From Alphaproteobacteria bacterium (GTDB lineage Bacteria; Pseudomonadota; Alphaproteobacteria; Micavibrionales; UBA2020), in assembly GCA_016124645.1 (NCBI GenBank), contig WGNE01000005.1, positions 6,103 to 70,102 on the forward strand: 64,000 bases of DNA. Reading direction: 5' to 3'. The notes under the pieces are model-generated. The model did no database searches, was not told the DNA's origin, and worked only from the letters and a program-made list of their open reading frames with translations. Below, piece by piece: positions 1-64,000 of this stretch (positions within the stretch are counted from its first letter, which is position 1; the number at the start of each line of letters is the position of its first letter). The position numbers and the translations under genes are program-made.

Positions 1-2
1 AG

Positions 3-2690
3 CGCCTGATGAAGGGCATCGAGGAGGTTTCCACGATGAACGTCGCGCGCGGCACGGAAAGCATCCTGCGCCTGACCAGCGCGGTGCTGGAAAAATACAC
101 GGAGAAAAAACGCTCCCTCAACCTTTTGGATTACGACGATCTCGTCTATCACGCCAACAAGATGATGACGGGCGACAACGCCGCGGGCTGGGCGCTGCAA
201 AAGCTGCCGGGCAACCTCAAGCACATCCTCGTCGATGAAGCGCAGGACACCAACCCCGACCAGTGGCACCTCATCACCGCGATTGCGACCGAGTTCTTCA
301 CCAACGCCGAGCGCAAGAAGGCGAAGGACAGCACGATCTTCGTCGTCGGCGACGAAAAACAGTCCATCTTCAGCTTCCAGCGGGCGGACCCCAAGGAATT
401 CGCGGCGCGCAAAAAACTGTTTTCCGACCTCGTCAAGAAGGCGGGCGGCAAGTGGCGCGAAGTGGAAATGGAAATCGCCTTCCGCTCCAGCCCCGCCATC
501 ACCCGCGCGGTGGATGCGGTCTTCGCCAACCCCGAGGCCTCCGACGGCTTGTTCTCCAAGGAAGACGCGGACAAGAAACAGGTCCGCCACGACCCCTTCC
601 GCCGCGGACAGGCGGGCGTGGTCGAGGTTCACCCCGTGCTGCGCGGCGAAACGGCCGAGCCGGACAAGCCCTGGACCCTGCCGCTGAAGATGGAGGCGGG
701 CAACGACCCCGCCGCCGAGCTCGCCGACAAGATCGCCGATCAGGTCAAGGAATGGCTGGACAGCGGCGAGACGCTGCCCTCGCGCAACCGCCCGATCAAC
801 CCGGCGGACATCCTCATCCTGGTGCGCCGCCGCTCGGCCTTCGTCGATCACATGGTGCGCGCGCTGAAAAAGCGCGACATTCCCGTCGCGGGCGCGGACC
901 GCATGTCCCTGCGCGAGCAGATCGCGGTCATGGACCTCGTCGCGCTGGGCGAAACGCTCTTGTTCCCGAAGGACGACTACAAGCTTGCGACGGTGCTGAA
1001 AAGCCCGCTCATCGGCATGAACGACCAGCAGCTCGAGGACATCGCCGTCGGCCGCACGGGCGAATTGTGGGACGCGCTGAAGGAGAAATCCGAAGACCCG
1101 AAGGCGCACAAGGTTTATAAGGCTGCCTTCGATTACCTGTCCGGGCTCAAGACCAACCTGAACGCGGAGCGGCCTTACGAATTCTATTCCTCCATCCTCA
1201 TGAACGGCTGCCCGGGCGACCCCAATTCGGGGCTGAACGCCATGTACGGGCGTCTCGGCTTCGAGGCCGAAGACCCGATGGTCGAGTTCATGAACGCGGT
1301 CGAGCGTTTTGAGCGCATCCATGTGCCTTCGCTTCAAGGGTTTTTGGCTTGGCTCGACGCGGGCGAGGCGGAGGTGAAGCGCGAGCTGAACCTCAACCCC
1401 GAAACGCCACGCGTGCATATCATGACGGTCCACGGGGCGAAGGGGCTGGAAGCGCCCGTCGTCATTCTGCCCGATACCACCGGCGTGCCCGGCGACAACT
1501 CGCGCGCGCGCCCGAAATTCCTCTGGCCCGACAACGACCGGCCCGTGCCGCTCTGGGTGCCGCGCGCCGACCTTGAAAGCAAGGCCTTCACGCGCGAGCG
1601 CGAACAGGCCGAGCTGGAGCGCGACCGCGAATTCCGTCGGCTTTTGTACGTCGCCATGACCCGCGCGGCGGACAGGCTCTACGTCTATGGCTACCAGAAT
1701 TCCGACCGCAAGATGGAAAAGAGCTGGTATTCGCTCATCCGCAAGGGCATGCAGCAATACCTGAAGGACGAGGTCAAGCATATCGCCGCCCCCGCGAACG
1801 ACAACAAGTCGTCCAAGCCCGCCGCCGCCTTCGACAAGGCCGCTGGAAAGAAAACCCCGGACGAAGACGGCATCGAGGACGGTATTCAGGACGACGGCAC
1901 AGACATCCTGCGCTTCGGCCAGCGCCAGACCGCCCGCCCGCGCCCCGACGGCGTGCAGCCCGTGGGCAAGACCCGCGTGGTCGGCATTCCCGCATGGGCG
2001 CGCAACGCGCCGGAAAAAGCCGCGCAGGAGCCGGTGGGCAAGTTCCGCCCCTCCGAATACAAGGCGAGCAACGACAATTACGGCGCGCCTTCCCCGCTGG
2101 AAGGGGCGAAGGAAACCTATCTGCGCCAGCTGGGCACGGTCATCCACGAATTGTTCGAGTTCCTGCCCTCCCTGCCGCCGGAAGAGCGCGAGGAAGCGGC
2201 CAGGAAGCACCTCGCCAAGCCGGGCTGGAAGCTTTCGCCGGAAGATCAGGCGACTTCCGTCAAGCAGGTCATGTCGATTTTGAACGACCCCGAGTTCGGC
2301 GCGCTCTTCGGCCCCAACTCGCGCGCGGAGGTTTCCATCACCGGGTTGTTCGAGCAGGACGGCAAGCGCCAGATGATGTCCGGCCAGATCGACCGCCTCG
2401 TCGTGGACGACAAGACCGTTCTGGTCGTGGACTTCAAGAACAGCCGCAAGGTGCCGCAAAAGGTGAGCGAGGTGCAATACAAGTACATCGTCCAGCTCGC
2501 GGCCTACCGTTTGGCCCTGCAGGAGATTTACCCCGACAAGGAAATCAAGTGCGCGCTGCTCTATACCCGCGAATCCAAGCTGCTGCCGGTGCCTAACGAC
2601 AAGCTGGAGGCCGCGCTGAAGAAGATCGGCCTGAAGCCCGCGCCGCGTCAGGACGGCAAAAAACCTTCCCAAAAAGGCCCGAAACCCTGA
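3..2690 (+). CDS. addA: AddA-type UvrD-family helicase/PD-(D/E)xK nuclease, 5'-partial
   Basis: SF1A motifs ILVDEAQDT, VGDEKQSIFSFQRAD, MTVHGAKGLE and LLYVAMTRA; C-terminal nuclease GQIDRL..VVDFK. The frame is open to the window edge and the Walker A motif is missing, so the N-terminus lies outside the window. Confidence 0.9.
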   Translation, partial: RLMKGIEEVSTMNVARGTESILRLTSAVLEKYTEKKRSLNLLDYDDLVYHANKMMTGDNAAGWALQKLPGNLKHILVDEAQDTNPDQWHLITAIATEFFTNAERKKAKDSTIFVVGDEKQSIFSFQRADPKEFAARKKLFSDLVKKAGGKWREVEMEIAFRSSPAITRAVDAVFANPEASDGLFSKEDADKKQVRHDPFRRGQAGVVEVHPVLRGETAEPDKPWTLPLKMEAGNDPAAELADKIADQVKEWLDSGETLPSRNRPINPADILILVRRRSAFVDHMVRALKKRDIPVAGADRMSLREQIAVMDLVALGETLLFPKDDYKLATVLKSPLIGMNDQQLEDIAVGRTGELWDALKEKSEDPKAHKVYKAAFDYLSGLKTNLNAERPYEFYSSILMNGCPGDPNSGLNAMYGRLGFEAEDPMVEFMNAVERFERIHVPSLQGFLAWLDAGEAEVKRELNLNPETPRVHIMTVHGAKGLEAPVVILPDTTGVPGDNSRARPKFLWPDNDRPVPLWVPRADLESKAFTREREQAELERDREFRRLLYVAMTRAADRLYVYGYQNSDRKMEKSWYSLIRKGMQQYLKDEVKHIAAPANDNKSSKPAAAFDKAAGKKTPDEDGIEDGIQDDGTDILRFGQRQTARPRPDGVQPVGKTRVVGIPAWARNAPEKAAQEPVGKFRPSEYKASNDNYGAPSPLEGAKETYLRQLGTVIHELFEFLPSLPPEEREEAARKHLAKPGWKLSPEDQATSVKQVMSILNDPEFGALFGPNSRAEVSITGLFEQDGKRQMMSGQIDRLVVDDKTVLVVDFKNSRKVPQKVSEVQYKYIVQLAAYRLALQEIYPDKEIKCALLYTRESKLLPVPNDKLEAALKKIGLKPAPRQDGKKPSQKGPKP

Positions 2691-2748
2691 TAATCCGGGT
2701 ACGGGCGGGCCAAACCGCCCGGCCACACCGGATGAAAGGGATTCAAAT

Positions 2749-3618
2749 ATGACAGAGCGTCTCGGCTTTATCGGCCCCGGCATCATGGGGCTGCCCATGG
2801 CGATGAACCTGCGCCGCGCGGGGCACGGAATTTCCGTCTATGCGCGCAGCAAGGACAAGGCCGCCCCGCTGTTCGACGAAGGCGCCGCCTTTTGCAGCAG
2901 CCCGAAGGAAGTCGCGGAAAAATCCGACATCGTCTTCATTTGCGTTTCCGACACGCCCGACGTGGACGAGGTGATTTTCGGCGCGAACGGCCTCGTGCAC
3001 GGCGCGAAGCCCGGCGGCGTCATCGTGGATATGAGCACGATCTCCCCCGAAAGCACGCGCCGCTTCGCGCTGGAGCTTGAGAAAAAGAACATCGACATGC
3101 TCGACGCCCCGATCTCCGGCGGGGAAGGCGGGGCCATCGCCGGCACGCTTTCCATCATGGTCGGCGGCAAGCCCGAGGTTTTCGAGCGGGTGAAGCCCTA
3201 TTTCGAGGTCATGGGCAAGAACATCGTCCTCGTCGGCGACAACGGCGCGGGGCAGGTCACCAAATCCTGCAACCAGGTGGTCGTCGCCGTCACCATCGAG
3301 GGCGTGGCGGAGGCGCTGAAACTGGCCGAGAAAAGCGGCGTCGATGGCAAGAAAGTGCGCGAGGCGCTGCTGGGCGGCTTCGCCGGCAGCAAGATACTGG
3401 AAGTGCACGGCAAGCGCATGCTGGAAGGTGACTACAAGCCGGGCTTCATGGCGCGGCTGCACCGCAAGGACATGGGCATCGTTCTGGACGCCGCGGCCAA
3501 GCTCGGCCTCGACCTGCCCGCGGCGACGCTGGCCACCCTGAACCTCGACGCCGTCATCAAGAACGGCGACGGCGCGCTCGACAGCGCGGCGATTTTCCGG
3601 GTGCTGGGGAAGGATTAG
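2749..3618 (+). CDS. NAD(P)-dependent beta-hydroxyacid dehydrogenase (2-hydroxy-3-oxopropionate reductase / 3-hydroxyisobutyrate dehydrogenase family)
   Basis: GFIGPGIMGLPMA Rossmann motif, DAPISGG, LSIMVGG, catalytic Lys in GQVTKSCNQ. Confidence 0.9.
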   Translation: MTERLGFIGPGIMGLPMAMNLRRAGHGISVYARSKDKAAPLFDEGAAFCSSPKEVAEKSDIVFICVSDTPDVDEVIFGANGLVHGAKPGGVIVDMSTISPESTRRFALELEKKNIDMLDAPISGGEGGAIAGTLSIMVGGKPEVFERVKPYFEVMGKNIVLVGDNGAGQVTKSCNQVVVAVTIEGVAEALKLAEKSGVDGKKVREALLGGFAGSKILEVHGKRMLEGDYKPGFMARLHRKDMGIVLDAAAKLGLDLPAATLATLNLDAVIKNGDGALDSAAIFRVLGKD

Positions 3619-4247
3619 CGACGGGGCTTCGGCGCGACCGAGACGGCGGGCGCCGAAAAAGCCGGCTGTTGCTGCATCGGCGGGGACGGCGCCCACATCT
3701 GCACCTCTATATACCGCCCGCCTTTCAGGTAGTCGCTGGAGACGCCTTCTTTCTCGACGATCTTTTCGACCTGCCGCGCCGTCAGAACCGCGAGGCGCAG
3801 GGGATGGTCGTCGCGCTCGGGCCCCAGAAAGTTGCCCATGCTGTCGCCGACGGTGAAGGAGAAGACGGAAAGGTCAATCTGCTCCGCGGGGATGGACAGG
3901 ACTTTGCGTCCGTCGTTCAGGGTGCTGTCCTGCGGTTCCTTGGTCAGGGTAAAATAGACGGGGTTTTGCTTGCGGATGTCGATGCCTTCCTGCCGTGCCG
4001 TTTGGCGCAGCCAGTCCTCGACCTCGCGCCGCTTGTCCAGATAGGCTTCCTGTCCGCCGCTACCGTCGCCCACGCTGCGGCATGGCGCGAACTTGGAGCA
4101 GAACTCGACGGCGGTGGCGGCTTGCTGGTCGGTGACGACGGCGAAGGGCTCGGCATTCCCGTGATAGACGCGGGTCAGGTAATACCCTGCAAGGGGGGAA
4201 TCGTCAGGTGAGGATGAGCCTTTGTCTGTCACGCTTCGTTCCCGCAA
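3615..4247 (-). CDS. Conserved hypothetical protein (about 205-210 aa, start uncertain)
   Basis: Protein-like composition with motifs YLDKRREVEDWL, NPVYFTL, FSFTVGDS and YIEVQMW; stop overlaps the convergent gene's stop; AT-rich upstream region. Confidence 0.75.
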   Translation of the reverse strand: MRERSVTDKGSSSPDDSPLAGYYLTRVYHGNAEPFAVVTDQQAATAVEFCSKFAPCRSVGDGSGGQEAYLDKRREVEDWLRQTARQEGIDIRKQNPVYFTLTKEPQDSTLNDGRKVLSIPAEQIDLSVFSFTVGDSMGNFLGPERDDHPLRLAVLTARQVEKIVEKEGVSSDYLKGGRYIEVQMWAPSPPMQQQPAFSAPAVSVAPKPRR

Positions 4248-4334
4248 ATCCGCAATAAAAACCGAGTACCTATGATACCACGATTTCCCGGATTATGACA
4301 GCTTTCGGGAGTTAAAGTACTGATAATAAATGAT

Positions 4335-4721
4335 TTACTTGCGCTTGCGCTCCATGACGACGCCGAGGCTGCCGACCCCCGTCAGCAGGGATTTTTCCGG
4401 CGCGAAAGGTTTCAGTTTCTCGATCGTCAGCTTCATGGATTTGGCGCGCTTGTCTTTCGCCAGCGCGTCCAGAATGTCGTCCGCCATGGTTTCCAGCAAA
4501 TCGTAATGCCGCGCGTTCACGGTGTCCTTGATCGTCTTCACCGCCTCGCCGTAGCACATGATGTCGCCGATTTTCTCCTTCGCGCCTTTCTTGCCGCTGC
4601 GGGCATAGGTGACCTCGAGGTTGAAGCGCACGGGCTGCTTGCCCTTTTTCTCCTGCGGGTGGATGCCCGCGCGCACGTTCATCTTGAGGTCGCGCACGAA
4701 AATGGTGCAGGTGTCGGTCAT
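4335..4721 (-). CDS. folB: Dihydroneopterin aldolase
   Basis: IFVRDL..AGIHPQEK..QPVRFNL, CYGE, DLLETMA, KLTIEK pattern; ATGA overlap with ruvX. Confidence 0.8.
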   Translation of the reverse strand: MTDTCTIFVRDLKMNVRAGIHPQEKKGKQPVRFNLEVTYARSGKKGAKEKIGDIMCYGEAVKTIKDTVNARHYDLLETMADDILDALAKDKRAKSMKLTIEKLKPFAPEKSLLTGVGSLGVVMERKRK

Positions 4722-5230
4722 TCGTTTTCTCCGTTTTCACTGGCGGGGGCCGGTCTGTTCAGCGCGTCGAGCGCGCCCTGCAGTATATGCGCGGCGGCCA
4801 TGGCGTCGATGATTTCCTTGCGCTTGCCGCGCTTCATGTCGAGGTCGTCGATGAGCAATTGCTCCGCCGCATGGGTCGAAAGCCGCTCGTCGAAAAAGGC
4901 GATGACGGGTTCGAACCCTAATTGTTCTTTTTCTTTCAACAGGTTAAACCCGAAGTGGCGGACCGATTGCGCGCGCGGCCCTTCGCTGTCGTCCATGTTG
5001 AGCGGCAGGCCGATGATGAAACCGCCGACCTCGTATTCCTTGCACAGCGCCGCGAGCTCGCGCAAATTTTCCGTAAATTTCGTGCGCCGGATGGTCTTCA
5101 AGGGGGTCGCTATGGTCAGGCCGGGATCGGCCAGCGCCAGCCCCCAGGTCTTGCTGCCGTGGTCGATGCCCAAAAGCCGCGTTTTGGCGGGCAGGGCCGT
5201 TTTGAGTTCTTTTATTGCGACAATCGCCAT
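4718..5230 (-). CDS. ruvX: Holliday junction resolvase-like / pre-16S rRNA nuclease RuvX (YqgF)
   Basis: LLGIDHGSKTWGLA, IIGLPLNMD, FDERLST, IDAMAAAHILQ; start trimmed to the ATG at 5230. Confidence 0.93.
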   Translation of the reverse strand: MAIVAIKELKTALPAKTRLLGIDHGSKTWGLALADPGLTIATPLKTIRRTKFTENLRELAALCKEYEVGGFIIGLPLNMDDSEGPRAQSVRHFGFNLLKEKEQLGFEPVIAFFDERLSTHAAEQLLIDDLDMKRGKRKEIIDAMAAAHILQGALDALNRPAPASENGENE

Positions 5231-5272
5231 GCTAATTTCTTTAGCTGAATTATCTGAATAAGGAAACTGGTA

Positions 5273-5560
5273 ATGTCCATCGATAAAGAAACAGTCGGCA
5301 AAATCGCAAGGCTCGCCCGCATCAAGGTGACGGAGGACGACAAAGAGGTTCTGGCCGGCGAACTCACCAATATCCTCACCATGATCGAGGAGCTCAACGC
5401 CGTGGACACCAAGGGTGTGGAGCCGATGACCAGCGTGGTGCAGATGCAATTGCACGAGCGCGCGGACGAAGTGACCGACGGCGGCATCCCCGAAAAAATT
5501 CTGAAAAACGCGCCGGAGGAAACGGCGGGGTTTTTCGTCGTGCCCAAGGTCGTGGAATAG
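5273..5560 (+). CDS. gatC: Asp/Glu-tRNA amidotransferase subunit C
   Basis: KIARLARI, VDTKGVEPM, NAPE..GFFVVPKVVE; lies upstream of gatA. Confidence 0.96.
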   Translation: MSIDKETVGKIARLARIKVTEDDKEVLAGELTNILTMIEELNAVDTKGVEPMTSVVQMQLHERADEVTDGGIPEKILKNAPEETAGFFVVPKVVE

Positions 5561-5651
5561 ACATATCCGCGCCGGAAACCGCATTTAAGGGCATGTTATT
5601 CCTACGGATAACGGCTATAGTTTTTATAGAGACACTGAACGGACGAACCCC

Positions 5652-7136
5652 ATGACGAACCTCACCCATCTCACCATCCGCGCCGCGCTGGACGGGCTGG
5701 AGAAAAAAGACTTCACCGCGACCGAGCTGGTGGACGCCCATATCGCCGCCGCCGAGGCCGCGCGCGGGCTCAACTGCTTCATCACCGAAACCTTCGATGC
5801 GGCCCGCGAACAGGCGAAGGCGGCCGATGAGCGCTACGCCAAGGGCGAGGCCCTGCCGCTGGACGGCATCCCCGTCGCCATGAAAGACTTGTTCTGCACC
5901 GAAGGCGTGCAGACCACGGCGGCCAGCAAGATCCTCGAAGGTTTCAAGCCGCCCTATGAATCGACCGTTTCCGGCCAGATGAAGCGCGACGGCGCGATCA
6001 CCCTTGGCAAGGCCAACCTCGACGAATTCGCGATGGGGTCTTCCAACGGCACCTCCGCCTTCGGCGGGGTCGTCAACCCGTGGAAGCGCAAGGGCGACAA
6101 CCGCGACCTCGTGCCCGGCGGTTCTTCCGGCGGCTCGGCCGCGGCGGTGGCCGCGCGCATCGCGATGGGCGCGACGGGAACGGATACGGGCGGCTCCATC
6201 CGCCAGCCCGCGGCCTTCTGCGGCATCACCGGCATCAAGCCGACCTACGGGCGCTGCTCGCGCTTCGGCGTCATCGCCTTCGCCTCCTCCCTCGACCAGC
6301 CGGGGCCCTTCGGCCGCACGGCGGAAGATTGCGCGCTGCTGCTCAAATCCATGGCGGGGTATGATGCGAAAGATTCAACCTCCGTCAACGCCCCCGTTCC
6401 CGATTACGCGGCCAGCATCGGCCAGAGCGTGAAGGGGCTGAAAGTCGGCGTGCCGAAAGAATACCGGGTCGAGGGCACGAACGAGGAAATCATCGCGCTC
6501 TGGGACAAGGGCGTGGAGATGCTGAAAGACGCCGGCGCGGAAATCGTCGATGTTTCCCTGCCGCATACCAAATACGCGCTGCAGACCTATTACGTCATCG
6601 CGCCCGCGGAATGCTCTTCCAACCTCGCGCGTTACGACGGGGTGCGCTTCGGCCTTCGGGTCGAGGGCGACAACCTCATCGACACCTACGAGAACACGCG
6701 CGCGCAGGGTTTCGGCGCGGAAGTGCGCCGCCGCATCCTCATCGGCACCTATGTGCTTTCGGCGGGATATTACGATGCCTATTACAATCAGGCGCGCCGC
6801 GTGCGCAAGCTCATCTGGCAGGACTTCATCGACGCCTACAAGCAATGCGACGTGCTGCTGACCCCGACCGCGCCTACGCCGGCCTTCGCCATCGGCGAGA
6901 ACCTGCAGGACCCGGTGACGATGTACCTCAACGACATCTTCACCATCCCGGCTTCCATGGCGGGCATGCCCGGCATGTCGCTGCCCGTGGGCCTTTCCGC
7001 CGACGGGCTGCCGCTCGGCCTGCAGCTCATCGGCCAGCCCTTCGCGGAGGAAACGCTGTTCAAGGCGGCTTCCGCGCTGGAAAAAGCCGCGAATTTCACC
7101 GACCTGCCCCAGACCCTGATGGGCAAGGCGGCGTAA
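5652..7136 (+). CDS. gatA: Asp/Glu-tRNA amidotransferase subunit A
   Basis: Amidase signature [33 protein letters not shown]. Confidence 0.97.
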
Positions 7137-7158
7137 GGATTTATTGGAGTACAAGACA

Positions 7159-8613
7159 ATGACGGCACTTCTTAAAGGGGAAACGGGCGACTGGGAAATG
7201 GTCATCGGGCTCGAGGTCCATGCGCAGGTCCTGACCAAGTCCAAGCTTTTCTCCGGCGCCTCGGCCGAATTCGGCGGCGCGCCCAACACCCACGTCAGCC
7301 CCGTCGATGCGGGCATGCCGGGCATGCTGCCCGTCATCAACAAGGAATGCGTGAAAAAAGCGGTGATGACCGGGCTCGGCCTGAACGCGAAGATCAACAA
7401 CGTTTCGGTCTTCGAGCGCAAGAACTATTTCTATCCCGACCTGCCGCAGGGCTACCAGATCTCGCAGTACCAGCACCCCATCGTGGGCGAGGGCAGCATC
7501 GAGATCGACCTGCCCGACGGCTCGGTCAAGGTGGTGGGCATCGAACGGCTCCATCTGGAGCAGGACGCGGGCAAATCGCTGCACGACCAGCACCCGCAGA
7601 AAAGCTACGTCGATCTCAACCGCTCGGGCAATCCGCTGATGGAAATCGTCTCCAAGCCCGACATGCGCAGTCCCGAGGAAGCGGGCGCCTATGTGACGAA
7701 GCTGCGCGCCATCGTGCGTTACCTCGGCACCTGCGACGGGAACATGGACGAAGGCTCCATGCGCTGCGACGTCAACGTCTCCGTGCGAAAGCCGGGGGCT
7801 GAGCTGGGCACGCGCTGCGAGATCAAGAACGTCAACTCCGTGCGCTTCGTGCAGCAGGCCATCGAGTTCGAGGCGCGCCGCCAGATCGAGATCATCGAGG
7901 GCGGCGGGGTCATCAAGCAGGAAACCCGCCTGTTCGACACCTCCAACGGCACCACGCGCTCCATGCGCTCGAAGGAAGACGCGCATGACTACCGCTACTT
8001 CCCGGACCCGGACCTGCTGCCGTTGACGGTGGAAGACGGATTCATCGAGGATATCCGCAAAACGATGCCCGAGCTGCCGGACGCGAAGAAGCAGCGCTTC
8101 ATGGACGAATACGGCCTTTCCCATCAGGACGCCAGCGTGTTGATCGGCGAGCGCGAGCGCGGCGATTTCTTCGAGAAGGTCGCCAAGGGGCATGACGCCA
8201 AGCTGGCGTCCAACTGGGTGCTGTCCGAGCTTCTGGGCGCGCTGCACAAGGCGGAGAAAGACCTGAAGGACAGCCCCGTCACCGCGGAGCAGTTGGGCGA
8301 GCTCATCGGGCTCATCGAGGACGACACGATTTCCGGCCGCATCGCTAAGGAAGTTTTCGCCGAGATGTTCGGCACCGGCAAGAACGCCGGCGACATCGTC
8401 GAGGCGCGCGGCCTGAAACAGGTGACCGACACCGGCGAGATCGAGAAAATCGTGGATGCGGTGCTGGCCGAAAACCCCGACAAGATCGAGCAATACAAGG
8501 GCGGCAAGGACAAGCTGTTCGGCTTCTTTGTCGGGCAGGTCATGAAGAAGTCGGGCGGCAAGGCCAACCCCGGCATGGTCAACGATCTTCTGAAGAAAAA
8601 ACTGGAGGCGTAA
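7159..8613 (+). CDS. gatB: Asp/Glu-tRNA amidotransferase subunit B
   Basis: [44 protein letters not shown]-terminal YqeY domain; GGAG SD before the ATG at 7159. Confidence 0.97.
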
Positions 8614-9380
8614 TGGCGACACTGAAAGGGCCGTCCAAAGGGGCGTCGGGCGATTTGATCATCTCTCCCTCGGGGGCGCGGCGTTTCATGGTCGGCCTGT
8701 CGTGGGACGCCAAGGTGCCGAACATGGACGTCAGCATCAAGGCGCCGCCCAAGCCGGACGATACCGGCGGCAAGATCGTCTATTACCTCACCTGGCCTTT
8801 CCAGTTTCTGCGCATCTTTATCGTCTCCTTCTTCAAGCTTTTGCGCCTCGGCAGCTATTCCAAGGACATGGTGCGGGAGAAGAAGACCGACGCGCGCGAC
8901 CCCAGCATCAAGCAGTTCGACCTCGACCTTTACTGCTACATCTACGACGAGGCTTTCCAGCTCGTCGCCACCGTCGGCGCGAAGGAAGACAAGCTGATGG
9001 ACGAAAGCGGCAAGGTTTATCACACCGGCGACGACCAGAGCGGCTACGGCAGCGGCGACGACGAGCAGCTTTTCGTCGAGACGGCGGACCTGCCGGAAAA
9101 CTACCGCCATTTCTTCTTCGTCGTGAAAAGCGAGAGCAAATACAGCCTCGACGAGTTCATCAACCCCGCCGTGCGCCTCTGCGACAGCAAGACCGACGTC
9201 AATGTGCTCCACAGCACCATCATGCCCGACCCGGAAATGAAGAGGGCCTATAACTTCAGCTTCTGCCACGTCTATCGCGAGGGGGATCTCTGGCGCTTCC
9301 AGAACCTTGATACCTATACCGGGGACGGCGTGCAATGGCCCAGCTACCTGCCGGGCCTGGTCCAGAAGATGGCCGCATGA
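8613..9380 (+). CDS. TerD-family domain protein with a hydrophobic insertion
   Basis: VGLSWD, FDLDLYC, HTGDDQSGYGSGDDEQ (TerD Ca-binding-like motif), AVRLCD; TAATG overlap with gatB. Confidence 0.75.
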   Translation: MATLKGPSKGASGDLIISPSGARRFMVGLSWDAKVPNMDVSIKAPPKPDDTGGKIVYYLTWPFQFLRIFIVSFFKLLRLGSYSKDMVREKKTDARDPSIKQFDLDLYCYIYDEAFQLVATVGAKEDKLMDESGKVYHTGDDQSGYGSGDDEQLFVETADLPENYRHFFFVVKSESKYSLDEFINPAVRLCDSKTDVNVLHSTIMPDPEMKRAYNFSFCHVYREGDLWRFQNLDTYTGDGVQWPSYLPGLVQKMAA

Positions 9381-9381
9381 C

Positions 9382-10200
9382 ATGAATACGCGCCGCGCCT
9401 TCGCCCTCTATGCCCTGAACCGCAGGTGGAGCAATGCGGCGCTTTTGCGCCACCGGAACTTCGACGGGCATATCGTCTCGATGCAGCAGTCCGGCTCGCA
9501 CTGGTTGAAGAACATGCTCTCGCACGTGTTGGCGGATGTGCACGGCTTGCCGCCGGTCGGGCATATTCAGGACGACAGCATCATCGGGGGAATCAAGTCG
9601 CCGCCCGTCCACGACAATATCCCCCGCATTGTCCATTCCCACAGCATGCCGCACGCGCTGACGCTGAAACTGCCGTTCCTGCGGTACCCCGGGTACATCG
9701 TCCTGCTGCGCGACCTGCGCCATTCCCTCGTTTCCCACTACGAAAGGTTCAACGCCCTCTACGGCGGCGTCGATTTTTCGACCTATCTGCGCGGGGATGT
9801 GCGGCAAAAGACTTTTTTCAGCGATATTTGGACGCGCATCCGTTTCATGAACGAATGGGGAAGGCTGGCGCGGCAATATCCGGGCCGCGTCGCCCTTCTG
9901 CGTTATGAGGACATGCGGGAAGACGCGGCGGCGGCGGTTACGAAGGCTTGCCGCTTCTTTCGCATCGAGGGCGCGGGGCCGGAGGTCGTCCGTCGCGCCG
10001 TGGGGGACTGCGGCAAGGCGAAAATGGCGGAAAGGCAAAATCCGGCCATGGAAAACACGGTCGTCCGGCTGGGCGAAAGGCCGCCGCTGTCCAGTTATTT
10101 CACGCAGGAGAACGAAGCCTTCTTCCGCCGCACCTGCCGGGAGTACCTGACGGAGGATATGGGCTACGGCTACCTTTCCGATGGAAAGGCCCGCGCATGA
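9382..10200 (+). CDS. Sulfotransferase-domain protein
   Basis: 5'-PSB-like SMQQSGSHWLKNML, 3'-PB-like LRDLRHSLVSHY, LLRYEDM; start taken at ATG 9382. Confidence 0.75.
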   Translation: MNTRRAFALYALNRRWSNAALLRHRNFDGHIVSMQQSGSHWLKNMLSHVLADVHGLPPVGHIQDDSIIGGIKSPPVHDNIPRIVHSHSMPHALTLKLPFLRYPGYIVLLRDLRHSLVSHYERFNALYGGVDFSTYLRGDVRQKTFFSDIWTRIRFMNEWGRLARQYPGRVALLRYEDMREDAAAAVTKACRFFRIEGAGPEVVRRAVGDCGKAKMAERQNPAMENTVVRLGERPPLSSYFTQENEAFFRRTCREYLTEDMGYGYLSDGKARA

Positions 10201-10889
10201 CCGGGCTGGTGGTTTTCGACGTCGATGGCACGATCCTCGATTCATACACGCTGTTCGAAAAGGCGGTGCACGACTATTCGCGCGAGAAGGGACTGCCCGC
10301 CCCGAACCTTGCCGCCATCCGCTTCGGCTACAGCGACCCGCGCAACCACGACTTCAAATGGGGCGTTTCGGTGGAGGAGCAGGTGCAGCACCTGCTGACC
10401 ATCTTCGACATGGTCGATGAATGGTCGATGTCGGGCGAGCATCACCGCACGCCGCTGCTCTTCGAGGGGGTGGAGGAGGCGCTGATGCGCCTGAAGGGCG
10501 CGGGCCACACGCTGGGCATCGTCACCTCCAAGCCCGAGGCGCCGCTTTTGCACCTGCTGAAATACCACGGCGTGCAGGACCTTTTCGCGACCCACCGCAA
10601 CTGGAACGACATCAAGCGGCGCGGCGAAAAGGAAAAGCCCGAGCCCGACATGCTGCAAAGCGTGATGCGCGAGCTGGGCTTCGCGCCCGAGCGCACGGTC
10701 ATGGTCGGCGATACGACGATGGACGTCAAAATGGGCCGCGCGGCGGGCGCGCATACCGTCGGCGTGTCATGGGGCATGCACCCGCGCGACTATCTTTCCG
10801 ACGCAGGCGCGCACCACATCGTGGATACGCATTTCAAGCACCTGCTGGAAGTCATCGACGGCATCTTCGCCGCGTCGAAAACCGCCTAG
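10197..10889 (+). CDS. HAD-IA family hydrolase (phosphoglycolate phosphatase-like)
   Basis: VVFDVDGTILDS, IVTSK, EKPEPD, MVGDTTMD; ATGA overlap with the upstream gene. Confidence 0.9.
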   Translation: MTGLVVFDVDGTILDSYTLFEKAVHDYSREKGLPAPNLAAIRFGYSDPRNHDFKWGVSVEEQVQHLLTIFDMVDEWSMSGEHHRTPLLFEGVEEALMRLKGAGHTLGIVTSKPEAPLLHLLKYHGVQDLFATHRNWNDIKRRGEKEKPEPDMLQSVMRELGFAPERTVMVGDTTMDVKMGRAAGAHTVGVSWGMHPRDYLSDAGAHHIVDTHFKHLLEVIDGIFAASKTA

Positions 10890-10905
10890 GAATAATTTAA
10901 AGCGC

Positions 10906-10941
10906 AAAAAACCGCCGCGGCATTTCCGCCGGGCGGTTTTT
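10906..10941. terminator. Bidirectional intrinsic terminator
   Basis: AAAAAACCGCC-GCGG-CATTT-CCGC-CG-GGCGGTTTTT between convergent genes. Confidence 0.8.
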
Positions 10942-10958
10942 GTCGGGCGCCTGCCGTG

Positions 10959-11339
10959 TTACCTCCCGTGGGAGGGCGGGCGGCGGCGGATTTCGGGGCG
11001 GGCCTGCGGCGCGATGTCGGGCCGCGCCTCGGTCTTTTCGACGAAGGGCTGCGCTGCGATCTTGCGCAGCGCGTTGTCCGTGCAGGCGATGATGGTTTTG
11101 CGCTCGTTCGCGACCAGCGTGCAGTCGCCGGTTTCCAGCAACAGGTTTTCGCGCATCAGGAATTCAAGGAGGTTCTGGTGGCACTGGCGTGCGTGGCGCA
11201 TGAACCGGTGAAAGTTCAGGCTCTTGTTCGCGCCCGGGTCTTCGACCAGGTTGTCGGGCATGGTGAATATGATCTCATGGGTGTTCAGCTTGGGACTACT
11301 GTCAGGGTCGGGTTTACTGGGACCGTTGTCGCTGTTCAT
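10959..11339 (-). CDS. Hypothetical small protein, propeptide/I9-like paralogue 1
   Basis: Shares L.[DE]FL.RENL and C...K...Q.FV with 11701..12024; overlaps the upstream gene's stop. Confidence 0.65.
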   Translation of the reverse strand: MNSDNGPSKPDPDSSPKLNTHEIIFTMPDNLVEDPGANKSLNFHRFMRHARQCHQNLLEFLMRENLLLETGDCTLVANERKTIIACTDNALRKIAAQPFVEKTEARPDIAPQARPEIRRRPPSHGR

Positions 11340-11692
11340 TATCGCTCCTTGCGGGGTTGTTTGTACTTGCGTCCGTCCGCGCGCCTTGCGCTGGCGGCCG
11401 CCGTCCTGTCCGTGGGTTTTTCCACGGATTGTATGCCGTCAAGCTTCTTGACCTTGGCGGCAAACTTCTCCGGCGCGTTCATGAAGAACACGCCAATCTT
11501 GTTGAGGGACCCGTCGTCGAACTTGACGCGGACCATGCGGCCGTAACCCTCGTCCCGCGCGAGCTGGCGGATGCGGGCGGCCATTTCCCTGATGTCCTCG
11601 GAAAAATCCTTCTTGCGCGAATATTTCGGGCGCAGGTTGATGGAATAGAGATAGCTCTTGGCTTTTTCGTTGAAATCCTGTTTCGGGGGCAT
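11339..11692 (-). CDS. Hypothetical small protein, propeptide/I9-like paralogue 2
   Basis: GVFFMNAPEKFAAKVKKLDGIQSVEK resembles the I9 C-terminal pattern; ATG 11692 follows a GGAG-like SD. Confidence 0.65.
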   Translation of the reverse strand: MPPKQDFNEKAKSYLYSINLRPKYSRKKDFSEDIREMAARIRQLARDEGYGRMVRVKFDDGSLNKIGVFFMNAPEKFAAKVKKLDGIQSVEKPTDRTAAASARRADGRKYKQPRKER

Positions 11693-11700
11693 GGCGTCTC

Positions 11701-12024
11701 TCAAAATCTGAAGGGGGGAGGTTTGCGCCCCGGCTTTTGCGCCGGCGCAGGCTGGTATTCCGCCACACCCGAGACGAAGGATTGCCGCTTGAGTTTTTCC
11801 GCCACTTCTTCCCCGCATTGCAGGACGATGGCGTTTTCATTCTGGAGGGGGACGATGGCGCGGACCTGGTCTTGCAGGTTCTCGCGGGTCAGGAAGTCGC
11901 GCAGGGCGCGCATGGTTTTTTTCTGCGCGTCGCCCATCTGCTGCATGATCTCGAGCGGGGATGTGCAAAAACCGCCCCCGCCGGGCCGCAATCTGACGTC
12001 GTAACTGACTTTGTACTGTTTCAT
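11701..12024 (-). CDS. Hypothetical small protein, propeptide/I9-like paralogue 3
   Basis: See paralogue 1; AT-rich upstream region. Confidence 0.65.
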   Translation of the reverse strand: MKQYKVSYDVRLRPGGGGFCTSPLEIMQQMGDAQKKTMRALRDFLTRENLQDQVRAIVPLQNENAIVLQCGEEVAEKLKRQSFVSGVAEYQPAPAQKPGRKPPPFRF

Positions 12025-12282
12025 TTTCTAACAAATATAGTGTCGCGCATCAGGCACCCGCGACTCAAGGCTAAAATCCATTTAAAGGATGCCATAATCT
12101 AGGAAAAATCCGGGGAAATGTCAATGTTTACAAAAGGCTTGGGGCGGCTCCGCGCCTCTCTTGGGGCTGGCGCGGGGCGGGATTGCGTGTTATTTCAAAG
12201 AGATGGGAAAAGCCCGCCCGGAGGCTCTTATTTTTTTAACATAAATTAATAGCGGCGGCGGGGGCATCGGGAAGACGAAAAC

Positions 12283-13146
12283 ATGGATATGGCGCAATTG
12301 CTTCTGGCGGCTCTGTTCATCCTCACCATCGGGCTTTTGGTGACGCTGAAGATGTGCAGCCTGCAGCTCGACCACCGCACCGCGCCGCTGTTCATCAGCG
12401 GCTGGACGCTGGCGGGGGTGGCGGCCGTCTCGCCGGTTTACGGGCATTTGCTGGCGCCGGGCTGGGCCGCGCTCGCCGCGCATCCGCTCTGGCTGTCGCT
12501 GGCGGTTTTGAAAGGCGCGCTGCTTTATGCGCTTTTCGTCGTCAGCCAGGCGCTGATGAAGGAAAGCCTGTCCTCCCGCCATTACGTGACGCCGCTTTCC
12601 ATCGGCGCGCTCACCCTGTTCAACGCCTTTTGCGGGGAGCATTTAAAGCCGCACGAGTGGTTTTCGGCCCTCGGGCTTTGCGCGCTGGCGGCGGGGTTCT
12701 TCCTGAAGGGGCATCTCTCCGACCTCGACCGGCGGGCGCGGTTTTCCTATCTCTTCCTCGTGCTGCTTTCGGCCTTTCTGGGCACCATCGACCAGATCGT
12801 GACCAAGGGCACCAACTGGTTCGTCCTGCTTTTGGTCTCCAACATCGTTTTGTTCGGTTTTTCGCTGGCGGTGAATATCCGCAACCTCGGCGTCTTGAAG
12901 GCCGCGCTCACCCACCGCTCGGCCGCGCTGGCCGGGTTCTTCTACGCGGCGACCGAGCTGGTGAAATTCTACCAGCAGGTCAGCATCAACCCCGTCAGCG
13001 TGGTGGTGACGGTGCAGGCCATGACCAAGCCGGTGATATTGCTGCTCAGCGCCCTCATCTGGAAGGAGCGCACGGTGAAAGAACAGCTTGTGTGGGGCGT
13101 GCTGGCTTTTGCCGTCACGCTGCCTTTATTCCTGTACGGCGGGTGA
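12283..13146 (+). CDS. DMT/EamA-like integral membrane protein
   Basis: About 10 hydrophobic helices in two halves; ALIWKERT..EQLVWG resembles the EamA end. Confidence 0.6.
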   Translation: MDMAQLLLAALFILTIGLLVTLKMCSLQLDHRTAPLFISGWTLAGVAAVSPVYGHLLAPGWAALAAHPLWLSLAVLKGALLYALFVVSQALMKESLSSRHYVTPLSIGALTLFNAFCGEHLKPHEWFSALGLCALAAGFFLKGHLSDLDRRARFSYLFLVLLSAFLGTIDQIVTKGTNWFVLLLVSNIVLFGFSLAVNIRNLGVLKAALTHRSAALAGFFYAATELVKFYQQVSINPVSVVVTVQAMTKPVILLLSALIWKERTVKEQLVWGVLAFAVTLPLFLYGG

Positions 13147-13175
13147 TATAATCGGGTCATGAGCAAGAGCGTGAA

Positions 13176-14357
13176 ATGAGCAAGAAACCGAAACCGCATG
13201 TCTTCGACATCATCCTCTTCGGCGGCGGGGTCGCCGGGCTTTGGCTGTGCAACACGCTGAAGCGCGCGGGCTATAACGTCATCCTCATCGAAAAGGACCG
13301 GCTGGGCAGCGGGCAGACGCTGGCCTCGCAGGGGATGATCCACGGCGGGCAGAAATACGTTTTGCAGGGCGCGGTCACCGGCCATGCGACCTCTCTCGCG
13401 AAAATGCCGGAACGCTGGAACGCGAGCTTCGAGGGCTGGGGGGAGATCGACCTCACCGCCGTCAAGATGATTTCCGACACCCAGATCATGTGGCCCGCGG
13501 GCTCCATCCTGTCGGACGTCGCGGTGCTGGGCGCGGCCAAGCTGGTCAATGCCGAAACCCGCAAGCTGAAAAAAGACGAATTTCCCGAGGTGCTGCGGCT
13601 GAAAAAGAAATTCAAGGGACCCGTCTATGAGCTGCCGGAAAAAGTGCTGGAGGTGCGCTCCCTCGTGCAGGCGCTGGCCGCGCCGCTGAAGGGCAGGCTT
13701 TTGAAGGGCGAGCTGACCGAGCTTTTGCCGGACGGGCAATGCGCCGTTTCCGGGCAGGTCTTGCGTGCGCAGCTCGTCGTCTTCACCGCCGGCACCGGGA
13801 ACGAAGACGCGCTGAAGCTGCTGAACGTGCAGGAAAAACAGACCCAGCGCCGCCCGCTCAGGCAAGTGATGGTGCGCAGCCTGCCCTATGCGCTCTACGG
13901 TCACGGCATCGTCGGCAACCCCAAGCCGCGCGTGACCGTGACCAGCCACGCGGACGGGCAGGGCGGCTACGTCTGGTACCTCGGCGGCGCCGTCGCGGAA
14001 GAGGGCGCGAAGATGGAGGAGGAAGAAACGCTGCGCTTCGCGCAAAAGGAAATGGCGGATATTTTTCCCGATATCGACTGGGAAAACAAGGAATGGGCGA
14101 CATGGTACGGCGACCGGGCCGAGCCTTTCGACGCCAAGGGCAGCCTGCCGCCCGGCCCGTTTTTGCACCAGCGCGGGCGCATCCTCATCGGCTGGCCGAC
14201 CAAGCTGACCTTCGCCCCCGCGCTTTCCGACCGCGTTTTCGACTGGCTGAAGGACAAGGACATCCGGCCGCTGGCGAAAACCGCGCCACCCGCCGCGCTG
14301 CAGACCGCCGACATCGCCTCCTACCCGTGGGAGGTCGCGACGTGGCGCAGGCTTTGA
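13176..14357 (+). CDS. FAD-dependent oxidoreductase
   Basis: IILFGGGVAGLW dinucleotide-binding motif, QTLASQGMIHGG, WPTKLTFAP. Confidence 0.85.
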   Translation: MSKKPKPHVFDIILFGGGVAGLWLCNTLKRAGYNVILIEKDRLGSGQTLASQGMIHGGQKYVLQGAVTGHATSLAKMPERWNASFEGWGEIDLTAVKMISDTQIMWPAGSILSDVAVLGAAKLVNAETRKLKKDEFPEVLRLKKKFKGPVYELPEKVLEVRSLVQALAAPLKGRLLKGELTELLPDGQCAVSGQVLRAQLVVFTAGTGNEDALKLLNVQEKQTQRRPLRQVMVRSLPYALYGHGIVGNPKPRVTVTSHADGQGGYVWYLGGAVAEEGAKMEEEETLRFAQKEMADIFPDIDWENKEWATWYGDRAEPFDAKGSLPPGPFLHQRGRILIGWPTKLTFAPALSDRVFDWLKDKDIRPLAKTAPPAALQTADIASYPWEVATWRRL

Positions 14358-14373
14358 AAAGGATATTTCGCAG

Positions 14374-15252
14374 ATGACGGACGAACCTGAAAATACGAAC
14401 AGGCCTGAAGGGGAGGGCGGCTTTTCCTCTCCCGCCTGCGCGGCGCATGAGGCCTCGCCCGCATACGCGGGCTACGCCAGCCTGCCGCAACGTCCCTTCG
14501 CCGCGACGGGCAAGAACGTGAGCCTGCTGGGGCTTGGCACCGTGAAATTCGGGCGCAACACCGGCGTGAAATACCCGGGCGGGGACGGCTTCGCCCTGCC
14601 GACGGACGCGCAGGTAGAAGAACTGCTCGATACCGCGCTTGCCTGCGGCATCAACCTGCTCGACACCGCCCCCGCTTACGGCGTGGCGGAAGAACGCCTC
14701 GGCAAGCTGCTGGGCAAGCGGCGGGAGCGGTTTTTTCTGGTCACCAAGACGGGCGAGGAATTCGACGGCGAAAAATCCGAATACGTCTTCACCGCCGAGC
14801 ACACGCGCATGAGCGTGGAGCGCAGCCTGAAACGGCTGGACACGGATTTTCTCGACTGCGTGCTGGTGCACAGCAACCGCGAGGACGTGAAGGTCATCAC
14901 CCAAACGCCGGCGCTTGAAACCCTCGCGCGGCTGAAAGAGGAAGGGCTCATCGGCAGCTTCGGCGTTTCGACCTATACGGTGGAAGGCGGCAGGCTGACG
15001 GTGGATATGTCCGACGCCGTCATGGTCGCCTATAACGCGGGTTATGTGGATGAAAAACCCGTCATCGATTACGCGCGCGAAAAGGGCAAGGCCGTGCTGG
15101 TGAAAAAAGGCCTCGCCTCTGGCCATGCGGCGGGGACGGCGGCGCAGAATATCCGGCTGGTGACGTCAACGCCCGGGGTCACCAGCCTCGTTTTCGGCAG
15201 CCTCAATCCGAAAAATATTCTTGCCAATGCGGCGGCGATCGGGCAAAACTAG
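14374..15252 (+). CDS. Aldo/keto reductase
   Basis: LGLGTVKFG, INLLDTAPAYGVAEERLG, LVTKTGE, SLKRLDTDFLDCVLVH. Confidence 0.9.
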   Translation: MTDEPENTNRPEGEGGFSSPACAAHEASPAYAGYASLPQRPFAATGKNVSLLGLGTVKFGRNTGVKYPGGDGFALPTDAQVEELLDTALACGINLLDTAPAYGVAEERLGKLLGKRRERFFLVTKTGEEFDGEKSEYVFTAEHTRMSVERSLKRLDTDFLDCVLVHSNREDVKVITQTPALETLARLKEEGLIGSFGVSTYTVEGGRLTVDMSDAVMVAYNAGYVDEKPVIDYAREKGKAVLVKKGLASGHAAGTAAQNIRLVTSTPGVTSLVFGSLNPKNILANAAAIGQN

Positions 15253-15287
15253 GGCCGTTTCATAATATTTTTTTCAGGAGCCCTATC

Positions 15288-15509
15288 ATGAGCCTTCTTC
15301 CCTCCGCCCGCGTCGAGCTGGACGAAAAGCTGGACGATGCCGACCGCGCCGAAACCTTAAGCAAAATCAAGGCCGTGAAGGGCGTGATCTCGAGCGCTTT
15401 CAACCAGAAAGCCAACGCCGTCGCCATCACCTACACCGGCGGCGACGTGCGCAAGGAAGTCGAGAAAATCCCCGGCGTGAAGGCCTTCAAGCCCTGGCGC
15501 GGTTTTTAA
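15288..15509 (+). CDS. Small hypothetical protein, ferredoxin/HMA-like fold without CxxC
   Basis: CAGGAG SD; KIKAVKGVISSAF..VAITY..VEKIPGVK beta-alpha pattern. Confidence 0.6.
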   Translation: MSLLPSARVELDEKLDDADRAETLSKIKAVKGVISSAFNQKANAVAITYTGGDVRKEVEKIPGVKAFKPWRGF

Positions 15510-15549
15510 CTATCTGATTTTCAATTAGAAAATTAGAGATTCAAGAAAC

Positions 15550-15578
15550 TTGGCATTTCCGGCGCATCCATATAGTAT
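15550..15578 (+). promoter_or_regulatory. Sigma70-like promoter for tRNA-Ser
   Basis: TTGGCA-17 nt-TAGTAT, about 40 nt upstream of the tRNA. Confidence 0.5.
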
Positions 15579-15619
15579 GTGACCGTTCCGCGCCGAAGGG
15601 CCGGAGATTCTTGATATGC

Positions 15620-15711
15620 GGAGACGTGGCCGAGTGGCTGAAGGCAACGGTTTGCTAAATCGTCATACGTGGTAACATGTATCGTGAGTTCGAATCTCAC
15701 CGTCTCCGCCA
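15620..15711 (+). tRNA. tRNA-Ser(GCT)
   Basis: Acceptor GGAGACG/CGTCTCC, anticodon arm ACGGT-TTGCTAA-ATCGT, long variable arm, TTCGAAT T-loop, discriminator G plus encoded CCA. Confidence 0.96.
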
Positions 15712-15720
15712 TTTTCTCCC

Positions 15721-17967
15721 CTATGTCTTTTCGTCCCCTACATTCGCTGCAAGGAAGTCCTTGACCTCTTCGTAGGCGCTCAGGATTTCGTCGGAGATTT
15801 CCCGCCGTTCCTGCGCGGTGGCGTCTTCCATGGCTTGCGCACGGTCGCAGAGCGCGGCCAGTTTTTTCGCGCCCAGCATGGCGGCGCCGCCCTTGAGTTT
15901 GTGCGCGGTTTCCGACCAGGCGGCGCTTTCCCCGTCGGTGCAAGTGGCGCGCAATTCCCCGATCATGCCGTCCGACTGGTCGAGGAAGATGCCGATCATC
16001 GGGCGGATGTCCTCCCCCTCCCCGGCGAATTGCGCGAGGGCGGCAAGGTCGATGACGCCCGCCGGGGCGCCTTTGCCGCCGTCTTCGGGCTTCTTCTTTT
16101 CGGGCAGGGTGAACCAGCGGCTGAAGACGAGGTTCAGCTCGTCGGGGTCGATGGGTTTTGAGACGAAGTCGTCCATGCCCGCGGCGAAGCACTTCTCGCG
16201 CGAGCCCATCATGGCGTCCGCCGTCATGGCGATGATGGGGATGCGCCTGTCCGTGCCTTTCTCGCTCTCGCGCACTTTGCGGCTGAAGTCGTATCCGCTC
16301 ATCTCCGGCATGTGGCAGTCGGTGATGATGGCGTCATAGGCGTTCTTCCTGTAAAGGTCCAGCGCTTCCGCGCCGTTGCGCGCGAAGTCGTAATTGTCGA
16401 TGGCTTCGCGCTGGAAGAGCTTTCGCATATAGGCCTCGTTGAGCGCGTGGTCCTCCACCAGCAGGAGGCGCGCGCCCATCAGCGGACGGCGCTGCTCTTC
16501 CGGCAGGAAGCTGGAAGGGTCGCGGTGGAAGACCTGCCGCGCCACGACGGGTCGCACGGGCGAGGTCTCGAAGGGAATGACGGCGGTGAAGACGGAGCCC
16601 TTGCCAAGCTCGCTTTCGACGCCGATGGCGCCGCCCATCATCTCGACCAGCTGCTTGGTGATGCTGAGGCCGAGACCCGTGCCGCCGAAGCGGCGCGTCA
16701 TGGAGGCGTCGGCCTGCGCGAACCGGTCGAAGACGGCGCCGACCCGGTCCGCCGCGATTCCGATGCCCGTGTCCGAGACGGCGAGGGTGACCTCGACATG
16801 GCTGTCGTCGATCTTCCGGCCGCGGATGGAGACCTTGACGCCGCCCTGCTCCGTGTACTTCACGGCGTTGCCGATGAGGTTCATCATGATGCGCCCGACG
16901 CGCAGCGGATCGCCCACGAGATAGGGGATGTCGTCGCCCGAGAACGCACAGGAAAGCCGCAGCCCCTTGCTGCTGCTGATCGGCATCATGGTTTCCATGA
17001 TGTCGTTGGAAACCTCCTGCAGGGCGAAGGGCAGCGATTCGAGCTTGAGCTCCTGCGCCTCGACCTTGGAAATGTCCAAGATGTCGTTGAGGATGTTGAG
17101 CAGGCTGTCGGCCGCGCGGTAGGCGACCTTGATCATCTCCCGGTGGTCCGGCGACAGGCTCTCGTCGTCGCACAGCAGGCGCGTCATGCCGAGGATGCTG
17201 TTCATCGGCGTGCGCAGCTCGTGCGACATATGCGCGAGGAAGTTCGACTTCGCCGCGTTCGCGGCCTCGACCTCGGCGAGCGACTTGTCGATGCGCCGCG
17301 CGATGTGGAACCACGCATAGGCGAGGGAGAGAAGGAAAGTGACGATGCCGGCCGCCAGCGCCCCCATTTGCAGGGAAACGAGCTGCCGGTTGCTGGCGGC
17401 GAAGCTGCTTGCGATGGCATGGACGGCGTCATCCTGCGCCTTCACCGCGTCGATGAGCCGCTTGTCCATTCCCGCGTGAAGCGAAGTGGCCGCCCCGTCG
17501 TCCGCCTGCGGCCGGAAAACGCCGTCGGCGGCCTTCTTGAGCTCTTCCCATCGCCCGCGCGCGGCAAGAATCTTTTCCCGGATGGCGGGCTCGGCGAAAG
17601 TCTGCACGGTGACCGCCCGCTTGCCGTCTTGCGAGGGGAATATCCGTCCCGTGTCCAGGAAGCCGTCGAAGTTCGCATCGATGATCCGGCGCACGTCCTG
17701 CGCCGCCGCGCGCGCCTCGGCGGCGGATTTGCCGTCGCGGGCGGCGCCGGAAAGCGCGGCGTCCTGCGCGTTATAGGCGTAGCGGGTCATCAGCATGCGC
17801 TGCAAGCCCGCGGCGTTGACGATGACGCTGCCGTCCTGCTGGCGGTGGGTATAGCTGCCGAGAAGGAGGGAGGAGGCGGCAAGCAAGGCAAGAAACGCCC
17901 CCAGAAGCCCGGCAAGATGCGTAAAGACCGCCTTGCCGGAATAAGCCATGCCCTTTTCTGCCATCAC
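15721..17967 (-). CDS. Hybrid sensor histidine kinase (PilJ/NarX-like sensor, HisKA, HATPase, REC, Hpt)
   Basis: VNAAGLQRML sensor motif between two TM helices; HMSHELRTP, NLIGNAVKYT, GGTGLGL; REC with ITDCHMP and FVSKP; Hpt AHKLKGGA. Confidence 0.92.
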   Translation of the reverse strand: MMAEKGMAYSGKAVFTHLAGLLGAFLALLAASSLLLGSYTHRQQDGSVIVNAAGLQRMLMTRYAYNAQDAALSGAARDGKSAAEARAAAQDVRRIIDANFDGFLDTGRIFPSQDGKRAVTVQTFAEPAIREKILAARGRWEELKKAADGVFRPQADDGAATSLHAGMDKRLIDAVKAQDDAVHAIASSFAASNRQLVSLQMGALAAGIVTFLLSLAYAWFHIARRIDKSLAEVEAANAAKSNFLAHMSHELRTPMNSILGMTRLLCDDESLSPDHREMIKVAYRAADSLLNILNDILDISKVEAQELKLESLPFALQEVSNDIMETMMPISSSKGLRLSCAFSGDDIPYLVGDPLRVGRIMMNLIGNAVKYTEQGGVKVSIRGRKIDDSHVEVTLAVSDTGIGIAADRVGAVFDRFAQADASMTRRFGGTGLGLSITKQLVEMMGGAIGVESELGKGSVFTAVIPFETSPVRPVVARQVFHRDPSSFLPEEQRRPLMGARLLLVEDHALNEAYMRKLFQREAIDNYDFARNGAEALDLYRKNAYDAIITDCHMPEMSGYDFSRKVRESEKGTDRRIPIIAMTADAMMGSREKCFAAGMDDFVSKPIDPDELNLVFSRWFTLPEKKKPEDGGKGAPAGVIDLAALAQFAGEGEDIRPMIGIFLDQSDGMIGELRATCTDGESAAWSETAHKLKGGAAMLGAKKLAALCDRAQAMEDATAQERREISDEILSAYEEVKDFLAANVGDEKT

Positions 17968-18241
17968 GCCCTCCTCTTTTCAGGCAACAAGCGACCAAGC
18001 CTGCGCGCCTTTCTTTTTATGCCCTCCCCCACCTGCCGATGGGGGTTATTCCTTCGCATGCTCGTGAATTCTTGACGGAAGCGATCTCCTTGGCTTTCGT
18101 CCCCTTGTTCTGACCATCGGTTTCTATGAGATTCATTGATACGGTGGGAGCCTTTGCAGGGCAAGAGGAAACTATTTATGCATTGGAAAATAAAGAACTT
18201 TCGGTAGGGCGTGCAGTTGCAAGTCCGGTGAGCTGTGCGAC

Positions 18242-18280
18242 AAAAAACGCCCCCGGCGCATTTGCCGGGGGCGTTTTTTT
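18242..18280. terminator. Strong intrinsic terminator downstream of bcsS
   Basis: AAAAAACGCCCCCGGC-GCATTT-GCCGGGGGCGTTTTTTT perfect stem. Confidence 0.9.
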
Positions 18281-18301
18281 GTCGTTCCGTTTGGGCGCGG
18301 C

Positions 18302-19012
18302 TTAGAAGTCGGCGCCGAAGGAGATGCCGCCATAGCCGCCGTCAGCGCCGCGGCCGCGGGTATTGGCCACGCCGCCGTAGAGGCGCGCGGTGGCGAAGCC
18401 GATATGCACGCCGGAAATCGCGCCGCCGAAGCGGGACTGGTCATAGGACTTGTTGCCCATGAGCAGCGCTTCGGGACCGATGGCGAAGGGGCCGAAGTTG
18501 TAGGAGGCGTCAAAGCGCGTCCAGTAGCTGTCGTAGGCGGTGGAGTAGGAGCCCATCGCGCCGAGCGCAATCTTGTCCGCCGCGTTGACGTTCATTTCCA
18601 GCAGGCCTTTCACGCCGCCCTGCGAACCGTGGACCTTGGTGCCGGGGTCGTTGGGGCTGAGGTGATAGTGCTGGTAATCGCCGCCAAGGTAGCCCTTGAT
18701 GCTGCCCTTGTCGAAGAAATGGCCGTAGCCGACCATCAGGTCGCCCGACGTGACGGCGCCATCGACGCCGCCGGCGACCAGAACGGTGTTGTAGTCGAAT
18801 TCCCCGTAACCGGCGGAAGCGCGCAGCAGCCAGCCGTCGCGGGCGGTGATGTCCTGGTTCTGCAGCGCCGTGACGACGCCGAGATAGGCGTAATAGGAAT
18901 TGGGGGCGAAGTCCACGCCCGTCCACGCGCCGGTGCGGCCCGCTTCGGCGGACTGGATGCCGGCCATGAGGCAGACGGCGACGGCGAGTGCGGAAAGAAG
19001 TTTTTTCGACAT
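18302..19012 (-). CDS. bcsS: BcsS-like outer-membrane beta-barrel protein
   Basis: Sec signal peptide; DGWLLRASAGYGEFDY, GDLMVGY, SYSTAYDSYWTR, IGPEALLMGNKSYDQSRFG match the BcsS family as I recall it; terminal Phe. Confidence 0.75.
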   Translation of the reverse strand: MSKKLLSALAVAVCLMAGIQSAEAGRTGAWTGVDFAPNSYYAYLGVVTALQNQDITARDGWLLRASAGYGEFDYNTVLVAGGVDGAVTSGDLMVGYGHFFDKGSIKGYLGGDYQHYHLSPNDPGTKVHGSQGGVKGLLEMNVNAADKIALGAMGSYSTAYDSYWTRFDASYNFGPFAIGPEALLMGNKSYDQSRFGGAISGVHIGFATARLYGGVANTRGRGADGGYGGISFGADF

Positions 19013-19038
19013 GAGGATATCCCTGTGCTTTTTAAGTC

Positions 19039-19052
19039 AAACAATATTGTTT
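19039..19052. promoter_or_regulatory. Perfect 14-bp palindrome, putative operator for bcsS
   Basis: AAACAATATTGTTT, 27 nt upstream of the bcsS start. Confidence 0.5.
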
Positions 19053-19196
19053 CAAAGCTACAATACCCCCGAAACGGCTTCCAGAGGGCTTTGGCCATAT
19101 GACGGTTTTGTCAGCGGGTTATGGCTTTTTTGCAACAGTTTTTCATGCGTTTTCCGGGGGTTGCCGGGTTTTCGGACGAAAACCGGCCCGAAAGGG

Positions 19197-20798
19197 TCAT
19201 TTGCCCTTCAGTTGCCGCGCAATTTCCGGCGCCATGCGCAGCGCCAGCGCGGCGATGGTGATCGTCGGGTTCGAGCAGCTGCTCGCCGGGAAGACCGCCG
19301 AACCGATGATGAAAAGGTTCTTGTGCGCATGGGCCCGGCAATGGGGATCGACGACGGAGGAGGCCGGGTTCGCGCCCATCACGGCCATGCCCATCTGGTG
19401 GTGCTCGGTGAAAGGGTCGGTGAAATACAGCAGCTTCGCCTTCAGCCGCCTGGAGATGCGCGTGAAGGTCTCCCGGACGTGGGCGAGGCCTTTTTCCTCG
19501 TATTCGCTGAAGGAATAGTAATGGCGGATGCACGGCTGCCCCGCGCGGTCGCGCTTGTCCCAGTTCAGGGTGATGCCGTTGGCGGGGTTCGGCAGCTGCT
19601 CGACGCTGCCTTCCAGCTCGACCTCGCGGCTGACGGCGTCGCGTATCGCGGCGTCGAGCAGGGGCGGCTCGACTCCCTGCGACATCAGGCGGTCGGTTAT
19701 TTCATGCAGGTGGGAATTGTTCTTCACCCGCAGCAGCCAGCCGGAATGTTCGCTGCGGAAGGGGCCGTCGCGAAAATCGTGGCTGCCCGATATCCCGGAA
19801 GGCCCGCGCCCCGGCCAGACGGGGTCCGGCAGGACGAGACGGGCGGCGATCGCCGGGTGGTCCATGAAGTTGCGTCCCACCTGCCCCGAGGCATTGGCGA
19901 GACCCTTGGGGTGGCTTTCATCCGCGCTCATGAGCAGCAGGCGCGGGGTTTCCATGCCGTTGGCGGCCAGAACGAAAATCCGGCCCTTTGCGATGACTTT
20001 GGTGCCGTCGGCGCGCTGCGCTTCGACATGCGTCACGGGGCCGTCCGCCACGATGCGGTCCACGCGGGTGTTCTCGATCACGCGCACGCCCAGCTTCTCG
20101 GCGCGCTCGACGTGGTAATAGCCCGTGTATTGCGCGCCCGAGGCGCAGATGGGCGTGCAGGAGCTGAACCCCTCGCACCGCCCGCGCCCCATGTAGGGCA
20201 CGGTCGCGCGCGCCGCGGTGCGCGGGATGATGGAGATGCCTTCCTCTTTCAGCCCGTCGCGGAAATAGCGGTCGCAGACGCTGAAGGGGGTCGGCGGCAT
20301 CGGCGGCGGCTGGGAGCGGGGGGAGCCGTCGTCGGTATCTGGGTCGCCGCAGACGCCCAGCTCGCGTTCCGCCTCGCAGTAAAAGGGCTCGAGCTCGTCG
20401 TAGCTCAGGGGCCAGTCGGCGCCGACCTTGTAGGCGCTGCGCAGCCGGAAGTCCGCGGGGTGCATGCGCGGCGTCGCGGAATCCCAGTGCCACGTCGTGC
20501 CGCCGACGACGCGCAGGTATTCGTTATGCACGACGGCGGGGCCCGTCATCTCGATGAAGTTGTTTTCCGGCCTCTCCCAGTCGGGCCGCGGCGCGTGGTC
20601 CGGGTTCGGGTAGCAGGAGGAGGGTGAGAAATAGGCGTCGGTGGTGACGTTTCGGACGATATCGGCGCGGGTGATGCGCGGACCGGCTTCCAGCACAACG
20701 ATATCCCTGACCCCGAGGGAGGCGAGCTTCCACGCGGTGACCGCCCCCGCGACGCCGGAGCCGATGACGACGACCTCCGCCTTGATGGTCTCGGTCAT
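19197..20798 (-). CDS. GMC-family FAD dehydrogenase catalytic subunit (sorbitol/fructose/glucose dehydrogenase large-subunit type)
   Basis: VIGSGVAG, VVGGTTWHW, Cys cluster CEGFSSCTPICASGA, GRNFMDHP, HHQMG, NPTITIAALA; ATGA overlap with the small subunit. Confidence 0.88.
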   Translation of the reverse strand: MTETIKAEVVVIGSGVAGAVTAWKLASLGVRDIVVLEAGPRITRADIVRNVTTDAYFSPSSCYPNPDHAPRPDWERPENNFIEMTGPAVVHNEYLRVVGGTTWHWDSATPRMHPADFRLRSAYKVGADWPLSYDELEPFYCEAERELGVCGDPDTDDGSPRSQPPPMPPTPFSVCDRYFRDGLKEEGISIIPRTAARATVPYMGRGRCEGFSSCTPICASGAQYTGYYHVERAEKLGVRVIENTRVDRIVADGPVTHVEAQRADGTKVIAKGRIFVLAANGMETPRLLLMSADESHPKGLANASGQVGRNFMDHPAIAARLVLPDPVWPGRGPSGISGSHDFRDGPFRSEHSGWLLRVKNNSHLHEITDRLMSQGVEPPLLDAAIRDAVSREVELEGSVEQLPNPANGITLNWDKRDRAGQPCIRHYYSFSEYEEKGLAHVRETFTRISRRLKAKLLYFTDPFTEHHQMGMAVMGANPASSVVDPHCRAHAHKNLFIIGSAVFPASSCSNPTITIAALALRMAPEIARQLKGK

Positions 20799-21352
20799 TC
20801 CTTTTCCTCCGGCAGTTTCGTCCATCCGCCGAAACCCGCGGGCTCGAGCATCGGGACGGGCATCCGCCCCTCGACGGCGCGGTACATCAGCGCCTTTTCA
20901 TAGGCGACGCGCACCCGCGGGCGGGAGGCGTTGAAATACATGCCCGTGTACCACGCCATCAGCAGGTGCCCGGCGAACCATGTCTCCCCCTCGTCGAAGC
21001 CGAAGGCCTGCTTGTCGGCGGCGGGGCGCTTTTTTCCGGCGGGGTCTTTTTTCAGCTCGGCGCTGATCTTGGTGTGCAGGCGCGTGATATGGCTGGGGCC
21101 CCAGGGCTCGTCCATCATCAGCCGGTATATTTCCTTCATCATGCCGGGGTCGAGGTCGTCCGTCAGCGTGATGAAGGCGCAAAGATCGGCGAAGTTTTCC
21201 GGCGTCGGCTCGTGGCTGTCGAAGTTCCAGCGGAAGGCGGGTTTTTCCGCCGCCTGCGCGCCGGCGCGGACAAGCGGCGCGGCGATCCCGCCCAGTCCGA
21301 GGGCCACGAGGGTTTTGACGACCTGACGGCGTGTGAAAGAGCGCGTGCTCAT
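20795..21352 (-). CDS. Tat-exported dehydrogenase small subunit (sorbitol dehydrogenase small-subunit family)
   Basis: Twin-Arg signal FTRRQVV plus hydrophobic core and AQA cleavage; WYTG..VAYEKALMY..VP..GFGGW; ATGA overlap with the GT2 stop. Confidence 0.8.
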   Translation of the reverse strand: MSTRSFTRRQVVKTLVALGLGGIAAPLVRAGAQAAEKPAFRWNFDSHEPTPENFADLCAFITLTDDLDPGMMKEIYRLMMDEPWGPSHITRLHTKISAELKKDPAGKKRPAADKQAFGFDEGETWFAGHLLMAWYTGMYFNASRPRVRVAYEKALMYRAVEGRMPVPMLEPAGFGGWTKLPEEKE

Positions 21353-23250
21353 ATGGCCCCTAAAACTGTTGAACAATATCCGAAAATGGCCGCGCAGACG
21401 CAGAGAACGGCGAAGGGATGGCAATTGCCGGTCGCGCGCCGCCGTTTTTTCTGGAGCAAGGGGTCCAGAATGCTCTTGCCGTCGCTGTCGTCGAAGCTTT
21501 TGAGCCAGCGGATGCGGTCGATCAGGATGAGGTATTCGTAATTGTCGCGTGCGGCCGCGCTGGGCCACGAGAGCCGCCCGCCCATCGCGCCGTCTTGTCC
21601 CGTCGCGCGCAGGTCGATGTCGAACGCGATATCCTTGCCCAGAAGGGTCGTTTCCCCGGCGTAGGTGCCCGGGGGAAGGGCGTCGCCGCCTGCCGCCGCG
21701 CGCAGCGTCATGCCTTGGTCGGACAGTTCGCTGACCGTGGCGTCGAAGGACTTCCGTTCCCCGGATTTTTCCCGCAGCCGCGCGGGCAGGGCGACGGGGA
21801 AGCGCGAAAAGTTTCGGCGGTTTTTGCCGCAGCGCTGCGTCAGCAGGATGACGCGCACCGCGATGATGCAGCTGATGACCGCCCAGAAAACCATCATGAA
21901 AAGGGGCCAGCCGGTATAGGGCAGGGCGTGGTTCCACGCGTCCCATGATATCTTGGCGAGGGAAAGCAATATCAGGGAGAGGATGAACCACGGGAGGGCG
22001 AAGAAGCTACCTTGCGATTTCACCTTGGGCGTGACCCAGAAAGGGATGTGCCGGCGGCCGAACAGGGCGGGCAGGGCCCGGACGGCAGAGGGGAAGCGCG
22101 CGAGGTTGAAGGTCTCGTTCAGGATAAGCCGCCCGTATCCGCGCGAAAACTCCTCGAAGGTCAGGATGCTGACGACGATATAGGGAATGCTGAACATCCC
22201 CCAAGTGCCGAAATCAACATTGAAGGGGGACATGCCGAAAAGAAGCGCCATGAACGGCACGAGGTAAAGCACCGTGTGGTGCACGGCCTCCATATGCGTC
22301 AGGACGTGCAGGATGTAGCCGAACCTCTGCCCGGGCGTGATTTTGCCCGTCCTGTTGAAAAGGCCCTTGCGCACAAGCTGCATCGCGCCCTGCGCCCAGC
22401 GCAGGCGCTGCTTGCGAAAGCTCAGCGCGTCATAGGGCGAAAGACCGGCGGAAAGCGTCTCCGGGTGATAGACGGAGGTCCAGCCCGCGTCGTGCAGCAG
22501 GAAGGAGGTGTGCATGTCCTCCGTGACCGTGCCCGTGGCGATGCCGCCGATGTCGTCCAGCGCCGCGCGGCGCAGCACGGCGGAACAGCCGCAGAACATC
22601 GCGCCGTGGAAAAAATCGCGCCCGCGCTGGATGACGCGGAAGAACAGCGCGTGTTCCGACCATGAATCCTTCCCCCTGTTCCTGCCGATGTGCTGGAATG
22701 AATCGAAGTTGTAGTATTCCTGCGGCGTCTGGACGAGGGCGACTTTTTCATCGTTGAAATAGCCCAGCGTGCGGTCCAGAAAGTTCGGCGCCGCGATGAA
22801 ATCGGCATCGAAGCTGGCGATGAACGCGCCCTTGGTTTGCTTCAGCGCGTTGTTGAGGTTGCCGGCCTTGGCGTTCAGGTTATCGGTGCGGGCGATGTAA
22901 CGGCAGCCGAGTTCCTCCGCCATCGCGCGCATTTCCGGGCGGTTGCCGTCGTCCAGCAGCCATGTTTCGTGCGGGTAGCTGATGCGCAGCGCGGCGACCA
23001 CCGTGCGGCGGACGATCTCCACGGGCTCGTTGTAGGTGGGGATATAGACATCGACGGCAAGCCCGGGCGGCGCGGGCGGGGGCGAGCGCAGGGGAAAGCG
23101 CAGGACGCTCAGCACATAGATCAATCCCCAGACGAAGGTGATGAGCTCGGCGCTGTAGAAAAGCGTCGAGAAAACCGGGGCGTTCGCGTTGAAGACCGTG
23201 AGGCGCCACGGGAAATAGACCGAGGCCAGCCCGACATAGGCCGCCAGCAA
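21349..23250 (-). CDS. bcsA: Cellulose synthase catalytic subunit-like GT2 with PilZ domain (5' end probably frameshifted; see findings)
   Basis: DVYIPTYNEP, DDG, NAKAGN, DAD, QTPQ, FCGCS, TED, QRLRW, gating loop FWVTPK, PilZ RNFSR and ELSDQG. Confidence 0.85.
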   Translation of the reverse strand: MLAAYVGLASVYFPWRLTVFNANAPVFSTLFYSAELITFVWGLIYVLSVLRFPLRSPPPAPPGLAVDVYIPTYNEPVEIVRRTVVAALRISYPHETWLLDDGNRPEMRAMAEELGCRYIARTDNLNAKAGNLNNALKQTKGAFIASFDADFIAAPNFLDRTLGYFNDEKVALVQTPQEYYNFDSFQHIGRNRGKDSWSEHALFFRVIQRGRDFFHGAMFCGCSAVLRRAALDDIGGIATGTVTEDMHTSFLLHDAGWTSVYHPETLSAGLSPYDALSFRKQRLRWAQGAMQLVRKGLFNRTGKITPGQRFGYILHVLTHMEAVHHTVLYLVPFMALLFGMSPFNVDFGTWGMFSIPYIVVSILTFEEFSRGYGRLILNETFNLARFPSAVRALPALFGRRHIPFWVTPKVKSQGSFFALPWFILSLILLSLAKISWDAWNHALPYTGWPLFMMVFWAVISCIIAVRVILLTQRCGKNRRNFSRFPVALPARLREKSGERKSFDATVSELSDQGMTLRAAAGGDALPPGTYAGETTLLGKDIAFDIDLRATGQDGAMGGRLSWPSAAARDNYEYLILIDRIRWLKSFDDSDGKSILDPLLQKKRRRATGNCHPFAVLCVCAAIFGYCSTVLGAI

Positions 23251-23320
23251 CGTCAGGCGCGCGCGAAACGGGCGCGGTCGGGGGTCTTTCGGGAATGCCG
23301 TCCTGATTTTTCATCGGCGC

Positions 23321-23350
23321 ATGATACACATTTTGACATATATGTATCAA
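23321..23350 (-). promoter_or_regulatory. Sigma70-like leaderless promoter with an overlapping inverted repeat
   Basis: TTGATA-18-TATCAT on the minus strand, 6 nt before ATG 23314; IR TGATACA-N14-TGTATCA (23322-23349) and internal ACATATATGT palindrome. Confidence 0.6.
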
Positions 23351-23462
23351 TAGCGGGAAAGGCGGCCCCTGCAAGCCCTTGTTGCGCAAAGGCCGCGGCG
23401 CGCGGGCCGGGGAAGGGGGGCGCCGGGGCCGAATCGGCCGGCGCCGGCGAGGACGGGGGCGT

Positions 23463-23492
23463 TTGCATTTTTAGCGCGCCGCCCTGTATAAT
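23463..23492 (+). promoter_or_regulatory. Sigma70-like promoter for bglX
   Basis: TTGCAT-18-TATAAT, 35 nt before the ATG. Confidence 0.6.
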
Positions 23493-23527
23493 CACGGCAC
23501 GTTCATTTCCGTTTTTCCGGTGGCGCC

Positions 23528-25732
23528 ATGTCCAAACAAATCAACAGCCTGATGATGCGCATGACGCCGGAAGAGAAGATCGGCCAGCTCAACCTCGTCA
23601 ATCCCGGCATCTTCGCCAATACCGGCGCGGTCGTCACGCAGGATATCGACGGGAAAATCCGCAAGGGTCAGGTGGGCGGGCTGTTCGGCTATTACGACGC
23701 CGCGCTTGTCGGCAAGACCCAGCGTCTCGCGGTCGAGGAATCGCGTCTCGGCATCCCGCTCATTTTCGGGCTCGACGTCATTCACGGCCACAAGACGATC
23801 TTCCCCATCCCGCTCGCCCTGTCCTGCACATGGGACATGCCGCTCATCGAGAAAAGCGCGCGCATCGCGGCGATGGAAGCGACGGCGGACGGGCTGAACT
23901 GGGTGTTTTCCCCCATGGTCGATATCGCGCGCGACCCGCGCTGGGGCCGCATCGCGGAAGGCGCGGGGGAAGATCCCTATCTCGGGTCCAAAGTCGCGGC
24001 GGCCATGGTGCGCGGCTATCAGGGCGACGATCTTTCGCGGCCGGATACGGTCATGGCCTGTGTCAAGCACCTCGCCCTCTACGGCGATGCCGAGGGCGGG
24101 CGCGACTACAACACCACCGACATGAGCCGCCTGAAAATGCACGAATACTACCTGCCGCCCTACAAGGCCGCGGTGGAAGCGGGCGCGGGCAGCGTCATGT
24201 CCTCCTTCAACGAGGTGGACGGCGTGCCCGCCGCGGGCAACAAGTGGCTGATGAAGGATTTGCTGCGCGGGCTATGGGGCTTCAACGGCTTCGTGGTGAC
24301 GGATTACACCAGCATCAACGAAATGACCTGCCACGGCACCGGCGGGCTGAAGGAAAATTCCGCCCGCGCGCTGAAGGCGGGCACGGATATGGACATGGTG
24401 GGCGAGTGCTTCCTGACCACCTTGCTGGAATCGCTCGAAGACGGCAGCGTGAGCATGGACGACATCGACGCCGCCTGCCGCCGCATACTGGAAGCCAAGG
24501 AGCGGCTGGGCCTGTTCGACGACCCTTACCGCTACGTCGATGAAAAGCGCGCCGGGGAAGTCCTGAGCGAAGACAGCCGCGCCGCCGCGCGCGACATGGC
24601 GGCGCGTTCCTGCGTGCTGCTGAAGAACGACGGGCCGCTGCTGCCGCTGAAAAAGGAAGGCACGATCGCCGTCATCGGCCCGCTGGCGGACGACAAGCGG
24701 AACATGCCCGGCACCTGGAGTATCGCCTCGGACTGGACGCAATGCGTTTCCGTCCTCGAAGGCATGAAGAACGCGGCGGGCGCGGGCGTGAAATTCCTGC
24801 ATGCGGCGGGCGCGAACTTCACGCGCGATCCGGTGCTGGCCGAGCGGCTGAATTTCTCGGGCGAGCGGGTTCTCATCGACCCGCGTTCGCAACAGGAGAT
24901 GATCGACGAGGCGCTGAAAGTCGCGCGCAAGGCGGACGTCGTCGTCGCCGTGGTGGGCGAGGCGCAGGAAATGTCCGGCGAGGCGGCGAGCCGCGTCGAT
25001 ATCGGCATCCCCCAAGAGCAATTGCCGCTCATCGACGCGCTTTCCAAAACCGGCAAGCCGCTGGTCCTCGTCATCGCGACCGGCCGTCCCCTGACGCTGG
25101 TGCGCGAATGCGAACAGGCGCAGGCGATGCTTCTCATGTGGTTCGGCGGGACGGAGGCGGGCAACGGCGTCGCCGACGTTCTGTTCGGGCATCACAACCC
25201 CTCCGGCAGGCTGACGGCGACGTTTCCGCGCCACGTCGGGCAGGTGCCGCTTTACTACAATCACAAGAACACGGGGCGGCCCTACGACGGCGCGAAACCC
25301 GCGGAAAAATTCAAGTCGCGTTATCTCGACGTTGAGAACGGCCCGCTGTTCCCCTTCGGCTTCGGCCTCGGCTACGCGCCTTTCGAATACGGCCCGTTGC
25401 GGCTCGACAAGACCGAACTGCAGGGCGCGGAAACGCTCACCGCCGCCATTGCCGTGAAGAACGCGGGCGATTGCGCGGGCGAGGAAACCGTGCAGCTTTA
25501 CGTCAGCGATCCCGTCGCCAGCGTCACGCGGTCCGTAAAAGACCTTAAGGGCTTTGAAAAGGTCTTCCTGCAGCCCGGCGAGGAGAAGGACGTGAGCTTC
25601 GCCGTCACCACGGAACAATTGATGTTCTTCAACGGCGATCTGCAGCGCGTCTGGGAGCCCGGCGAATTCGTCATCCACGTCGGACGCAATTCGGGAGACG
25701 TGCAGTCCGCTTCCGTGCAGTGGAAGAAATAA
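23528..25732 (+). CDS. bglX: GH3 beta-glucosidase, BglX-like, with no signal peptide
   Basis: LDVIHG, ARDPRWGR, CVKH, nucleophile VVTDY, GEAQEMSGEAASR, C-terminal FnIII-like domain ETVQLY..LKGFEKV. Confidence 0.92.
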   Translation: MSKQINSLMMRMTPEEKIGQLNLVNPGIFANTGAVVTQDIDGKIRKGQVGGLFGYYDAALVGKTQRLAVEESRLGIPLIFGLDVIHGHKTIFPIPLALSCTWDMPLIEKSARIAAMEATADGLNWVFSPMVDIARDPRWGRIAEGAGEDPYLGSKVAAAMVRGYQGDDLSRPDTVMACVKHLALYGDAEGGRDYNTTDMSRLKMHEYYLPPYKAAVEAGAGSVMSSFNEVDGVPAAGNKWLMKDLLRGLWGFNGFVVTDYTSINEMTCHGTGGLKENSARALKAGTDMDMVGECFLTTLLESLEDGSVSMDDIDAACRRILEAKERLGLFDDPYRYVDEKRAGEVLSEDSRAAARDMAARSCVLLKNDGPLLPLKKEGTIAVIGPLADDKRNMPGTWSIASDWTQCVSVLEGMKNAAGAGVKFLHAAGANFTRDPVLAERLNFSGERVLIDPRSQQEMIDEALKVARKADVVVAVVGEAQEMSGEAASRVDIGIPQEQLPLIDALSKTGKPLVLVIATGRPLTLVRECEQAQAMLLMWFGGTEAGNGVADVLFGHHNPSGRLTATFPRHVGQVPLYYNHKNTGRPYDGAKPAEKFKSRYLDVENGPLFPFGFGLGYAPFEYGPLRLDKTELQGAETLTAAIAVKNAGDCAGEETVQLYVSDPVASVTRSVKDLKGFEKVFLQPGEEKDVSFAVTTEQLMFFNGDLQRVWEPGEFVIHVGRNSGDVQSASVQWKK

Positions 25733-25747
25733 CCAAGGAAGGCCAGG

Positions 25748-26836
25748 TCAGGCGTGTGATTTTCGCGGCAGGTCCTTGAAGCGGATCATGCGGCCCTTGT
25801 CTTCGTCCCACAGGGCCAGCCATGCCGATTTCCAGCTTTCGCGCAGCGTGATGCGGTTGATCTTCTGCAGGTCTTCATGCGCATCGTGGCATTCCTGCAG
25901 GCGGTAGTTGGGAATGGAGGCGCAGAGGTGGTGGATGTGGTGAAAGCCGATATTGCCCGTGAACCATTGCAGGATGCGCGGCAGCGCGTAGTAGGAGCTG
26001 CCGAAAAGCGCGGCCTCGGCGTAGCTCCAGCCTTCCTGCGGCTGCCAGTAGGCGTCCTCGAACTGGTGCTGGATGTAGAACAGCCACTGCCCGGCCCAGA
26101 AAGCCGTGACCAGCGTGGCGATGTAAAGCCAGACGGCGGCCCAGCCCAGCGTCATGCCGACCAGACCGTAGAAAACCACCAGCGCGATGTTCAGCCCCAT
26201 CACGCTGCGCCATGTCTGCGCGGGGGTGAGGGCGTTGTAGCTCTCGATGAAGGGATAGTTGACCGGCGGCAGGCGCTGCATCAGCAGCACATAGACGGGC
26301 GGCCCGAAGACCAGCAGGGTGAGCGGATGGCGGTAGATGCGGTAGGCGCGCTGCTCTTTCTCCGGCAGGGCCTGGTATTCGCGCACGGTCAGCGTATCGA
26401 CGCTGCCGCTGCCGCGCCGGTTGAGGTTGCCCGAGCCCGCGTGGTGGAAGTTATGCGCGCGCCGCCACATGTCGTAGGGCGTGAAGCTCAGCAGGCTGAT
26501 GATCCGCCCGACGGTGTCGTTCGCGAGGCGCGACTTGAAGAAGGAGCCGTGGCCGCAGTCGTGCTGGATGATGAAAAGCTTCACCACCAGCCCCGCCGCC
26601 GGGATCATCGCCAGCGCGCAGAGGATGTAGTGATGCGTTTCGTAAGCGGCCAGCACCGCAGCATAGGCGAGCGCGAAGCACGCGAAGCTGACGATCAGCT
26701 GCAGAATGCTGCGCTTCGTATCCGAGCCCTTGTAGGCGTTGCAATGCGCGATGATTTCCTTGATGCGCGCCTTGTCCGTGCGATCGGGCGCTGCTTGCCG
26801 TTCGGCGGCGGTATGTGCGGGTGTGATGGTGTCCAT
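25748..26836 (-). CDS. Membrane fatty acid desaturase
   Basis: Three His boxes: HDCGH, HNFHH, HHIHH; plus YIQHQFE. Confidence 0.92.
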   Translation of the reverse strand: MDTITPAHTAAERQAAPDRTDKARIKEIIAHCNAYKGSDTKRSILQLIVSFACFALAYAAVLAAYETHHYILCALAMIPAAGLVVKLFIIQHDCGHGSFFKSRLANDTVGRIISLLSFTPYDMWRRAHNFHHAGSGNLNRRGSGSVDTLTVREYQALPEKEQRAYRIYRHPLTLLVFGPPVYVLLMQRLPPVNYPFIESYNALTPAQTWRSVMGLNIALVVFYGLVGMTLGWAAVWLYIATLVTAFWAGQWLFYIQHQFEDAYWQPQEGWSYAEAALFGSSYYALPRILQWFTGNIGFHHIHHLCASIPNYRLQECHDAHEDLQKINRITLRESWKSAWLALWDEDKGRMIRFKDLPRKSHA

Positions 26837-27028
26837 GCGTTGTTTTTGAATCTTGCCCTTTGAAAGTTCTTACCCCGGCCGCCTTCCGATCCCCTCATCG
26901 TGCGGCCATAGTCTATAAAATAGCATTTACAGGGCTATTGGCAAGGGCGCAGAGCCGGTGCGTCCTATAAAAAATCCTTTATTTTCAAACTCATGTCAAA
27001 AGATGTCCGCGCCGCGGGCCGGAACGTT

Positions 27029-27574
27029 CTACATAACGCCCTGTTGCTTTTCCTTTTCGCGAAAGCCGAGGTCCATTTCGCCCGTGTCCGCTTCCCGGCG
27101 GCCGGGGAAACCGAAGCTCTCCTGCCGGATGCGCCGGTCGGGGCCGGTGTATTCGTCGCTCAACACGAAGGGGCGCGGCTTTTCGATGATCCGTGTCAGC
27201 TTGTCGGCCAGCGTCTTGGCGGTGAAGGGCTTGACCAGGAAGTCCGACACGCCGCCGTCGCGCGCCTTCTTCACGCGGCTGAGGTGGCCCGAGCCCGCCG
27301 TCATCAGCACCGGCACATAGGGGTTCGGGCTTTCGCTGTCGTGGCGGATGATCTGGGTGAGCTGTATGCCCCGGTCCGGCGTTTCCAGCCAATCGACGAT
27401 GATGAGGTCGTGGTTGCCCTCCTTGAACTTCTTCCAGCCTTCTTCCATGCTGTAGGCGGAATCGATGTTCTCGTCCGGCACGGTGAACATCCGCAGCACA
27501 TTCTTGAAGAGCGAGAAAAGCTGCGGCGAGCTTTCGACCACCAGAACCCTGACGTCCTTGAAATTATATCCCAT
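27029..27574 (-). CDS. Response regulator (REC domain plus short C-terminal extension)
   Basis: LIIVDW, LMTAG, DFLVKPF, C-terminal RPFV..YTGPDRR; start trimmed to ATG 27574. Confidence 0.85.
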   Translation of the reverse strand: MGYNFKDVRVLVVESSPQLFSLFKNVLRMFTVPDENIDSAYSMEEGWKKFKEGNHDLIIVDWLETPDRGIQLTQIIRHDSESPNPYVPVLMTAGSGHLSRVKKARDGGVSDFLVKPFTAKTLADKLTRIIEKPRPFVLSDEYTGPDRRIRQESFGFPGRREADTGEMDLGFREKEKQQGVM

Positions 27575-27653
27575 GTGCCTGCCCTCGTTCTTTATGCGTT
27601 GACGCATTTCTTGCGGGCTGTCTTGCGATTCTTCGCAAGTTCGTCCTGTCTTT

Positions 27654-30600
27654 TCAGTCGCGCCCTTGCGGCCTGTCGGCGAAGGGGGCGAGGGTGAAAA
27701 TGAACCGCTGGTCAAGCCCCAGTCCGAGAAGCTGGGCAAGGGGTTCGGTGATCTCGATGATCGGCTGCGCGCTGCCAAGCGGCGTATGGTCCGAGGCGGC
27801 GGCCCGCAGCGTCGCCTGATGCGCGGCGGCGACGATGGCGGTCGTCAGCGCGGGCGGCAGGTCGGCGGGGGCCTGGCTTGTGCGGTAAATCAGCCCGTTG
27901 CCGGCGCCAAGCGCGGGGCAGCTGCCGCCATAGGCGCAGGAGAAGCGGCGGAAGTCCGCGGAGAGCCCGTTCAGCGTGTCGGACGCCGGATCGCCGCTAT
28001 AGACCAGCCAGCGGCCCGATGCCGCCGAAAGGCCGCCGTTGTTGATGAAGTCATGCGCCGAGGCCAGCGTGACGGCGTCGCCCGAACCGCCGGCCGAGAC
28101 CGTCGCGCCCGGGGCGATGGAGAGGTTGGAAGAGGCGCCGGTCGTTTGCGCCGTGACGGTTTTCGCGCTGATGCCGCCCAGCGTCATCGCCCCCGCGCTC
28201 GACAGGTTCACCGCGCCGTTCGAGGCGGCCAGCGTCACGCCCGAAAGGTCGAGCGCGCCGCCCGCCGTCATGGAAATACCGGCGTTGGATGTCGTGATGG
28301 TTCCCGCGCTCACCGCCTTGATGTCGTTGCCCGCCGTCAGGCTCAGGCTGCGCCCGTCGTTCAGGGCGAGGGTGCCGCCCTTCAGGTCCAGCGTGATGTC
28401 GCTTCCCGCCTGCAGCGAGATATCGGCCGTCTGGCTGAGCCTTTCGAGGTAGCCGGCGGTGAAGAGCGAATAGCCGTCCGTCGCGTCCCCGCGCGCGGTC
28501 GAGGCCATGGCCTGCGCCGCCTCCGTCGCCCCGCTGCCCGGCGGCAAAAGCGCCACGCCCCATTTGCCGGACTGGTATTGCTCCAGCAGCGTGCGCGCGT
28601 CGGCGGAAAGGGCTTTGTCGTAGATCGTGATATCCGAATAGAGCGCGCCCAGATAGCGCCCGTCGCCCACGTTCATGCTGCCCAGCACGAGGGGGGAGGA
28701 ATAATCGGGGATGGAAGCGCTGCTTTCGGACGCGGTATTGATGAGCGCGCCCTGGTTGTAGAGCTTCACGCGCTGGCTGCTGGTCAGCGTGCCGTCATAG
28801 ACGAGGCCGAAGAGGTTGGTCACGCCGTTGCCGTAGGTCTGGGAGGTTGCGAAGCGGTTGTTGTTCGAATCGACGTCCACGTTCAGCTTGTTGCCGCTGT
28901 AGTAGAAAAGGCTGTAGGCCTGCTGCACGCCCACGCCGTTGCGCTTGGACAGCAGGGCTTCAGCGGTCGAGCCGTCCAGCGTTTCCGGCGTGTTGGTCGC
29001 GATGATGGTGAGCCCCGCCGTGCCGTCCAGCGTCGATGAATCGGCCACCGTCATGATGTCGCTGGAACCGTCGAAGCGCAGCACGTCATGGCCGTTCAGC
29101 CCGCCGCCGATCCACAGGGGCATGGCCGCGCCGCTGGCCGAGGCGTCGTTGCCGTTCCCGCTGCTGTCCGCCCAGTTCGAGGCGAGGCCGCGGTAAAGGG
29201 CGTCGGAACTGTAGCTGGCCGTCAGGCTTTCGACCGTGGTGATGGTCGAGCCGGAAACGCCGGCGACGGTATAGGTATCCGCGCCCATGTCGTCCGCCGT
29301 CGTCGCCGTTCCCGTCGCGCCGATGCGGATGCGCGCGCCCGGCGCCAGCGACGTGGCGGAAAGCGCGCCGCTCAGCGTCAGGGTATTCGTGCCGATGCTG
29401 CCGCTGACGCTGCGGCCGGAAAGCCCGTCGGTCGAATAGGTCAGGGTGACGCTGTCGCGCGCCGTCGGGTCCAGCCAGAGTTTTAAGGAGGAAGCGAGGT
29501 CGATGCCGCCGCCGGTCGAGACATAGGCGGGATCGACGTTGCCGTAGATGGCGATGTTGTCGGGGTCGAGGAAATAGGTGCCCTTGCCGCCCGCGGGCGC
29601 GGTCAAATCGACGTTGCCCCGCGCGTCGAGATAGGCATGGCCCGATGTTTCAAGAAAGCCGCCGTCACCGCCGTTCCACCCGCCGCGCGCGAAGACGTCG
29701 CCGTAAAAATAAGTGTCCCCGTCGCTCCAGACGATGGTGCGTCCGCCGTCGCCCGCGTCGATGGCGTCGTTGTAGATCTTTGCGCCCGCCGAAACATGGA
29801 CGCTTTGCGCGGCGGGCGTGTCGCCGCCGCCAAGATAATCCCCGCCGATCTTGACGTCGCCGCCGCCCGCGCGCCCCGATGCGGCGATGACGGCCGCGGG
29901 AGAGATGCCGACGTTATCCGCCGTCACGGTGATGCTGCCGCCCGTTTCGCCCGCATTCGCGCCCGCCGCGCTCAGCGTGCCGCCCACCAGCACGGCGCTG
30001 GCCCCCTGCTTTTGCCCCTTGCCGGATGCGGCGTTGCCCGTCACGGCGTTCACGCCTTCCGCGTAAAGGGTGATCTTGCCGTTATGCTGCCCGACGCTGT
30101 TGGCCTGCACGACCCCGCTGCTGGAAACGATGCCGTTGGCGACCTCTCGCCCCGCCGCCGCGGTCAGCGCGACCGTGCCGCCGTCCGCCGCGATGATGCC
30201 GCCGTTGGAAACGAGGTGCGAAGCCGTGTCGTTGGTGACGGCGACATTGATGAGGCTGTCGCCGTACATGTCCATCGTCAGCGTGTCGCCGGAAGCCAGA
30301 TGCACGCGGCCCAGCCGCGCGGTGATGGTGCCGCTGTTAAGAACGGAAGGCGCGACGAGCCCGACCAGCCCCGCGTCGCGCGCCGTGATCTCGCCCGCGT
30401 TGGAAATGAAGGCCTCCGCCCGGCCCGGCTGGCTGAAATTCATGTTGCCCGCCATGAAATCGTCGTTTCGGATGTTCGCGGTGGTGGCGAGCAGGCTGCC
30501 GACGTTGACTTTCGCGTCCTGCCCGAAGATCAGCCCGTTGGGGTTGACGAGGTAGATTTTGCCGTTCGCGTTCAGCGCGCCCATGATGCGCGAGGGGTCC

Positions 30601-30908
30601 TGCCCGCCGATGCGGTTCAGCGCCATGGCGGAAGCGGAGGGCTGGACGAAGTTCGTCGTTTCGTTCGCATCTATATTGAATGACTGCCAGTCGATGACCG
30701 CGCGGGCGGAATTTTGCGTGACCGTCAGCGTGTCGCCGGCGGAAGAGATGGCCGCGCTGCCCGCGGAAACCACGCCGCCCGCCGGATTGGCATAGGCCGC
30801 GCCCGTCTGCGCGAAGAGGAAAACCGCCGCCAGCATCGCCGCCCCCTTGCACAGGGACTGGCGGCAAACCTTTAGAAACCAACGGGTATTTTGCAAACCG
30901 GTTACCAT
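27654..30908 (-). CDS. Filamentous haemagglutinin N-terminal (TPS) domain protein with a LamG/concanavalin A-like domain (start may be 30836)
   Basis: Signal peptide ..AYANP; IDWQSFNI, LNRIGG, LVNPNG TPS motifs; LWLD..WADSSGNGN..LRFDG..IYDKALS..YQSGKWG LamG-like region. Confidence 0.85.
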   Translation of the reverse strand: MVTGLQNTRWFLKVCRQSLCKGAAMLAAVFLFAQTGAAYANPAGGVVSAGSAAISSAGDTLTVTQNSARAVIDWQSFNIDANETTNFVQPSASAMALNRIGGQDPSRIMGALNANGKIYLVNPNGLIFGQDAKVNVGSLLATTANIRNDDFMAGNMNFSQPGRAEAFISNAGEITARDAGLVGLVAPSVLNSGTITARLGRVHLASGDTLTMDMYGDSLINVAVTNDTASHLVSNGGIIAADGGTVALTAAAGREVANGIVSSSGVVQANSVGQHNGKITLYAEGVNAVTGNAASGKGQKQGASAVLVGGTLSAAGANAGETGGSITVTADNVGISPAAVIAASGRAGGGDVKIGGDYLGGGDTPAAQSVHVSAGAKIYNDAIDAGDGGRTIVWSDGDTYFYGDVFARGGWNGGDGGFLETSGHAYLDARGNVDLTAPAGGKGTYFLDPDNIAIYGNVDPAYVSTGGGIDLASSLKLWLDPTARDSVTLTYSTDGLSGRSVSGSIGTNTLTLSGALSATSLAPGARIRIGATGTATTADDMGADTYTVAGVSGSTITTVESLTASYSSDALYRGLASNWADSSGNGNDASASGAAMPLWIGGGLNGHDVLRFDGSSDIMTVADSSTLDGTAGLTIIATNTPETLDGSTAEALLSKRNGVGVQQAYSLFYYSGNKLNVDVDSNNNRFATSQTYGNGVTNLFGLVYDGTLTSSQRVKLYNQGALINTASESSASIPDYSSPLVLGSMNVGDGRYLGALYSDITIYDKALSADARTLLEQYQSGKWGVALLPPGSGATEAAQAMASTARGDATDGYSLFTAGYLERLSQTADISLQAGSDITLDLKGGTLALNDGRSLSLTAGNDIKAVSAGTITTSNAGISMTAGGALDLSGVTLAASNGAVNLSSAGAMTLGGISAKTVTAQTTGASSNLSIAPGATVSAGGSGDAVTLASAHDFINNGGLSAASGRWLVYSGDPASDTLNGLSADFRRFSCAYGGSCPALGAGNGLIYRTSQAPADLPPALTTAIVAAAHQATLRAAASDHTPLGSAQPIIEITEPLAQLLGLGLDQRFIFTLAPFADRPQGRD

Positions 30909-31141
30909 ACTTCTATTGTATGACCAGTTCGTTAACATTAAGTGGCATTTGATTTAACTTCGGGACAAATGCCTTCTAAATTCTCTTTAAATTTTAAGCA
31001 GATTCTTCTCAAATACCCGGATTCCTTGGGAAATTTCCCAAGACCGGATTGGTCCGAATATTATATTGAACGCACGCGCGCATAAGAACGTATGCAGACG
31101 AATTTCCCGCGAATCAGCCGTTTTGCGCGGTTTTCGCCCGC

Positions 31142-33070
31142 TTACCTCCCCCAGGGCCAGTGCCGTTTTTTCTTTTTCGGCGCGGCCTTGGGCGCGGTTT
31201 TCGCCTCGGCCTTGGGCGCGTTTTCCGGGCTGGTGAGGACCGATTGCGGCACGGCGAAGCCGCTGGTGAGGTCCTTCGCATGGGGACGGACTTTTTCCGC
31301 CAGCTTGTGTTCCAGCTTGGCCAGCGCCTTGGTCTTTTGCGTCTTCATGAAACCGTTCTCGACGTACCACAGCGCGTTCTTGCGCATGGTGTGCACGGCG
31401 TAGAGATCGCAAAGGTCTTTCAGCACCGCCTTGACCTCGGGGTTCTGCTGCGCATCGACGGCCTTGACGAAACGCTGCATCATGATGCGCTCGGCATAGG
31501 CGTCGGCATAGGCCAGCATATCGTCCTGGCATTGGTTGGCGGCTTCCGCCGCGCCTTCGGCCTTGCTTATCTTCATCATCTTCTCGCTCAGCGCGTACAT
31601 CATCGCGCGCTCGCGCATGGCGAAAAGCTTGCGCTGCGTCAGCGGGTCGGTCAGGTGCGTGTCGTCCGTCTTGCCGCTGCCCGCGTTGAAATGCGCGAGG
31701 CGCTTGCGCGCGTGCAGGGCGAGCGCTTTCTTGAACTTGTCCAGTCCCGCCGCGCCGTTGAACTTGCGGGCGAGATGGGTCAGCTGGTTCTTGGCGACCA
31801 GCATGCGCAGCACGGTGTTGTCCCCCTCGAAGGTGCGGAAGACGTCCATGTCGTCGTGCAGCACGCCGTAGCGCTCGACGGAGGTATAGCCCTTGCCGCC
31901 GGTCAGCTTGCGCGCCTCGTCCACGACGGCGACGGCGTTGTCGGATGATTTCGACTTCAGCGCGGCGGCCATGGTCTCGACCTCCGGCCCGCCGCGCTTG
32001 AATTCGTCCATCAGGAAGCGGGTGGCGAAATGCATGGCGTAGGCGTCGGCCAGATGCGGCAGCAGGCGCGAATGCGTGGCCTGCTTGTCCATCAGCGTGT
32101 CGCCGAAGACCTTGCGGTCCTCCGCGAAATCGACGGCGGAGGTCAGCGCGTTCTTCGCGCCGCTCAAGGACACCATGGATACGAAGACGCGCCCGGTGAC
32201 CAGCGTGCTGATCATCTTGAAGAAGCGGTGCGATTTTTTCTTGATGTCGCTGTGGTACGCGCCTTCCTCGTCGATGCTGGCGAAGCGGTCGAGCATGGAA
32301 TCATAGGGCACCTTGACGTCCTTGAAGCCGAGGTAGCCGTTGTCCACCCCGTTGAGACCGACCTTGTGGCCGCAGTCTTCGATGGTGACGCCCTCCAGCG
32401 TCTTGCCGTCCTTGTCGCGGATGGGCACCATGAAGGCGTGCACGCCCATGCTTTCGCCCTCGGGCGACATCTTGAGCTGGGCGAAGACGACCATCATCTC
32501 CCCGTGCAGCGCGGCGTTGCCGATATAGGCCTTGCGCGCGTCGTCGTTGGGAGTGTTGATGGTGAAGCTGCGGGTTTCGTGGTCATAGACCGCCTCTGTC
32601 GAAATGCCCTGCACGTCGGAACCGCCGGCCAGTTCGGTCATCGCGAAACCGCCGAGCAAATCGCCGGCCATGACGTCGGGCAGGTACTTGCTGCTGTGCT
32701 TTTCCGTGCCCAGAGAGCCGATGCTCATGCCGAAAAGGCCGAACTGCACGCCCTGCTTGACCGCGAGGCTCATGTCCTGATGCGCGATGATCTCGACGAT
32801 GTTCATGTATTTCTCGCGCTCGCCCTCGCCGCCGTACTGTTTATCGTAAGGCAGCTTGGTGTATCCCTCGGCGATCATGTCCTTGATCCAGGCGAGGGTT
32901 TTTTCGCGGTATTCTTCCTTGGGGATGTCCGGGTGCACCGGGGTCATTTCCGGGCGGGAGATAAAGGCGCGGGCTGCATCGCGCGCTTCGGCGTAATCGC
33001 CGTCAAGGACGGCCTTGAGGCGTTCGCTCAAAGGCTTTTTATCGTCGGGCAGCTGAATGACTTTCGACAT
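31142..33070 (-). CDS. Acyl-CoA oxidase/dehydrogenase (ACOX family)
   Basis: VQFGLFG, GGFAMTELAGGSDV, KAYIGNAA, GVHAFMVPIRD, CGHKVGLNGVDNG, TFEGDNTVL, ACOX C-terminal helical domain. Confidence 0.85.
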   Translation of the reverse strand: MSKVIQLPDDKKPLSERLKAVLDGDYAEARDAARAFISRPEMTPVHPDIPKEEYREKTLAWIKDMIAEGYTKLPYDKQYGGEGEREKYMNIVEIIAHQDMSLAVKQGVQFGLFGMSIGSLGTEKHSSKYLPDVMAGDLLGGFAMTELAGGSDVQGISTEAVYDHETRSFTINTPNDDARKAYIGNAALHGEMMVVFAQLKMSPEGESMGVHAFMVPIRDKDGKTLEGVTIEDCGHKVGLNGVDNGYLGFKDVKVPYDSMLDRFASIDEEGAYHSDIKKKSHRFFKMISTLVTGRVFVSMVSLSGAKNALTSAVDFAEDRKVFGDTLMDKQATHSRLLPHLADAYAMHFATRFLMDEFKRGGPEVETMAAALKSKSSDNAVAVVDEARKLTGGKGYTSVERYGVLHDDMDVFRTFEGDNTVLRMLVAKNQLTHLARKFNGAAGLDKFKKALALHARKRLAHFNAGSGKTDDTHLTDPLTQRKLFAMRERAMMYALSEKMMKISKAEGAAEAANQCQDDMLAYADAYAERIMMQRFVKAVDAQQNPEVKAVLKDLCDLYAVHTMRKNALWYVENGFMKTQKTKALAKLEHKLAEKVRPHAKDLTSGFAVPQSVLTSPENAPKAEAKTAPKAAPKKKKRHWPWGR

Positions 33071-33241
33071 TGTTCACTCGCTATATGATTTTGAAGATTA
33101 TAAAAAATAACTGAAACTTAACGTCGTTACAACCCTGCAAATCGTCATATATACGTGAAAATCCGGGGCGGTTTTGTACTATAATGACCGGTGCCGCGAT
33201 TGCTGCGGCGCATTCTCCGGGATTATCGCAAAGCGCAGCGC

Positions 33242-33709
33242 ATGGACCTCTACCAGACCGTCAAGACCCTGCACATCATCAGCGCGACCGTGCTTTTCGG
33301 CACGGGGCTCGGCATCGCCTTTTTCATGTTCTGCGGCCGCTTCGCGAAAAACATCCACGAGCGTTACTACGCCGCAAGGTTCACCGTGCTGGCGGATTAT
33401 ATCTTCACCGCGCCCGCCGTGGTCCTGCAGCCCGCGACCGGCATCTGGCTCGTGCTGCACGCGGGCTTCGACCCGATGGCGCTCTGGCTGAAAATCACCT
33501 ATGCGCTCTATCTGCTGGCCGGCGCCTGCTGGCTGCCCGTGGTCTGGATACAGATACAGCTGAAGAAAATGGCGGCGCAATGCGCGGCGGAAGGAACGGA
33601 GCTTCCGGCGCGCTATCATCGGCTTTTCAAAATATGGTTCATCCTCGGCTGGCCCGCGTTTCTCTCCCTCGTCGCTATTTTCTACCTCATGGTGACCAAG
33701 CCGGTATGA
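33242..33709 (+). CDS. DUF2269-family integral membrane protein
   Basis: LHIISATVLFGTGLGIAFF, ACWLPVVWIQ, YLMVTKP; start trimmed to ATG 33242. Confidence 0.8.
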   Translation: MDLYQTVKTLHIISATVLFGTGLGIAFFMFCGRFAKNIHERYYAARFTVLADYIFTAPAVVLQPATGIWLVLHAGFDPMALWLKITYALYLLAGACWLPVVWIQIQLKKMAAQCAAEGTELPARYHRLFKIWFILGWPAFLSLVAIFYLMVTKPV

Positions 33710-34815
33710 CGACACGTATCCTCATCCTTGGCGGCTACGGCAATTTCGGGGCGCATATCGCGCGCAAGCTCTCTGTCGAAGAAGGGCTGGAGATCATCGT
33801 CGCGGGCCGCTCCCTCGAAAAAGGTCAGGCGCTGGTAAAGGAATTGCACGGCAACGCGAGCCCGCCGCGCGCGGTGAAGCTGGACATCGCGCAGAACCTG
33901 CCGCATGTGCTGGAGAACATGAAACCCGATATCGTCATCCATACCTGCGGGCCGTTTCAGGGGCAGGGGTATGACGTGGCGCGCGACTGTATCGAAGGGG
34001 GCTGCCATTACATCGACCTTGCCGACGGGCGCGAATTCGTTTCCGGCATTTCCGCGCTGGACGCGGCGGCGAAGGAAAAAGGCGTCGCCGTCATCAGCGG
34101 GGCGAGCTCCGTGCCGTGTCTCACCGCCGCGGTCCTCGACCATCACCTGCCGCAATTCGGCAAGCTGAAAGAAATAGATTACGGCATTTCCACCGCGCAG
34201 CGCGCGAACACCGGCCTTGCGACCACGGCGGCGGTGCTGGGCTATGTCGGCAAGCCGTTCAAGACGCTGATCGGCGGGAAGATGCGCGAGGTCCATGGCT
34301 GGCAGGGGCTGGCGCGGCGCAAGTACCCCGGCCTTGGCGCGCGGCTGCTGGGCTATTGCGACGTGCCGGATCTCGATATTTTTCCGACGCGCTACGAGAG
34401 CCTTGAAACCATCCGCTTTCGCGCGGGGGCGGAGCTTTCCGTCATCCACCTCGGCCTTTGGGGACTGTCGTGGCTGGTGCGCGCGGGGCTGGTCAAAAGC
34501 CTTGCGCCCATGGCCGGGCGGCTGATGAAGATGTCGCATTGGCTCGACGCGCTGGGCAGCGACAAAAGCGGCTTTCACATGTACATGACGGGCACGGACG
34601 CGCTGGGCAAGCCCAAGACCGTGCGGTTTTATCTCATCGCGAAATCGGGCGATGGGCCCTTCATCCCCTCCACCCCCGCCATTCTCTGTGCGAAGATGCT
34701 GGCGCGCAGGGAATTGCAGCGGCGCGGCGCCTTTCCCTGCGTCGGCGTCATTTCCCTCGTGCAATATCTGGAAGGGCTGTCAGGTCTCGACATCACGCCG
34801 GTTTTCGACGCCTAG
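33706..34815 (+). CDS. Saccharopine dehydrogenase-like NAD(P)-binding oxidoreductase
   Basis: ILILGGYGNFG, IHTCGPFQ, HYIDLAD, ISGASSVP; ATGA overlap with the DUF2269 gene. Confidence 0.85.
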   Translation: MTTRILILGGYGNFGAHIARKLSVEEGLEIIVAGRSLEKGQALVKELHGNASPPRAVKLDIAQNLPHVLENMKPDIVIHTCGPFQGQGYDVARDCIEGGCHYIDLADGREFVSGISALDAAAKEKGVAVISGASSVPCLTAAVLDHHLPQFGKLKEIDYGISTAQRANTGLATTAAVLGYVGKPFKTLIGGKMREVHGWQGLARRKYPGLGARLLGYCDVPDLDIFPTRYESLETIRFRAGAELSVIHLGLWGLSWLVRAGLVKSLAPMAGRLMKMSHWLDALGSDKSGFHMYMTGTDALGKPKTVRFYLIAKSGDGPFIPSTPAILCAKMLARRELQRRGAFPCVGVISLVQYLEGLSGLDITPVFDA

Positions 34816-37800
34816 GAAGGCTTTACGGGTTTTTCCAGCGGAATGCCGTCGTCGCGCAGCACGATATAGATGGCCGGAATGACCAGCACCGTCAGCAGCG
34901 TGGAGGAGGCGAGCCCGAAGAGCAGCGAAATCGCCAGCCCCTGAAAGATAGGGTCCGACAAAATCGTCACCGCCCCGATCATCGCGGCCAAGGCGGTGAG
35001 CAGGATGGGTTTGAAGCGCACCGCGCCCGCCTCAAGCAAGACCTCGCGCAGCGGACGCCCGGGCGTGCGACCGTGGCGGATGAAGTCGATGAGCAATATC
35101 GAGTTGCGCACGATGATGCCCGCCAGCGCGATGAAGCCGATCATCGAGGTCGCGGTGAAGGGCGTGCGGAACAAGAGGTGCCCGAAAATGATGCCGATGA
35201 GCGTGAGCGGCACGGGGGTCAGGATGACGAGGGGCAGTTTGAAACTCCTGAACTGCGCCACCACCAGAACGTAGATGCCCAGAAGCGCGGCGGCGAAGGC
35301 GATTCCCATGTCGCGGAAGGTGACGAAGGTGATCTCCCACTCCCCGTCCCAGAGCATGGCGGGCTTACTCTCATTCTGCGGCTGGCCGTGGTAGAGGATG
35401 GCGGGGCGTTCCAGCCCCTGTTTTTTCCAGTCGAAATCTTTCACCAGCTTGTCCACGTCCAGCATGGCATAGACGGGCGCTTCGAACTTCCCGGCCAGCT
35501 CGGCCGTCACCATGTCGGTGTCGTGCCCGTTGTGGCGGAAGATGAGGGGGGAGCCTTCCTCCGCGCTCACCCGCACCACGTCGCCCAGCTCCACCACCGA
35601 CTTGTCTCCGGGGATGGCGTTGGCGGGCACGGGCGTCGCCATTAGCCGCGCGGACCATGTCTTCGCGTCTTTCGGCAGCGCGACGGTGATTTCCAGCGGG
35701 CTGCGCCCGTCGCCGCGGTAGGAATAGCCGACCGCCGTGCCCGCGAGAAGCTTGTGGATGGTGTCGTAAACATCCGCCTGCTCGACGCGGTAGAACTCCA
35801 GCTTGTCCTGGTCGATGGAGATGCGCAGGCGCGGGCGGGGCTGGCCGATGGAATCGTCGATATCGACGATATAGGGCACCTTGGCGAAAAGTTTCTTCAG
35901 CACGCCCACGGTCGCGTGGCGGGTTTTCTGGTCCGGCCCGTAAACTTCGGTCAGCAGCGTGGCCAGCACGGGCGGGCCGGGCGGCACTTCGACGACCTTG
36001 GCGACGGCGCCCGCGGGCAGCTTCAGCGCGTCGATCTTCTTGCGAAGCTCGAGGGCGATTTCATGGCTTTCGCGCTTGCGCTCGCCCTTGGGCAGCAGGT
36101 TGACCTGCACGTCGCCCAGCTCCGGCGACTGGCGCAGGTAGTAATGACGCACAAGGCCGTTGAAGTTGAAGGGCGCGGCGGTGCCGGCATAGACCTGCAG
36201 CGATTGCGTCTCGGGCAGGCCTTCCGCCGCTTTGGCCAGCTGGAAGAGCACGCGCTCGGTATCCTCGAGGCTCGCGCCCTCTTTCAGGTCGGTCACGATC
36301 TGGATTTCCGACTTGTTGTCGAAGGGCAGCAGCTTCACCGTCACGCTGCGCGTCATGAAAAGCGCGAAGCTCGCCAGCGTCAGCACGCCGATGGCGACAA
36401 GGAAGGTCCAGGCCGATTTTTTCGTGCGGATGACGGGCGCGGCGACGCGGCGGTAGAGCGCGCCCAGCTTTCCTTCCGCCGGTTCATGCTCCGCGTCCGG
36501 CCCGGCGTCCTTGCCGGAAATGCGCAGCATCAGCCACGGCGCGATGATGACGGCGACGAAGAAGGAAAACAGCATCGCGGCCGAGGCGTTGACCGGAATG
36601 GGCGCCATATAGGGACCCATAAGGCCCGAGACGAAAAGCATCGGCAACAGGGCGGAGATGACCGTCAGCGTCGCCACGATGGTGGGGTTGCCGACCTCCG
36701 ACACGGCCTCGATCGCCGCTTCCATGCGCGGGCGGCCGTCGTTCATCGCCCAGTGGCGCGCGATGTTCTCGATGATGACGATGGCGTCATCGACGAGGAT
36801 GCCGATGGAGAAGATGAGCGCGAAAAGGCTGACGCGGTTGATGGTATAGCCCATCAGGTTCGCCGCGAAAAGCGTAAGCAGGATGGTGACGGGGATGATG
36901 ACGAAGGTCACAGCCGCCTCGCGCCTGCCGATGGCGAAGGCGATGAGCGCGACGATCGAAAGCGTCGCAAGGCCGAGGTGGAACAAAAGCTCGTTCGCCT
37001 TCTCGTTCGCGGTCTCCCCGTAGTCGCGGGTGATTTCCGCATGGATGCCGGGCGGCAGCAGGCGGGTTCTTAAATCATCCACGCTCTTGATGATGTTGCG
37101 CGAAACGACGACGGCGTTCGCTCCCGCGCGCTTGGCGATGGCGATGCTGACGGCGGGCGCCCTGCGCCATTTGCCGTCCGCGTCGCGCCCCATGTTCCAG
37201 ACGCGGCGCTCGACGGGCTTGGGCCCCACGATGACGCTGGCGACGTCCTTGACGTAAACCGGCCGCCCGCTGCGCGCGGTCAGCAGCAAAAGCCCGATGT
37301 CCGGCAGGTCGGAAAGCGTCTGGCCGGCGACGGCGGTGTATTCGCGCCCGTTTTCGCGCAGCCCGCCCGCCACGAAGGCGCGGTTGGCGCCCTGTATCTT
37401 CGCGGTCAGCTGTTGCAGGGTGATGCCGTAAAGGGCGAGTTTTTCGGGGTCGGGCTCGACCCGTATCTCCTCGGGGTCCGCGCCGACGATGTAGTTGAGC
37501 CCCACGTCCTTGACCTTGGCCAGCTCGGACTGCAGCTTGACGGCCAGCTCGGTCAGGTCCGGTGCGTTCCAGCGGTCCGCGACGGCGGGGTCGGGCGAAA
37601 GGGTGATAACGTCGATCGCGACGTCGTTGATGCCGCGCGCGACGATGAGCGGTTCCGGGATGCCGATGGGGATGCGATCAAAGTTGGCGCGCAGCTTTTC
37701 ATGCACGCGCAAAATCGCCGCGTCCTCGCTGGTGCCGACGTAAAAGCGGGCGGTGACGGCGACGCGGTCGTCCTGCGTCTGGCTATAGACGTGCTCCACC

Positions 37801-38042
37801 CCGTCGATGCCGCCGATGATTTCCTCCAGCGGCTTGGTGACGAGCTCGGCGGCGTCCGCCGCCTTCAGCCCGTCGGCCTGCACGAAGATATCGACCATCG
37901 GCACGTGAATCTGCGGTTCTTCCTCACGCGGGATGGAGGAAAGGGCCATCACCCCCAAAATCAGCGCGGCGACGAGGAACAGCGGCGTCAAGGGCGAGCG
38001 GATGGAGGCCCGCGTGAGCCAGCCGGAAAGTCCGGCTTTCAT
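34812..38042 (-). CDS. RND efflux transporter permease subunit
   Basis: 1076 aa; PREEEP, GILVDDAIVIIENI, VRNSILLIDF, RFKPILLT. Confidence 0.93.
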   Translation of the reverse strand: MKAGLSGWLTRASIRSPLTPLFLVAALILGVMALSSIPREEEPQIHVPMVDIFVQADGLKAADAAELVTKPLEEIIGGIDGVEHVYSQTQDDRVAVTARFYVGTSEDAAILRVHEKLRANFDRIPIGIPEPLIVARGINDVAIDVITLSPDPAVADRWNAPDLTELAVKLQSELAKVKDVGLNYIVGADPEEIRVEPDPEKLALYGITLQQLTAKIQGANRAFVAGGLRENGREYTAVAGQTLSDLPDIGLLLLTARSGRPVYVKDVASVIVGPKPVERRVWNMGRDADGKWRRAPAVSIAIAKRAGANAVVVSRNIIKSVDDLRTRLLPPGIHAEITRDYGETANEKANELLFHLGLATLSIVALIAFAIGRREAAVTFVIIPVTILLTLFAANLMGYTINRVSLFALIFSIGILVDDAIVIIENIARHWAMNDGRPRMEAAIEAVSEVGNPTIVATLTVISALLPMLFVSGLMGPYMAPIPVNASAAMLFSFFVAVIIAPWLMLRISGKDAGPDAEHEPAEGKLGALYRRVAAPVIRTKKSAWTFLVAIGVLTLASFALFMTRSVTVKLLPFDNKSEIQIVTDLKEGASLEDTERVLFQLAKAAEGLPETQSLQVYAGTAAPFNFNGLVRHYYLRQSPELGDVQVNLLPKGERKRESHEIALELRKKIDALKLPAGAVAKVVEVPPGPPVLATLLTEVYGPDQKTRHATVGVLKKLFAKVPYIVDIDDSIGQPRPRLRISIDQDKLEFYRVEQADVYDTIHKLLAGTAVGYSYRGDGRSPLEITVALPKDAKTWSARLMATPVPANAIPGDKSVVELGDVVRVSAEEGSPLIFRHNGHDTDMVTAELAGKFEAPVYAMLDVDKLVKDFDWKKQGLERPAILYHGQPQNESKPAMLWDGEWEITFVTFRDMGIAFAAALLGIYVLVVAQFRSFKLPLVILTPVPLTLIGIIFGHLLFRTPFTATSMIGFIALAGIIVRNSILLIDFIRHGRTPGRPLREVLLEAGAVRFKPILLTALAAMIGAVTILSDPIFQGLAISLLFGLASSTLLTVLVIPAIYIVLRDDGIPLEKPVKPS

Positions 38043-39043
38043 GGCGACACCACGGTATCGCCGGTTTTCAGGCCGGAAAGGATCTCGATCGCGCCCGGCA
38101 TGTCGGGCAGCGCGCGGGGCAGGCCGCGCTGGACGATGACGTCTTCGGTCTTGCCGTTTTCGCCTTTCACCAGCACGTAGTCGATGCCGAAGCGGGTGGA
38201 GATGAAACGCGCGGGGATATAGACCGCCTGCCGCTCGCCGCCGGAAATCCAGACGCGCACGCGCTCGCCGACGAAGTATTTTTCCAGTCCCTCGACCCGC
38301 GCGTCCGCCACCACGCGGCCGTCGGTGATCTGCGGATAGACCAGCACGATCCTGCCTTCCGGCGCGGGGCCGTCCTTGCCGGGCTCCGCGAGCCGCACGG
38401 CATCGCCGGTCTTCATGAAGCGCGCGTGGCGCTCGGGCACCTGCAGGCGCAGCACGTAATCGCCCGAAGCGATTTGCGCCACCGTTTCGCCCGGCATCAC
38501 CACGGTGCCGGCGGTGACGGGCACCTGCAGCACGCGCCCGGCGACGGGGCTTTTGACCGCGCCTTCCTCGAGCTGCTGGCGGACGACGGTCTGTGTGCTG
38601 GAGATGGATTTCAGGTTGTTGCGCGCGACTTTCAACGCGGCCTCGGCCTGTTCCAGCCGGGCCTTGGTCTCATAGCCCTGGTCGAAGACCTGCTTTACGC
38701 GGTTGTAGGAGGACTGCGCCTCGGCCAGCTGGGCCTTCGCGGCGGCGATCTGCGCGTCATAGGCCTGCGTTTGCGTGGCCAGCTTGCTGTCGGTGACGAA
38801 AGCGATGGTCTGTCCCTCGGTCACCGCGTCCCCCTCGCGCACGGCCAGCTCGGCGATGGTGCCGCCGGTGCGCACCCGCGCGGCGACGACGTTCGCGCTT
38901 TCGATGGTAGCGAAGACGGCTTTTTCATCCGTCACTGTCCGTGCGGCGACGGCCAGGCTTTCGGCGCGCGCGGGCAGGGGGGAGAGCTGCAGGGCGGCGG
39001 CGAAGGCGAGGGCCGCCAGAAAAAGAGGTTTTCCCGGTTTCAT
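38039..39043 (-). CDS. RND efflux periplasmic adaptor (MFP)
   Basis: Signal peptide, lipoyl halves GTIAELAVREGDAV and VKSPVAGRV, coiled hairpin; ATGA overlaps on both sides. Confidence 0.9.
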   Translation of the reverse strand: MKPGKPLFLAALAFAAALQLSPLPARAESLAVAARTVTDEKAVFATIESANVVAARVRTGGTIAELAVREGDAVTEGQTIAFVTDSKLATQTQAYDAQIAAAKAQLAEAQSSYNRVKQVFDQGYETKARLEQAEAALKVARNNLKSISSTQTVVRQQLEEGAVKSPVAGRVLQVPVTAGTVVMPGETVAQIASGDYVLRLQVPERHARFMKTGDAVRLAEPGKDGPAPEGRIVLVYPQITDGRVVADARVEGLEKYFVGERVRVWISGGERQAVYIPARFISTRFGIDYVLVKGENGKTEDVIVQRGLPRALPDMPGAIEILSGLKTGDTVVSP

Positions 39044-39354
39044 TTCCTGCGCCCCTTCGGTTCCTGGCAATAGCATTGGTAAAGCAGATCCACGATGTCA
39101 TGCGCCACGGCGTTGGCGATGGAGTAATAAATGACCTGTCCGTCGCGGCGGCGCTTGAGTATCCGGTCGCGGCGCAGCAGGGAGAGGTGCTGTGAGACGG
39201 TGGAATCGCGCAGGCCCAGCTCGCTCGCCAGCTCGCCCACCGGCCGCTCGCCCTCGATGAGCTTGCAGACGATCATGAGCCGGTGCGGGTTGGCCAGCGC
39301 CTTGAGCAGGGCGCTCGCCTCTTCCGCCGATTTCTTCATTTTCGCGCTGTCCAT
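39040..39354 (-). CDS. ArsR/SmtB regulator, BigR/SqrR-like persulfide sensor
   Basis: LKALANPHRLMIVCKL, SQHLSLLR, C-terminal LYQCYC (paired Cys). Confidence 0.85.
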   Translation of the reverse strand: MDSAKMKKSAEEASALLKALANPHRLMIVCKLIEGERPVGELASELGLRDSTVSQHLSLLRRDRILKRRRDGQVIYYSIANAVAHDIVDLLYQCYCQEPKGRRK

Positions 39355-39365
39355 GGCTCCGTCTT

Positions 39366-40652
39366 TCAGTTCTTGTGCTTCGTGTGGACCTTGCGCAGCC
39401 CGATGAGGCCCAGGAACCATTTCTCGTAGAAAGGCTCGCTGACGCCGGTCGCTATTTTATGAAGAAAATACTTCTCGAAGGCAACCTTGGCGTAATGCAC
39501 CCATTTGCCGCGCGCCGACCAGTTGAGGTTGCGCGGCGGTATCTGCGGCTCCGCCACGAAGGCGACGCCGCCGTCGCCGAAATCGGCGAGGCAGAAGGCG
39601 TTCATCGAGGGGGTGGCTTCGGGTTCCTTGCCCTTGATGAGCAGGGCGATGTTCTCCGCGACCGAGGTCACCATCGATTCGATCATGAAGCCCGTCTTGG
39701 GCACGCCCACCGGCACCGGCGTGCGCCCGACCGGGGGAATGGCGAGGCAGACGCCGACGGCGAAGACGTTGGGGTAGATGGGGTTGCGCAGCTGCTTGTC
39801 CGTCAGCACGAAGCCGCGCGGATTGACCAGCCCCTCGATGCCCATCAGGGCGGGTACGCCGCGGAAGGTGGGCAGCATCATGGCGTAGGCGAAGGGCAGC
39901 TCGTGGGTTTTTACCGGCTTGCAGTCCTCGCCGATCTCGGCGATATGCATCGTCTCCTTCTCGATGCGCTCGACCTTGGCGTTGGTCACCCATTTGATGT
40001 GGCGGTTGCGCAGCTCGCTTTCCAGCAGGCCCTTGGTGTCGCCCACGCCGTCCAGCCCCATGTGGCCGATATAGGGCTCGGAGGTGACGAAGGTCATCGG
40101 CACCTTGTCGCGCAGCTTTCTTTTTCGCAGCTCGGTATCGAGGATGAAGGCGAATTCATAGGCCGGGCCGAAGCAGGACGCGCCTTGCACCGCGCCGATG
40201 ATGATCGGGCCGGGGTTTTCGACCAGCCGGTCGAAGGCCGCGCGCGCCTGTTCGGCGTGGTCAACGTGGCAGATGGACTGGGTGAAGCCCTTGTGCGGGC
40301 CGAGCCCCTCGATCTCGTCGAAGGCGAGTTCGGGGCCGGTGGCGATGACGAGGTAGTCGTAGGACAGGCTTTCGCCGTTTTCCAGCTCAAGGCGATTTTC
40401 TTCGGGGTGCACGCGCTTCGCGCCCTGTTCTTCATAGCGGATCTTGCGGTTTTTCATGACGGCGGTCAGGTCCACCTCGATGTCCTTGCGCTCGCGCCAG
40501 CCCACGGCGACCCAGGGGTTGGAGGGAACGAAGTGATACCGCGGCCCTTGCCCGACGACGGTCAGCGTGTCTTCCTTGCCCAGCTTGTCCTGCATCTCAT
40601 AGGCCATCAGCGTACCGCCAAGGCCAGCCCCGAGAACGATGATATGTGCCAT
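39366..40652 (-). CDS. sqr: Sulfide:quinone oxidoreductase (type I/SqrA-like)
   Basis: GAGLGG, FVPSNPW, three catalytic Cys in SICH, GASCFGPAYE and NAFCLADFG; VPKTGFMIESM. Confidence 0.9.
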   Translation of the reverse strand: MAHIIVLGAGLGGTLMAYEMQDKLGKEDTLTVVGQGPRYHFVPSNPWVAVGWRERKDIEVDLTAVMKNRKIRYEEQGAKRVHPEENRLELENGESLSYDYLVIATGPELAFDEIEGLGPHKGFTQSICHVDHAEQARAAFDRLVENPGPIIIGAVQGASCFGPAYEFAFILDTELRKRKLRDKVPMTFVTSEPYIGHMGLDGVGDTKGLLESELRNRHIKWVTNAKVERIEKETMHIAEIGEDCKPVKTHELPFAYAMMLPTFRGVPALMGIEGLVNPRGFVLTDKQLRNPIYPNVFAVGVCLAIPPVGRTPVPVGVPKTGFMIESMVTSVAENIALLIKGKEPEATPSMNAFCLADFGDGGVAFVAEPQIPPRNLNWSARGKWVHYAKVAFEKYFLHKIATGVSEPFYEKWFLGLIGLRKVHTKHKN

Positions 40653-40690
40653 TTGCGAATCCCCCTCTGTGGTGTCTATAATGCCATTAT

Positions 40691-40722
40691 ATTCGTTTTT
40701 TCGTATATTCGTAAATACAAAT
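40691..40722. promoter_or_regulatory. Two tandem SqrR-like operator candidates
   Basis: ATTC-N8-GTAT (40691-40706) and ATTC-N8-AAAT (40707-40722), each one mismatch from ATTC-N8-GAAT, in the AT-rich sqr/DUF2892 divergent region. Confidence 0.5.
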
Positions 40723-40852
40723 ATTATTTAGTATTTATACAACAAAAATGTTATATTCAAGATAAGGCATGAAAGGGGCGCGGCAAAGCGCGCCCGGGCT
40801 GAAAAAACCGAAAAATCTGCAAGTTTTTTGATGAAAATCAAGGAGAAATAAA

Positions 40853-41062
40853 ATGTCCGCCAATATAGACCGTCTGGTATTCAGATTCGCCGGGACCATG
40901 GTCCTGGCCTCGCTGGCGCTGGGGCATTTCCTGCATCCCGGCTGGTATCTGCTGACTGCTTTCGTCGGGCTCAACATGCTGCAGGCTTCCTTCACCGGCT
41001 TTTGCCCGCTGGCGATGATTTTGAAAAAAGCCGGCTGCAAGACCGGACAGGCCTTTGACTGA
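40853..41062 (+). CDS. DUF2892 (YgaP-like) small membrane protein
   Basis: GGAG SD; [24 protein letters not shown]. Confidence 0.88.
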
Positions 41063-41164
41063 GGCGGCGCGCTTTTGGCCCTGACGCCGGCCTTCATCCT
41101 GGCGTCATCATGGCGTCATTTTCGCTACGGGTTCCTTTGCTAGCTTTCTCCCGTTCCTGCGGAT

Positions 41165-41188
41165 ATCCCGCTGGGACGGGATTTTTTT
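41165..41188 (+). terminator. Intrinsic terminator
   Basis: ATCCCG-CTGGGA-CGGGAT followed by TTTTTT. Confidence 0.55.
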
Positions 41189-41218
41189 CAACCCTGCAGC
41201 ATTCAAAGGTCCAGCGCC

Positions 41219-41911
41219 ATGAACACCTCGTCCCTTTCCCGCAGATATCCCGCCGAAAACGCCGCGCCCTTCGCGGCGGCGGCGGAAATTACGCGCGGTT
41301 TCGTCAACTGCCTGCTCGCGGCCAGCCATGTGCGACGGCCCTTCGATTACTGGCTGCTCGATGACGCGCTGCCCGCCGCCACGGCGGATGCGCTGAACGA
41401 TTTGCCGGTCGGCCCGCCGCAGGGCGCGCCAGCCTACGGCAAGCGCGAGCTCAACAACGCCTCGCGCGTCTATTTCTCCGAAGAGAACCAGAAAAAATAC
41501 CCGGTCTGCCGCGAGATGGTTGAGGCTTTTAAGGGAGGCTGGATCACCTCCGCCATCAAGGCGCTGACGGGCCACGAGGTTTCCGAAGGCCTGCTGCGCA
41601 TCGAGTACTGCCAGGATACCGACGGCTTCTGGCTGGAGCCGCATACCGACATCAGCGTGAAGCTCTTCACCATGCAAATCTATCTTTCCGAAGAGCCGGA
41701 GCTTTCCAACGCCGGCACCTCCATCTATGACGCCACGCCGGAACACAGTGAAGTCGCGACCGCCCCCTACGGCAAGGGAAAAGGCATTCTGTTCATCCCC
41801 GGCAAGGACACATGGCACGGCTTCACCCCGCGCCCCCTGCGCGGCGTGCGCAAGTCGGTCATCGTCAACTACGTGACCAACGACTGGCGCAGCAGGGATG
41901 AACTTGCCTGA
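41219..41911 (+). CDS. 2OG-Fe(II) oxygenase family protein
   Basis: HxD in EPHTDISVK, distal His in TWHGF, Arg in RKSVIVNY. Confidence 0.8.
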   Translation: MNTSSLSRRYPAENAAPFAAAAEITRGFVNCLLAASHVRRPFDYWLLDDALPAATADALNDLPVGPPQGAPAYGKRELNNASRVYFSEENQKKYPVCREMVEAFKGGWITSAIKALTGHEVSEGLLRIEYCQDTDGFWLEPHTDISVKLFTMQIYLSEEPELSNAGTSIYDATPEHSEVATAPYGKGKGILFIPGKDTWHGFTPRPLRGVRKSVIVNYVTNDWRSRDELA

Positions 41912-41917
41912 TTGCGC

Positions 41918-42928
41918 ATGACGGACATGCCGGAAAATAATCAACCCTCCTGCTGGGTCGTGACCGAAGCTCTGGCTGGGCTGCAAAGCCAGGCGACGGG
42001 GCTGGCCGCCGCGCTGGGCTTGGTGGCGGAGGTCAAGAGCCTCGCCAAGCCGGGCGCGCCGTGGAAATTCCTGCCCTCCGGCTTCTGGCCGTCGTCGCTG
42101 GCCCTGTCGCTCTGCACTGATGACGGCGGGCTCGCGCCGCCGTGGCCGGACGTCCTCATCACCTGCGGGCGGTGCAGCGTCGCCGTTGCCCTCGCCATCC
42201 GCAAGGCATCGGGCGGGCGGACTTTCACCGTGCATATTCAGGACCCGCATATGGGCGGCGAAAACTTCGACGCCGTCATCGTCGCCGCGCATGACGCCCT
42301 GCGCGGCCCGAACGTGCTGGCGACGCAGGGCGCGTTGCACCGCGTGACGCGGGAAAAGCTGGCGGCGGGCCACGCGCAGTTCGCCGATTATTTCTCAGGC
42401 CTGCCGCGTCCCTTATTCTCCGTGCTGGTCGGCGGCGGGTTGAAGGGCCGGGGCATCGGCGCGCAGGAAATGCGCGGCTTCGCGCAAAAGCTGCACGGAC
42501 TGGCAGTGGCAAGCGGCGGCGCCCTCGCCGTCACCCCCTCGCGCCGCACAGGGCCGGAGATCGTCGCGGCGCTGGAGGGCGCGCTTTCCGGCGTGCCGCA
42601 CCGGATATGGGACGGGCAGGGGGAAAACCCCTATTTGGGCATGCTTGCCCATGCGGATGCCATCGTCGTGACCAGCGATTCCGTCTCCATGACCTCCGAG
42701 GCCTGCTTCACCGGCAAGCCCGTCTATGTCCACGACTTCGGCCTGCGCAGCAAAAGGCTGTGCCGTTTTCAGGCCGCGCTGATGGAAAAGGGCGTCACGC
42801 GGGCGCTCACCGGCGCGCCGCAGGACTGGACGCCGCCTGCGATGGACGACATGGCCCTTGCAGTCGAGTTTCTGCGCCCACGCCTCGATGTGCATTTCAA
42901 GGCCTTTTCGCCGCGCTGCGCCTGCTAG
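41918..42928 (+). CDS. ELM1/DUF1022-family protein
   Basis: QSQATGLA, VHIQDP, FDAVIVAAHD, TPSRRT, NPYLGML, VTSDSVSM.SEA. Confidence 0.8.
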   Translation: MTDMPENNQPSCWVVTEALAGLQSQATGLAAALGLVAEVKSLAKPGAPWKFLPSGFWPSSLALSLCTDDGGLAPPWPDVLITCGRCSVAVALAIRKASGGRTFTVHIQDPHMGGENFDAVIVAAHDALRGPNVLATQGALHRVTREKLAAGHAQFADYFSGLPRPLFSVLVGGGLKGRGIGAQEMRGFAQKLHGLAVASGGALAVTPSRRTGPEIVAALEGALSGVPHRIWDGQGENPYLGMLAHADAIVVTSDSVSMTSEACFTGKPVYVHDFGLRSKRLCRFQAALMEKGVTRALTGAPQDWTPPAMDDMALAVEFLRPRLDVHFKAFSPRCAC

Positions 42929-43011
42929 GTTTTTCCCCCTTGCCTGCGGCGGCCCGGACGGGCGATAATCCCGGCAGTGTAAAACATCTGCCGGACGGTG
43001 GCCGACCTTTC

Positions 43012-44097
43012 ATGTTCGCGCTCGACGATAAATGGATATGGGACTTCTGGTTCGCGCAGGAAAACGGGCGCTGCCACATGTATTTCCTGCAGGCGGACAA
43101 GGCGCTGCAGGACCCCGACCTGCGCCACTGGCACGTCAACGTCGGCCATGCGGTCTCGCAAGACCTGAAAAACTGGGAATACCTCGGCCCCTGTTTCGCG
43201 CCCGCGCCGTCGCCCGCGTGGGACGATTTCACGACATGGACCGGCAGCGTGGTCGAGGGCGAGGGCGGGCTCTGGCATTTCTTCTATACCGGCACCAGCC
43301 GCGCCGAGAACGGGCTCAAGCAGCGCATCGGCCATGCGACGAGCCGCGACCTGCACAATTGGCAGCGCGTGTCGGACGCGCCGCTGCTCGACATCGACCC
43401 CGCCGTTTACGAGGAATACACGCCCGGCCGCTGGCACGAGCGCGCCTTTCGCGACCCCTGGGTGATGCGCGACCCGCAAGGCGCGGGCTGGCTGATGTTC
43501 TTCACCGCCCGCAGCGCGGCGGGGGAGGCGGATGCGAACGGGGGCGGGACCATCGGCCTTGCGCGCTCGGACGATCTTTTTCACTGGGAGCTTTGCCCGC
43601 CGGTTTACGAGGGCGGCGATTTCGGCCACCTCGAAGTGCCGCAGGTCATCATGCTGGACGGGAAGTGGTATTGCCTGTTCTGCACCGTCGGCCGTTGCTG
43701 GTCGCAAAAATTCGCGGCGGCCTACAAGGTGCAGACCGGCGGCGACCCCGTGGGCGGCACCCATTACCTGACCGCCCCCGCGCCGACGGGCCCCTGGACG
43801 ACGGCGCCGGGGCCTTTTCTCGACGGCGACGCCTGGCTGCAGGAAGGTAAATTCAGCGACAACATGGCGCTGGCGGGGCTGCACCATGTCCGCGACAAGC
43901 GCGGGGCGCGCTATTCGGGCAAGATCGTCATGTCGGGCGAAGGGCCCGTTTTCATGGGCTTCGAGAACATCGCGGAAGAGGGCGGCTTCACCGGCCGCGT
44001 TTCCGACCCCGTGCCGATGCAGGTCGATGCGGCGGGACGGCTGCATCTCTCGCTCCCCGAAGAAACGGCGCGCGCGGAAGGCGCGGGCGGCAAGTGA
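43012..44097 (+). CDS. Clan GH-J five-bladed beta-propeller glycoside hydrolase (GH32-like)
   Basis: WIWDFW nucleophile region, WTGS, FRDP, LEVPQ; start trimmed to ATG 43012; no signal peptide. Confidence 0.8.
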   Translation: MFALDDKWIWDFWFAQENGRCHMYFLQADKALQDPDLRHWHVNVGHAVSQDLKNWEYLGPCFAPAPSPAWDDFTTWTGSVVEGEGGLWHFFYTGTSRAENGLKQRIGHATSRDLHNWQRVSDAPLLDIDPAVYEEYTPGRWHERAFRDPWVMRDPQGAGWLMFFTARSAAGEADANGGGTIGLARSDDLFHWELCPPVYEGGDFGHLEVPQVIMLDGKWYCLFCTVGRCWSQKFAAAYKVQTGGDPVGGTHYLTAPAPTGPWTTAPGPFLDGDAWLQEGKFSDNMALAGLHHVRDKRGARYSGKIVMSGEGPVFMGFENIAEEGGFTGRVSDPVPMQVDAAGRLHLSLPEETARAEGAGGK

Positions 44098-44243
44098 CCC
44101 GATAAAATATGGAAAAAATCATTTTCCTTTTCACGGCGGTCCGCGCTGTCTATAAATAAAGCCTCATAAAAACAAGAACAGCCTGATGAAAAGGCGCATG
44201 TCATGTCCGGCGGGCAGGGACGGCTGTGTGACAGCGGAGGACG

Positions 44244-45146
44244 ATGACCGGGACGATCGGCATCCACCCGGAACTTTCAGGAACACCGGACGGCGCGCCA
44301 GCAGCGGCCGACGGCGATGCCGCGCGCGCGGAAAAGAAGCGCGGGTTCCGTTTCCGTTTTCCGAAGATTTCCCTGCCGAAAATGAAACGTCCGCGTTTCG
44401 GCATCCGCCGCTTCGCCCGGGAGAAAATCAACCAGCAGCTCAAGGGCGACAAGCTCACCCCCGGCCGCGCGATACAGGAGCTGCTGACCATCGCGGGTTT
44501 CGGCGGCGTGGTCGATGCCTGGAAACACCCCACCCACCGCACGACCAAGGTCATCGTCAGCCTCGTCAACAAGGCGGCGGACATGATGGCGGGCCGCTTC
44601 GTCAACATGACCATCCGCCTCGTCGCCATCTCCATGCTGACGGGTTTTTTCGGCGCGGGCTCGGTGCTTTTGACGATGGCGCTGACGGGTCTGGCGACGG
44701 GCGTGGGCTCCGCCCTTTACACCTATCACCGCAATTACCTGCACGACAAGCTGCGCGGTCCGAAGGAAGACCGCAAGCACGCGAAATACGTCACCCGCGA
44801 AAGGCTGCATCAGGCGGGCATGGCCTTCATCGGCGGCTGCGCGGGCGGCGCCTTCGGCGCATGGCTCGGCAAGACCGACTTCATGCAGTCGATCGTCAAG
44901 TCCATCAAGGGCTTCGTCCACCACCTCTTCGGCGCGGTGCAGGACGGGGTGAGCAGCGGGGCGAGCGCGGTGGAATCGGTCATCGTGCCGCAGCAGCCCG
45001 CCGCCCCGGCAACGGTCCTGCCGCCTTCGGGCACGTTGCAAAAAGCCTTCGACGGCGCGGCCTTGCCGCATGGCCCCGCAGCGACGCCCGCCGTCACCCC
45101 CAAGGCGGCGCCGGTTTTGAAGGCCGCGCCTGCATCGGGCCGCTAG
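44244..45146 (+). CDS. Hypothetical protein with Gly-rich hydrophobic segments
   Basis: GGAGG SD; typical codon style; hydrophobic hairpin and AFIGGCAGGAFGAWLG. Confidence 0.65.
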   Translation: MTGTIGIHPELSGTPDGAPAAADGDAARAEKKRGFRFRFPKISLPKMKRPRFGIRRFAREKINQQLKGDKLTPGRAIQELLTIAGFGGVVDAWKHPTHRTTKVIVSLVNKAADMMAGRFVNMTIRLVAISMLTGFFGAGSVLLTMALTGLATGVGSALYTYHRNYLHDKLRGPKEDRKHAKYVTRERLHQAGMAFIGGCAGGAFGAWLGKTDFMQSIVKSIKGFVHHLFGAVQDGVSSGASAVESVIVPQQPAAPATVLPPSGTLQKAFDGAALPHGPAATPAVTPKAAPVLKAAPASGR

Positions 45147-45180
45147 GCCGAAACCGCGAGCATCCTTTGCCCGGTTTTTA

Positions 45181-45209
45181 TTGACATAATAATTTTTTCC
45201 CGCTATCGT
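45181..45209 (+). promoter_or_regulatory. Near-consensus sigma70 promoter
   Basis: TTGACA-17-TATCGT. Confidence 0.7.
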
Positions 45210-45281
45210 GGGCCCGAGGATTCAACGGTGCGCCCGCCGCCCTGCCTGCGGCCTGCGCCTGCAAACAAGACAGGTACCGAC

Positions 45282-45818
45282 ATGGGCGCATTGACCGGAG
45301 ACCCCACTTCCTTTCCCTTCACGATTCCCTCGGTGCCGGATCTGGACGACGAAACGGATATGCGCAGCATACCGGCTGTGCCGGGCGATGACGATGAGCC
45401 TTATGTGTTCAATGTTCCCGCGCCGCCGCCGCGCCGCGCCGACCCCCCGCCGGACATGATGACCCTGCTGATCGCAAGGGGCGATACGCAAAAGCTGCGC
45501 GCCTATATCGAGGACAGCTTCTGGAAGGGCGCGCCTGTGCGTCCCGCGTGGGAACATATTGAAAAAGCATTGAAAAACGGCAAGCCCGACATGGTCAGGC
45601 TGCTCGTCGTTTATGGCGCGCAGCCCGGGGACGGCGACCTTGGAAAGCTGAAATCCGATACGGGGGAAGCTTATCCGAAATACCTGCGGCTGCTGCGCCG
45701 GGCCGGGCTGCCCGGGCTGGCGCTCGCTTTCGGCGACAGTGCCCTTTCTTCCGGCGCGGTGGCGGACGACCCCGGGACGGTGAAGGCGATATCAAGCCCG
45801 CGACCCGCTTTCCTCTGA
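45282..45818 (+). CDS. Hypothetical protein: stand-alone ankyrin-like domain, paralogous to the N-terminal domain of the next gene
   Basis: ALKNGKPDMVRLLVVYGAQP ankyrin-like core; 54/86 identical to the next ORF by manual alignment. Confidence 0.7.
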   Translation: MGALTGDPTSFPFTIPSVPDLDDETDMRSIPAVPGDDDEPYVFNVPAPPPRRADPPPDMMTLLIARGDTQKLRAYIEDSFWKGAPVRPAWEHIEKALKNGKPDMVRLLVVYGAQPGDGDLGKLKSDTGEAYPKYLRLLRRAGLPGLALAFGDSALSSGAVADDPGTVKAISSPRPAFL

Positions 45819-45858
45819 AATTTTCGACCAAGTTTCGGCTCTTATTTTCTTTTCTATC

Positions 45859-45913
45859 AATGAGTTAGATTAAAAACTCATTTGTTGACATAATAGCCTT
45901 CCGTCTTTATTAT
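45859..45913 (+). promoter_or_regulatory. Near-consensus sigma70 promoter with an upstream inverted repeat
   Basis: AATGAGTT-N8-AACTCATT (45859-45882), then TTGACA-17-TATTAT. Confidence 0.7.
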
Positions 45914-45975
45914 GGCGAATATCGTTTTTTGACCCGCGGGCCGCACGACCCGCCCAGCAGCGAAGATGCCTATCC

Positions 45976-47304
45976 ATGTTTCACGGAAAGACAAGAGTTC
46001 AACCATTGCGCCCCGCCTCGCCGCGTCCTAAGCCGGCGGCCAAGCCGGGCGCGCCGGAAAAATGCGGCTGCGGTTATCCGATCGACGAATGCGTTTCCGC
46101 GCCGAAATCCTCCAAAAAGCCGAAGCCGTCGCAGGAAAAACCGGCTCACCCGCAAAGAAAGACCGTCGCCGCCTCGGGCGAGATGATGGCCCTGATCGCG
46201 CAGGGCGACGTGAAAAAGCTGCGCGCGCATCTCGAGGAAAGCTTCTGGAAGGGCGCGCCCGAACAGCCCGTCTGGGACCACTTGCTGGAAGCCCTGAAGA
46301 CCGGCAAGCGCGAGATGGTCCGGCTGCTCGTCACCTATGACGCGCGCCCGACCGCGCAGGATCTGGAAGCCCTGAAGGCGCAAGCGGGCGAGGCCTATCC
46401 GCAATACCTGCGCCTGCTGCGGCAGGGCGGCCTGCCCACGTCCCTTGCCGCTTTCGAGGAATACGCCCGCCAGATCGAGGCAGGCAAGGAGGCTGCGGAA
46501 AAAGCGGCTTCTGAAAGAAAGCTTCGCGAGCAGGAAGAAGCCGTCGCGCGCGCCGCAGTCGAACAGTCCGTGAAAAAGGCGATGAAGATGCAGGTCGAGA
46601 GCATCCCGGCGGAATGGCGCAAGGTGCTTTTCGAAATCCAGTCCCAGAGCGCATCCGAGGCGGTCATCGCCGGCGGCGCATTGCGCGATTTGTTCAACGA
46701 CCGCCCGGTCAAGGACGTCGATATTTTCCTCAAGACCCGCGGCAGCGAGCGCAAGAACCGCAAGTTCCTGAAATCCGTCTTCAACGCCGCGGGGCTGAAG
46801 GTGCAGGAACAGGTGACGCACAACGGCGGCTACAGCATCAAGCGCAACGCCTTTCCCGATCCCGGCACGCAGAAGTTCAAGGTCGTGTCCGGCAGCGGCT
46901 ATGGCCGCATGGAAAGCGAGACGCGCGCGGAAAGCTGGAAGGTCATCGCGGGACCGGAAAAGACCGAATACAACGTCGTCTTCATGTCCGAAGAATTCGC
47001 CGCGCGGGTCAACCCGCCGGGCAGCAAGGGGCCGGGCACGATGAAAGGGATTATCGAGGCCTTCGATTTCGGCCTCTGCCAGATCGCCACCGACGGCGAG
47101 AGCATCGCGGAGACGCCGCTCTACAAAAAGGATGTCGCGGAAAAGACCATCACGCTCGACAAGGGCAATTCCTCATCGAAAGAGCATTTGCAGCGCATCG
47201 TGAAGAAATACCCGGACTGGAAGCTGGACGAAGGCGCGAAAAAAATGCTGGCTTATGAACCGCCGAAGCCGCGCCGCCCCATGGGCATCCGCGTCTGGTA
47301 CTGA
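45976..47304 (+). CDS. Ankyrin-like domain fused to a class II (CCA/poly(A) polymerase head-like) nucleotidyltransferase
   Basis: VIAGGALRDLFNDRPVKDVDIF (GGxxRD..DxD), FDFGLCQIA, RIVKKYP. Confidence 0.75.
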   Translation: MFHGKTRVQPLRPASPRPKPAAKPGAPEKCGCGYPIDECVSAPKSSKKPKPSQEKPAHPQRKTVAASGEMMALIAQGDVKKLRAHLEESFWKGAPEQPVWDHLLEALKTGKREMVRLLVTYDARPTAQDLEALKAQAGEAYPQYLRLLRQGGLPTSLAAFEEYARQIEAGKEAAEKAASERKLREQEEAVARAAVEQSVKKAMKMQVESIPAEWRKVLFEIQSQSASEAVIAGGALRDLFNDRPVKDVDIFLKTRGSERKNRKFLKSVFNAAGLKVQEQVTHNGGYSIKRNAFPDPGTQKFKVVSGSGYGRMESETRAESWKVIAGPEKTEYNVVFMSEEFAARVNPPGSKGPGTMKGIIEAFDFGLCQIATDGESIAETPLYKKDVAEKTITLDKGNSSSKEHLQRIVKKYPDWKLDEGAKKMLAYEPPKPRRPMGIRVWY

Positions 47305-47436
47305 TCTTATTGATTTTTCATCATTTTTATTGCCCGCCCGCCGATGTTTCGCGCCGGAGCCCCGAATTGACTTCTGCGCCCGAGTTTGTGATAACAAACC
47401 AGTGAAAAATACGGACTTTTATGCAAAGGCGGAAAG

Positions 47437-48210
47437 ATGAAAGCGGTCATACTGGCAGGAGGGTTCGGCACCCGCATCAGCGAGGAATCGCACCTCAGGC
47501 CCAAGCCGATGATCGAGATCGGCGGCAAGCCCATTCTCTGGCACATCATGAAAATGTACTCGCATTACGGGGTGAACGACTTCATCATCTGCTGCGGCTA
47601 CAAAGGCTATGTCATCAAGGAATATTTCGCCAACTATTTCCTGCACATGTCCGATGTCACCTTCGACATGCAAAAGAACAGCATGGAAGTCCACCAGCAG
47701 CAGGTCGAGCCCTGGCGCGTCACCCTCGTCGATACCGGCGGGGAGAGCATGACGGGCGGGCGCCTGCGTCGCGTGCGCGACTACATCGGGGATGAAACCT
47801 TCTGCTTCACCTACGGCGACGGCGTGTCGGACATCTGCATCGACGAACTCATCGACTTCCACAAGAAATCCGGCCGCAAGGCGACGGTCACGGCCATCCA
47901 GCCTCCCGGCCGCTACGGCGTGCTGAAAGTGGAGGACGCGGGCGACGTTTCCTCCTTCAAGGAAAAACCAGCGGCGGAAGGGGCGTGGATCAACGGCGGC
48001 TTCTTCGTGCTGGAACCTTCGGTCATCGACCATATCGAGGGCGACGCCACCCAGTGGGAAGCGGGGCCGATGCAGGCGCTGGTGGAAGGCGGCGAGCTCA
48101 ACGCCTACCGCCACGAAGGTTTCTGGCAGGCGATGGACACGCTGCGCGAAAAGAACATCCTCGAAAAAATGTGGGCGGACAACGAAGCGCCGTGGAAGGT
48201 CTGGGCATGA
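47437..48210 (+). CDS. rfbF: Glucose-1-phosphate cytidylyltransferase
   Basis: [50 protein letters not shown]. Confidence 0.95.
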
Positions 48211-49313
48211 CGCAGTTTTCCGGCATCTATAAAGGCCGCCGCGTCTTCCTGACCGGCCATACGGGTTTCAAGGGCAGCTGGCTTGCCCGCTGGCTCTCGC
48301 AGATGGGCGCGGAGGTGACGGGGCTCGCCCTGCCGCCGGAAACGACGCCGAACCATTTCGACCTTTTGAAGCCCGGCGTGAAGGACATCCGCAAAGACAT
48401 CCGCGACGCCGAGGCCGTGGCCGACGCCGTGAAGGAGGCGCAGCCGGAAATCGTCTTTCACCTTGCCGCCCAGCCGCTGGTGCGCCGTTCCTACCGCGAC
48501 CCGCTGGAAACATGGGCGACCAACGTCATGGGCACGGCGAACGTGCTGGACGCCTGCCGCAAAATTGATTCCGTACGCGCCATCGTCGTCGTCACCACCG
48601 ACAAATGCTACGAGAACAAGGAATGGGTCTGGGGCTACCGCGAGAACGACCGCCTCGGCGGGCACGACCCCTATAGCGCGTCCAAGGCGGGCGTGGAGCT
48701 GGTGGCGGCGAGTTTCAGGAAGTCCTATTTCAGCGAGGAAGGCGCGCCGCTGCTCGCCACCGCGCGGGCGGGCAACGTCATCGGCGGCGGCGACTGGTCG
48801 GAAGACCGGCTCATCCCCGATCTCGCGCGCGCCGTTGCGAACAAGCAGCCGCTCGTCATCCGCTCGCCCAAGGCGACGCGCCCGTGGCAGCATGTGCTGG
48901 AGCCGCTCTCGGGCTATCTCCTGCTTGGCCAGAAACTGCTGGAGGGAGACAAAAAAGCCGCGACCGCATGGAACTTCGGCCCCGACGATGCGGGCAACCA
49001 GAGCGTCGAGACCGTGCTGAACAAGATCAAGTCCTTCTGGCCCGCCTTCGACTGGCAGCTGGACGGCGCGCCGCAGCCGCATGAGGCGACGCTTTTGCAC
49101 CTCGACAGCACCCTCGCGCGCCAGCAACTCGGCTGGGCGCCCGTCTGGGATCTCGACGAGTGCCTGAAGGCGACCGCGGGCTGGTACCGCGCCTCGATCG
49201 AGGAGGGCAAGCTGCTGACCGATGCGCAGTTGAAGGAATACGCCGCGGCCGCGCAGGCGGCGGGCATGGGCTGGGCCGGTGCGGGCGACGCCGCCATCCG
49301 GGCCGTTTCATGA
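48207..49313 (+). CDS. rfbG: CDP-glucose 4,6-dehydratase
   Basis: [43 protein letters not shown]. Confidence 0.95.
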
Positions 49314-49861
49314 AAATCACCGCGACCGGCATTGCGGGCGTGAATATCGTCGAGACCGCGCCTTTCAGCGACCATCGCGGCGCTTTCGCGCGGTTCTTCT
49401 GCGCCCGCGAACTGGCGGAGATTCTGGGCGCGCGGCAAATCGTGCAGATCAACCATTCGCGCACGGCGCAAAAAGGCGCGCTGCGCGGGCTGCATTACCA
49501 GCGCCCGCCCCATGCGGAAATGAAGATGGTGCGCTGCCTGAAAGGGCGCGTGCTGGATATCGCCGTCGATCTGCGCGAAGGCTCGCCCACGTTTTTGCAG
49601 CACCACGCGCAGGAGCTTTCGCCGGAGAGCGCACGGATGCTCGTCATCCCCGAGGGCTGCGCCCACGGCTTTCAGGTGCTGGAGGAAGACAGCGAGTTGC
49701 TCTACCTGCATACCGCTTTTTACGAGAAGGCCTCGGAGGGCGGGCTGCGTCACGACGATCCCGCCCTCGGCATCGACTGGCCGCTGGCGGTGACGGATAT
49801 TTCCGAGCGCGACCGCGCTCATGCTTTACTGACAGATGATTTCAAGGGAATGAAGATATGA
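49310..49861 (+). CDS. rfbC: NDP-4-keto-6-deoxyhexose 3,5-epimerase (RmlC/RfbC family)
   Basis: DHRGAF, LRGLHYQ, AVDLR..SPTF, IPEGCAHGFQ. Confidence 0.9.
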   Translation: MKITATGIAGVNIVETAPFSDHRGAFARFFCARELAEILGARQIVQINHSRTAQKGALRGLHYQRPPHAEMKMVRCLKGRVLDIAVDLREGSPTFLQHHAQELSPESARMLVIPEGCAHGFQVLEEDSELLYLHTAFYEKASEGGLRHDDPALGIDWPLAVTDISERDRAHALLTDDFKGMKI

Positions 49862-51084
49862 AATGCCGCCATTGCCACGCCGCGCTGGAACATGTTTTCC
49901 TCGACCTCGGCTTCGCGCCGCCGTCGAACGATTACCTGAACCCCGAAGACTTGCAGGCGCCGGAAACATTTTTCCCGCTCAAGCTTTTCGTCTGCGGCGA
50001 ATGCTGGCTGGTGCAGACGCAGGATTTCTCCCGCGCGGACGAATTGTTCCGGCACGATTACGCCTATTTCTCCTCCACCTCCAGCGGCTGGCTCGCCCAT
50101 GCGAAGGCCTATTCGCAAATGGTGACGGAGCGCTTCGGCCTTGGCGCGGACAGTTTTGTCGTCGAGGTCGCCTCCAACGACGGCTACCTCCTGAAGAACT
50201 TCGTGGAAGCGAAAATACCCTGCCTCGGCATCGAGCCCACGGGTGGCACGGCGGAAGCGGCGCGCAAGCTGGGCATTCCCGTCATGCAGGAATTCTTCGG
50301 CGAGAAGCTGGGCGCGCAATTGGCCGCCGAGGGAAAACAGGCCGACCTCATCGCCGGCAACAACGTCTATGCCCATGTGCCGGACATCAACGATTTCACC
50401 CGGGGGCTGAAGGCCGCGCTGAAGCCCGCGGGCACGGTCACGCTTGAATTCCCGCACCTCATGCAGCTCATCGCGCACAACCAGTTCGACACGGTGTATC
50501 ACGAGCATTATTCCTACCTCTCGCTCTTCACCGTGCAGAAGATTTTCGCCGCGGCGGGGCTGCGCGTCTGCGACGTCGAGCAATTGCCGACCCACGGCGG
50601 CAGCCTGCGCGTCTATGGCTGCCACGAACAGGACAACCGCGAAACCGCCCCCGCCGTGGCCGACGCGCTGGCGGCGGAGGAAGCGGCGGGGCTGCGCGAC
50701 GTTGCGACTTATCTTTCCTTCCAGCCGCGCGCGGACAAGGTGAAGAACGACCTGCTGGCATTCCTCGTCGAGCAAAAGCGCGCGGGCAAGAAGGTCGCCG
50801 CCTATGGCGCGGCGGCGAAAGGCAACACGCTGCTCAACTATGCGGGCGTAAAGCCGGACCTGCTGCCTTTCGTCTGCGATGCCGCGCCTTCCAAGCAGGG
50901 CAAATACATGCCCGGAAGCCATATCCCCATTTTGCCGCCCGCCGCGCTGGCGGAGAAAAAGCCGGACATCATCCTCATCCTGCCGTGGAACATCGCGGCG
51001 GAGGTCGAAAAGCAGCAGCGCGAAACCGTGCAGGCATGGGGCGGCAAATTCGCCGTCGCGGTGCCGGAAATGAAAATTTTATAA
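49858..51084 (+). CDS. NDP-hexose C-methyltransferase (class I SAM, Zn-binding)
   Basis: CRHC..C.EC Zn site, EVASNDG, NNVYAH, YHEHYSY, THGGSLR, YGAAAKGNT. Confidence 0.88.
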   Translation: MKCRHCHAALEHVFLDLGFAPPSNDYLNPEDLQAPETFFPLKLFVCGECWLVQTQDFSRADELFRHDYAYFSSTSSGWLAHAKAYSQMVTERFGLGADSFVVEVASNDGYLLKNFVEAKIPCLGIEPTGGTAEAARKLGIPVMQEFFGEKLGAQLAAEGKQADLIAGNNVYAHVPDINDFTRGLKAALKPAGTVTLEFPHLMQLIAHNQFDTVYHEHYSYLSLFTVQKIFAAAGLRVCDVEQLPTHGGSLRVYGCHEQDNRETAPAVADALAAEEAAGLRDVATYLSFQPRADKVKNDLLAFLVEQKRAGKKVAAYGAAAKGNTLLNYAGVKPDLLPFVCDAAPSKQGKYMPGSHIPILPPAALAEKKPDIILILPWNIAAEVEKQQRETVQAWGGKFAVAVPEMKIL

Positions 51085-51100
51085 GATGAAGATTTTATAA
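51070..51100 (+). repeat. Tandem duplication of the methyltransferase 3' end, creating an MKIL minigene
   Basis: ATGAAAATTTTATAA g ATGAAGATTTTATAA c ATG. Confidence 0.8.
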
Positions 51101-51101
51101 C

Positions 51102-51980
51102 ATGCACCTCATCGTCACCGGAGCGACGGGATTCATCGGCCGCGCCGTGGTGCGCGCGGCGCTTTCGCGCGGGCATGAGGTCACCGCGCTGGTGCGCGAC
51201 ATGGACAAGGGCCGCGCCCTGCTGCCCGAGGAAGACAAGGCGCTGACCCTGAGCCCCTGCGCGGATTTGCAGGAAGCCGAGCCGGACAAGCTGAAGCGCG
51301 AAGACGACAGGCTCATCCACCTCGCATGGGCGGAGGTCGGCAAATACACCGACCCGCAAAACCTGCTCGCCAACCTCGGCCCGCAATTTCATTTCCTGAA
51401 AAGAATGGCGACGGCGGGCGTCACGCATCAGGTCGTCGCCGGTTCCTGTCTCGAATACGGCAAGGTCGAGGGTGCGCTTGCCGAAGACGCCGCGCCCGCG
51501 CCGGTCACTTACTACGGCCTTGCGAAGGCGACGCTGCACGACATGCTGAAGCTGCTGGAAGCGGGCGGGCAGGAACTGGAGCTCAGCTGGCTGCGCTGCT
51601 TTTACGTCTATGGCCCCGGCCAGCGCGCGCAGGCCTTGCTGCCGCAGCTCTACGCCGCCATCGAACGCGGGGATGAAACGTTCAATATGTCGCCCGGCGA
51701 CCAGTCGCGCGATTTCATTCATGTCGAAACCCTCGCCCATAACATGGTGGCGGCGGCCGAGCAGCCCCGGGGCCTCGGCACGCTCAACATGGGCAGCGGG
51801 CGCGCCCTGCCGGTGCTGGATCTCGTCAAGGCGGCCGTCGCCGCGAAGGGCGCGAAAATCTCTTTGAATACAGGCTATTACGACTACCCCGGCTACGAGC
51901 CCTTTTCCTTCCGCGCCGATGTCGCGAAGCTGAAAACCATCCCCGGGATGCGCATTGACGAAGGGCCTGTGCTGCCGTAA
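51102..51980 (+). CDS. NAD-dependent epimerase/dehydratase (probable NDP-sugar 4-reductase)
   Basis: TGATGFIG, GSCLEYG, YGLAK, YVYGPGQ, RDFIHV. Confidence 0.88.
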   Translation: MHLIVTGATGFIGRAVVRAALSRGHEVTALVRDMDKGRALLPEEDKALTLSPCADLQEAEPDKLKREDDRLIHLAWAEVGKYTDPQNLLANLGPQFHFLKRMATAGVTHQVVAGSCLEYGKVEGALAEDAAPAPVTYYGLAKATLHDMLKLLEAGGQELELSWLRCFYVYGPGQRAQALLPQLYAAIERGDETFNMSPGDQSRDFIHVETLAHNMVAAAEQPRGLGTLNMGSGRALPVLDLVKAAVAAKGAKISLNTGYYDYPGYEPFSFRADVAKLKTIPGMRIDEGPVLP

Positions 51981-52036
51981 TGATGATGGTGTCATTCAAG
52001 CGCATCGCAGCCCTGATAATCAAAGGATAACGAAGC

Positions 52037-52864
52037 ATGTCAGCACAGAACCTCAACCCCGTCGCCGCCTTCGAGCAGGAACGCGAAGACCGCATCCTTT
52101 CCCACCGCGAAGACAAGGAATGGCGCGCGCTGTCGAACGACTGGATGCGCCATGCCGCGCAAAAGCATTACATGTACAATTTTTCCTTCCTGGGCCGCCC
52201 CATCATCCAGCTGCCGCAGGACATGGTGGCCTTTCAGGAAATCGTCTGGGACGTGAAGCCGGACCTCATTATCGAGATGGGCATCGCGCACGGCGGGTCG
52301 CTCATCATGAGCGCGGGGATGCTGGCGCTGCTGGACTACTGCGACGCCGTGGCGGCGGGCAAGCCGCTCGACCCCAAGGCGCCGGGGCGCAAGGTCATCG
52401 GCGTCGATATCGACATCCGCGCCCATAACCGCGCCGAGATCGAGGCGCACCCCATGGCGCACAAGATCGAGATGGTGCAGGGCTCCTCCATCGACGCAGA
52501 AATCATCGCGAAGGTGAAGGAGATGGCGAAAGGCTACAAACGCGTCCTCGTCTCCCTCGATTCAAACCACACGCACGACCATGTGCTGGCGGAGCTGCAG
52601 GCCTATGCGCCCCTGACCAGCAAGGGAAGCTATTGCATCGTCTTCGACACCATCGTGGAAGACCTGCCCGACGGGCTTTATCCCAACCGCCCGTGGAGCC
52701 GGGGCAACAACCCGAAAACCGCCGTGCATGAATACCTGAAGTCGCTGAAGGAAAACCCGCAAAAGGGTGAGGACGGCCAGACGCTCGACTTTTCCATCGA
52801 CAGCGCCATCGACGAAAAGCTGCTGCTGACGGTGACGCCGGACGGGTTTTTGAAGAGGGTTTAA
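52037..52864 (+). CDS. CmcI/cephalosporin hydroxylase-family protein (sugar O-methyltransferase-like)
   Basis: LGRPIIQLPQD, IIEMGIAHGGS, LDSNHTHDHV, DTIVED. Confidence 0.85.
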   Translation: MSAQNLNPVAAFEQEREDRILSHREDKEWRALSNDWMRHAAQKHYMYNFSFLGRPIIQLPQDMVAFQEIVWDVKPDLIIEMGIAHGGSLIMSAGMLALLDYCDAVAAGKPLDPKAPGRKVIGVDIDIRAHNRAEIEAHPMAHKIEMVQGSSIDAEIIAKVKEMAKGYKRVLVSLDSNHTHDHVLAELQAYAPLTSKGSYCIVFDTIVEDLPDGLYPNRPWSRGNNPKTAVHEYLKSLKENPQKGEDGQTLDFSIDSAIDEKLLLTVTPDGFLKRV

Positions 52865-53673
52865 CGCTTCTTTTCCGGTCTGGAAAAGCCACCGAGCCGT
52901 TTTTTGACGTCGCGGTCCGTTTTCCATTCGTAGAGCAACGGCAGGTATTTCTGCGCCATATCGAACAATTTGAAGGCAAGCCGGGTGGCGGGATAGACGT
53001 TTTTTTCCCAGCCGCTCAAGCGCACGGTCTTGTCGAAGCGTTCCTTGCCGATGATTGAAATGCTGTAGAACTCTGGCAGTACGGGCGAAGGGGCAAGGCC
53101 GAAGGACTTCAAGCCGGTTCTCAACGTCTGGCCCTGCATAGTATCCACGGGAAGCCAGTTTTTTTTCATTGCCGCCAGCAGCTTGCGGGCGCCGGATTGC
53201 TTCAGCATATAGCCGTAGGCGCCGCCGGGCGTGCCGGAAAGGCGGGTCAGGTGGTATGGGCCGTGGACGGGGCCCAAACGCTTGCTCTTCCGGTAGATTT
53301 TATCCCGCCCGATGAAGCGGATGAGATCCCATTCAACGGGGAGGGCGGCGAGGGCGGGCAGAACCTCGGGCAGGTCGTCCTCAAGCAGGGAATCATCTTC
53401 CAGAACGACGGCTGCGGGAATGTTTTGCTCCACAAGGTGGCTGTATATCGCGCGGTGCGAGAGCAGGCAGCCTATCTCTCCGGCGCTCATGTCCCGGCCG
53501 AAAAAAAGACGCCTTTTCCGGCCCTCGTAGTCGGGCAGGGTTGCAATGTCCAGCGTCGCGCCGTCTATGGCGTCGAAAAATTTGTAGTCAAGACCCAGCG
53601 CGTCCAGTCGCTCAGATATTTTTTCCCGGCGGTCTGTGGATTGCGCGAGACTGACGATGAAGATGGGGGGCAT
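52861..53673 (-). CDS. Glycosyltransferase family 25 (start uncertain, may extend to 53760)
   Basis: IFIVSL..DRR, FDAIDG, GEIGCLLSH, VLEDD, AYGY. Confidence 0.85.
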   Translation of the reverse strand: MPPIFIVSLAQSTDRREKISERLDALGLDYKFFDAIDGATLDIATLPDYEGRKRRLFFGRDMSAGEIGCLLSHRAIYSHLVEQNIPAAVVLEDDSLLEDDLPEVLPALAALPVEWDLIRFIGRDKIYRKSKRLGPVHGPYHLTRLSGTPGGAYGYMLKQSGARKLLAAMKKNWLPVDTMQGQTLRTGLKSFGLAPSPVLPEFYSISIIGKERFDKTVRLSGWEKNVYPATRLAFKLFDMAQKYLPLLYEWKTDRDVKKRLGGFSRPEKKR

Positions 53674-53788
53674 TCCGCCCGTGTCTTTCCTTTTTTCTTC
53701 CTCGGCGGCAGTCACCGCAGAGGCGACGGAAACGGTCAGGCTGGGAGCAAAAATGTGCATGGGCTTCGTATCCGTCGCTTGGCCTTGC

Positions 53789-54949
53789 TCAACGCGCGTG
53801 ATGAATGATTTCGTCGCTCCTTCTTGAAGCATCGTAAATCGTGTTCAGTCCGGGGTCGCCGATCACCTTCTTGTTGTTGGCTTCGCCCGTCGGGACGATC
53901 TGGCGCATGATGTTCTTGGTGATCTTGGCCGCGCGCTTTTTCACCTTCAGCCCGGCCAGCTTCTTTTTGATCTTCCCGTAGGCGATGCCGTTCTGCGCGG
54001 CGACGGCCTTGCAATATTCCAGCACGTCGTCGCGGCGCGCCTTTTCGGCATAGACGATGGAGAGGGCGAGCTGGTCTTCCATCGTGACGCCCATGCTTTC
54101 CTTCTCGAGGTGCTGGGCGCGCAGGAAGGCTTCGTAGATGATCATGGGAACGGACTGCACGACGCCGTTGCCGAGCTTGGGGTGGAACCCGATCGAGCTT
54201 TCGCTGAAAAAGTCGATTTTTTTGTGGTCCTTTTCCGTCCAGGTCATCTGCGCCTGCCCGTTGCTGTGGCGGGAGATGCCGGCCAGCGCCAGCGGGCGCC
54301 ATGAATAGAGGTAGGTGTCCGTCATCAGGCAGGCGGCGATGCCGGAATAGGCGTCCGGCGTGATGGAGTGAAAGAACGTCCCGCCCGATTTCGACTTGAT
54401 TTCCGCGATGAGGTCGGCGCGGATGAAGCCGCCCGTGTATATGTAGGGAAGCGTCTGGAAGTTTTCCTTGGCGTTGAGGACGCGCGCCAGCCATTTTTTC
54501 GTCGAGCGCATTTCCACGTCGCTGCCGAGCTGGACCGTCAGCTTGGACGCCCTGTGCTGCTCGGGGTTCGACCACCAGAACTTGCACTGGCTTGTCCCGA
54601 CGGCCTTGACGTCCTTGCCCTCGATGAGGCTGAAAAACGTGGCGACCGCATCGGGCAGCAGCCCGTCGTCGTCGCCGATGAAGGTGACCCAGTTGCCGGC
54701 GGCGTGGTTGAGCGCGAAATCCCAGTGCTCGGACATCCCGAGGCGTTCGGCGGGGCGGATGTAGCGCAGGCGGGGGTCGTCGAATGAATCGACGACGGCC
54801 TTCGTTTCGGGCCCGCTGCAGTTGTCGCTGACGATGATTTCGAGCCGGGGGTCTTTTTGCTCGGTGATCGTGCGCAGGCAGTGCAAGAGCGTATCCGGTC
54901 TTTCGCGGGTCGGGACGATGACTGTCAGCAGGTCTTTCTCTTGTTGCAT
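53789..54949 (-). CDS. Glycosyltransferase family 2
   Basis: VIVPTRER, VSDNCS, MSEHW, FIGDDD. Confidence 0.85.
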   Translation of the reverse strand: MQQEKDLLTVIVPTRERPDTLLHCLRTITEQKDPRLEIIVSDNCSGPETKAVVDSFDDPRLRYIRPAERLGMSEHWDFALNHAAGNWVTFIGDDDGLLPDAVATFFSLIEGKDVKAVGTSQCKFWWSNPEQHRASKLTVQLGSDVEMRSTKKWLARVLNAKENFQTLPYIYTGGFIRADLIAEIKSKSGGTFFHSITPDAYSGIAACLMTDTYLYSWRPLALAGISRHSNGQAQMTWTEKDHKKIDFFSESSIGFHPKLGNGVVQSVPMIIYEAFLRAQHLEKESMGVTMEDQLALSIVYAEKARRDDVLEYCKAVAAQNGIAYGKIKKKLAGLKVKKRAAKITKNIMRQIVPTGEANNKKVIGDPGLNTIYDASRRSDEIIHHAR

Positions 54950-55107
54950 GATCCGTTCTTTACAATTATCAGATTTCGCCCTAAAACTCTTGCCTGCACT
55001 ATATTTTAAAAATACGATAAAGCAAGTTGTTGCAAAAAACGCAGAAGAATCAGGTACTTTTGGGGTACATAGGGAAGACGCTGCTTGCGAAAAACGAAAA
55101 AGGCCGC

Positions 55108-55404
55108 ATGAAACCCAACAAGAAAAAACTGCAGAACGCCATCGTTCTCCTGAAACAGATGGCGCATCCCGTGCGGCTGTCCATCCTGTGCAACCTCATG
55201 CACGCGGGCGAGATGAGCGTGGCCGAGATCGTGGCGGCGGAGGGCGGGGCGGTCAGCCAGTCGCAAATCTCGCAGTTCCTGGCCGGCATGCGCGCGGACG
55301 GGCTGGTCAAGACCCGGCGCGCGGGCCAGTCCGTCTATTACAAGCTGAAATCCCCCGCCGCGGAAAAGCTGATCGAGGCGCTCTACGGCATCTATTGCGC
55401 GTAA
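55108..55404 (+). CDS. ArsR/SmtB regulator, second BigR-like paralogue
   Basis: AHPVRLSILCNL, SQSQISQFL, LYGIYCA. Confidence 0.85.
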   Translation: MKPNKKKLQNAIVLLKQMAHPVRLSILCNLMHAGEMSVAEIVAAEGGAVSQSQISQFLAGMRADGLVKTRRAGQSVYYKLKSPAAEKLIEALYGIYCA

Positions 55405-55503
55405 AATTGACATAACCGCCGCGATGTTTCCCATGTTTTCACTGCTTTCGCGCCCGCCATGCTCTATCATGGCGGGGAACCGGATTTTAAGGACCGCAGC
55501 CTC

Positions 55504-56232
55504 ATGACCGAAAAAGCCCCGCAGGAAAAAACCGTCAAAATCGCCGCCTTCGGCGCGCTGAACGAGGGCAGCTACGATGAATTCTGGCAGCAGATCGTCC
55601 TGTGCGGCCTCGACCTCGGCATCGCGGGGGAGGTTTCCTGCGCGGGGCCCTATCCGAACGCCGAGGCGGTTTCCGTGCCCGGCCGCCCCCTGCGCGGCGA
55701 CGCGCTGAAGGGCGCGGCGAAAAAAGAAGAGCTTTACAAGGCCGTGGCGCAGGATGCGCGCGAGGCGGGCGCGGAAACGGCGGATTACCGCTGCATGCCC
55801 TGCATGTCGATGATCGGTTTTCACGAGGGGGTGGAAAAAGCGCTGGGCTTGCCCATCTTCCCGCTCGCCCCCGCGCTGGCGGCGGCCTATGCGGAGGTGC
55901 CGCGCCTCGGCGTCATCCACATGCGCCCGGCCCAAAAGCGCATCGAGGAAATTTTCGGCGACAAGGCCGTGACGCCGGACGCGGCGCAGGCGGCCAAGCT
56001 GCTGGCGGCGGAAGAAGCGGCGAAACAGGCGGGCGACCCGGCGGCGGTCGAGGCCGTCATGAGGGAAATCACGGAAGAATGGCGCGACGCCGGCCTCACC
56101 GAGGTGCTTTTCGCAAGGGCCGACGCCCCCGCGGCGAAAAAAAGCGCGGCGGGAAAGGTTGAAGGCGTTCGCGTCCTGACCTATTTTGACATTCTGGCCG
56201 GCGCGATACTGCGCGCGGCGCAAAACGCATAA
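55504..56232 (+). CDS. Divergent Asp/Glu racemase-fold protein
   Basis: Layout KIAAFGA..AGAE..CMPCMSM..LPIF..LGVIH..AGLTEVLF..FDILA parallels racemases. Confidence 0.5.
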   Translation: MTEKAPQEKTVKIAAFGALNEGSYDEFWQQIVLCGLDLGIAGEVSCAGPYPNAEAVSVPGRPLRGDALKGAAKKEELYKAVAQDAREAGAETADYRCMPCMSMIGFHEGVEKALGLPIFPLAPALAAAYAEVPRLGVIHMRPAQKRIEEIFGDKAVTPDAAQAAKLLAAEEAAKQAGDPAAVEAVMREITEEWRDAGLTEVLFARADAPAAKKSAAGKVEGVRVLTYFDILAGAILRAAQNA

Positions 56233-56260
56233 GCGGGCAGGCAGGAACGGGAAAACCCGC

Positions 56261-57952
56261 ATGAAACAATTCATCCGCGACGTCTGGTCGCTCTCCGCGC
56301 CCTACTGGAAGTCGAGGGAAAAAGCCTCCGCCTGGCTGTTACTCGTCACCGTCATTTCCATGACGCTGGGGCAGGTCTATCTCAACGTGCGCTTCAACGA
56401 GTGGAACAACGGGTTTTACGACGCCTTGCAGAACCTCGACGAGCCCGCGTTCTGGAAGGCGCTCAGGCTGTTTTGTATCCTCGCCTTCTTTTACATCGTC
56501 AACGGCGTCTATCGCCAGTATCTGGGGCAGATGCTGCAGATCCGCTGGCGGCGCTGGCTGACGGACGAATACCTTGACGACTGGCTGAAAGGCCAGACCT
56601 ATTACCGCATGCAGGTCGCGGGCCATGCGACCGACAACCCCGACCAGCGCATCAGCGAGGACATCGACCAGTTCATCGGCCTCACCTTCGGCCTCACCCT
56701 CGGGCTGCTGAACGCGGGGGTCACGCTGTTTTCCTTCGTCGCCATCCTCTGGGGATTGTCGGGGGATTTGCCTGTTCATTTACCCGCCGCGCTGGGCGGC
56801 GCGCATGTCACCGTGCCGGGCTACATGGTCTGGGCGGCGGTGCTCTACGCCGCGGCGGGCACGTGGCTGACCTCGAAAATCGGGCGCCCGCTCATCCGGC
56901 TCAACTACAGCCAGCAGATGTTCGAGGCGGATTTCCGCTTTTCCATGGCGCGCCTGCGCGAAAACAGCGAGGGCGTGGCATTTTATAAGGGCGAGGCGCA
57001 GGAAAAGCATAACTTCCTCGAAAAATTCAGCCATGTCTTCGAAAATTACTGGGCCATCATGAAGCGGCAAAAGGCGCTGAGCTGGTTCACCATCGGTTAC
57101 GGGCAGATCGCGAACATCTTTCCCTTCCTCGTCACCGCGCCGCGCTTTTTCGCGAAACAGATAAAGCTCGGCGGCATGATGCAGACGGCTTCCGCCTTCG
57201 GCCATGTGCAGGGCTCGCTGTCCTTCATCGTCGATGCCTACACCAATATCGCGACGTGGAAGGCGGTGGTCGAGCGTCTGGGCGGCTTCACCCGGCATAT
57301 CAACGAAACCGTGGCGCAGGCCGCGCATGAGCAAAGCTTCCGCCCCGGGTTTTCAGATACGGGGCTTGCCCTGAAAGACCTGACCGTGAAGCTGCCGGAC
57401 GGCAAGGTCTTGCTCGAAAAAATTTCGACGACGGTGAAGCCGGGCGAGGCGCTGCTGATCCGCGGACCCTCGGGCTGCGGGAAAAGCACGCTTTTGCGCA
57501 CCATCGCGGGCATCTGGCCTTTCGCGACGGGGCAGGCGCTGGCCCCGGCGCATGAAAAATCTCTCTTCCTGCCGCAAAGGCCCTATCTGCCCATCGACAC
57601 GCTGCGCGCCGCGCTGTGCTACCCCGACGCGCCGGAAGCGGACGACGAAACGATCAACTTCGTGCTGCGCGAATGCGGTCTTGGCCATCTCGAGGAAAAA
57701 CTGGACGAGCGGGCGAACTGGGCGCAGATCCTTTCGCTCGGCGAGCAGCAGCGGGTGGGTTTCGCGCGCGCGCTTTTGACGAAGCGCGACTGCCTGTTCC
57801 TCGACGAGGCGACTTCCGCCCTCGACGGCGCGGCGGAGGCGAAGCTTTACACCCTGCTGCGCCACGCGCTGCCCAAATCCGTCATCGTCAGCGTCGGGCA
57901 TCGCGACACGCTGTCCGAATGGCACGAAAAATCGCTGGCGCTGGGGGCATAG
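56261..57952 (+). CDS. ABC transporter fused permease/ATPase (YddA/BacA/Rv1819c-like)
   Basis: DNPDQRISED, EADFRF..RENSE, GPSGCGKST, LSLGEQQR, FLDEATS. Confidence 0.9.
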   Translation: MKQFIRDVWSLSAPYWKSREKASAWLLLVTVISMTLGQVYLNVRFNEWNNGFYDALQNLDEPAFWKALRLFCILAFFYIVNGVYRQYLGQMLQIRWRRWLTDEYLDDWLKGQTYYRMQVAGHATDNPDQRISEDIDQFIGLTFGLTLGLLNAGVTLFSFVAILWGLSGDLPVHLPAALGGAHVTVPGYMVWAAVLYAAAGTWLTSKIGRPLIRLNYSQQMFEADFRFSMARLRENSEGVAFYKGEAQEKHNFLEKFSHVFENYWAIMKRQKALSWFTIGYGQIANIFPFLVTAPRFFAKQIKLGGMMQTASAFGHVQGSLSFIVDAYTNIATWKAVVERLGGFTRHINETVAQAAHEQSFRPGFSDTGLALKDLTVKLPDGKVLLEKISTTVKPGEALLIRGPSGCGKSTLLRTIAGIWPFATGQALAPAHEKSLFLPQRPYLPIDTLRAALCYPDAPEADDETINFVLRECGLGHLEEKLDERANWAQILSLGEQQRVGFARALLTKRDCLFLDEATSALDGAAEAKLYTLLRHALPKSVIVSVGHRDTLSEWHEKSLALGA

Positions 57953-57954
57953 GC

Positions 57955-59307
57955 ATGGCGGCGGGCAAGGGCGGGAAACCGAGAAAAACCCTGACGGCAA
58001 TGCTGGCCGGGGTGGCGGGCAGCGTGGCCAGCGGGGCGGAACTGCGCGGCACGGTCACCCTGCCGCCGCATGCGCCGGTCTGGAAAAAGCTGCTCATCGT
58101 CATGGGGCCGGGGCTTTTGGTCGCGGTCGGCTACATCGACCCCGGCAACTGGGCGACCGACATTGCGGCGGGGGCGAAATACGGCTACGACCTTTTGTTC
58201 GTCGTGCTGCTGGCCAGCCTTGCCGCCATCTTCCTGCAGTGCCTGAGCATGCGCGTGGGCGTGGTGACGGGCAAGGACCTCGCCCAGCTTTCCCGCGCGC
58301 GCTACGGGCGCAAGTCCAATTTCTTCCAGTGGGTGATGGCCGAGCTCTCCATCGTCGCCTGCGACATCGCCGAGGTGCTGGGTGGCGCGCTGGCCTTCCA
58401 CCTGCTCTTCGGCTGCTCGATGGCGACGGGCATCCTCATCACCGGGCTCGATACCTTCATCATTCTGGGGCTGCGCGGGCGGGGGTTCCGGCAGGTGGAG
58501 GCGGTGATTCTCGGTCTCGTCATGACGGTTTCTATTTGTTATGTGGTCGAGCTCTGGCTCGTCGGGCCCGACTGGGCGGCGGCGGGCATCGGCCTTGCGC
58601 CCGTCCTTTCGCGGTTGAAGGAGACGGACGCGCTCTACCTCGCCATCGGCATCGTGGGGGCCACGGTCATGCCGCATAACCTCTACCTTCATTCCTCCGT
58701 CGTGCAGACGCGGCAGTTCAACGCCTCGCGCGAGACGCGGGCGGAGATGATACGGCTCAATACGGCGGATACGGTGATTTCCCTGCTGCTTGCCTTTTTC
58801 GTCAACGCGGCCATCCTCGTCCTCGCCGCCGCCGCCTTCCATACCAGCGGCCATACGGACGTCGCGGATATCGAGCAGGCCTACCGCCTGCTGGAGCCCG
58901 TCATGGGCACGGCGCTGGCGGGTTTCGTTTTCGCCCTCGCGCTTCTGGCGGCGGGGCAAAGCTCCACCTTCACCGGCACCATCGCGGGGCAGGTGGTGCT
59001 GGAAGGCTATATGGGCGTGAAGCTGCCCTTCTGGCAGCGCCGGCTCATCACCCGCGCGCTGGCCCTGCTGCCCGCGCTCATCGGCGTGCTGGTCTGGGGC
59101 GACGGGGCGATCGGCAACATGATGGTTTTAAGCCAGGTGGTGCTGGGCCTGCAGCTGCCCTTCGCCATGTACCCGCTCATCCGCTTCGTGTCGGACAGGG
59201 GGCTCATGCACGGCTTCGCCATCCGCCGCGTCGGCCAGAGCGCGGCATGGGCGCTTTTCGCCGTCATCGTCGGCTGCAACATCTGGCTGATGTTCAAGAT
59301 GGTTTGA
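57955..59307 (+). CDS. mntH: NRAMP divalent metal transporter
   Basis: GYIDPGNWATD, MPHNLYLHS, SSTFTGTIAGQ. Confidence 0.93.
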   Translation: MAAGKGGKPRKTLTAMLAGVAGSVASGAELRGTVTLPPHAPVWKKLLIVMGPGLLVAVGYIDPGNWATDIAAGAKYGYDLLFVVLLASLAAIFLQCLSMRVGVVTGKDLAQLSRARYGRKSNFFQWVMAELSIVACDIAEVLGGALAFHLLFGCSMATGILITGLDTFIILGLRGRGFRQVEAVILGLVMTVSICYVVELWLVGPDWAAAGIGLAPVLSRLKETDALYLAIGIVGATVMPHNLYLHSSVVQTRQFNASRETRAEMIRLNTADTVISLLLAFFVNAAILVLAAAAFHTSGHTDVADIEQAYRLLEPVMGTALAGFVFALALLAAGQSSTFTGTIAGQVVLEGYMGVKLPFWQRRLITRALALLPALIGVLVWGDGAIGNMMVLSQVVLGLQLPFAMYPLIRFVSDRGLMHGFAIRRVGQSAAWALFAVIVGCNIWLMFKMV

Positions 59308-59311
59308 GGGC

Positions 59312-59731
59312 TCAGGCGTCGATCGGCTTGCCGTTGACCTTCAGTGCGACCTTGACGTTGCCCCGCGTCGCCTTGGAATAGGGGCAGACCTGATGCGCGG
59401 TGCGTACGAGGTCTTCCGCCTCCTCCTGCTCGAGCACGGAAAGGCTCACGTTGAGCGTCGCGCCGATGAAGAAGCCGCTTTCGTCCTGATTGAGCGTCAC
59501 TTCCGCCTGCACGCCGATGGGGCCGGTTTCCAGCTTTTGCTGGCCCGCCACGAACTGCACCGCGCTGCCGAAGCAGGCGGCGTAGCCGCAGGCGAACAGC
59601 TGTTCGGGGTTGGTGCCGGGGCGGGTGCTGTCCGGCCGTGAAAGATCGACCGACAGGCGCTTGTCGTCGGTCTCGCCGTGGCCGTCGCGGCCGCCGGTGA
59701 CAGTGGCGTTGGCGGTGTAAAGAACTGGCAT
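59312..59731 (-). CDS. ohr: Organic hydroperoxide resistance protein
   Basis: GGRDG, TNPEQLFACGYAACF, AHQVCPYSKA. Confidence 0.93.
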   Translation of the reverse strand: MPVLYTANATVTGGRDGHGETDDKRLSVDLSRPDSTRPGTNPEQLFACGYAACFGSAVQFVAGQQKLETGPIGVQAEVTLNQDESGFFIGATLNVSLSVLEQEEAEDLVRTAHQVCPYSKATRGNVKVALKVNGKPIDA

Positions 59732-59804
59732 GAAATTTCCCCTCTTCAAAATAACGGCCTCTTCTTTTACCACAAGCGCGACGCATGCGGGCAAAAAAAT
59801 CGGC

Positions 59805-61064
59805 CTACAGCCCGGGCACGGGGCGGATTTTGAGCGCGTGTCTCCAGACCATCATGCCCGACAGCGCCAGCGCGGAAAAAACCGCGCCCGCGACGAAGGT
59901 CATGGCCGGCCCGCCTTCCTTCCACAGCGCGCCCGCCAGCACGCTGGCCAGCAAGAGCGCGCCGCCGGTCAGCAGGTTGTTGATGCCGAATGCCGTGCCG
60001 CGCAGGTCTTCGGGCGCCTGATCCGCGATGAAGGCGGTGATGATGCCCTGCGTCATGCCCATGTGCAGCCCCCAGAGCGCGACACCGAGGAACATCAGCG
60101 GCAGCGAAGGCGTGAAGGCGAGGATGAGGTCGGCCGCAATGAGCAGGGCGATGCCCGCGGCCAGAAGCCCCGTCTTGCCGATGCGGTCCGACAGCGCGCC
60201 CACGGGCCATGCGGACAGGGCGTATATGACGTTCATGACGATGAGGATGGCGGGGGCGAAGGCGGCGTCGAGATGCAGGCTGTCGCCGCGCAGGATGAGA
60301 AAAGCCTCCGAAAACCGCGCCAGCGTGAGGACCGCGCCCAGCGCCGTCACCTGCCAGAAGGCGGTCGGCAACTGGCGGATTTTCTCTTTTTGCAGGGGGA
60401 AAGGCTTTTTTCCGTCGATTTTCTTTTGCGGCTCGCGGATGGCGAAAAGGAGGATGAGCATGACGACCAGCGCGGGCAGCAGCGCGGCGGAAAAGACGAA
60501 CCGGAAGTTGTCCGCCGTCGCGAGCATCAGCAAAATGGCCAGCGCGGGGCCGGTGAAGGCGCCCACCGTGTCCATCGTCTGGCGCAAGCCGTAGGCCGCG
60601 CCGCGCTCGTGCGGCGGGGTGATGTCCGCCACCAGCGCGTCGCGCGGGGCGACGCGGATGCCCTTGCCGATGCGGTCGGCGAAACGGGCGAGCAGCACGG
60701 TCTCCAGGCTGTGGGCGAGGGGGAAGAGCGGCTTGGTCAGGGTCGAAAGCCCGTAGCCCGCCAGCAAAAGCGGCTTGCGCTTGCCGATCCAGTCGCTGAA
60801 GGAGCCGGAGAAGATCTTGACGATGGAGGCGGTCGATTCGGCGATGCCCTCCACGATGCCGACCGAAAGGGCCGAAACCCCCAGCACCGATGTCATGAAC
60901 AGGGGCAGCAGGCTGTGGATTATCTCCGACGAGATATCCATGAACATGCTGACGAAGCCCAGCGCGACGATGCCGCGCGGCATCCCCTTGAACATGCGGG
61001 CGGCGAAGCTGGAGGGCGCCTTTTGCGTGTCGGGGTTCTGGAGAAAGGCGTCGTCGGCCATCAA
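59805..61064 (-). CDS. MFS transporter
   Basis: 12 TM helices; SDWIGKRK motif A, GKGIRVAPRDALVAD, SDRIGK. Confidence 0.9.
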   Translation of the reverse strand: MMADDAFLQNPDTQKAPSSFAARMFKGMPRGIVALGFVSMFMDISSEIIHSLLPLFMTSVLGVSALSVGIVEGIAESTASIVKIFSGSFSDWIGKRKPLLLAGYGLSTLTKPLFPLAHSLETVLLARFADRIGKGIRVAPRDALVADITPPHERGAAYGLRQTMDTVGAFTGPALAILLMLATADNFRFVFSAALLPALVVMLILLFAIREPQKKIDGKKPFPLQKEKIRQLPTAFWQVTALGAVLTLARFSEAFLILRGDSLHLDAAFAPAILIVMNVIYALSAWPVGALSDRIGKTGLLAAGIALLIAADLILAFTPSLPLMFLGVALWGLHMGMTQGIITAFIADQAPEDLRGTAFGINNLLTGGALLLASVLAGALWKEGGPAMTFVAGAVFSALALSGMMVWRHALKIRPVPGL

Positions 61065-61154
61065 TCAGCATCCTTGCGGGGTTGAAGGCGCCTATGGTAA
61101 AGCTTTCCGGGCGGCGGGAAAAGCCTGCGATATCTTATTTTCGGGAAAAACGGC

Positions 61155-61739
61155 ATGAAACCCCTTTTCGGCATATTGGGCGTGGTCCTCGTCATGGGCA
61201 GCATGGTGCCCTATGCGCGCGCCATGTGGCATAAGACCGTGAAACCCCATGCTTTTTCATGGTTTCTCTGGGGCATGATCAATACGGTCGTCTGCGCGGC
61301 GCAGGTGGTCTCCCACGGCGGCGCGGGGGCCTGGACCTCGGCCGCGGCGGGGTTCTTCAACTTCACCATTGCCGTTTACGCCCTGAAACACGGGGAAAAG
61401 AACATCACGCGTTCGGACTGGGTGATTTTCCTGTCCGCCCTTTGCGCCCTGCCGCTCTGGGTCGTCACCAAAGACCCGCTCTGGTCGGTCGTGTTGCTCA
61501 GCGTCACCGACATGATGGGGTTTTTCCCGACAATCCGCAAATCATGGCACGAACCGCACGGCGAGGTTCTGACGACCTTCGCCGTGGGCGCGCTGGGCTT
61601 TATTTTCGCCATTCTCGCGCTCGACGACATGAGCTTCGTCAATTACTGCTATCCCGCCACGGTGCTGACGCTCAACGTCGTCTTCACCGTCATCCTGCTC
61701 ACCCGCCGCCGCGCCCTGCTGCTGGCAAAACCGGTATGA
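61155..61739 (+). CDS. Membrane protein with an internal duplication (PQ-loop/SWEET-like)
   Basis: About 7 hydrophobic segments; repeats VPYARAMW and FPTIRKSW. Confidence 0.6.
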   Translation: MKPLFGILGVVLVMGSMVPYARAMWHKTVKPHAFSWFLWGMINTVVCAAQVVSHGGAGAWTSAAAGFFNFTIAVYALKHGEKNITRSDWVIFLSALCALPLWVVTKDPLWSVVLLSVTDMMGFFPTIRKSWHEPHGEVLTTFAVGALGFIFAILALDDMSFVNYCYPATVLTLNVVFTVILLTRRRALLLAKPV

Positions 61740-62272
61740 GGGCGGGCATGATGGACCGCGTCATCATCGTGGGCGCGACGGGCTCGGGCAAGACGACCTT
61801 CAGCCGCAAGCTGGCCGAAAAAACCGGCGCGCCCGCGCAGGACCTCGACGACTTGCACTGGCTGCCCGGCTGGCAGACGCGCGAGACGGAGGACTTCCTG
61901 CGTCTTGCCGGGGAGCTCGCGGCGCGCGAGCGCTGGATCGTCGCGGGCAATTACTCGAAAACGCGGGACATCATCTGGCCGCGCGCGGAAACGGTCATCT
62001 GGCTTGATTATCCCTTCTCCCTCGTCTTCTGGCGGCTTTTGCGCCGCTCCGTCCTGCGCATCATCGACAAGAACCCCATTTGCAACGGCAATACCGAAAC
62101 CCTGCGCCAGTTCTTATCGAAAAACAGCATCATGGTCTGGCTGTTCAAAAGCTACGGCAAGCGCAAGCGCGAATACGGTTCCATGGTGGCTGGCGGTGGA
62201 CAATATCCGCATATAAACTATATTCGGATATCGTCGCCCGGGGAGGCCGAGGCCTTTCTGGACGGCCTTTGA
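61736..62272 (+). CDS. P-loop kinase/NTPase (FlaR/topology-modulation, adenylate kinase-like)
   Basis: IVGATGSGKTTF, DLDDLHW, WIVAGNYS, VIWLDYP. Confidence 0.82.
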   Translation: MRAGMMDRVIIVGATGSGKTTFSRKLAEKTGAPAQDLDDLHWLPGWQTRETEDFLRLAGELAARERWIVAGNYSKTRDIIWPRAETVIWLDYPFSLVFWRLLRRSVLRIIDKNPICNGNTETLRQFLSKNSIMVWLFKSYGKRKREYGSMVAGGGQYPHINYIRISSPGEAEAFLDGL

Positions 62273-62298
62273 AAACCGAAAAGACAAGGGAGCATTCC

Positions 62299-63417
62299 AT
62301 GTCCGCCGCCGTTCCGCTTTTCACGCCGCTCAAGCTTCGCAATCTCACGCTGCGCAACCGCATCGGCGTCTCGCCCATGTGCCAGTATTCGGCGGTGGAG
62401 GGCATGTCGGGCGACTGGCACCTCGTCCACCTCGGCTCGCGCGCCATCGGCGGGGCGGGGCTGGTGATGATGGAGGCGACGGGCGTCACGCCCGAGGGCC
62501 GCATCACCCCTGATTGCAGCGGCATCTGGAGCGATGCGCATATCGAGCCCCTGAAACGCATCACGGGTTTCATCGCCGAACACGGCGCCGCGCCCGCCCT
62601 GCAGCTGGCCCACGCGGGGCGCAAGGCCAGCATGGCCGCGCCCTGGAAAGGCGGCAAGAGGTTGTCGGCGTCCGAAGGCGGCTGGCAGACGGTTTCGGCT
62701 TCCGCCGTGCCTTTCACGCCCGACCTCGCCCCGCCGCGCGAGATGAGCGCGGATGACATCAAAAAACTCATCGACGCCTTCGTCGCCGGCGCGCGGCGCG
62801 GGGTGGCGGCGGGCTTTCCGATCCTTGAAATCCACGGCGCGCACGGCTACCTGCTGCACCAGTTCCTCTCTCCCTTGAGTAACTTCCGCACCGACGATTA
62901 CGGCGGCAGCGAGGAAAACCGCTTCCGCCTCATCCGCGAGGTCGCAAGGGCGGTGCGCGCCGAAGTACCTTCCGATACCGTGGTCGGCGCGCGGCTCAGC
63001 TGCACCGACTGGGATGAAAAAGGCCTGACCATCAAGGACACGGCAAGGCTTTCCGCGCTCTTGAAGGAAGACGGGCTGGACTTCATCGACTGCTCCTCAG
63101 GCTTCGTGACGGCGGATGCGAAAGTGCCTTTCGCGCCCGGTTTTCAGGTGCCTTTCGCTACGGAAATCCGCGAGACGGCGAAGCTGCCCGCCTTCGCGGT
63201 CGGGCTCATCACAGAGGCTGCACAGGCGAACGACATCATCGCGAAGGAACAGGCGGACATGGTCCTCCTCGCCCGCGCGGAGCTGCGCGACCCCTACTGG
63301 CCGCTGCACGCCGCGCTGGAACTGGGCATCGCGCCCGTCGATGCGAATGTGCCCGCGCAATACCTGCGCGGATTTCAGGAAAACCGCACCGCGGCGCCGC
63401 GCAAGAAGGCGGGGTGA
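62299..63417 (+). CDS. NADH:flavin oxidoreductase (Old Yellow Enzyme, NamA/XenA-like)
   Basis: SPMCQYS, QLAHAGRKAS, EIHGAHGYL, RTDDYGGS, LRDPYW. Confidence 0.92.
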   Translation: MSAAVPLFTPLKLRNLTLRNRIGVSPMCQYSAVEGMSGDWHLVHLGSRAIGGAGLVMMEATGVTPEGRITPDCSGIWSDAHIEPLKRITGFIAEHGAAPALQLAHAGRKASMAAPWKGGKRLSASEGGWQTVSASAVPFTPDLAPPREMSADDIKKLIDAFVAGARRGVAAGFPILEIHGAHGYLLHQFLSPLSNFRTDDYGGSEENRFRLIREVARAVRAEVPSDTVVGARLSCTDWDEKGLTIKDTARLSALLKEDGLDFIDCSSGFVTADAKVPFAPGFQVPFATEIRETAKLPAFAVGLITEAAQANDIIAKEQADMVLLARAELRDPYWPLHAALELGIAPVDANVPAQYLRGFQENRTAAPRKKAG

Positions 63418-63420
63418 GCG

Positions 63421-63954
63421 ATGGGAGTCGATGCCGTCGAAATCCGCCCTTTCGAGCCGGACGAATGGAAGCACTACAAGGCGATACGGCTGCGCGCGCT
63501 GCAAAGCGACCCGCATTGCTTCAGCTCCACCTACAAAAAGGAAGCGGCGTATCCCGACGAGAAATGGCAGGAAGATTTCGGGCGCGCGGGCCGCGTCGTT
63601 TTCGCCGTGCTGCATTACGGCGACGTTATCGGCCTGACCGCCGTGTCCCTCCTGCGCGAGGACGAAACGGGGCGGACGGCCAAGCTCTGGGGCTCGTGGC
63701 TGGAACCGGAATGGCGCGGCAAGGGCGTGTCCGAAAAAATGTACGAGGCGCGGCTCAACTGGGCGCGCGCGCAGGAAGGCGTGCGGCGCGTCGTGGTCTC
63801 CCACCGCGAAAGCAACGTCGCTTCCAAAAAGGCGAACCAGAAACACGGTTTCACCTTCACCCATGCCGAAGGCTTTTTCTGGCCCGACGGCAAGGAGGAG
63901 CCGGAGGTTTTCTACGAGCTCTGGCTGGAGGAACCCGGCGCCCCGGGGGAATAG
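63421..63954 (+). CDS. GNAT family N-acetyltransferase
   Basis: IRLRAL..DP..F, WLEPEWRGKG, N..S...NQKHGF. Confidence 0.85.
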   Translation: MGVDAVEIRPFEPDEWKHYKAIRLRALQSDPHCFSSTYKKEAAYPDEKWQEDFGRAGRVVFAVLHYGDVIGLTAVSLLREDETGRTAKLWGSWLEPEWRGKGVSEKMYEARLNWARAQEGVRRVVVSHRESNVASKKANQKHGFTFTHAEGFFWPDGKEEPEVFYELWLEEPGAPGE

Positions 63955-63959
63955 GCGGG

Positions 63960-64000
63960 TTATTTCTTCACGGAAGCGGGCACGTTCACCGTGGTGGTGA
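63960..64000 (-). CDS. Possible 3' end of a gene running off the window
   Basis: Reads ..TTTVNVPASVKK-stop (TAA at 63960-63962); too short to confirm. Confidence 0.3.
   Translation of the reverse strand, partial: TTTVNVPASVKK

Follow-up and report, generated by a model that had tools for sequence, protein, structure and literature searches.

A BcsA-like synthase gene in an operon with a dehydrogenase

What is a periplasmic flavin dehydrogenase doing in an operon with a BcsA-like polysaccharide synthase, and could such a synthase work without BcsB? Both questions are raised by a locus in a 64,000-nucleotide stretch of DNA (the window) from an uncultured alphaproteobacterium whose genome is 2.85 Mb in size, 91% complete and encodes 10 GGDEF proteins. 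The locus represents a real and conserved variant of synthase-dependent exopolysaccharide secretion, one that has apparently escaped description. Its features are:

21349..23250, minus strand: BcsA-like processive GT2 synthase with a predicted C-terminal PilZ barrel; 633 aa from TTG at 23250, true start further upstream (Pfam and NCBIfam matches, motifs, AF2 model)
23251..23350, minus strand: 5' end of the GT2 gene (sequence reading, promoter scan, homologue N-terminal consensus)
20795..21352, minus strand: Tat-signal small ("hitch-hiker") subunit of an FAD dehydrogenase; 185 aa (PF12318, RR motif)
19197..20798, minus strand: GMC/FAD large catalytic subunit; 533 aa from ATG at 20798; 3Fe-4S cysteine motif, no signal peptide
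18302..19012, minus strand: BcsS; 236 aa; signal peptide and predicted 12-stranded outer-membrane beta-barrel, last residue F
~18241..18280, minus strand: intrinsic terminator ending the cassette; GC-rich hairpin and T-run
23528..25732, plus strand: divergent GH3 BglX-type beta-glucosidase; a neighbour outside the conserved cassette, no signal peptide

The genes are transcribed in the order GT2, small subunit, GMC large subunit, BcsS, terminator, and each of the four is present once in the genome. All four, and the divergent GH3, lie where a first-pass annotation of the sequence had placed them. The ATGA overlaps that it described were confirmed at 21349–21352 (GT2 stop/small subunit) and 20795–20798 (small subunit/GMC), as was the position of BcsS, 184 nt past the GMC stop and directly before the terminator.

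The same annotation had counted the GH3 gene as part of the unit, and here we part from it. The protein exceeds the BglX equivalog cut-off (NF011678, 888 bits versus 666), but it has no signal peptide and is matched only from profile position 38 onwards, so that a periplasmic location is unsupported. Neither the initial set of 84 loci nor a further 80 metagenome loci contained a GH3 homologue. With none in these ~160 related loci, we excluded GH3 from the system.

The synthase has a BcsA-type fold and would work without BcsB

The D,D,D,QxxRW signature and FxVTxK gating loop that had suggested a BcsA-type GT2 are both present, as DDG, DAD, TED, QRLRW and FWVTPK, and the core residues are invariant in an alignment of 24 homologues (A1). 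Pfam GT2 families match the protein at 1e-23, and its AF2 model (pLDDT 87) is closest in fold to BcsA 4P00 (TM 0.80, rmsd 4.2) and also matches 9B8V. Against TIGR03030 (CelA) it scores 339 bits, far under the 699-bit cut-off. The nearest relative (P0001) is 72% identical. At the C-terminus the match to Pfam PilZ (E=1e-3, 19.8 bits) is under the gathering score of 22.5. RxxxR (R479–R483) and SxxG (G513) are conserved in this region; the second motif is ELSDQG and has E at the D/N position of [D/N]xSxxG, and the AF2 model forms a six-strand barrel over residues 483–561.

The first-pass annotation had noted no bcsB, bcsC or bcsZ in the window, and this holds for the whole genome, which lacks BcsB (PF03170), BcsC (PF05420) and the GH8 enzyme BcsZ (PF01270). 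With these absent and GT2 single-copy, a classical bcs locus hidden elsewhere in the genome can be discarded. Five other genomes that carry related loci also lack BcsB, and its absence from all six supports a synthase that would work without it.

The 5' end of the synthase gene complicates this reading. The GT2 frame is conserved 5' of the TTG at 23250, where in-frame codons (..FRARLT) match the homologue consensus, and is closed by a TGA at 23313–23311. The only ATG, at 23314, is shifted by one base relative to this frame, so that the protein made in this genome could be shortened or without activity; this ATG sits 7 nt past the -10-like hexamer of a promoter-like TTGATA-18-TATCAT at 23350–23321. 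The cassette could then be decaying here, with a 5' frameshift leaving the synthase absent or deprived of a complete first membrane helix, and with no product. Such decay would fit the in-frame stop, the displaced ATG and the consensus-like codons stranded 5' of the TTG, but the remaining 633 codons are open, the catalytic motifs and, but for the E noted above, the PilZ motifs are intact, and identity to the nearest relative is still 72%. Just as likely, the draft assembly has one base wrong in an A5 or C5 run, and translation could still begin at the TTG or at a rare ATC or CTG codon. We regard decay as quite improbable.

The cassette recurs across uncultured lineages

Were the gene combination unique to this genome, the first-pass annotation had reasoned, its proposal should be given up, and a complete bcsB/C locus elsewhere in the genome would have told against it as well. 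Both checks favour the proposal: no such locus is present, and the four-gene cassette recurs in ~9 uncultured bacterial lineages. BcsS adjoins GT2 in ~39 of 82 related loci, spread over many phyla, and at least six GT2-BcsS fusions (P0022, P0024, P0026-28, L062) keep a signal-peptide-like junction. The small subunit and GMC lie beside GT2 in eight other loci (the P0001 contig, L006, L075, L067, L063, L105, L106 and L107), mostly together with BcsS. No BcsS was seen on the 5-kb contig of L106; on the P0001 contig, which carries the GT2 that is 72% identical, only the first 126 codons past the small-subunit gene are on the contig, and these are unannotated. Gene orders in the dehydrogenase-linked loci vary, being collinear, divergent or with BcsS last (as here), and L067 has four GMC, two small-subunit, two GT2 and one BcsS genes in a single run. 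Recurrence in such shuffled orders rules out chance adjacency.

The copies also group in trees. A tree of 104 GMC large subunits places all 11 cassette copies together in a single group, a clustering that none of 500 label shuffles equalled, although basal support for the group is weak (SH-aLRT 80). In the GT2 tree, all nine dehydrogenase-linked synthases belong to one 23-member clade, with none among the other 60. We conclude that GT2, BcsS and the dehydrogenase pair are supported as a conserved functional unit and no chance neighbourhood.

The unit is neither universal nor uniform. The closest GT2 relatives L002 (59%) and L004 (52%) have BcsS and lack the dehydrogenase, so that neither synthesis nor export would depend on oxidation. 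UDP-xylose-synthase-like genes occur in two of the dehydrogenase-linked loci, and some cassettes may accordingly use a sugar other than glucose; the short beta-glucan that the first-pass annotation had proposed as the product is not supported. In a class-level sample of 400 genomes the cassette was absent and no GMC exceeded 45% identity, which makes the cassette rare among reference genomes.

The dehydrogenase pair and its likely substrate

The small subunit matches PF12318 (E=4e-13) and carries the Tat motif FTRRQVVK, with the RR motif kept in nine of nine cassette small subunits. The large subunit matches the B. cepacia FAD-GDH alpha subunit (6A2U_B, 2e-124) and the FDH large subunit (7W2J_A, 4e-106). 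Its CEGFSSCTPIC aligns with CCGNNNCMPIC, the Fe-S cysteines C208, C214 and C218 are invariant in alignment A3, and the residues that align with the catalytic His/His-Asn of GMC enzymes are retained. An FAD fold and three 3Fe-4S cysteines are common to this protein and the homologous large subunits of B. cepacia FAD-GDH (gamma-alpha-beta), Gluconobacter FDH, and FAD-sorbitol and 2-ketogluconate dehydrogenases (PMC9727119). In the heterotrimeric FAD dehydrogenases a PF12318 small subunit with a Tat signal carries the large subunit across the membrane (PMC9727119), and by homology with the FAD-glucose and -fructose enzymes the signal-less large subunit here would likewise be carried to the periplasm.

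In other respects the pair stands apart. The heterotrimeric enzymes have a triheme cytochrome c, whereas no cytochrome c subunit is encoded in any cassette and CxxCH occurs at most once in any ORF of the 91% complete genome. The lack of this electron acceptor counts against the pathway favoured below, in which electrons would have to go elsewhere than to a triheme subunit. The "redox-coupled secretion" of the first-pass annotation found no support. The cysteine of the B. cepacia GDH alpha-gamma disulfide is Glu in the large subunit here. Finally, unlike those of the heterotrimeric enzymes, the genes sit inside a polysaccharide synthase operon, and their copies group together in the GMC tree, with the weak basal support given above.

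Which substrate would such an enzyme meet? We lean, by a little, towards a self-contained four-gene exopolysaccharide module that combines BcsB-free synthesis, periplasmic oxidation of the polymer, and transit through or anchoring by BcsS. GT2 would polymerise a nucleotide sugar, most likely UDP-glucose into a beta-glucan, and pass the growing chain through a channel of its own in the membrane, with the PilZ barrel sensing c-di-GMP and gating the synthase. The conserved motifs and modelled folds of the parts, and the 10 GGDEF proteins of the genome, suggest functional components. The dehydrogenase, to judge from gene linkage, would oxidise the emerging polymer in the periplasm. Most probably it would act on the free reducing end and yield an aldonolactone or aldonate, in keeping with the closest solved relative, which acts at C1 of glucose; alternatively, ring hydroxyls may be converted to keto groups. 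Among GMC flavoenzymes, bacterial glucoside 3-dehydrogenase and the flavin domain of fungal cellobiose dehydrogenase act on beta-glucosides and oligomers, which they oxidise at C1 (the reducing end) or C3. They show that the proposed oligosaccharide chemistry is feasible. Both are catabolic, and neither is known to be linked to a polymer synthase.

Counting against polymer oxidation, the solved structures nearest to this enzyme belong to dehydrogenases of free monosaccharides (glucose or fructose). The dehydrogenase might accordingly oxidise free periplasmic sugars or oligosaccharides, for scavenging, acid production or polymer turnover, with its linkage to the synthase reflecting a shared surface-attached aerobic lifestyle and co-regulation. 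The nearest GT2-BcsS loci function without a dehydrogenase, and BcsS is as much like KdgM-type oligosaccharide uptake channels as anything else, both as expected on this account. Yet the linkage is tight, outlasting rearrangements in nine loci, with stop and start codons overlapping in the locus described here; the cassette dehydrogenases, grouped in the GMC tree, were never found away from GT2 or BcsS where flanks sufficed; and ordinary family members carry the cytochrome c subunit that is absent here. Such a role apart from the polymer chain seems to us unlikely.

A more far-reaching version of polymer oxidation, which we consider very doubtful, is that the dehydrogenases act repeatedly along the chain, at C6 or ring hydroxyls, and convert a neutral glycan after polymerisation into a periplasmic polyuronate or polyketo polymer; the locus with four paralogous large subunits would then add several different oxidations.

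BcsS is a predicted outer-membrane barrel tied to the synthase

BcsS matches PF17036 (E=6e-36), and its AF2 model (pLDDT 90.7) has 12 strands and ends in Phe. Foldseek matches are 12–14-stranded barrels such as KdgM, autotransporter domains, OmpG and FapF. The model supports an outer-membrane barrel, and gene linkage, reaching as far as fusion with GT2, ties it to the synthase. Within the module that we favour, BcsS would take the chain across the outer membrane or anchor it there, a role suggested by linkage and fusions.

Porins known to export polysaccharides have 16–18 strands and are wider than a 12-stranded barrel, which counts against export by BcsS. It may instead act as an assembly factor, or keep the (oxidised) chain on the cell surface as an anchor or receptor, with the polymer crossing the outer membrane elsewhere. 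The strand number would suit such a role, as would one BcsS homologue with a peptidoglycan-binding SPOR domain and the presence of BcsS in classical bcs operons that also have BcsC, reported in reviews (PMC8892547). Against this, no cassette has a BcsC-like, TolC-adjacent or other porin gene, and BcsS is the sole envelope protein conserved alongside the synthase. A purely non-channel role is, on balance, unlikely, and transit or anchoring within the module remains our preferred reading.

Comparison with other synthase systems

With Bcs types I–III (BcsA-BcsB-BcsC/BcsK-BcsZ) the locus shares the BcsA fold, including the GT-A domain, D,D,D,QxxRW, the FxVTxK loop and a predicted PilZ-like barrel; BcsS, too, belongs to a Pfam family named after bcs operons. 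It differs in that GT2 has two N-terminal membrane helices rather than four and half the CelA cut-off score, in that a 12-strand barrel is the only outer-membrane part, and in having a periplasmic dehydrogenase inside the operon.

The mixed-linkage beta-glucan system of Sinorhizobium meliloti, BgsA-BgsB(-TolC), is likewise a minimal gene set with a BcsB-independent, c-di-GMP-activated BcsA-like synthase (PMC13438883). However, that system employs an HlyD-type membrane-fusion protein and TolC where the cassette has BcsS, BgsA binds c-di-GMP by a non-PilZ C-terminal domain, and no dehydrogenase is present (PMC13438883). A link to the S. meliloti APS operon (ApsE as BcsS) is unsupported: a tblastn search with BcsS against 72,556 plasmids matched only A. 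caldus bcsS. This collection presumably includes the Sinorhizobium megaplasmids. GT2 matches in it reached at most ~40% identity over partial matches and ~30–36% over longer ones. The first-pass annotation knew of no described bcs operon with such a dehydrogenase, and our literature search (BcsS function, PF17036, GT2 with GMC and PilZ) agrees, returning nothing relevant and no description of such an operon.

Implications

Synthase-made exopolysaccharides are known to be modified in the periplasm by acetylation, deacetylation, epimerisation and phosphoethanolamine addition. Were a dedicated flavoenzyme to oxidise them, this would be a new kind of exopolysaccharide modification, and if the chain were oxidised along its length, it would amount to enzymatic post-polymerisation oxidation without known precedent. 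The cassette defines a group of FAD/Fe-S dehydrogenases without a cytochrome subunit, whose substrate may be a polymer or oligomer and which are of interest for biosensor and biomaterial enzymology, for example of oxidised cellulose-like polymers. BcsS, an orphan family, gains a testable role. With a core of two essential genes, fused into one in some organisms, the module is a minimal system in which to ask how a BcsA-like synthase functions without BcsB and how its chain passes across the outer membrane.

Gene order and surroundings of the cassette

The sequence bears out the gene order and overlapping joins described in the first-pass annotation: four genes lie on the minus strand, ending at a GC-rich hairpin and T-run 3' of the BcsS gene, and a GH3 gene is transcribed away from them.

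23250-21349, minus strand, GT2 gene (BcsA-like synthase), 633 codons
21352-20795, minus strand, dehydrogenase small-subunit gene, 185 codons; its ATG overlaps the GT2 stop (ATGA)
20798-19197, minus strand, large-subunit (GMC) gene, 533 codons; ATGA overlap with the small-subunit gene
19012-18302, minus strand, BcsS gene, 236 codons, 184 nt after the GMC gene
23528-25732, divergent from the cassette, GH3 gene

The surroundings are unrelated to the cassette and encode a hybrid histidine kinase, a fatty-acid desaturase, a response regulator and a two-partner-secretion exoprotein. The kinase, which has a PilJ-like sensor (15721-17967), and the exoprotein (TPS domain, 1094 aa, 27654-30938) both lack conserved linkage to the cassette.

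The 5' end of the GT2 gene is anomalous. TTG at 23250 is the only canonical start in frame, and upstream of it the frame, closed by a TGA at 23313-23311, still encodes ..FRARLT, in agreement with the homologue consensus. The sole ATG (23314) lies one base out of this frame, directly after a promoter-like TTGATA-18-TATCAT, and the interval between ATG and TTG holds two homopolymer runs, A5 (23311-23307) and C5 (23284-23280). The anomaly could stem from a one-base error in either run, from a real frameshift or from the use of a rare start codon.

A BcsA-like synthase without BcsB

In profile searches the synthase matched GT2 families, with a weak match to Cellulose_synt. Because it scored 339 bits against TIGR03030 (CelA), for which the cut-off is 699, we do not regard it as an orthologue of classical BcsA. 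Alignment with 23 homologues showed an invariant core of DDG, DAD, TED, QxxRW and the FxVTxK gating loop, along with R479 and R483 (RxxxR) and G513 of the SxxG motif. The AF2 model (pLDDT 87) comprises a pair of membrane helices at the N-terminus, a GT-A domain, five more long helices, a barrel of six strands (483-561) and, at the C-terminus, another helix; its top structural match is c-di-GMP-bound BcsA (4P00; TM 0.80, rmsd 4.2 A), followed by E. coli BcsA. The source genome encodes 10 GGDEF proteins.

The lack of bcsB initially claimed for this locus extends genome-wide, as BcsB, BcsC and GH8 are all absent from the 91%-complete source genome, and five further genomes that carry related loci lack BcsB. 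The proposed membership of the GH3 did not hold: no related locus has a GH3 homologue and the protein lacks a signal peptide, so we do not count it in the unit.

The BcsS barrel and its fusions to the synthase

The predicted BcsS-like barrel is supported by PF17036 (E=6e-36) and by an AF2 model with 25 homologues in the input (pLDDT 90.7), in which a signal helix precedes 12 strands. Foldseek matched 12- to 14-stranded outer-membrane barrels (autotransporter domains, KdgM, OmpG, FapF; TM 0.45-0.57). Among the ~40 BcsS homologues listed, most begin with a hydrophobic, signal-like stretch and end in an aromatic residue; the few exceptions have uncertain starts or run a few residues beyond the aromatic. 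In one homologue (L004, 9911-10924), a SPOR domain, which binds peptidoglycan, lies at the N-terminus.

GT2 and BcsS are fused in at least six proteins (L062, 7820-10801; P0022, P0024 and P0026-P0028). In these, a single ORF encodes both the inner-membrane synthase and the outer-membrane barrel, linked by a hydrophobic segment with an AxA-like end, such as ..FFPTGNARA/DNW. This junction suggests that signal peptidase may cleave the fusions once the BcsS part is translocated.

A dehydrogenase without a cytochrome subunit

The small subunit belongs to PF12318 (FAD-SLDH small subunit) and has a twin-arginine signal, FTRRQVVK; the large subunit has no signal peptide. The latter matches the B. cepacia FAD-glucose dehydrogenase (GDH) alpha subunit (6A2U_B, 2e-124) and the large subunit of fructose dehydrogenase (4e-106), and preserves the cysteine-rich 3Fe-4S-binding motif (CEGFSSCTPIC versus CCGNNNCMPIC). 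The second Cys, which in GDH forms a disulfide to the small subunit (PMC9727119), is replaced by Glu. Members of this family are described as consisting of three subunits, one catalytic, one a Tat hitch-hiker and one a triheme cytochrome c (PMC9727119). No cytochrome gene is present in this or any related cassette. Moreover, the source genome (91% complete) has no ORF of at least 90 aa with two or more CxxCH motifs, and thus no multihaem c-type cytochrome was detected in it.

Recurrence of the cassette

The combination recurs at other loci. Close GT2 relatives (50-72% identity) come from uncultured Alphaproteobacteria, and a scan with one genome per species yielded 79 loci.

P0001 contig (72% GT2 identity): GT2-BcsS-small subunit, then an unannotated gene, cut off after 126 codons, at the expected GMC place
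L001/L006 (57%): GT2-BcsS-small subunit-GMC
L002 and L004: GT2 and convergent BcsS only
L075, uncultured 'Micavibrio': dehydrogenase pair with GT2-BcsS, a compact four-gene cassette amid housekeeping genes
L067 (=L086), Hyphomicrobiales MAG, 2497-16322: nine-gene run small-GMC-GMC-GT2-BcsS-GMC-small-GMC-GT2, which clusters two synthases with four large-subunit paralogues
L063, Chromatiales MAG: dehydrogenase pair adjoining GT2-BcsS

The L063 cassette additionally includes a beta-propeller protein with Kelch repeats and another GMC enzyme, which resembles pyranose oxidase (7245-8792, 12585-14033). BcsS directly adjoins GT2 in ~39 of 82 non-redundant loci (Thioalkalivibrio, Thiobacillus, Geobacteraceae, Nitrospinaceae and others). 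When metagenomes were scanned with cassette GMCs as seeds, both dehydrogenase subunits adjoined GT2 in three of the four best matches (L105, L106 and L107), the fourth being a 2-kb contig; BcsS is also present in L105 and L107, and some of these arrangements are divergent.

The 11 cassette copies and the 2-kb contig all group together in a tree built from 104 large subunits; basal support is weak (SH-aLRT 80), but none of 500 label shuffles clustered as well. The dehydrogenase-linked synthases (9/9) likewise fall in a single 23-member clade of the GT2 tree, with none among the other 60. No GMC above 45% identity was found in a 400-genome sample of the class, indicating that the cassette is rare. 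At 90% identity, EF-Tu of the source genome has no cluster partner among 15 billion proteins, and its nearest relatives (91-95%) are from alphaproteobacterial MAGs.

Putative product and novelty

Two dehydrogenase-linked loci contain UDP-xylose-synthase-like genes, so glucose may not be the sugar at every locus. In L105, a UDP-4-keto-pentose/UDP-xylose-synthase-like gene beside the cassette (3025-4152) runs into part of an IS6 transposase, an insertion that apparently disrupted it; its neighbours encode a small GT2 and a membrane protein of GT-C-like type.

The first-pass annotation knew of no bcs operon bearing such a dehydrogenase, and our literature search likewise found none, nor any combination of cellulose synthase, GMC oxidoreductase and PilZ, nor a mention of PF17036; in the literature searched, BcsS is named only where accessory components of Bcs systems are listed (PMC8892547, PMC9693552). 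The best-supported reading is that the dehydrogenase would oxidise the product; its putative action on the polymer, and the site of that action, are drawn from gene linkage. We conclude that the cassette is a real, conserved and apparently undescribed variant of synthase-dependent polysaccharide secretion, which combines a BcsB-less synthase with a BcsS barrel and a periplasmic FAD/Fe-S dehydrogenase that lacks a cytochrome subunit.

What the first reader, a model, noticed from the sequence alone, without database searches (positions are those of the whole stretch)
45282..47304. Ankyrin-like domain pair: a stand-alone copy next to a copy fused to a nucleotidyltransferase
Seen: 45456-45713 and 46183-46437 encode domains with 54/86 identical residues (SFWKGAP..ALKxGKxxMVRLLVxYxA.P..GEAYPxYLRLLR..GLP). 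Each is preceded by an unrelated disordered Pro-rich leader, acidic in gene 1 and basic in gene 2. In gene 2 a charged helix links the domain to a GGxxRD..DxD NTase. Inference: a toxin/effector plus decoy or antidote pair, where the free domain and its acidic leader neutralise or chaperone the enzyme; or a shared targeting module being shuffled onto different cargoes.
Basis: partly seen in the sequence, partly recalled or inferred. Interest (0 to 1): 0.7.

Follow-up and report, generated by a model that had tools for sequence, protein, structure and literature searches.

The report
Free ankyrin module beside ankyrin–nucleotidyltransferase gene
Two neighbouring genes in an uncultured Micavibrio-like bacterium share a small ankyrin-type docking domain that this bacterial family attaches to several different enzymes and binding domains, and one of the two genes is a cut-down duplicate that keeps only that domain.

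Summary
Gene 1 has an acidic Pro-rich leader and gene 2 a basic one. Gene 2 carries a GGALRD..DVD nucleotidyltransferase.

The module is a divergent ankyrin repeat unit. The enzyme is a minimal class-II (CCA/poly(A)-polymerase head) nucleotidyltransferase, closest to small phage enzymes and distantly to Gad2.

The fusion is a conserved, uncharacterised family almost confined to one family of Micavibrio-like Alphaproteobacteria (34 of 42 genomes). It has a conserved TTGACATAA promoter, a conserved C-terminal Pro/Arg/Gly/Tyr tail and a co-occurring membrane-protein neighbour.

Gene 1 is lineage-specific: the syntenic closest relative lacks it. It is still under purifying selection and has its own copy of the family promoter.

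The same module is joined to other cargoes (Lcl_C, DUF2934, a ~500-aa helical domain, ankyrin arrays) and also occurs alone. A second, independent pair of free module plus fusion exists elsewhere.

The "shuffled targeting module" reading is therefore supported. The "toxin plus antidote" reading is not, though it is not excluded. The biochemical function and the partner of the module remain unknown.

The parts
44244..45146 (+). Upstream membrane protein (P0003, 300 aa, hydrophobic TM-like segments, no Pfam family). It is the conserved partner gene of the NTase family.
   Evidence: 41% identical to the gene directly upstream of the Micavibrio sp. orthologue. Directly or closely upstream in about 13 of 30 related loci. 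Present in 30 of 42 genomes of the bacterial family, all of which also carry the module family, and adjacent to the NTase gene in most genomes of genus g3.
45181..45209 (+). Promoter-like site of gene 1: TTGACA-17-TATCGT, containing TTGACATAATA
   Evidence: The 11-mer occurs twice in the window (0.01 expected) and 14 times in the genome.
45282..45818 (+). Gene 1: stand-alone module protein, 178 aa (196 aa from the GTG at 45228)
   Evidence: The AlphaFold model has pLDDT above 90 for residues 60-145. GC3 is 0.72-0.74, against 0.84-0.85 in neighbouring genes.
45282..45455 (+). Gene 1 acidic Pro-rich leader (58 aa). It includes EPYVFNVPAPPPRRADPPP, which resembles the Pro/aromatic peptide that precedes the module in other family members.
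45456..45743 (+). Ankyrin-like module, copy 1 (five helices, about three degenerate repeats)
45885..45913 (+). Promoter-like site of gene 2: TTGACA-17-TATTAT (11 of 12), containing TTGACATAATA, in an AT-rich spacer (45819-45975, GC 0.43)
   Evidence: A TTGACATAA motif lies upstream of nearly all orthologues.
45976..47304 (+). Gene 2: leader + ankyrin-like module + long helix + minimal nucleotidyltransferase + C-terminal tail, 442 aa
45976..46182 (+). Gene 2 basic Pro-rich leader (69 aa, contains CGCGYPIDEC). Predicted disordered, weak codon periodicity. Most family members have only about 20-25 residues here.
46183..46470 (+). Ankyrin-like module, copy 2
46444..46599 (+). Long charged linker helix (residues 157-208). 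Its length varies across the family, and some members carry DUF2934 here.
46609..47250 (+). Minimal class-II-type nucleotidyltransferase domain (residues 212-425). GGALRD is at 46672-46689 and DVD at 46714-46722. The family-invariant residues Y286, N333, D364, H404, R407 and K411 are present.
47251..47304 (+). C-terminal Pro/basic tail ending in an aromatic residue (EPPKPRRPMGIRVWY), plus the stop codon
   Evidence: 42 of 58 family members end in Tyr and 51 of 58 have an aromatic residue among the last three. Similar tails occur on other module or ankyrin proteins of the same genome.

Best explanation
Gene 2 belongs to an uncharacterised protein family that is almost confined to one family of Micavibrio-like Alphaproteobacteria.

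Its architecture is: a short Pro-rich N-terminal peptide, a ~90-aa divergent ankyrin-repeat module, a long helix, a compact class-II (CCA/poly(A)-polymerase head-type, Gad2/PHROG-1614-like) nucleotidyltransferase with all metal-binding residues intact, and a conserved Pro/Arg/Gly/Tyr tail ending in Tyr.

The ankyrin module is a portable docking unit. The same bacteria attach it to other cargoes: Lcl_C, DUF2934, a ~500-aa helical domain, and ankyrin arrays. I infer that it brings its cargo to a common protein partner or site, and that the enzyme then transfers a nucleotide to an acceptor there, most likely an RNA 3' end.

The conserved membrane-protein neighbour (44244-45146) is the best candidate for a functional partner.

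Gene 1 is a lineage-specific truncated paralogue. It arose by tandem duplication of the promoter, leader and module, or by duplication of the whole gene followed by loss of the enzyme part. It has been kept under purifying selection and is transcribed from its own copy of the family promoter. As a free docking module it would occupy the same partner sites as gene 2, acting as a competitor or modulator rather than as a dedicated antidote.

Shown: homology, folds, distribution, synteny, module shuffling, selection, promoter conservation. Inferred: docking role, acceptor, competition, any export.
For: Duplication and module:
- BLASTP E 9e-38 between the two genes.
- The module groups with gene 2 and the closest orthologue, support 100/96.
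- dN/dS is 0.22-0.46 with dS 0.7-1.4.
- Gene 1 keeps family-conserved residues as well as gene 2 and the orthologue do: 27, 24 and 27 of 40.

Ankyrin nature:
- The family profile hits the ankyrin domains of RNase L (2e-7) and CLPB (1e-5).
- Nearly all of the top 50 Foldseek hits of the gene 1 model are ankyrin-repeat proteins.

Enzyme:
- Foldseek finds class-II CCA-adding enzymes and poly(A) polymerase, E 1.6e-5.
- Small phage PolyA_pol-head enzymes match with target TM-scores up to 0.70.
- PHROG 1614 scores E 1.4e-16.
- Motif A aligns with the human CCA enzyme.
- tblastn finds Ralstonia phage enzymes at 7e-9 and SPbetaL7 Gad2 at 6e-3.

Family:
- 99 homologues, all from Alphaproteobacteria or Micavibrio MAGs.
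- Present in 34 of 42 genomes of the same bacterial family and almost absent from the rest of the order.

Gene 1 is lineage-specific:
- The syntenic relative lacks it.
- It has no stand-alone homologue in the length-limited search.

Shuffling: other cargoes and free modules are seen.

Recurrence: an independent free-module plus fusion pair exists at L055.

Partner: the membrane protein co-occurs and is often adjacent.

Promoters.
Against: - No interaction, activity or localisation was tested.
- Gene 1 has a lower GC3 (0.73 against 0.85) and the longest branch of its clade (0.7 against 0.34 and 0.47). It may therefore be under relaxed constraint or on the way to loss.
- The tree places gene 1 outside the gene 2 + orthologue pair, although with weak support (92/37). 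That would imply loss in the relative rather than a recent duplication.
- The opposite charges of the two leaders are what a specific gene 1-gene 2 interaction would predict. This fits the antidote or chaperone idea better than simple competition.
- The membrane-protein gene is not adjacent in genus g2.
- The acceptor is a guess. TM-scores to CCA enzymes are low (about 0.3), and the neck and body motifs that read tRNA are absent.
Confidence: 0.55

Rival explanations
1. Toxin or effector plus antidote or chaperone. The free module, with its acidic leader, binds and neutralises or escorts the basic-leader nucleotidyltransferase. The model is the Bdellovibrio ankyrin immunity protein Bd3460, which protects the predator from its own enzymes.
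For: - The two genes are adjacent, on the same strand, and driven by the same promoter type.
- The leaders carry opposite charges.
- Gene 1 is under purifying selection.
- A free module directly upstream of a module-NTase gene arose independently in another lineage.
- A structurally solved ankyrin immunity protein of a bacterial predator is among the Foldseek hits, though only as one of many ankyrin hits.
Against: - Orthologues of gene 2 exist without any gene 1 in the syntenic closest relative and in more than 60 other loci and genomes. The enzyme therefore does not need an antidote.
- In the second pair the enzyme motif is degenerate (GGAALCD..RKVDIF), so there is little to neutralise.
- PADLOC gave only one weak, sub-threshold match for gene 2 (PtuB, E 0.0044) and none for gene 1 or the membrane protein.
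- The antidote shares its fold with part of the toxin, which is not how known immunity pairs are built.
Confidence: 0.12
2. Gene 1 is a functionless leftover of a tandem duplication that is slowly decaying. The pair has no joint meaning.
For: - Gene 1 is unique to this genome at this position.
- Its GC3 is lower than that of all neighbouring genes.
- It has the longest branch in its clade.
- Tandem full-length paralogues, broken copies and fragments are common in the family.
Against: - The reading frame is intact after a synonymous divergence of 0.7-1.4.
- dN/dS is below 0.5.
- Family-conserved residues are retained as well as in the full-length genes.
- The fold is predicted with confidence.
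- Gene 1 has its own near-consensus promoter.
- Free modules recur elsewhere.
Confidence: 0.18
3. The family is a phage-related counter-defence or defence enzyme (Gad2-like) domesticated by these bacteria. The ankyrin module targets an immune protein.
For: - Precomputed Pfam hits to PF26128 (Gad2), marked weak or faint.
- tblastn match to SPbetaL7/L6 Gad2, E 6e-3.
- The best fold and sequence relatives are small phage enzymes.
Against: - It is a chromosomal, vertically conserved gene with conserved synteny and promoter in one bacterial family.
- No phage genes flank it.
- There is no convincing PADLOC match; the only hit is a weak PtuB match, E 0.0044.
- Similarity to Gad2 is marginal and covers only about 100 residues.
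Confidence: 0.07

Closest known systems
Class-II nucleotidyltransferases: CCA-adding enzymes and bacterial poly(A) polymerase I (Pfam PolyA_pol head, PF01743)
   Same: Motif A is nearly identical (IAGGALRDLFN..KDVDIF against IAGGAVRDLLN..QDIDFA of the human CCA enzyme). These enzymes are the best PDB fold matches: 4wby, 3h3a, 5hc9, 1vfg, 3aql, E 1.6e-5 and above.
   Different: Only the head is matched. TM-scores are about 0.3 and identity about 15%. The Pfam score is below threshold (16.4 against 23 bits). The neck, body and tail domains that hold tRNA are absent. An ankyrin module and a long helix lie in front, and a Tyr-ended tail follows.
Small phage nucleotidyltransferases (PHROG 1614; T7-like Ralstonia, Caulobacter, Vibrio and Pectobacterium phages) and Gad2, the anti-Gabija protein of SPbeta-like phages (Pfam PF26128)
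   Same: These are the best sequence and fold relatives of the enzyme domain: PHROG 1614 E 1.4e-16, Ralstonia phage enzymes E 7e-9 over about 80% of the domain, target TM-scores of 0.55-0.70, and Gad2 of SPbetaL7 at E 6e-3. Gad2 is also a predicted nucleotidyltransferase whose mechanism is unknown (10.1101/2023.05.01.538930).
   Different: The phage proteins are stand-alone 170-230-aa enzymes (about 400 aa for Gad2) in phage genomes. This one is a conserved chromosomal gene of one bacterial family, fused to an ankyrin module, with a conserved promoter, tail and membrane-protein neighbour.
Ankyrin-repeat proteins, including the Bdellovibrio self-protection protein Bd3460 (PDB 5cea; PMC4686830)
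   Same: The fold is stacked helix-turn-helix repeats. Bd3460 is a free ankyrin protein encoded next to an enzyme in a bacterial predator.
   Different: The module here is a short, divergent three-repeat unit that Pfam Ank models do not detect in single sequences. It is part of the enzyme protein as well as free. Bd3460 pairing is conserved with its enzyme, whereas the gene 1 pairing is not.
Giant-virus proteins that join ankyrin, F-box or BTB modules to a similar small nucleotidyltransferase
   Same: Among the Foldseek BFVD matches are proteins annotated as ankyrin-repeat, F-box or BTB proteins of Terrestrivirus, Megavirus, Pithovirus, Cedratvirus and Pandoravirus, and Pithovirus 'tRNA nucleotidyltransferase/poly(A) polymerase' proteins. 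This suggests the same design of protein-binding module plus small enzyme.
   Different: I could not check which part of those proteins is aligned, and no sequence relationship was shown. They may be independent fusions.

Membership tests
Ankyrin repeat superfamily | Stacked ~33-residue helix-turn-helix repeats (fold) | tested here: met
   In the AlphaFold models the module is five helices with pLDDT above 90. Nearly all of the top 50 PDB Foldseek hits are ankyrin-repeat proteins over about 95 columns, with probabilities of 0.85-0.99 but weak E-values of 0.1-0.4. The target TM-score to the designed protein 3ANK is 0.56.
Ankyrin repeat superfamily | Sequence match to ankyrin profiles | tested here: inconclusive
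   Pfam Ank models give no hit for gene 1 or gene 2 as single sequences. The family profile does hit ankyrin domains in the PDB: RNase L 2e-7, ankyrin-1 2.5e-6, CLPB 1e-5. The module profile also collects generic ankyrin arrays. The 'LL..GA.P' signature is present and the canonical TPLH is absent (read from the sequence).
Class-II nucleotidyltransferase (PolyA_pol head, PF01743) | Motif A: GGxVRD followed by DxD (metal-binding carboxylates) | tested here: met
   GGALRD at 233-238 and DVD at 247-249. These are invariant in 58 family members and align with the human CCA enzyme.
Class-II nucleotidyltransferase (PolyA_pol head, PF01743) | Score above the Pfam gathering threshold | tested here: not met
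   16.4 bits against a cut-off of 23, E 0.012, covering only residues 230-270. NCBIfam CCA model: 16.6 bits against 290.
Class-II nucleotidyltransferase (PolyA_pol head, PF01743) | Neck and body with motifs B-E (RRD, EDxxR) that select nucleotide and tRNA | tested here: not met
   The domain has only about 215 residues. Alignments to CCA enzymes stop after about 70 residues. Foldseek TM-scores are about 0.3. No RRD or EDxxR is visible in the family consensus (by eye).
Gad2 (PF26128), phage anti-Gabija protein | Sequence membership | tested here: inconclusive
   The precomputed hits are marked weak or faint. The model is absent from the local Pfam copy. tblastn to SPbetaL7/L6 Gad2 gives E 6e-3, 28% over about 100 residues.
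Gad2 (PF26128), phage anti-Gabija protein | Phage or prophage location, and inhibition of Gabija | tested here: not met
   The location is chromosomal and syntenic across genera, next to O-antigen-type sugar genes and a membrane-protein gene, with no phage genes nearby. Gabija inhibition cannot be tested with these tools.
PHROG 1614 (phage nucleotidyltransferase) | Profile match over most of the domain | tested here: met
   E 1.4e-16. Residues 202-416 match profile positions 8-191 of 268.
Toxin-antitoxin or enzyme-immunity gene pair | The two genes co-occur and are conserved as a pair | tested here: not met
   Gene 1 is absent from the syntenic closest relative and from the flanks of 30 related loci. 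It is not found as a stand-alone homologue. One independent analogous pair exists.
Toxin-antitoxin or enzyme-immunity gene pair | Physical neutralisation of the enzyme by the partner | not testable with these tools
   No multimer prediction or experiment was available.

The most novel reading that the evidence does not exclude
Micavibrio-like bacteria may have a private, modular effector code. Its parts would be a Pro-rich N-terminal peptide plus a ~90-aa ankyrin docking module, an exchangeable cargo (nucleotidyltransferase, Lcl_C lectin-like domain, large helical domain, ankyrin arrays), and a Pro/Arg/Gly/Tyr tail ending in an aromatic residue. All would be driven by a shared TTGACATAA promoter class.

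The module and tail would direct proteins that lack a Sec signal to a common export route or to a target on prey or host cells. Free modules such as gene 1, created repeatedly by truncation, would tune that traffic.

The nucleotidyltransferase would then be a delivered enzyme that modifies RNA or protein of another cell.
Probability: 0.2. Interest if true: 0.75.

Novelty: new variant of a known kind. Interest (0 to 1): 0.48.

Why it matters
How Micavibrio-type epibiotic predators act on other cells is largely unknown. This locus exposes a lineage-restricted, multi-architecture protein family built around one ankyrin docking module. The family has a predicted active nucleotidyltransferase cargo, a conserved promoter, a conserved C-terminal tail and a conserved membrane partner, in a genome that carries roughly 70 ankyrin-repeat genes.

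If the module or tail proves to be a sorting or targeting code, it would give a handle for listing the effectors of these bacteria.

It would also give the first cellular context for the poorly understood small Gad2/PHROG-1614-type nucleotidyltransferases.

If it does not, the locus is still a clean natural example of domain shuffling and of the repeated birth of single-domain genes by truncation.

Tried and rejected
- **Remnant of the enzyme after gene 1.** A relaxed tblastn (E up to 50) of 12 family members against 45101-46200 found only noise. The apparent alignment of the gene 1 tail with NTase columns in A2 is an alignment artefact.
- **The shared 11-mer TTGACATAATA as proof that the promoter was duplicated.** Weakened. 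The motif occurs 14 times in the genome and upstream of nearly all orthologues, so it marks a promoter class. The shared long distance from promoter to module (278 and 298 nt, against about 130 nt elsewhere) still suggests that the leader was duplicated with the module.
- **Basic C-terminal tails as a type IV secretion signal.** Rejected. VirD4 and VirB4 are present on contig C19 of this genome, but VirD4 is found in only 9 of 42 genomes of the family, against 34 of 42 for the NTase family.
- **Defence-system membership.** PADLOC gave only a weak PtuB match (E 0.0044) on the linker region of gene 2 and nothing for gene 1 or the membrane protein.
- **Type I secretion neighbours.** They are seen in the relative's contig but are not conserved in the window or in other loci.
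- **A conserved small membrane protein upstream of the 604-aa module protein.** Not found in the other genomes.
- **Literature.** Nothing on PF26128, and nothing on Micavibrio ankyrin proteins beyond Bdellovibrio Bd3460. The Gad2 mechanism is still unknown.
- **Read and expression evidence.** Neither transcription nor the assembly of the duplication could be checked against reads.
- **DNA of the closest relative.** It could not be fetched because the sample file is too large.
Full report
**Observation**

The region holds three co-directional genes on the + strand:
- a 300-aa membrane-type protein, 44244-45146;
- gene 1, 45282-45818, 178 aa;
- gene 2, 45976-47304, 442 aa.

BLASTP of gene 1 against gene 2 gives 60/109 identities, E 9e-38. 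The leaders are as described. Gene 1 has 12 acidic, 3 basic and 14 Pro residues in 58. Gene 2 has 5 acidic, 14 basic and 13 Pro in 69. Gene 2 carries GGALRD (233-238) and DVD (247-249).

**What the parts are**

- *Gene 2 model.* An AlphaFold model built on 58 homologues has mean pLDDT 85. Residues 1-63 are disordered. Five helices span 68-150, a single long helix spans 157-208, and an alpha/beta domain spans 212-425.
- *Gene 1 model.* The same five-helix unit is predicted, with pLDDT above 90 for residues 60-145.
- *The module is ankyrin-like.* Foldseek of the gene 1 model returns almost only ankyrin-repeat proteins: IkB-beta, Bcl-3, DARPins and 3ANK (target TM-score 0.56). Probabilities are high (0.85-0.99) but E-values are weak (0.1-0.4). 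A profile of the family hits ankyrin domains in the PDB by sequence: RNase L 2e-7, CLPB 1e-5. Pfam's Ank models do not detect it in the single sequences. "Ankyrin-like" is therefore right: a divergent unit of about three repeats.
- *The enzyme is a class-II head-type nucleotidyltransferase.* Its best PDB fold matches are class-II CCA-adding and A-adding enzymes and E. coli poly(A) polymerase (E from 1.6e-5, TM about 0.3, about 15% identity). Motif A aligns almost residue for residue with the human CCA enzyme. The Pfam score is below threshold, and the neck and body that hold tRNA are missing.
- *Its nearest relatives are small phage enzymes.* These include PHROG 1614 (E 1.4e-16), 170-230-aa phage "PolyA_pol head" proteins (target TM-scores 0.55-0.70) and T7-like Ralstonia phage enzymes (tblastn E 7e-9).
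- *The link to Gad2 is marginal.* Precomputed Pfam annotation calls the family PF26128 (Gad2), but only as weak or faint hits. tblastn to the experimentally defined Gad2 of SPbetaL7 gives E 6e-3 over about 100 residues. Gad2 is an anti-Gabija protein predicted to be a nucleotidyltransferase, and its mechanism is unknown (10.1101/2023.05.01.538930; PMC13728456).

**The fusion is a conserved family**

- Ninety-nine homologues of gene 2 were found. Most span both the module and the enzyme, and every source name seen points to Alphaproteobacteria or Micavibrio MAGs. All are annotated as hypothetical.
- Thirty loci from GTDB species genomes carry it. Nearly all are titled Alphaproteobacteria or Micavibrio MAGs; a few carry other bin labels.
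- Within the window's GTDB order, the profile finds it in 34 of 42 genomes of the window's own family and almost nowhere else.
- Invariant residues include both Gly and the Asp of GGxxRD, both Asp of DxD, and Y286, N333, D364, H404, R407 and K411. Gene 2 has all of them, so it is probably active.
- The C-terminus is a conserved Pro/Arg/Ser/Gly/Tyr tail. Of 58 members, 42 end in Tyr and 51 have an aromatic residue among the last three.
- A TTGACATAA -35-type motif with a -10 box lies about 125-145 nt upstream of the module in nearly all orthologue loci.

**Conserved neighbour**

The upstream membrane protein is 41% identical to the gene directly upstream of the Micavibrio sp. orthologue. It lies upstream in about 13 of 30 loci. 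In the 42 genomes of the family it is present in 30, all of which also carry the module family. It is adjacent to the enzyme gene in most genomes of one genus and in the window, and lies elsewhere in the genome in another genus. This is the best-supported functional link in the locus.

**Gene 1**

*It is lineage-specific.*
- The closest relative's contig (orthologue 54% identical) has the same gene order: GH32, membrane protein, NTase, then the sugar-nucleotide genes. It has no gene 1.
- A search of 5.8 billion proteins for stand-alone relatives found none.
- In the 30 loci every module is followed by the enzyme.
- No enzyme remnant follows gene 1.

*Its origin.* The module tree joins gene 1, gene 2 and the closest orthologue (support 100/96). 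Gene 1 is placed outside the other two, but only weakly (92/37), and it has the longest branch.

*It is not simply decaying.*
- dN/dS between the two modules is 0.22-0.46, with dS 0.7-1.4.
- Gene 1 keeps family-conserved residues as well as the full-length genes do: 27, 24 and 27 of 40.
- It has its own near-consensus promoter, TTGACA-17-TATCGT at 45181-45209. Gene 2 has TTGACA-17-TATTAT at 45885-45913, in an AT-rich spacer.
- Both promoters lie unusually far from the module (278 and 298 nt). This suggests that the long leader existed before the duplication and was copied with it.

*One caution.* The GC3 of gene 1 is lower than that of its neighbours (0.73 against 0.85), which may mean weaker constraint or low expression.

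**The module is shuffled**

- *Second cargo.* In most genomes of the family the profile finds a second hit in a ~550-670-aa frame. In the window's own genome this is a 604-aa protein on contig C13: module, then about 500 helical residues with no Pfam match, then the tail ...YGRGPRPGY. It is conserved across genera.
- *Wider search.* A module-only profile run against 1.84 billion representative proteins gives 880 hits at E up to 1e-10. Generic ankyrin arrays are among them.
- *Single-stretch hits.* These show the module with NTase, two NTase domains, NTase + Lcl_C, Lcl_C alone, and DUF2934. They also show it alone, in proteins of 129, 166 and 183 aa. A further 165-aa free module sits among unrelated genes in another genus.
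- *A second pair.* One free module (166 aa) lies 13 nt upstream of a module-NTase gene on three independent contigs. It is 67% identical to a full-length family member of a related MAG and only 37% identical to gene 1. The same arrangement has therefore arisen at least twice by truncation. In that second pair the enzyme motif is degenerate (GGAALCD..RKVDIF).

**Reading**

- The "toxin plus antidote" idea lacks the conserved pairing it would need, and it fits the second pair poorly. The opposite charges of the two leaders and the recurrence of the arrangement keep it alive at low probability.
- The "shared module on different cargoes" idea is supported.
- My best explanation has three parts. 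The module is a docking unit for a common partner, possibly the membrane protein. Gene 2 brings a small nucleotidyltransferase to that partner. Gene 1 is a retained free module that would compete for or modulate the same site.
- The acceptor, guessed to be an RNA 3' end, is inference. So is the docking partner, and so is any export.

**Context that hints at export, not proof**

- TTGACATAATA occurs 14 times in the genome.
- Six of the 14 downstream genes encode ankyrin or ankyrin-like proteins. Several others end in Pro/basic tails.
- The genome has 147 Ank_2 matches in roughly 70 frames.
- Lcl_C cargoes occur without Sec-type signal peptides. This judgement is made by eye, and the assumption that such domains usually work outside the cell is from memory.
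- A type IV secretion route was considered and rejected on phyletic grounds.

**Limits**

- No multimer prediction was available.
- The relative's DNA could not be fetched.

Noticed in passing
whole genome G000 (window = C49:6103-70102): Very large ankyrin-repeat repertoire. There are 147 Pfam Ank_2 matches in roughly 70 distinct open frames of a 2.85-Mb genome, with clusters on contigs C21, C59, C58, C35, C48 and C13. This density is typical of bacteria that live with eukaryotic cells and is unexpected for a Micavibrio-like bacterium.
   Followed up: partly
window 45181-45191 and 45885-45895; 12 more sites in G000 (e.g. C2:13510-, C20:34395+, C21:28460+, C58:35385-): The extended -35 motif TTGACATAATA occurs 14 times in the genome, against roughly 0.1 expected from a rough base-composition estimate of my own. 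Six of the 14 downstream genes encode ankyrin or ankyrin-like proteins. Several others are small proteins with Pro/basic C-terminal tails. This may be a regulon.
   Followed up: partly
G000 C13:53669-55483 (L041:3170-4984): A 604-aa protein with the same N-terminal module, a ~500-aa helical region without any Pfam match, and the tail ...RRTYGRGPRPGY. It is conserved at 25-33% identity in other genera of the family. A canonical ankyrin protein lies 1.4 kb downstream (L041:6407-7381).
   Followed up: partly
G000 C21:26566-28452, C70:26093-27544, C57:25855-26454, C52:47786-48343: Other proteins of this genome end in similar Pro/basic tails with an aromatic last residue. Examples are a 628-aa ankyrin protein ending ...KPKPYNRWSGGGGWY and a 199-aa protein with an HExxH-like motif (HELTH) ending ...KKKRWFF. 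This may be a shared C-terminal signal of unknown meaning.
   Followed up: partly
window 46051-46080 (gene 2 residues 26-35): The Cys motif CGCGYPIDEC in the gene 2 leader resembles CPCGKPISRC in the C-terminal tail of a distant family member (P0067). The pattern C.CG.P[IVL]..C occurs in no other plausible frame of this genome.
   Followed up: partly
L055:4001-5563: A second, independent pair of free module plus module-NTase, found on three metagenome contigs. The enzyme has lost conserved residues (R237C, D247K, E331Q, H404Q by alignment) and is probably an inactive paralogue.
   Followed up: yes
L037:2835-4490; P0139 (585 aa); L033, L039, L040; G093:C12: Some members have one module followed by two NTase domains in one protein. 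Tandem arrays of two or three full-length paralogues occur in several genomes. One genome (G093) has eight module hits.
   Followed up: no
window 45750-45776 (gene 1 residues 157-165) and L042:2392-2889: The gene 1 tail contains SGAVADDPG. The unrelated free-module protein of another genus has SGAVVDDPG right after its module. This could be chance or a short shared motif.
   Followed up: no
G000 C19:4690-9695: VirB4 and VirD4 type IV secretion genes lie together. VirD4 is present in only 9 of 42 genomes of the family, so this is probably a mobile conjugative element.
   Followed up: partly
window 41912-42928 and 42607-44097: A protein with a full-length match to Pfam Mito_fiss_Elm1 (E 2.8e-87) lies just upstream of a GH32-type glycoside hydrolase. 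The listed ORF of the hydrolase (496 aa) very likely starts later: the relative's orthologue is 334 aa.
   Followed up: no
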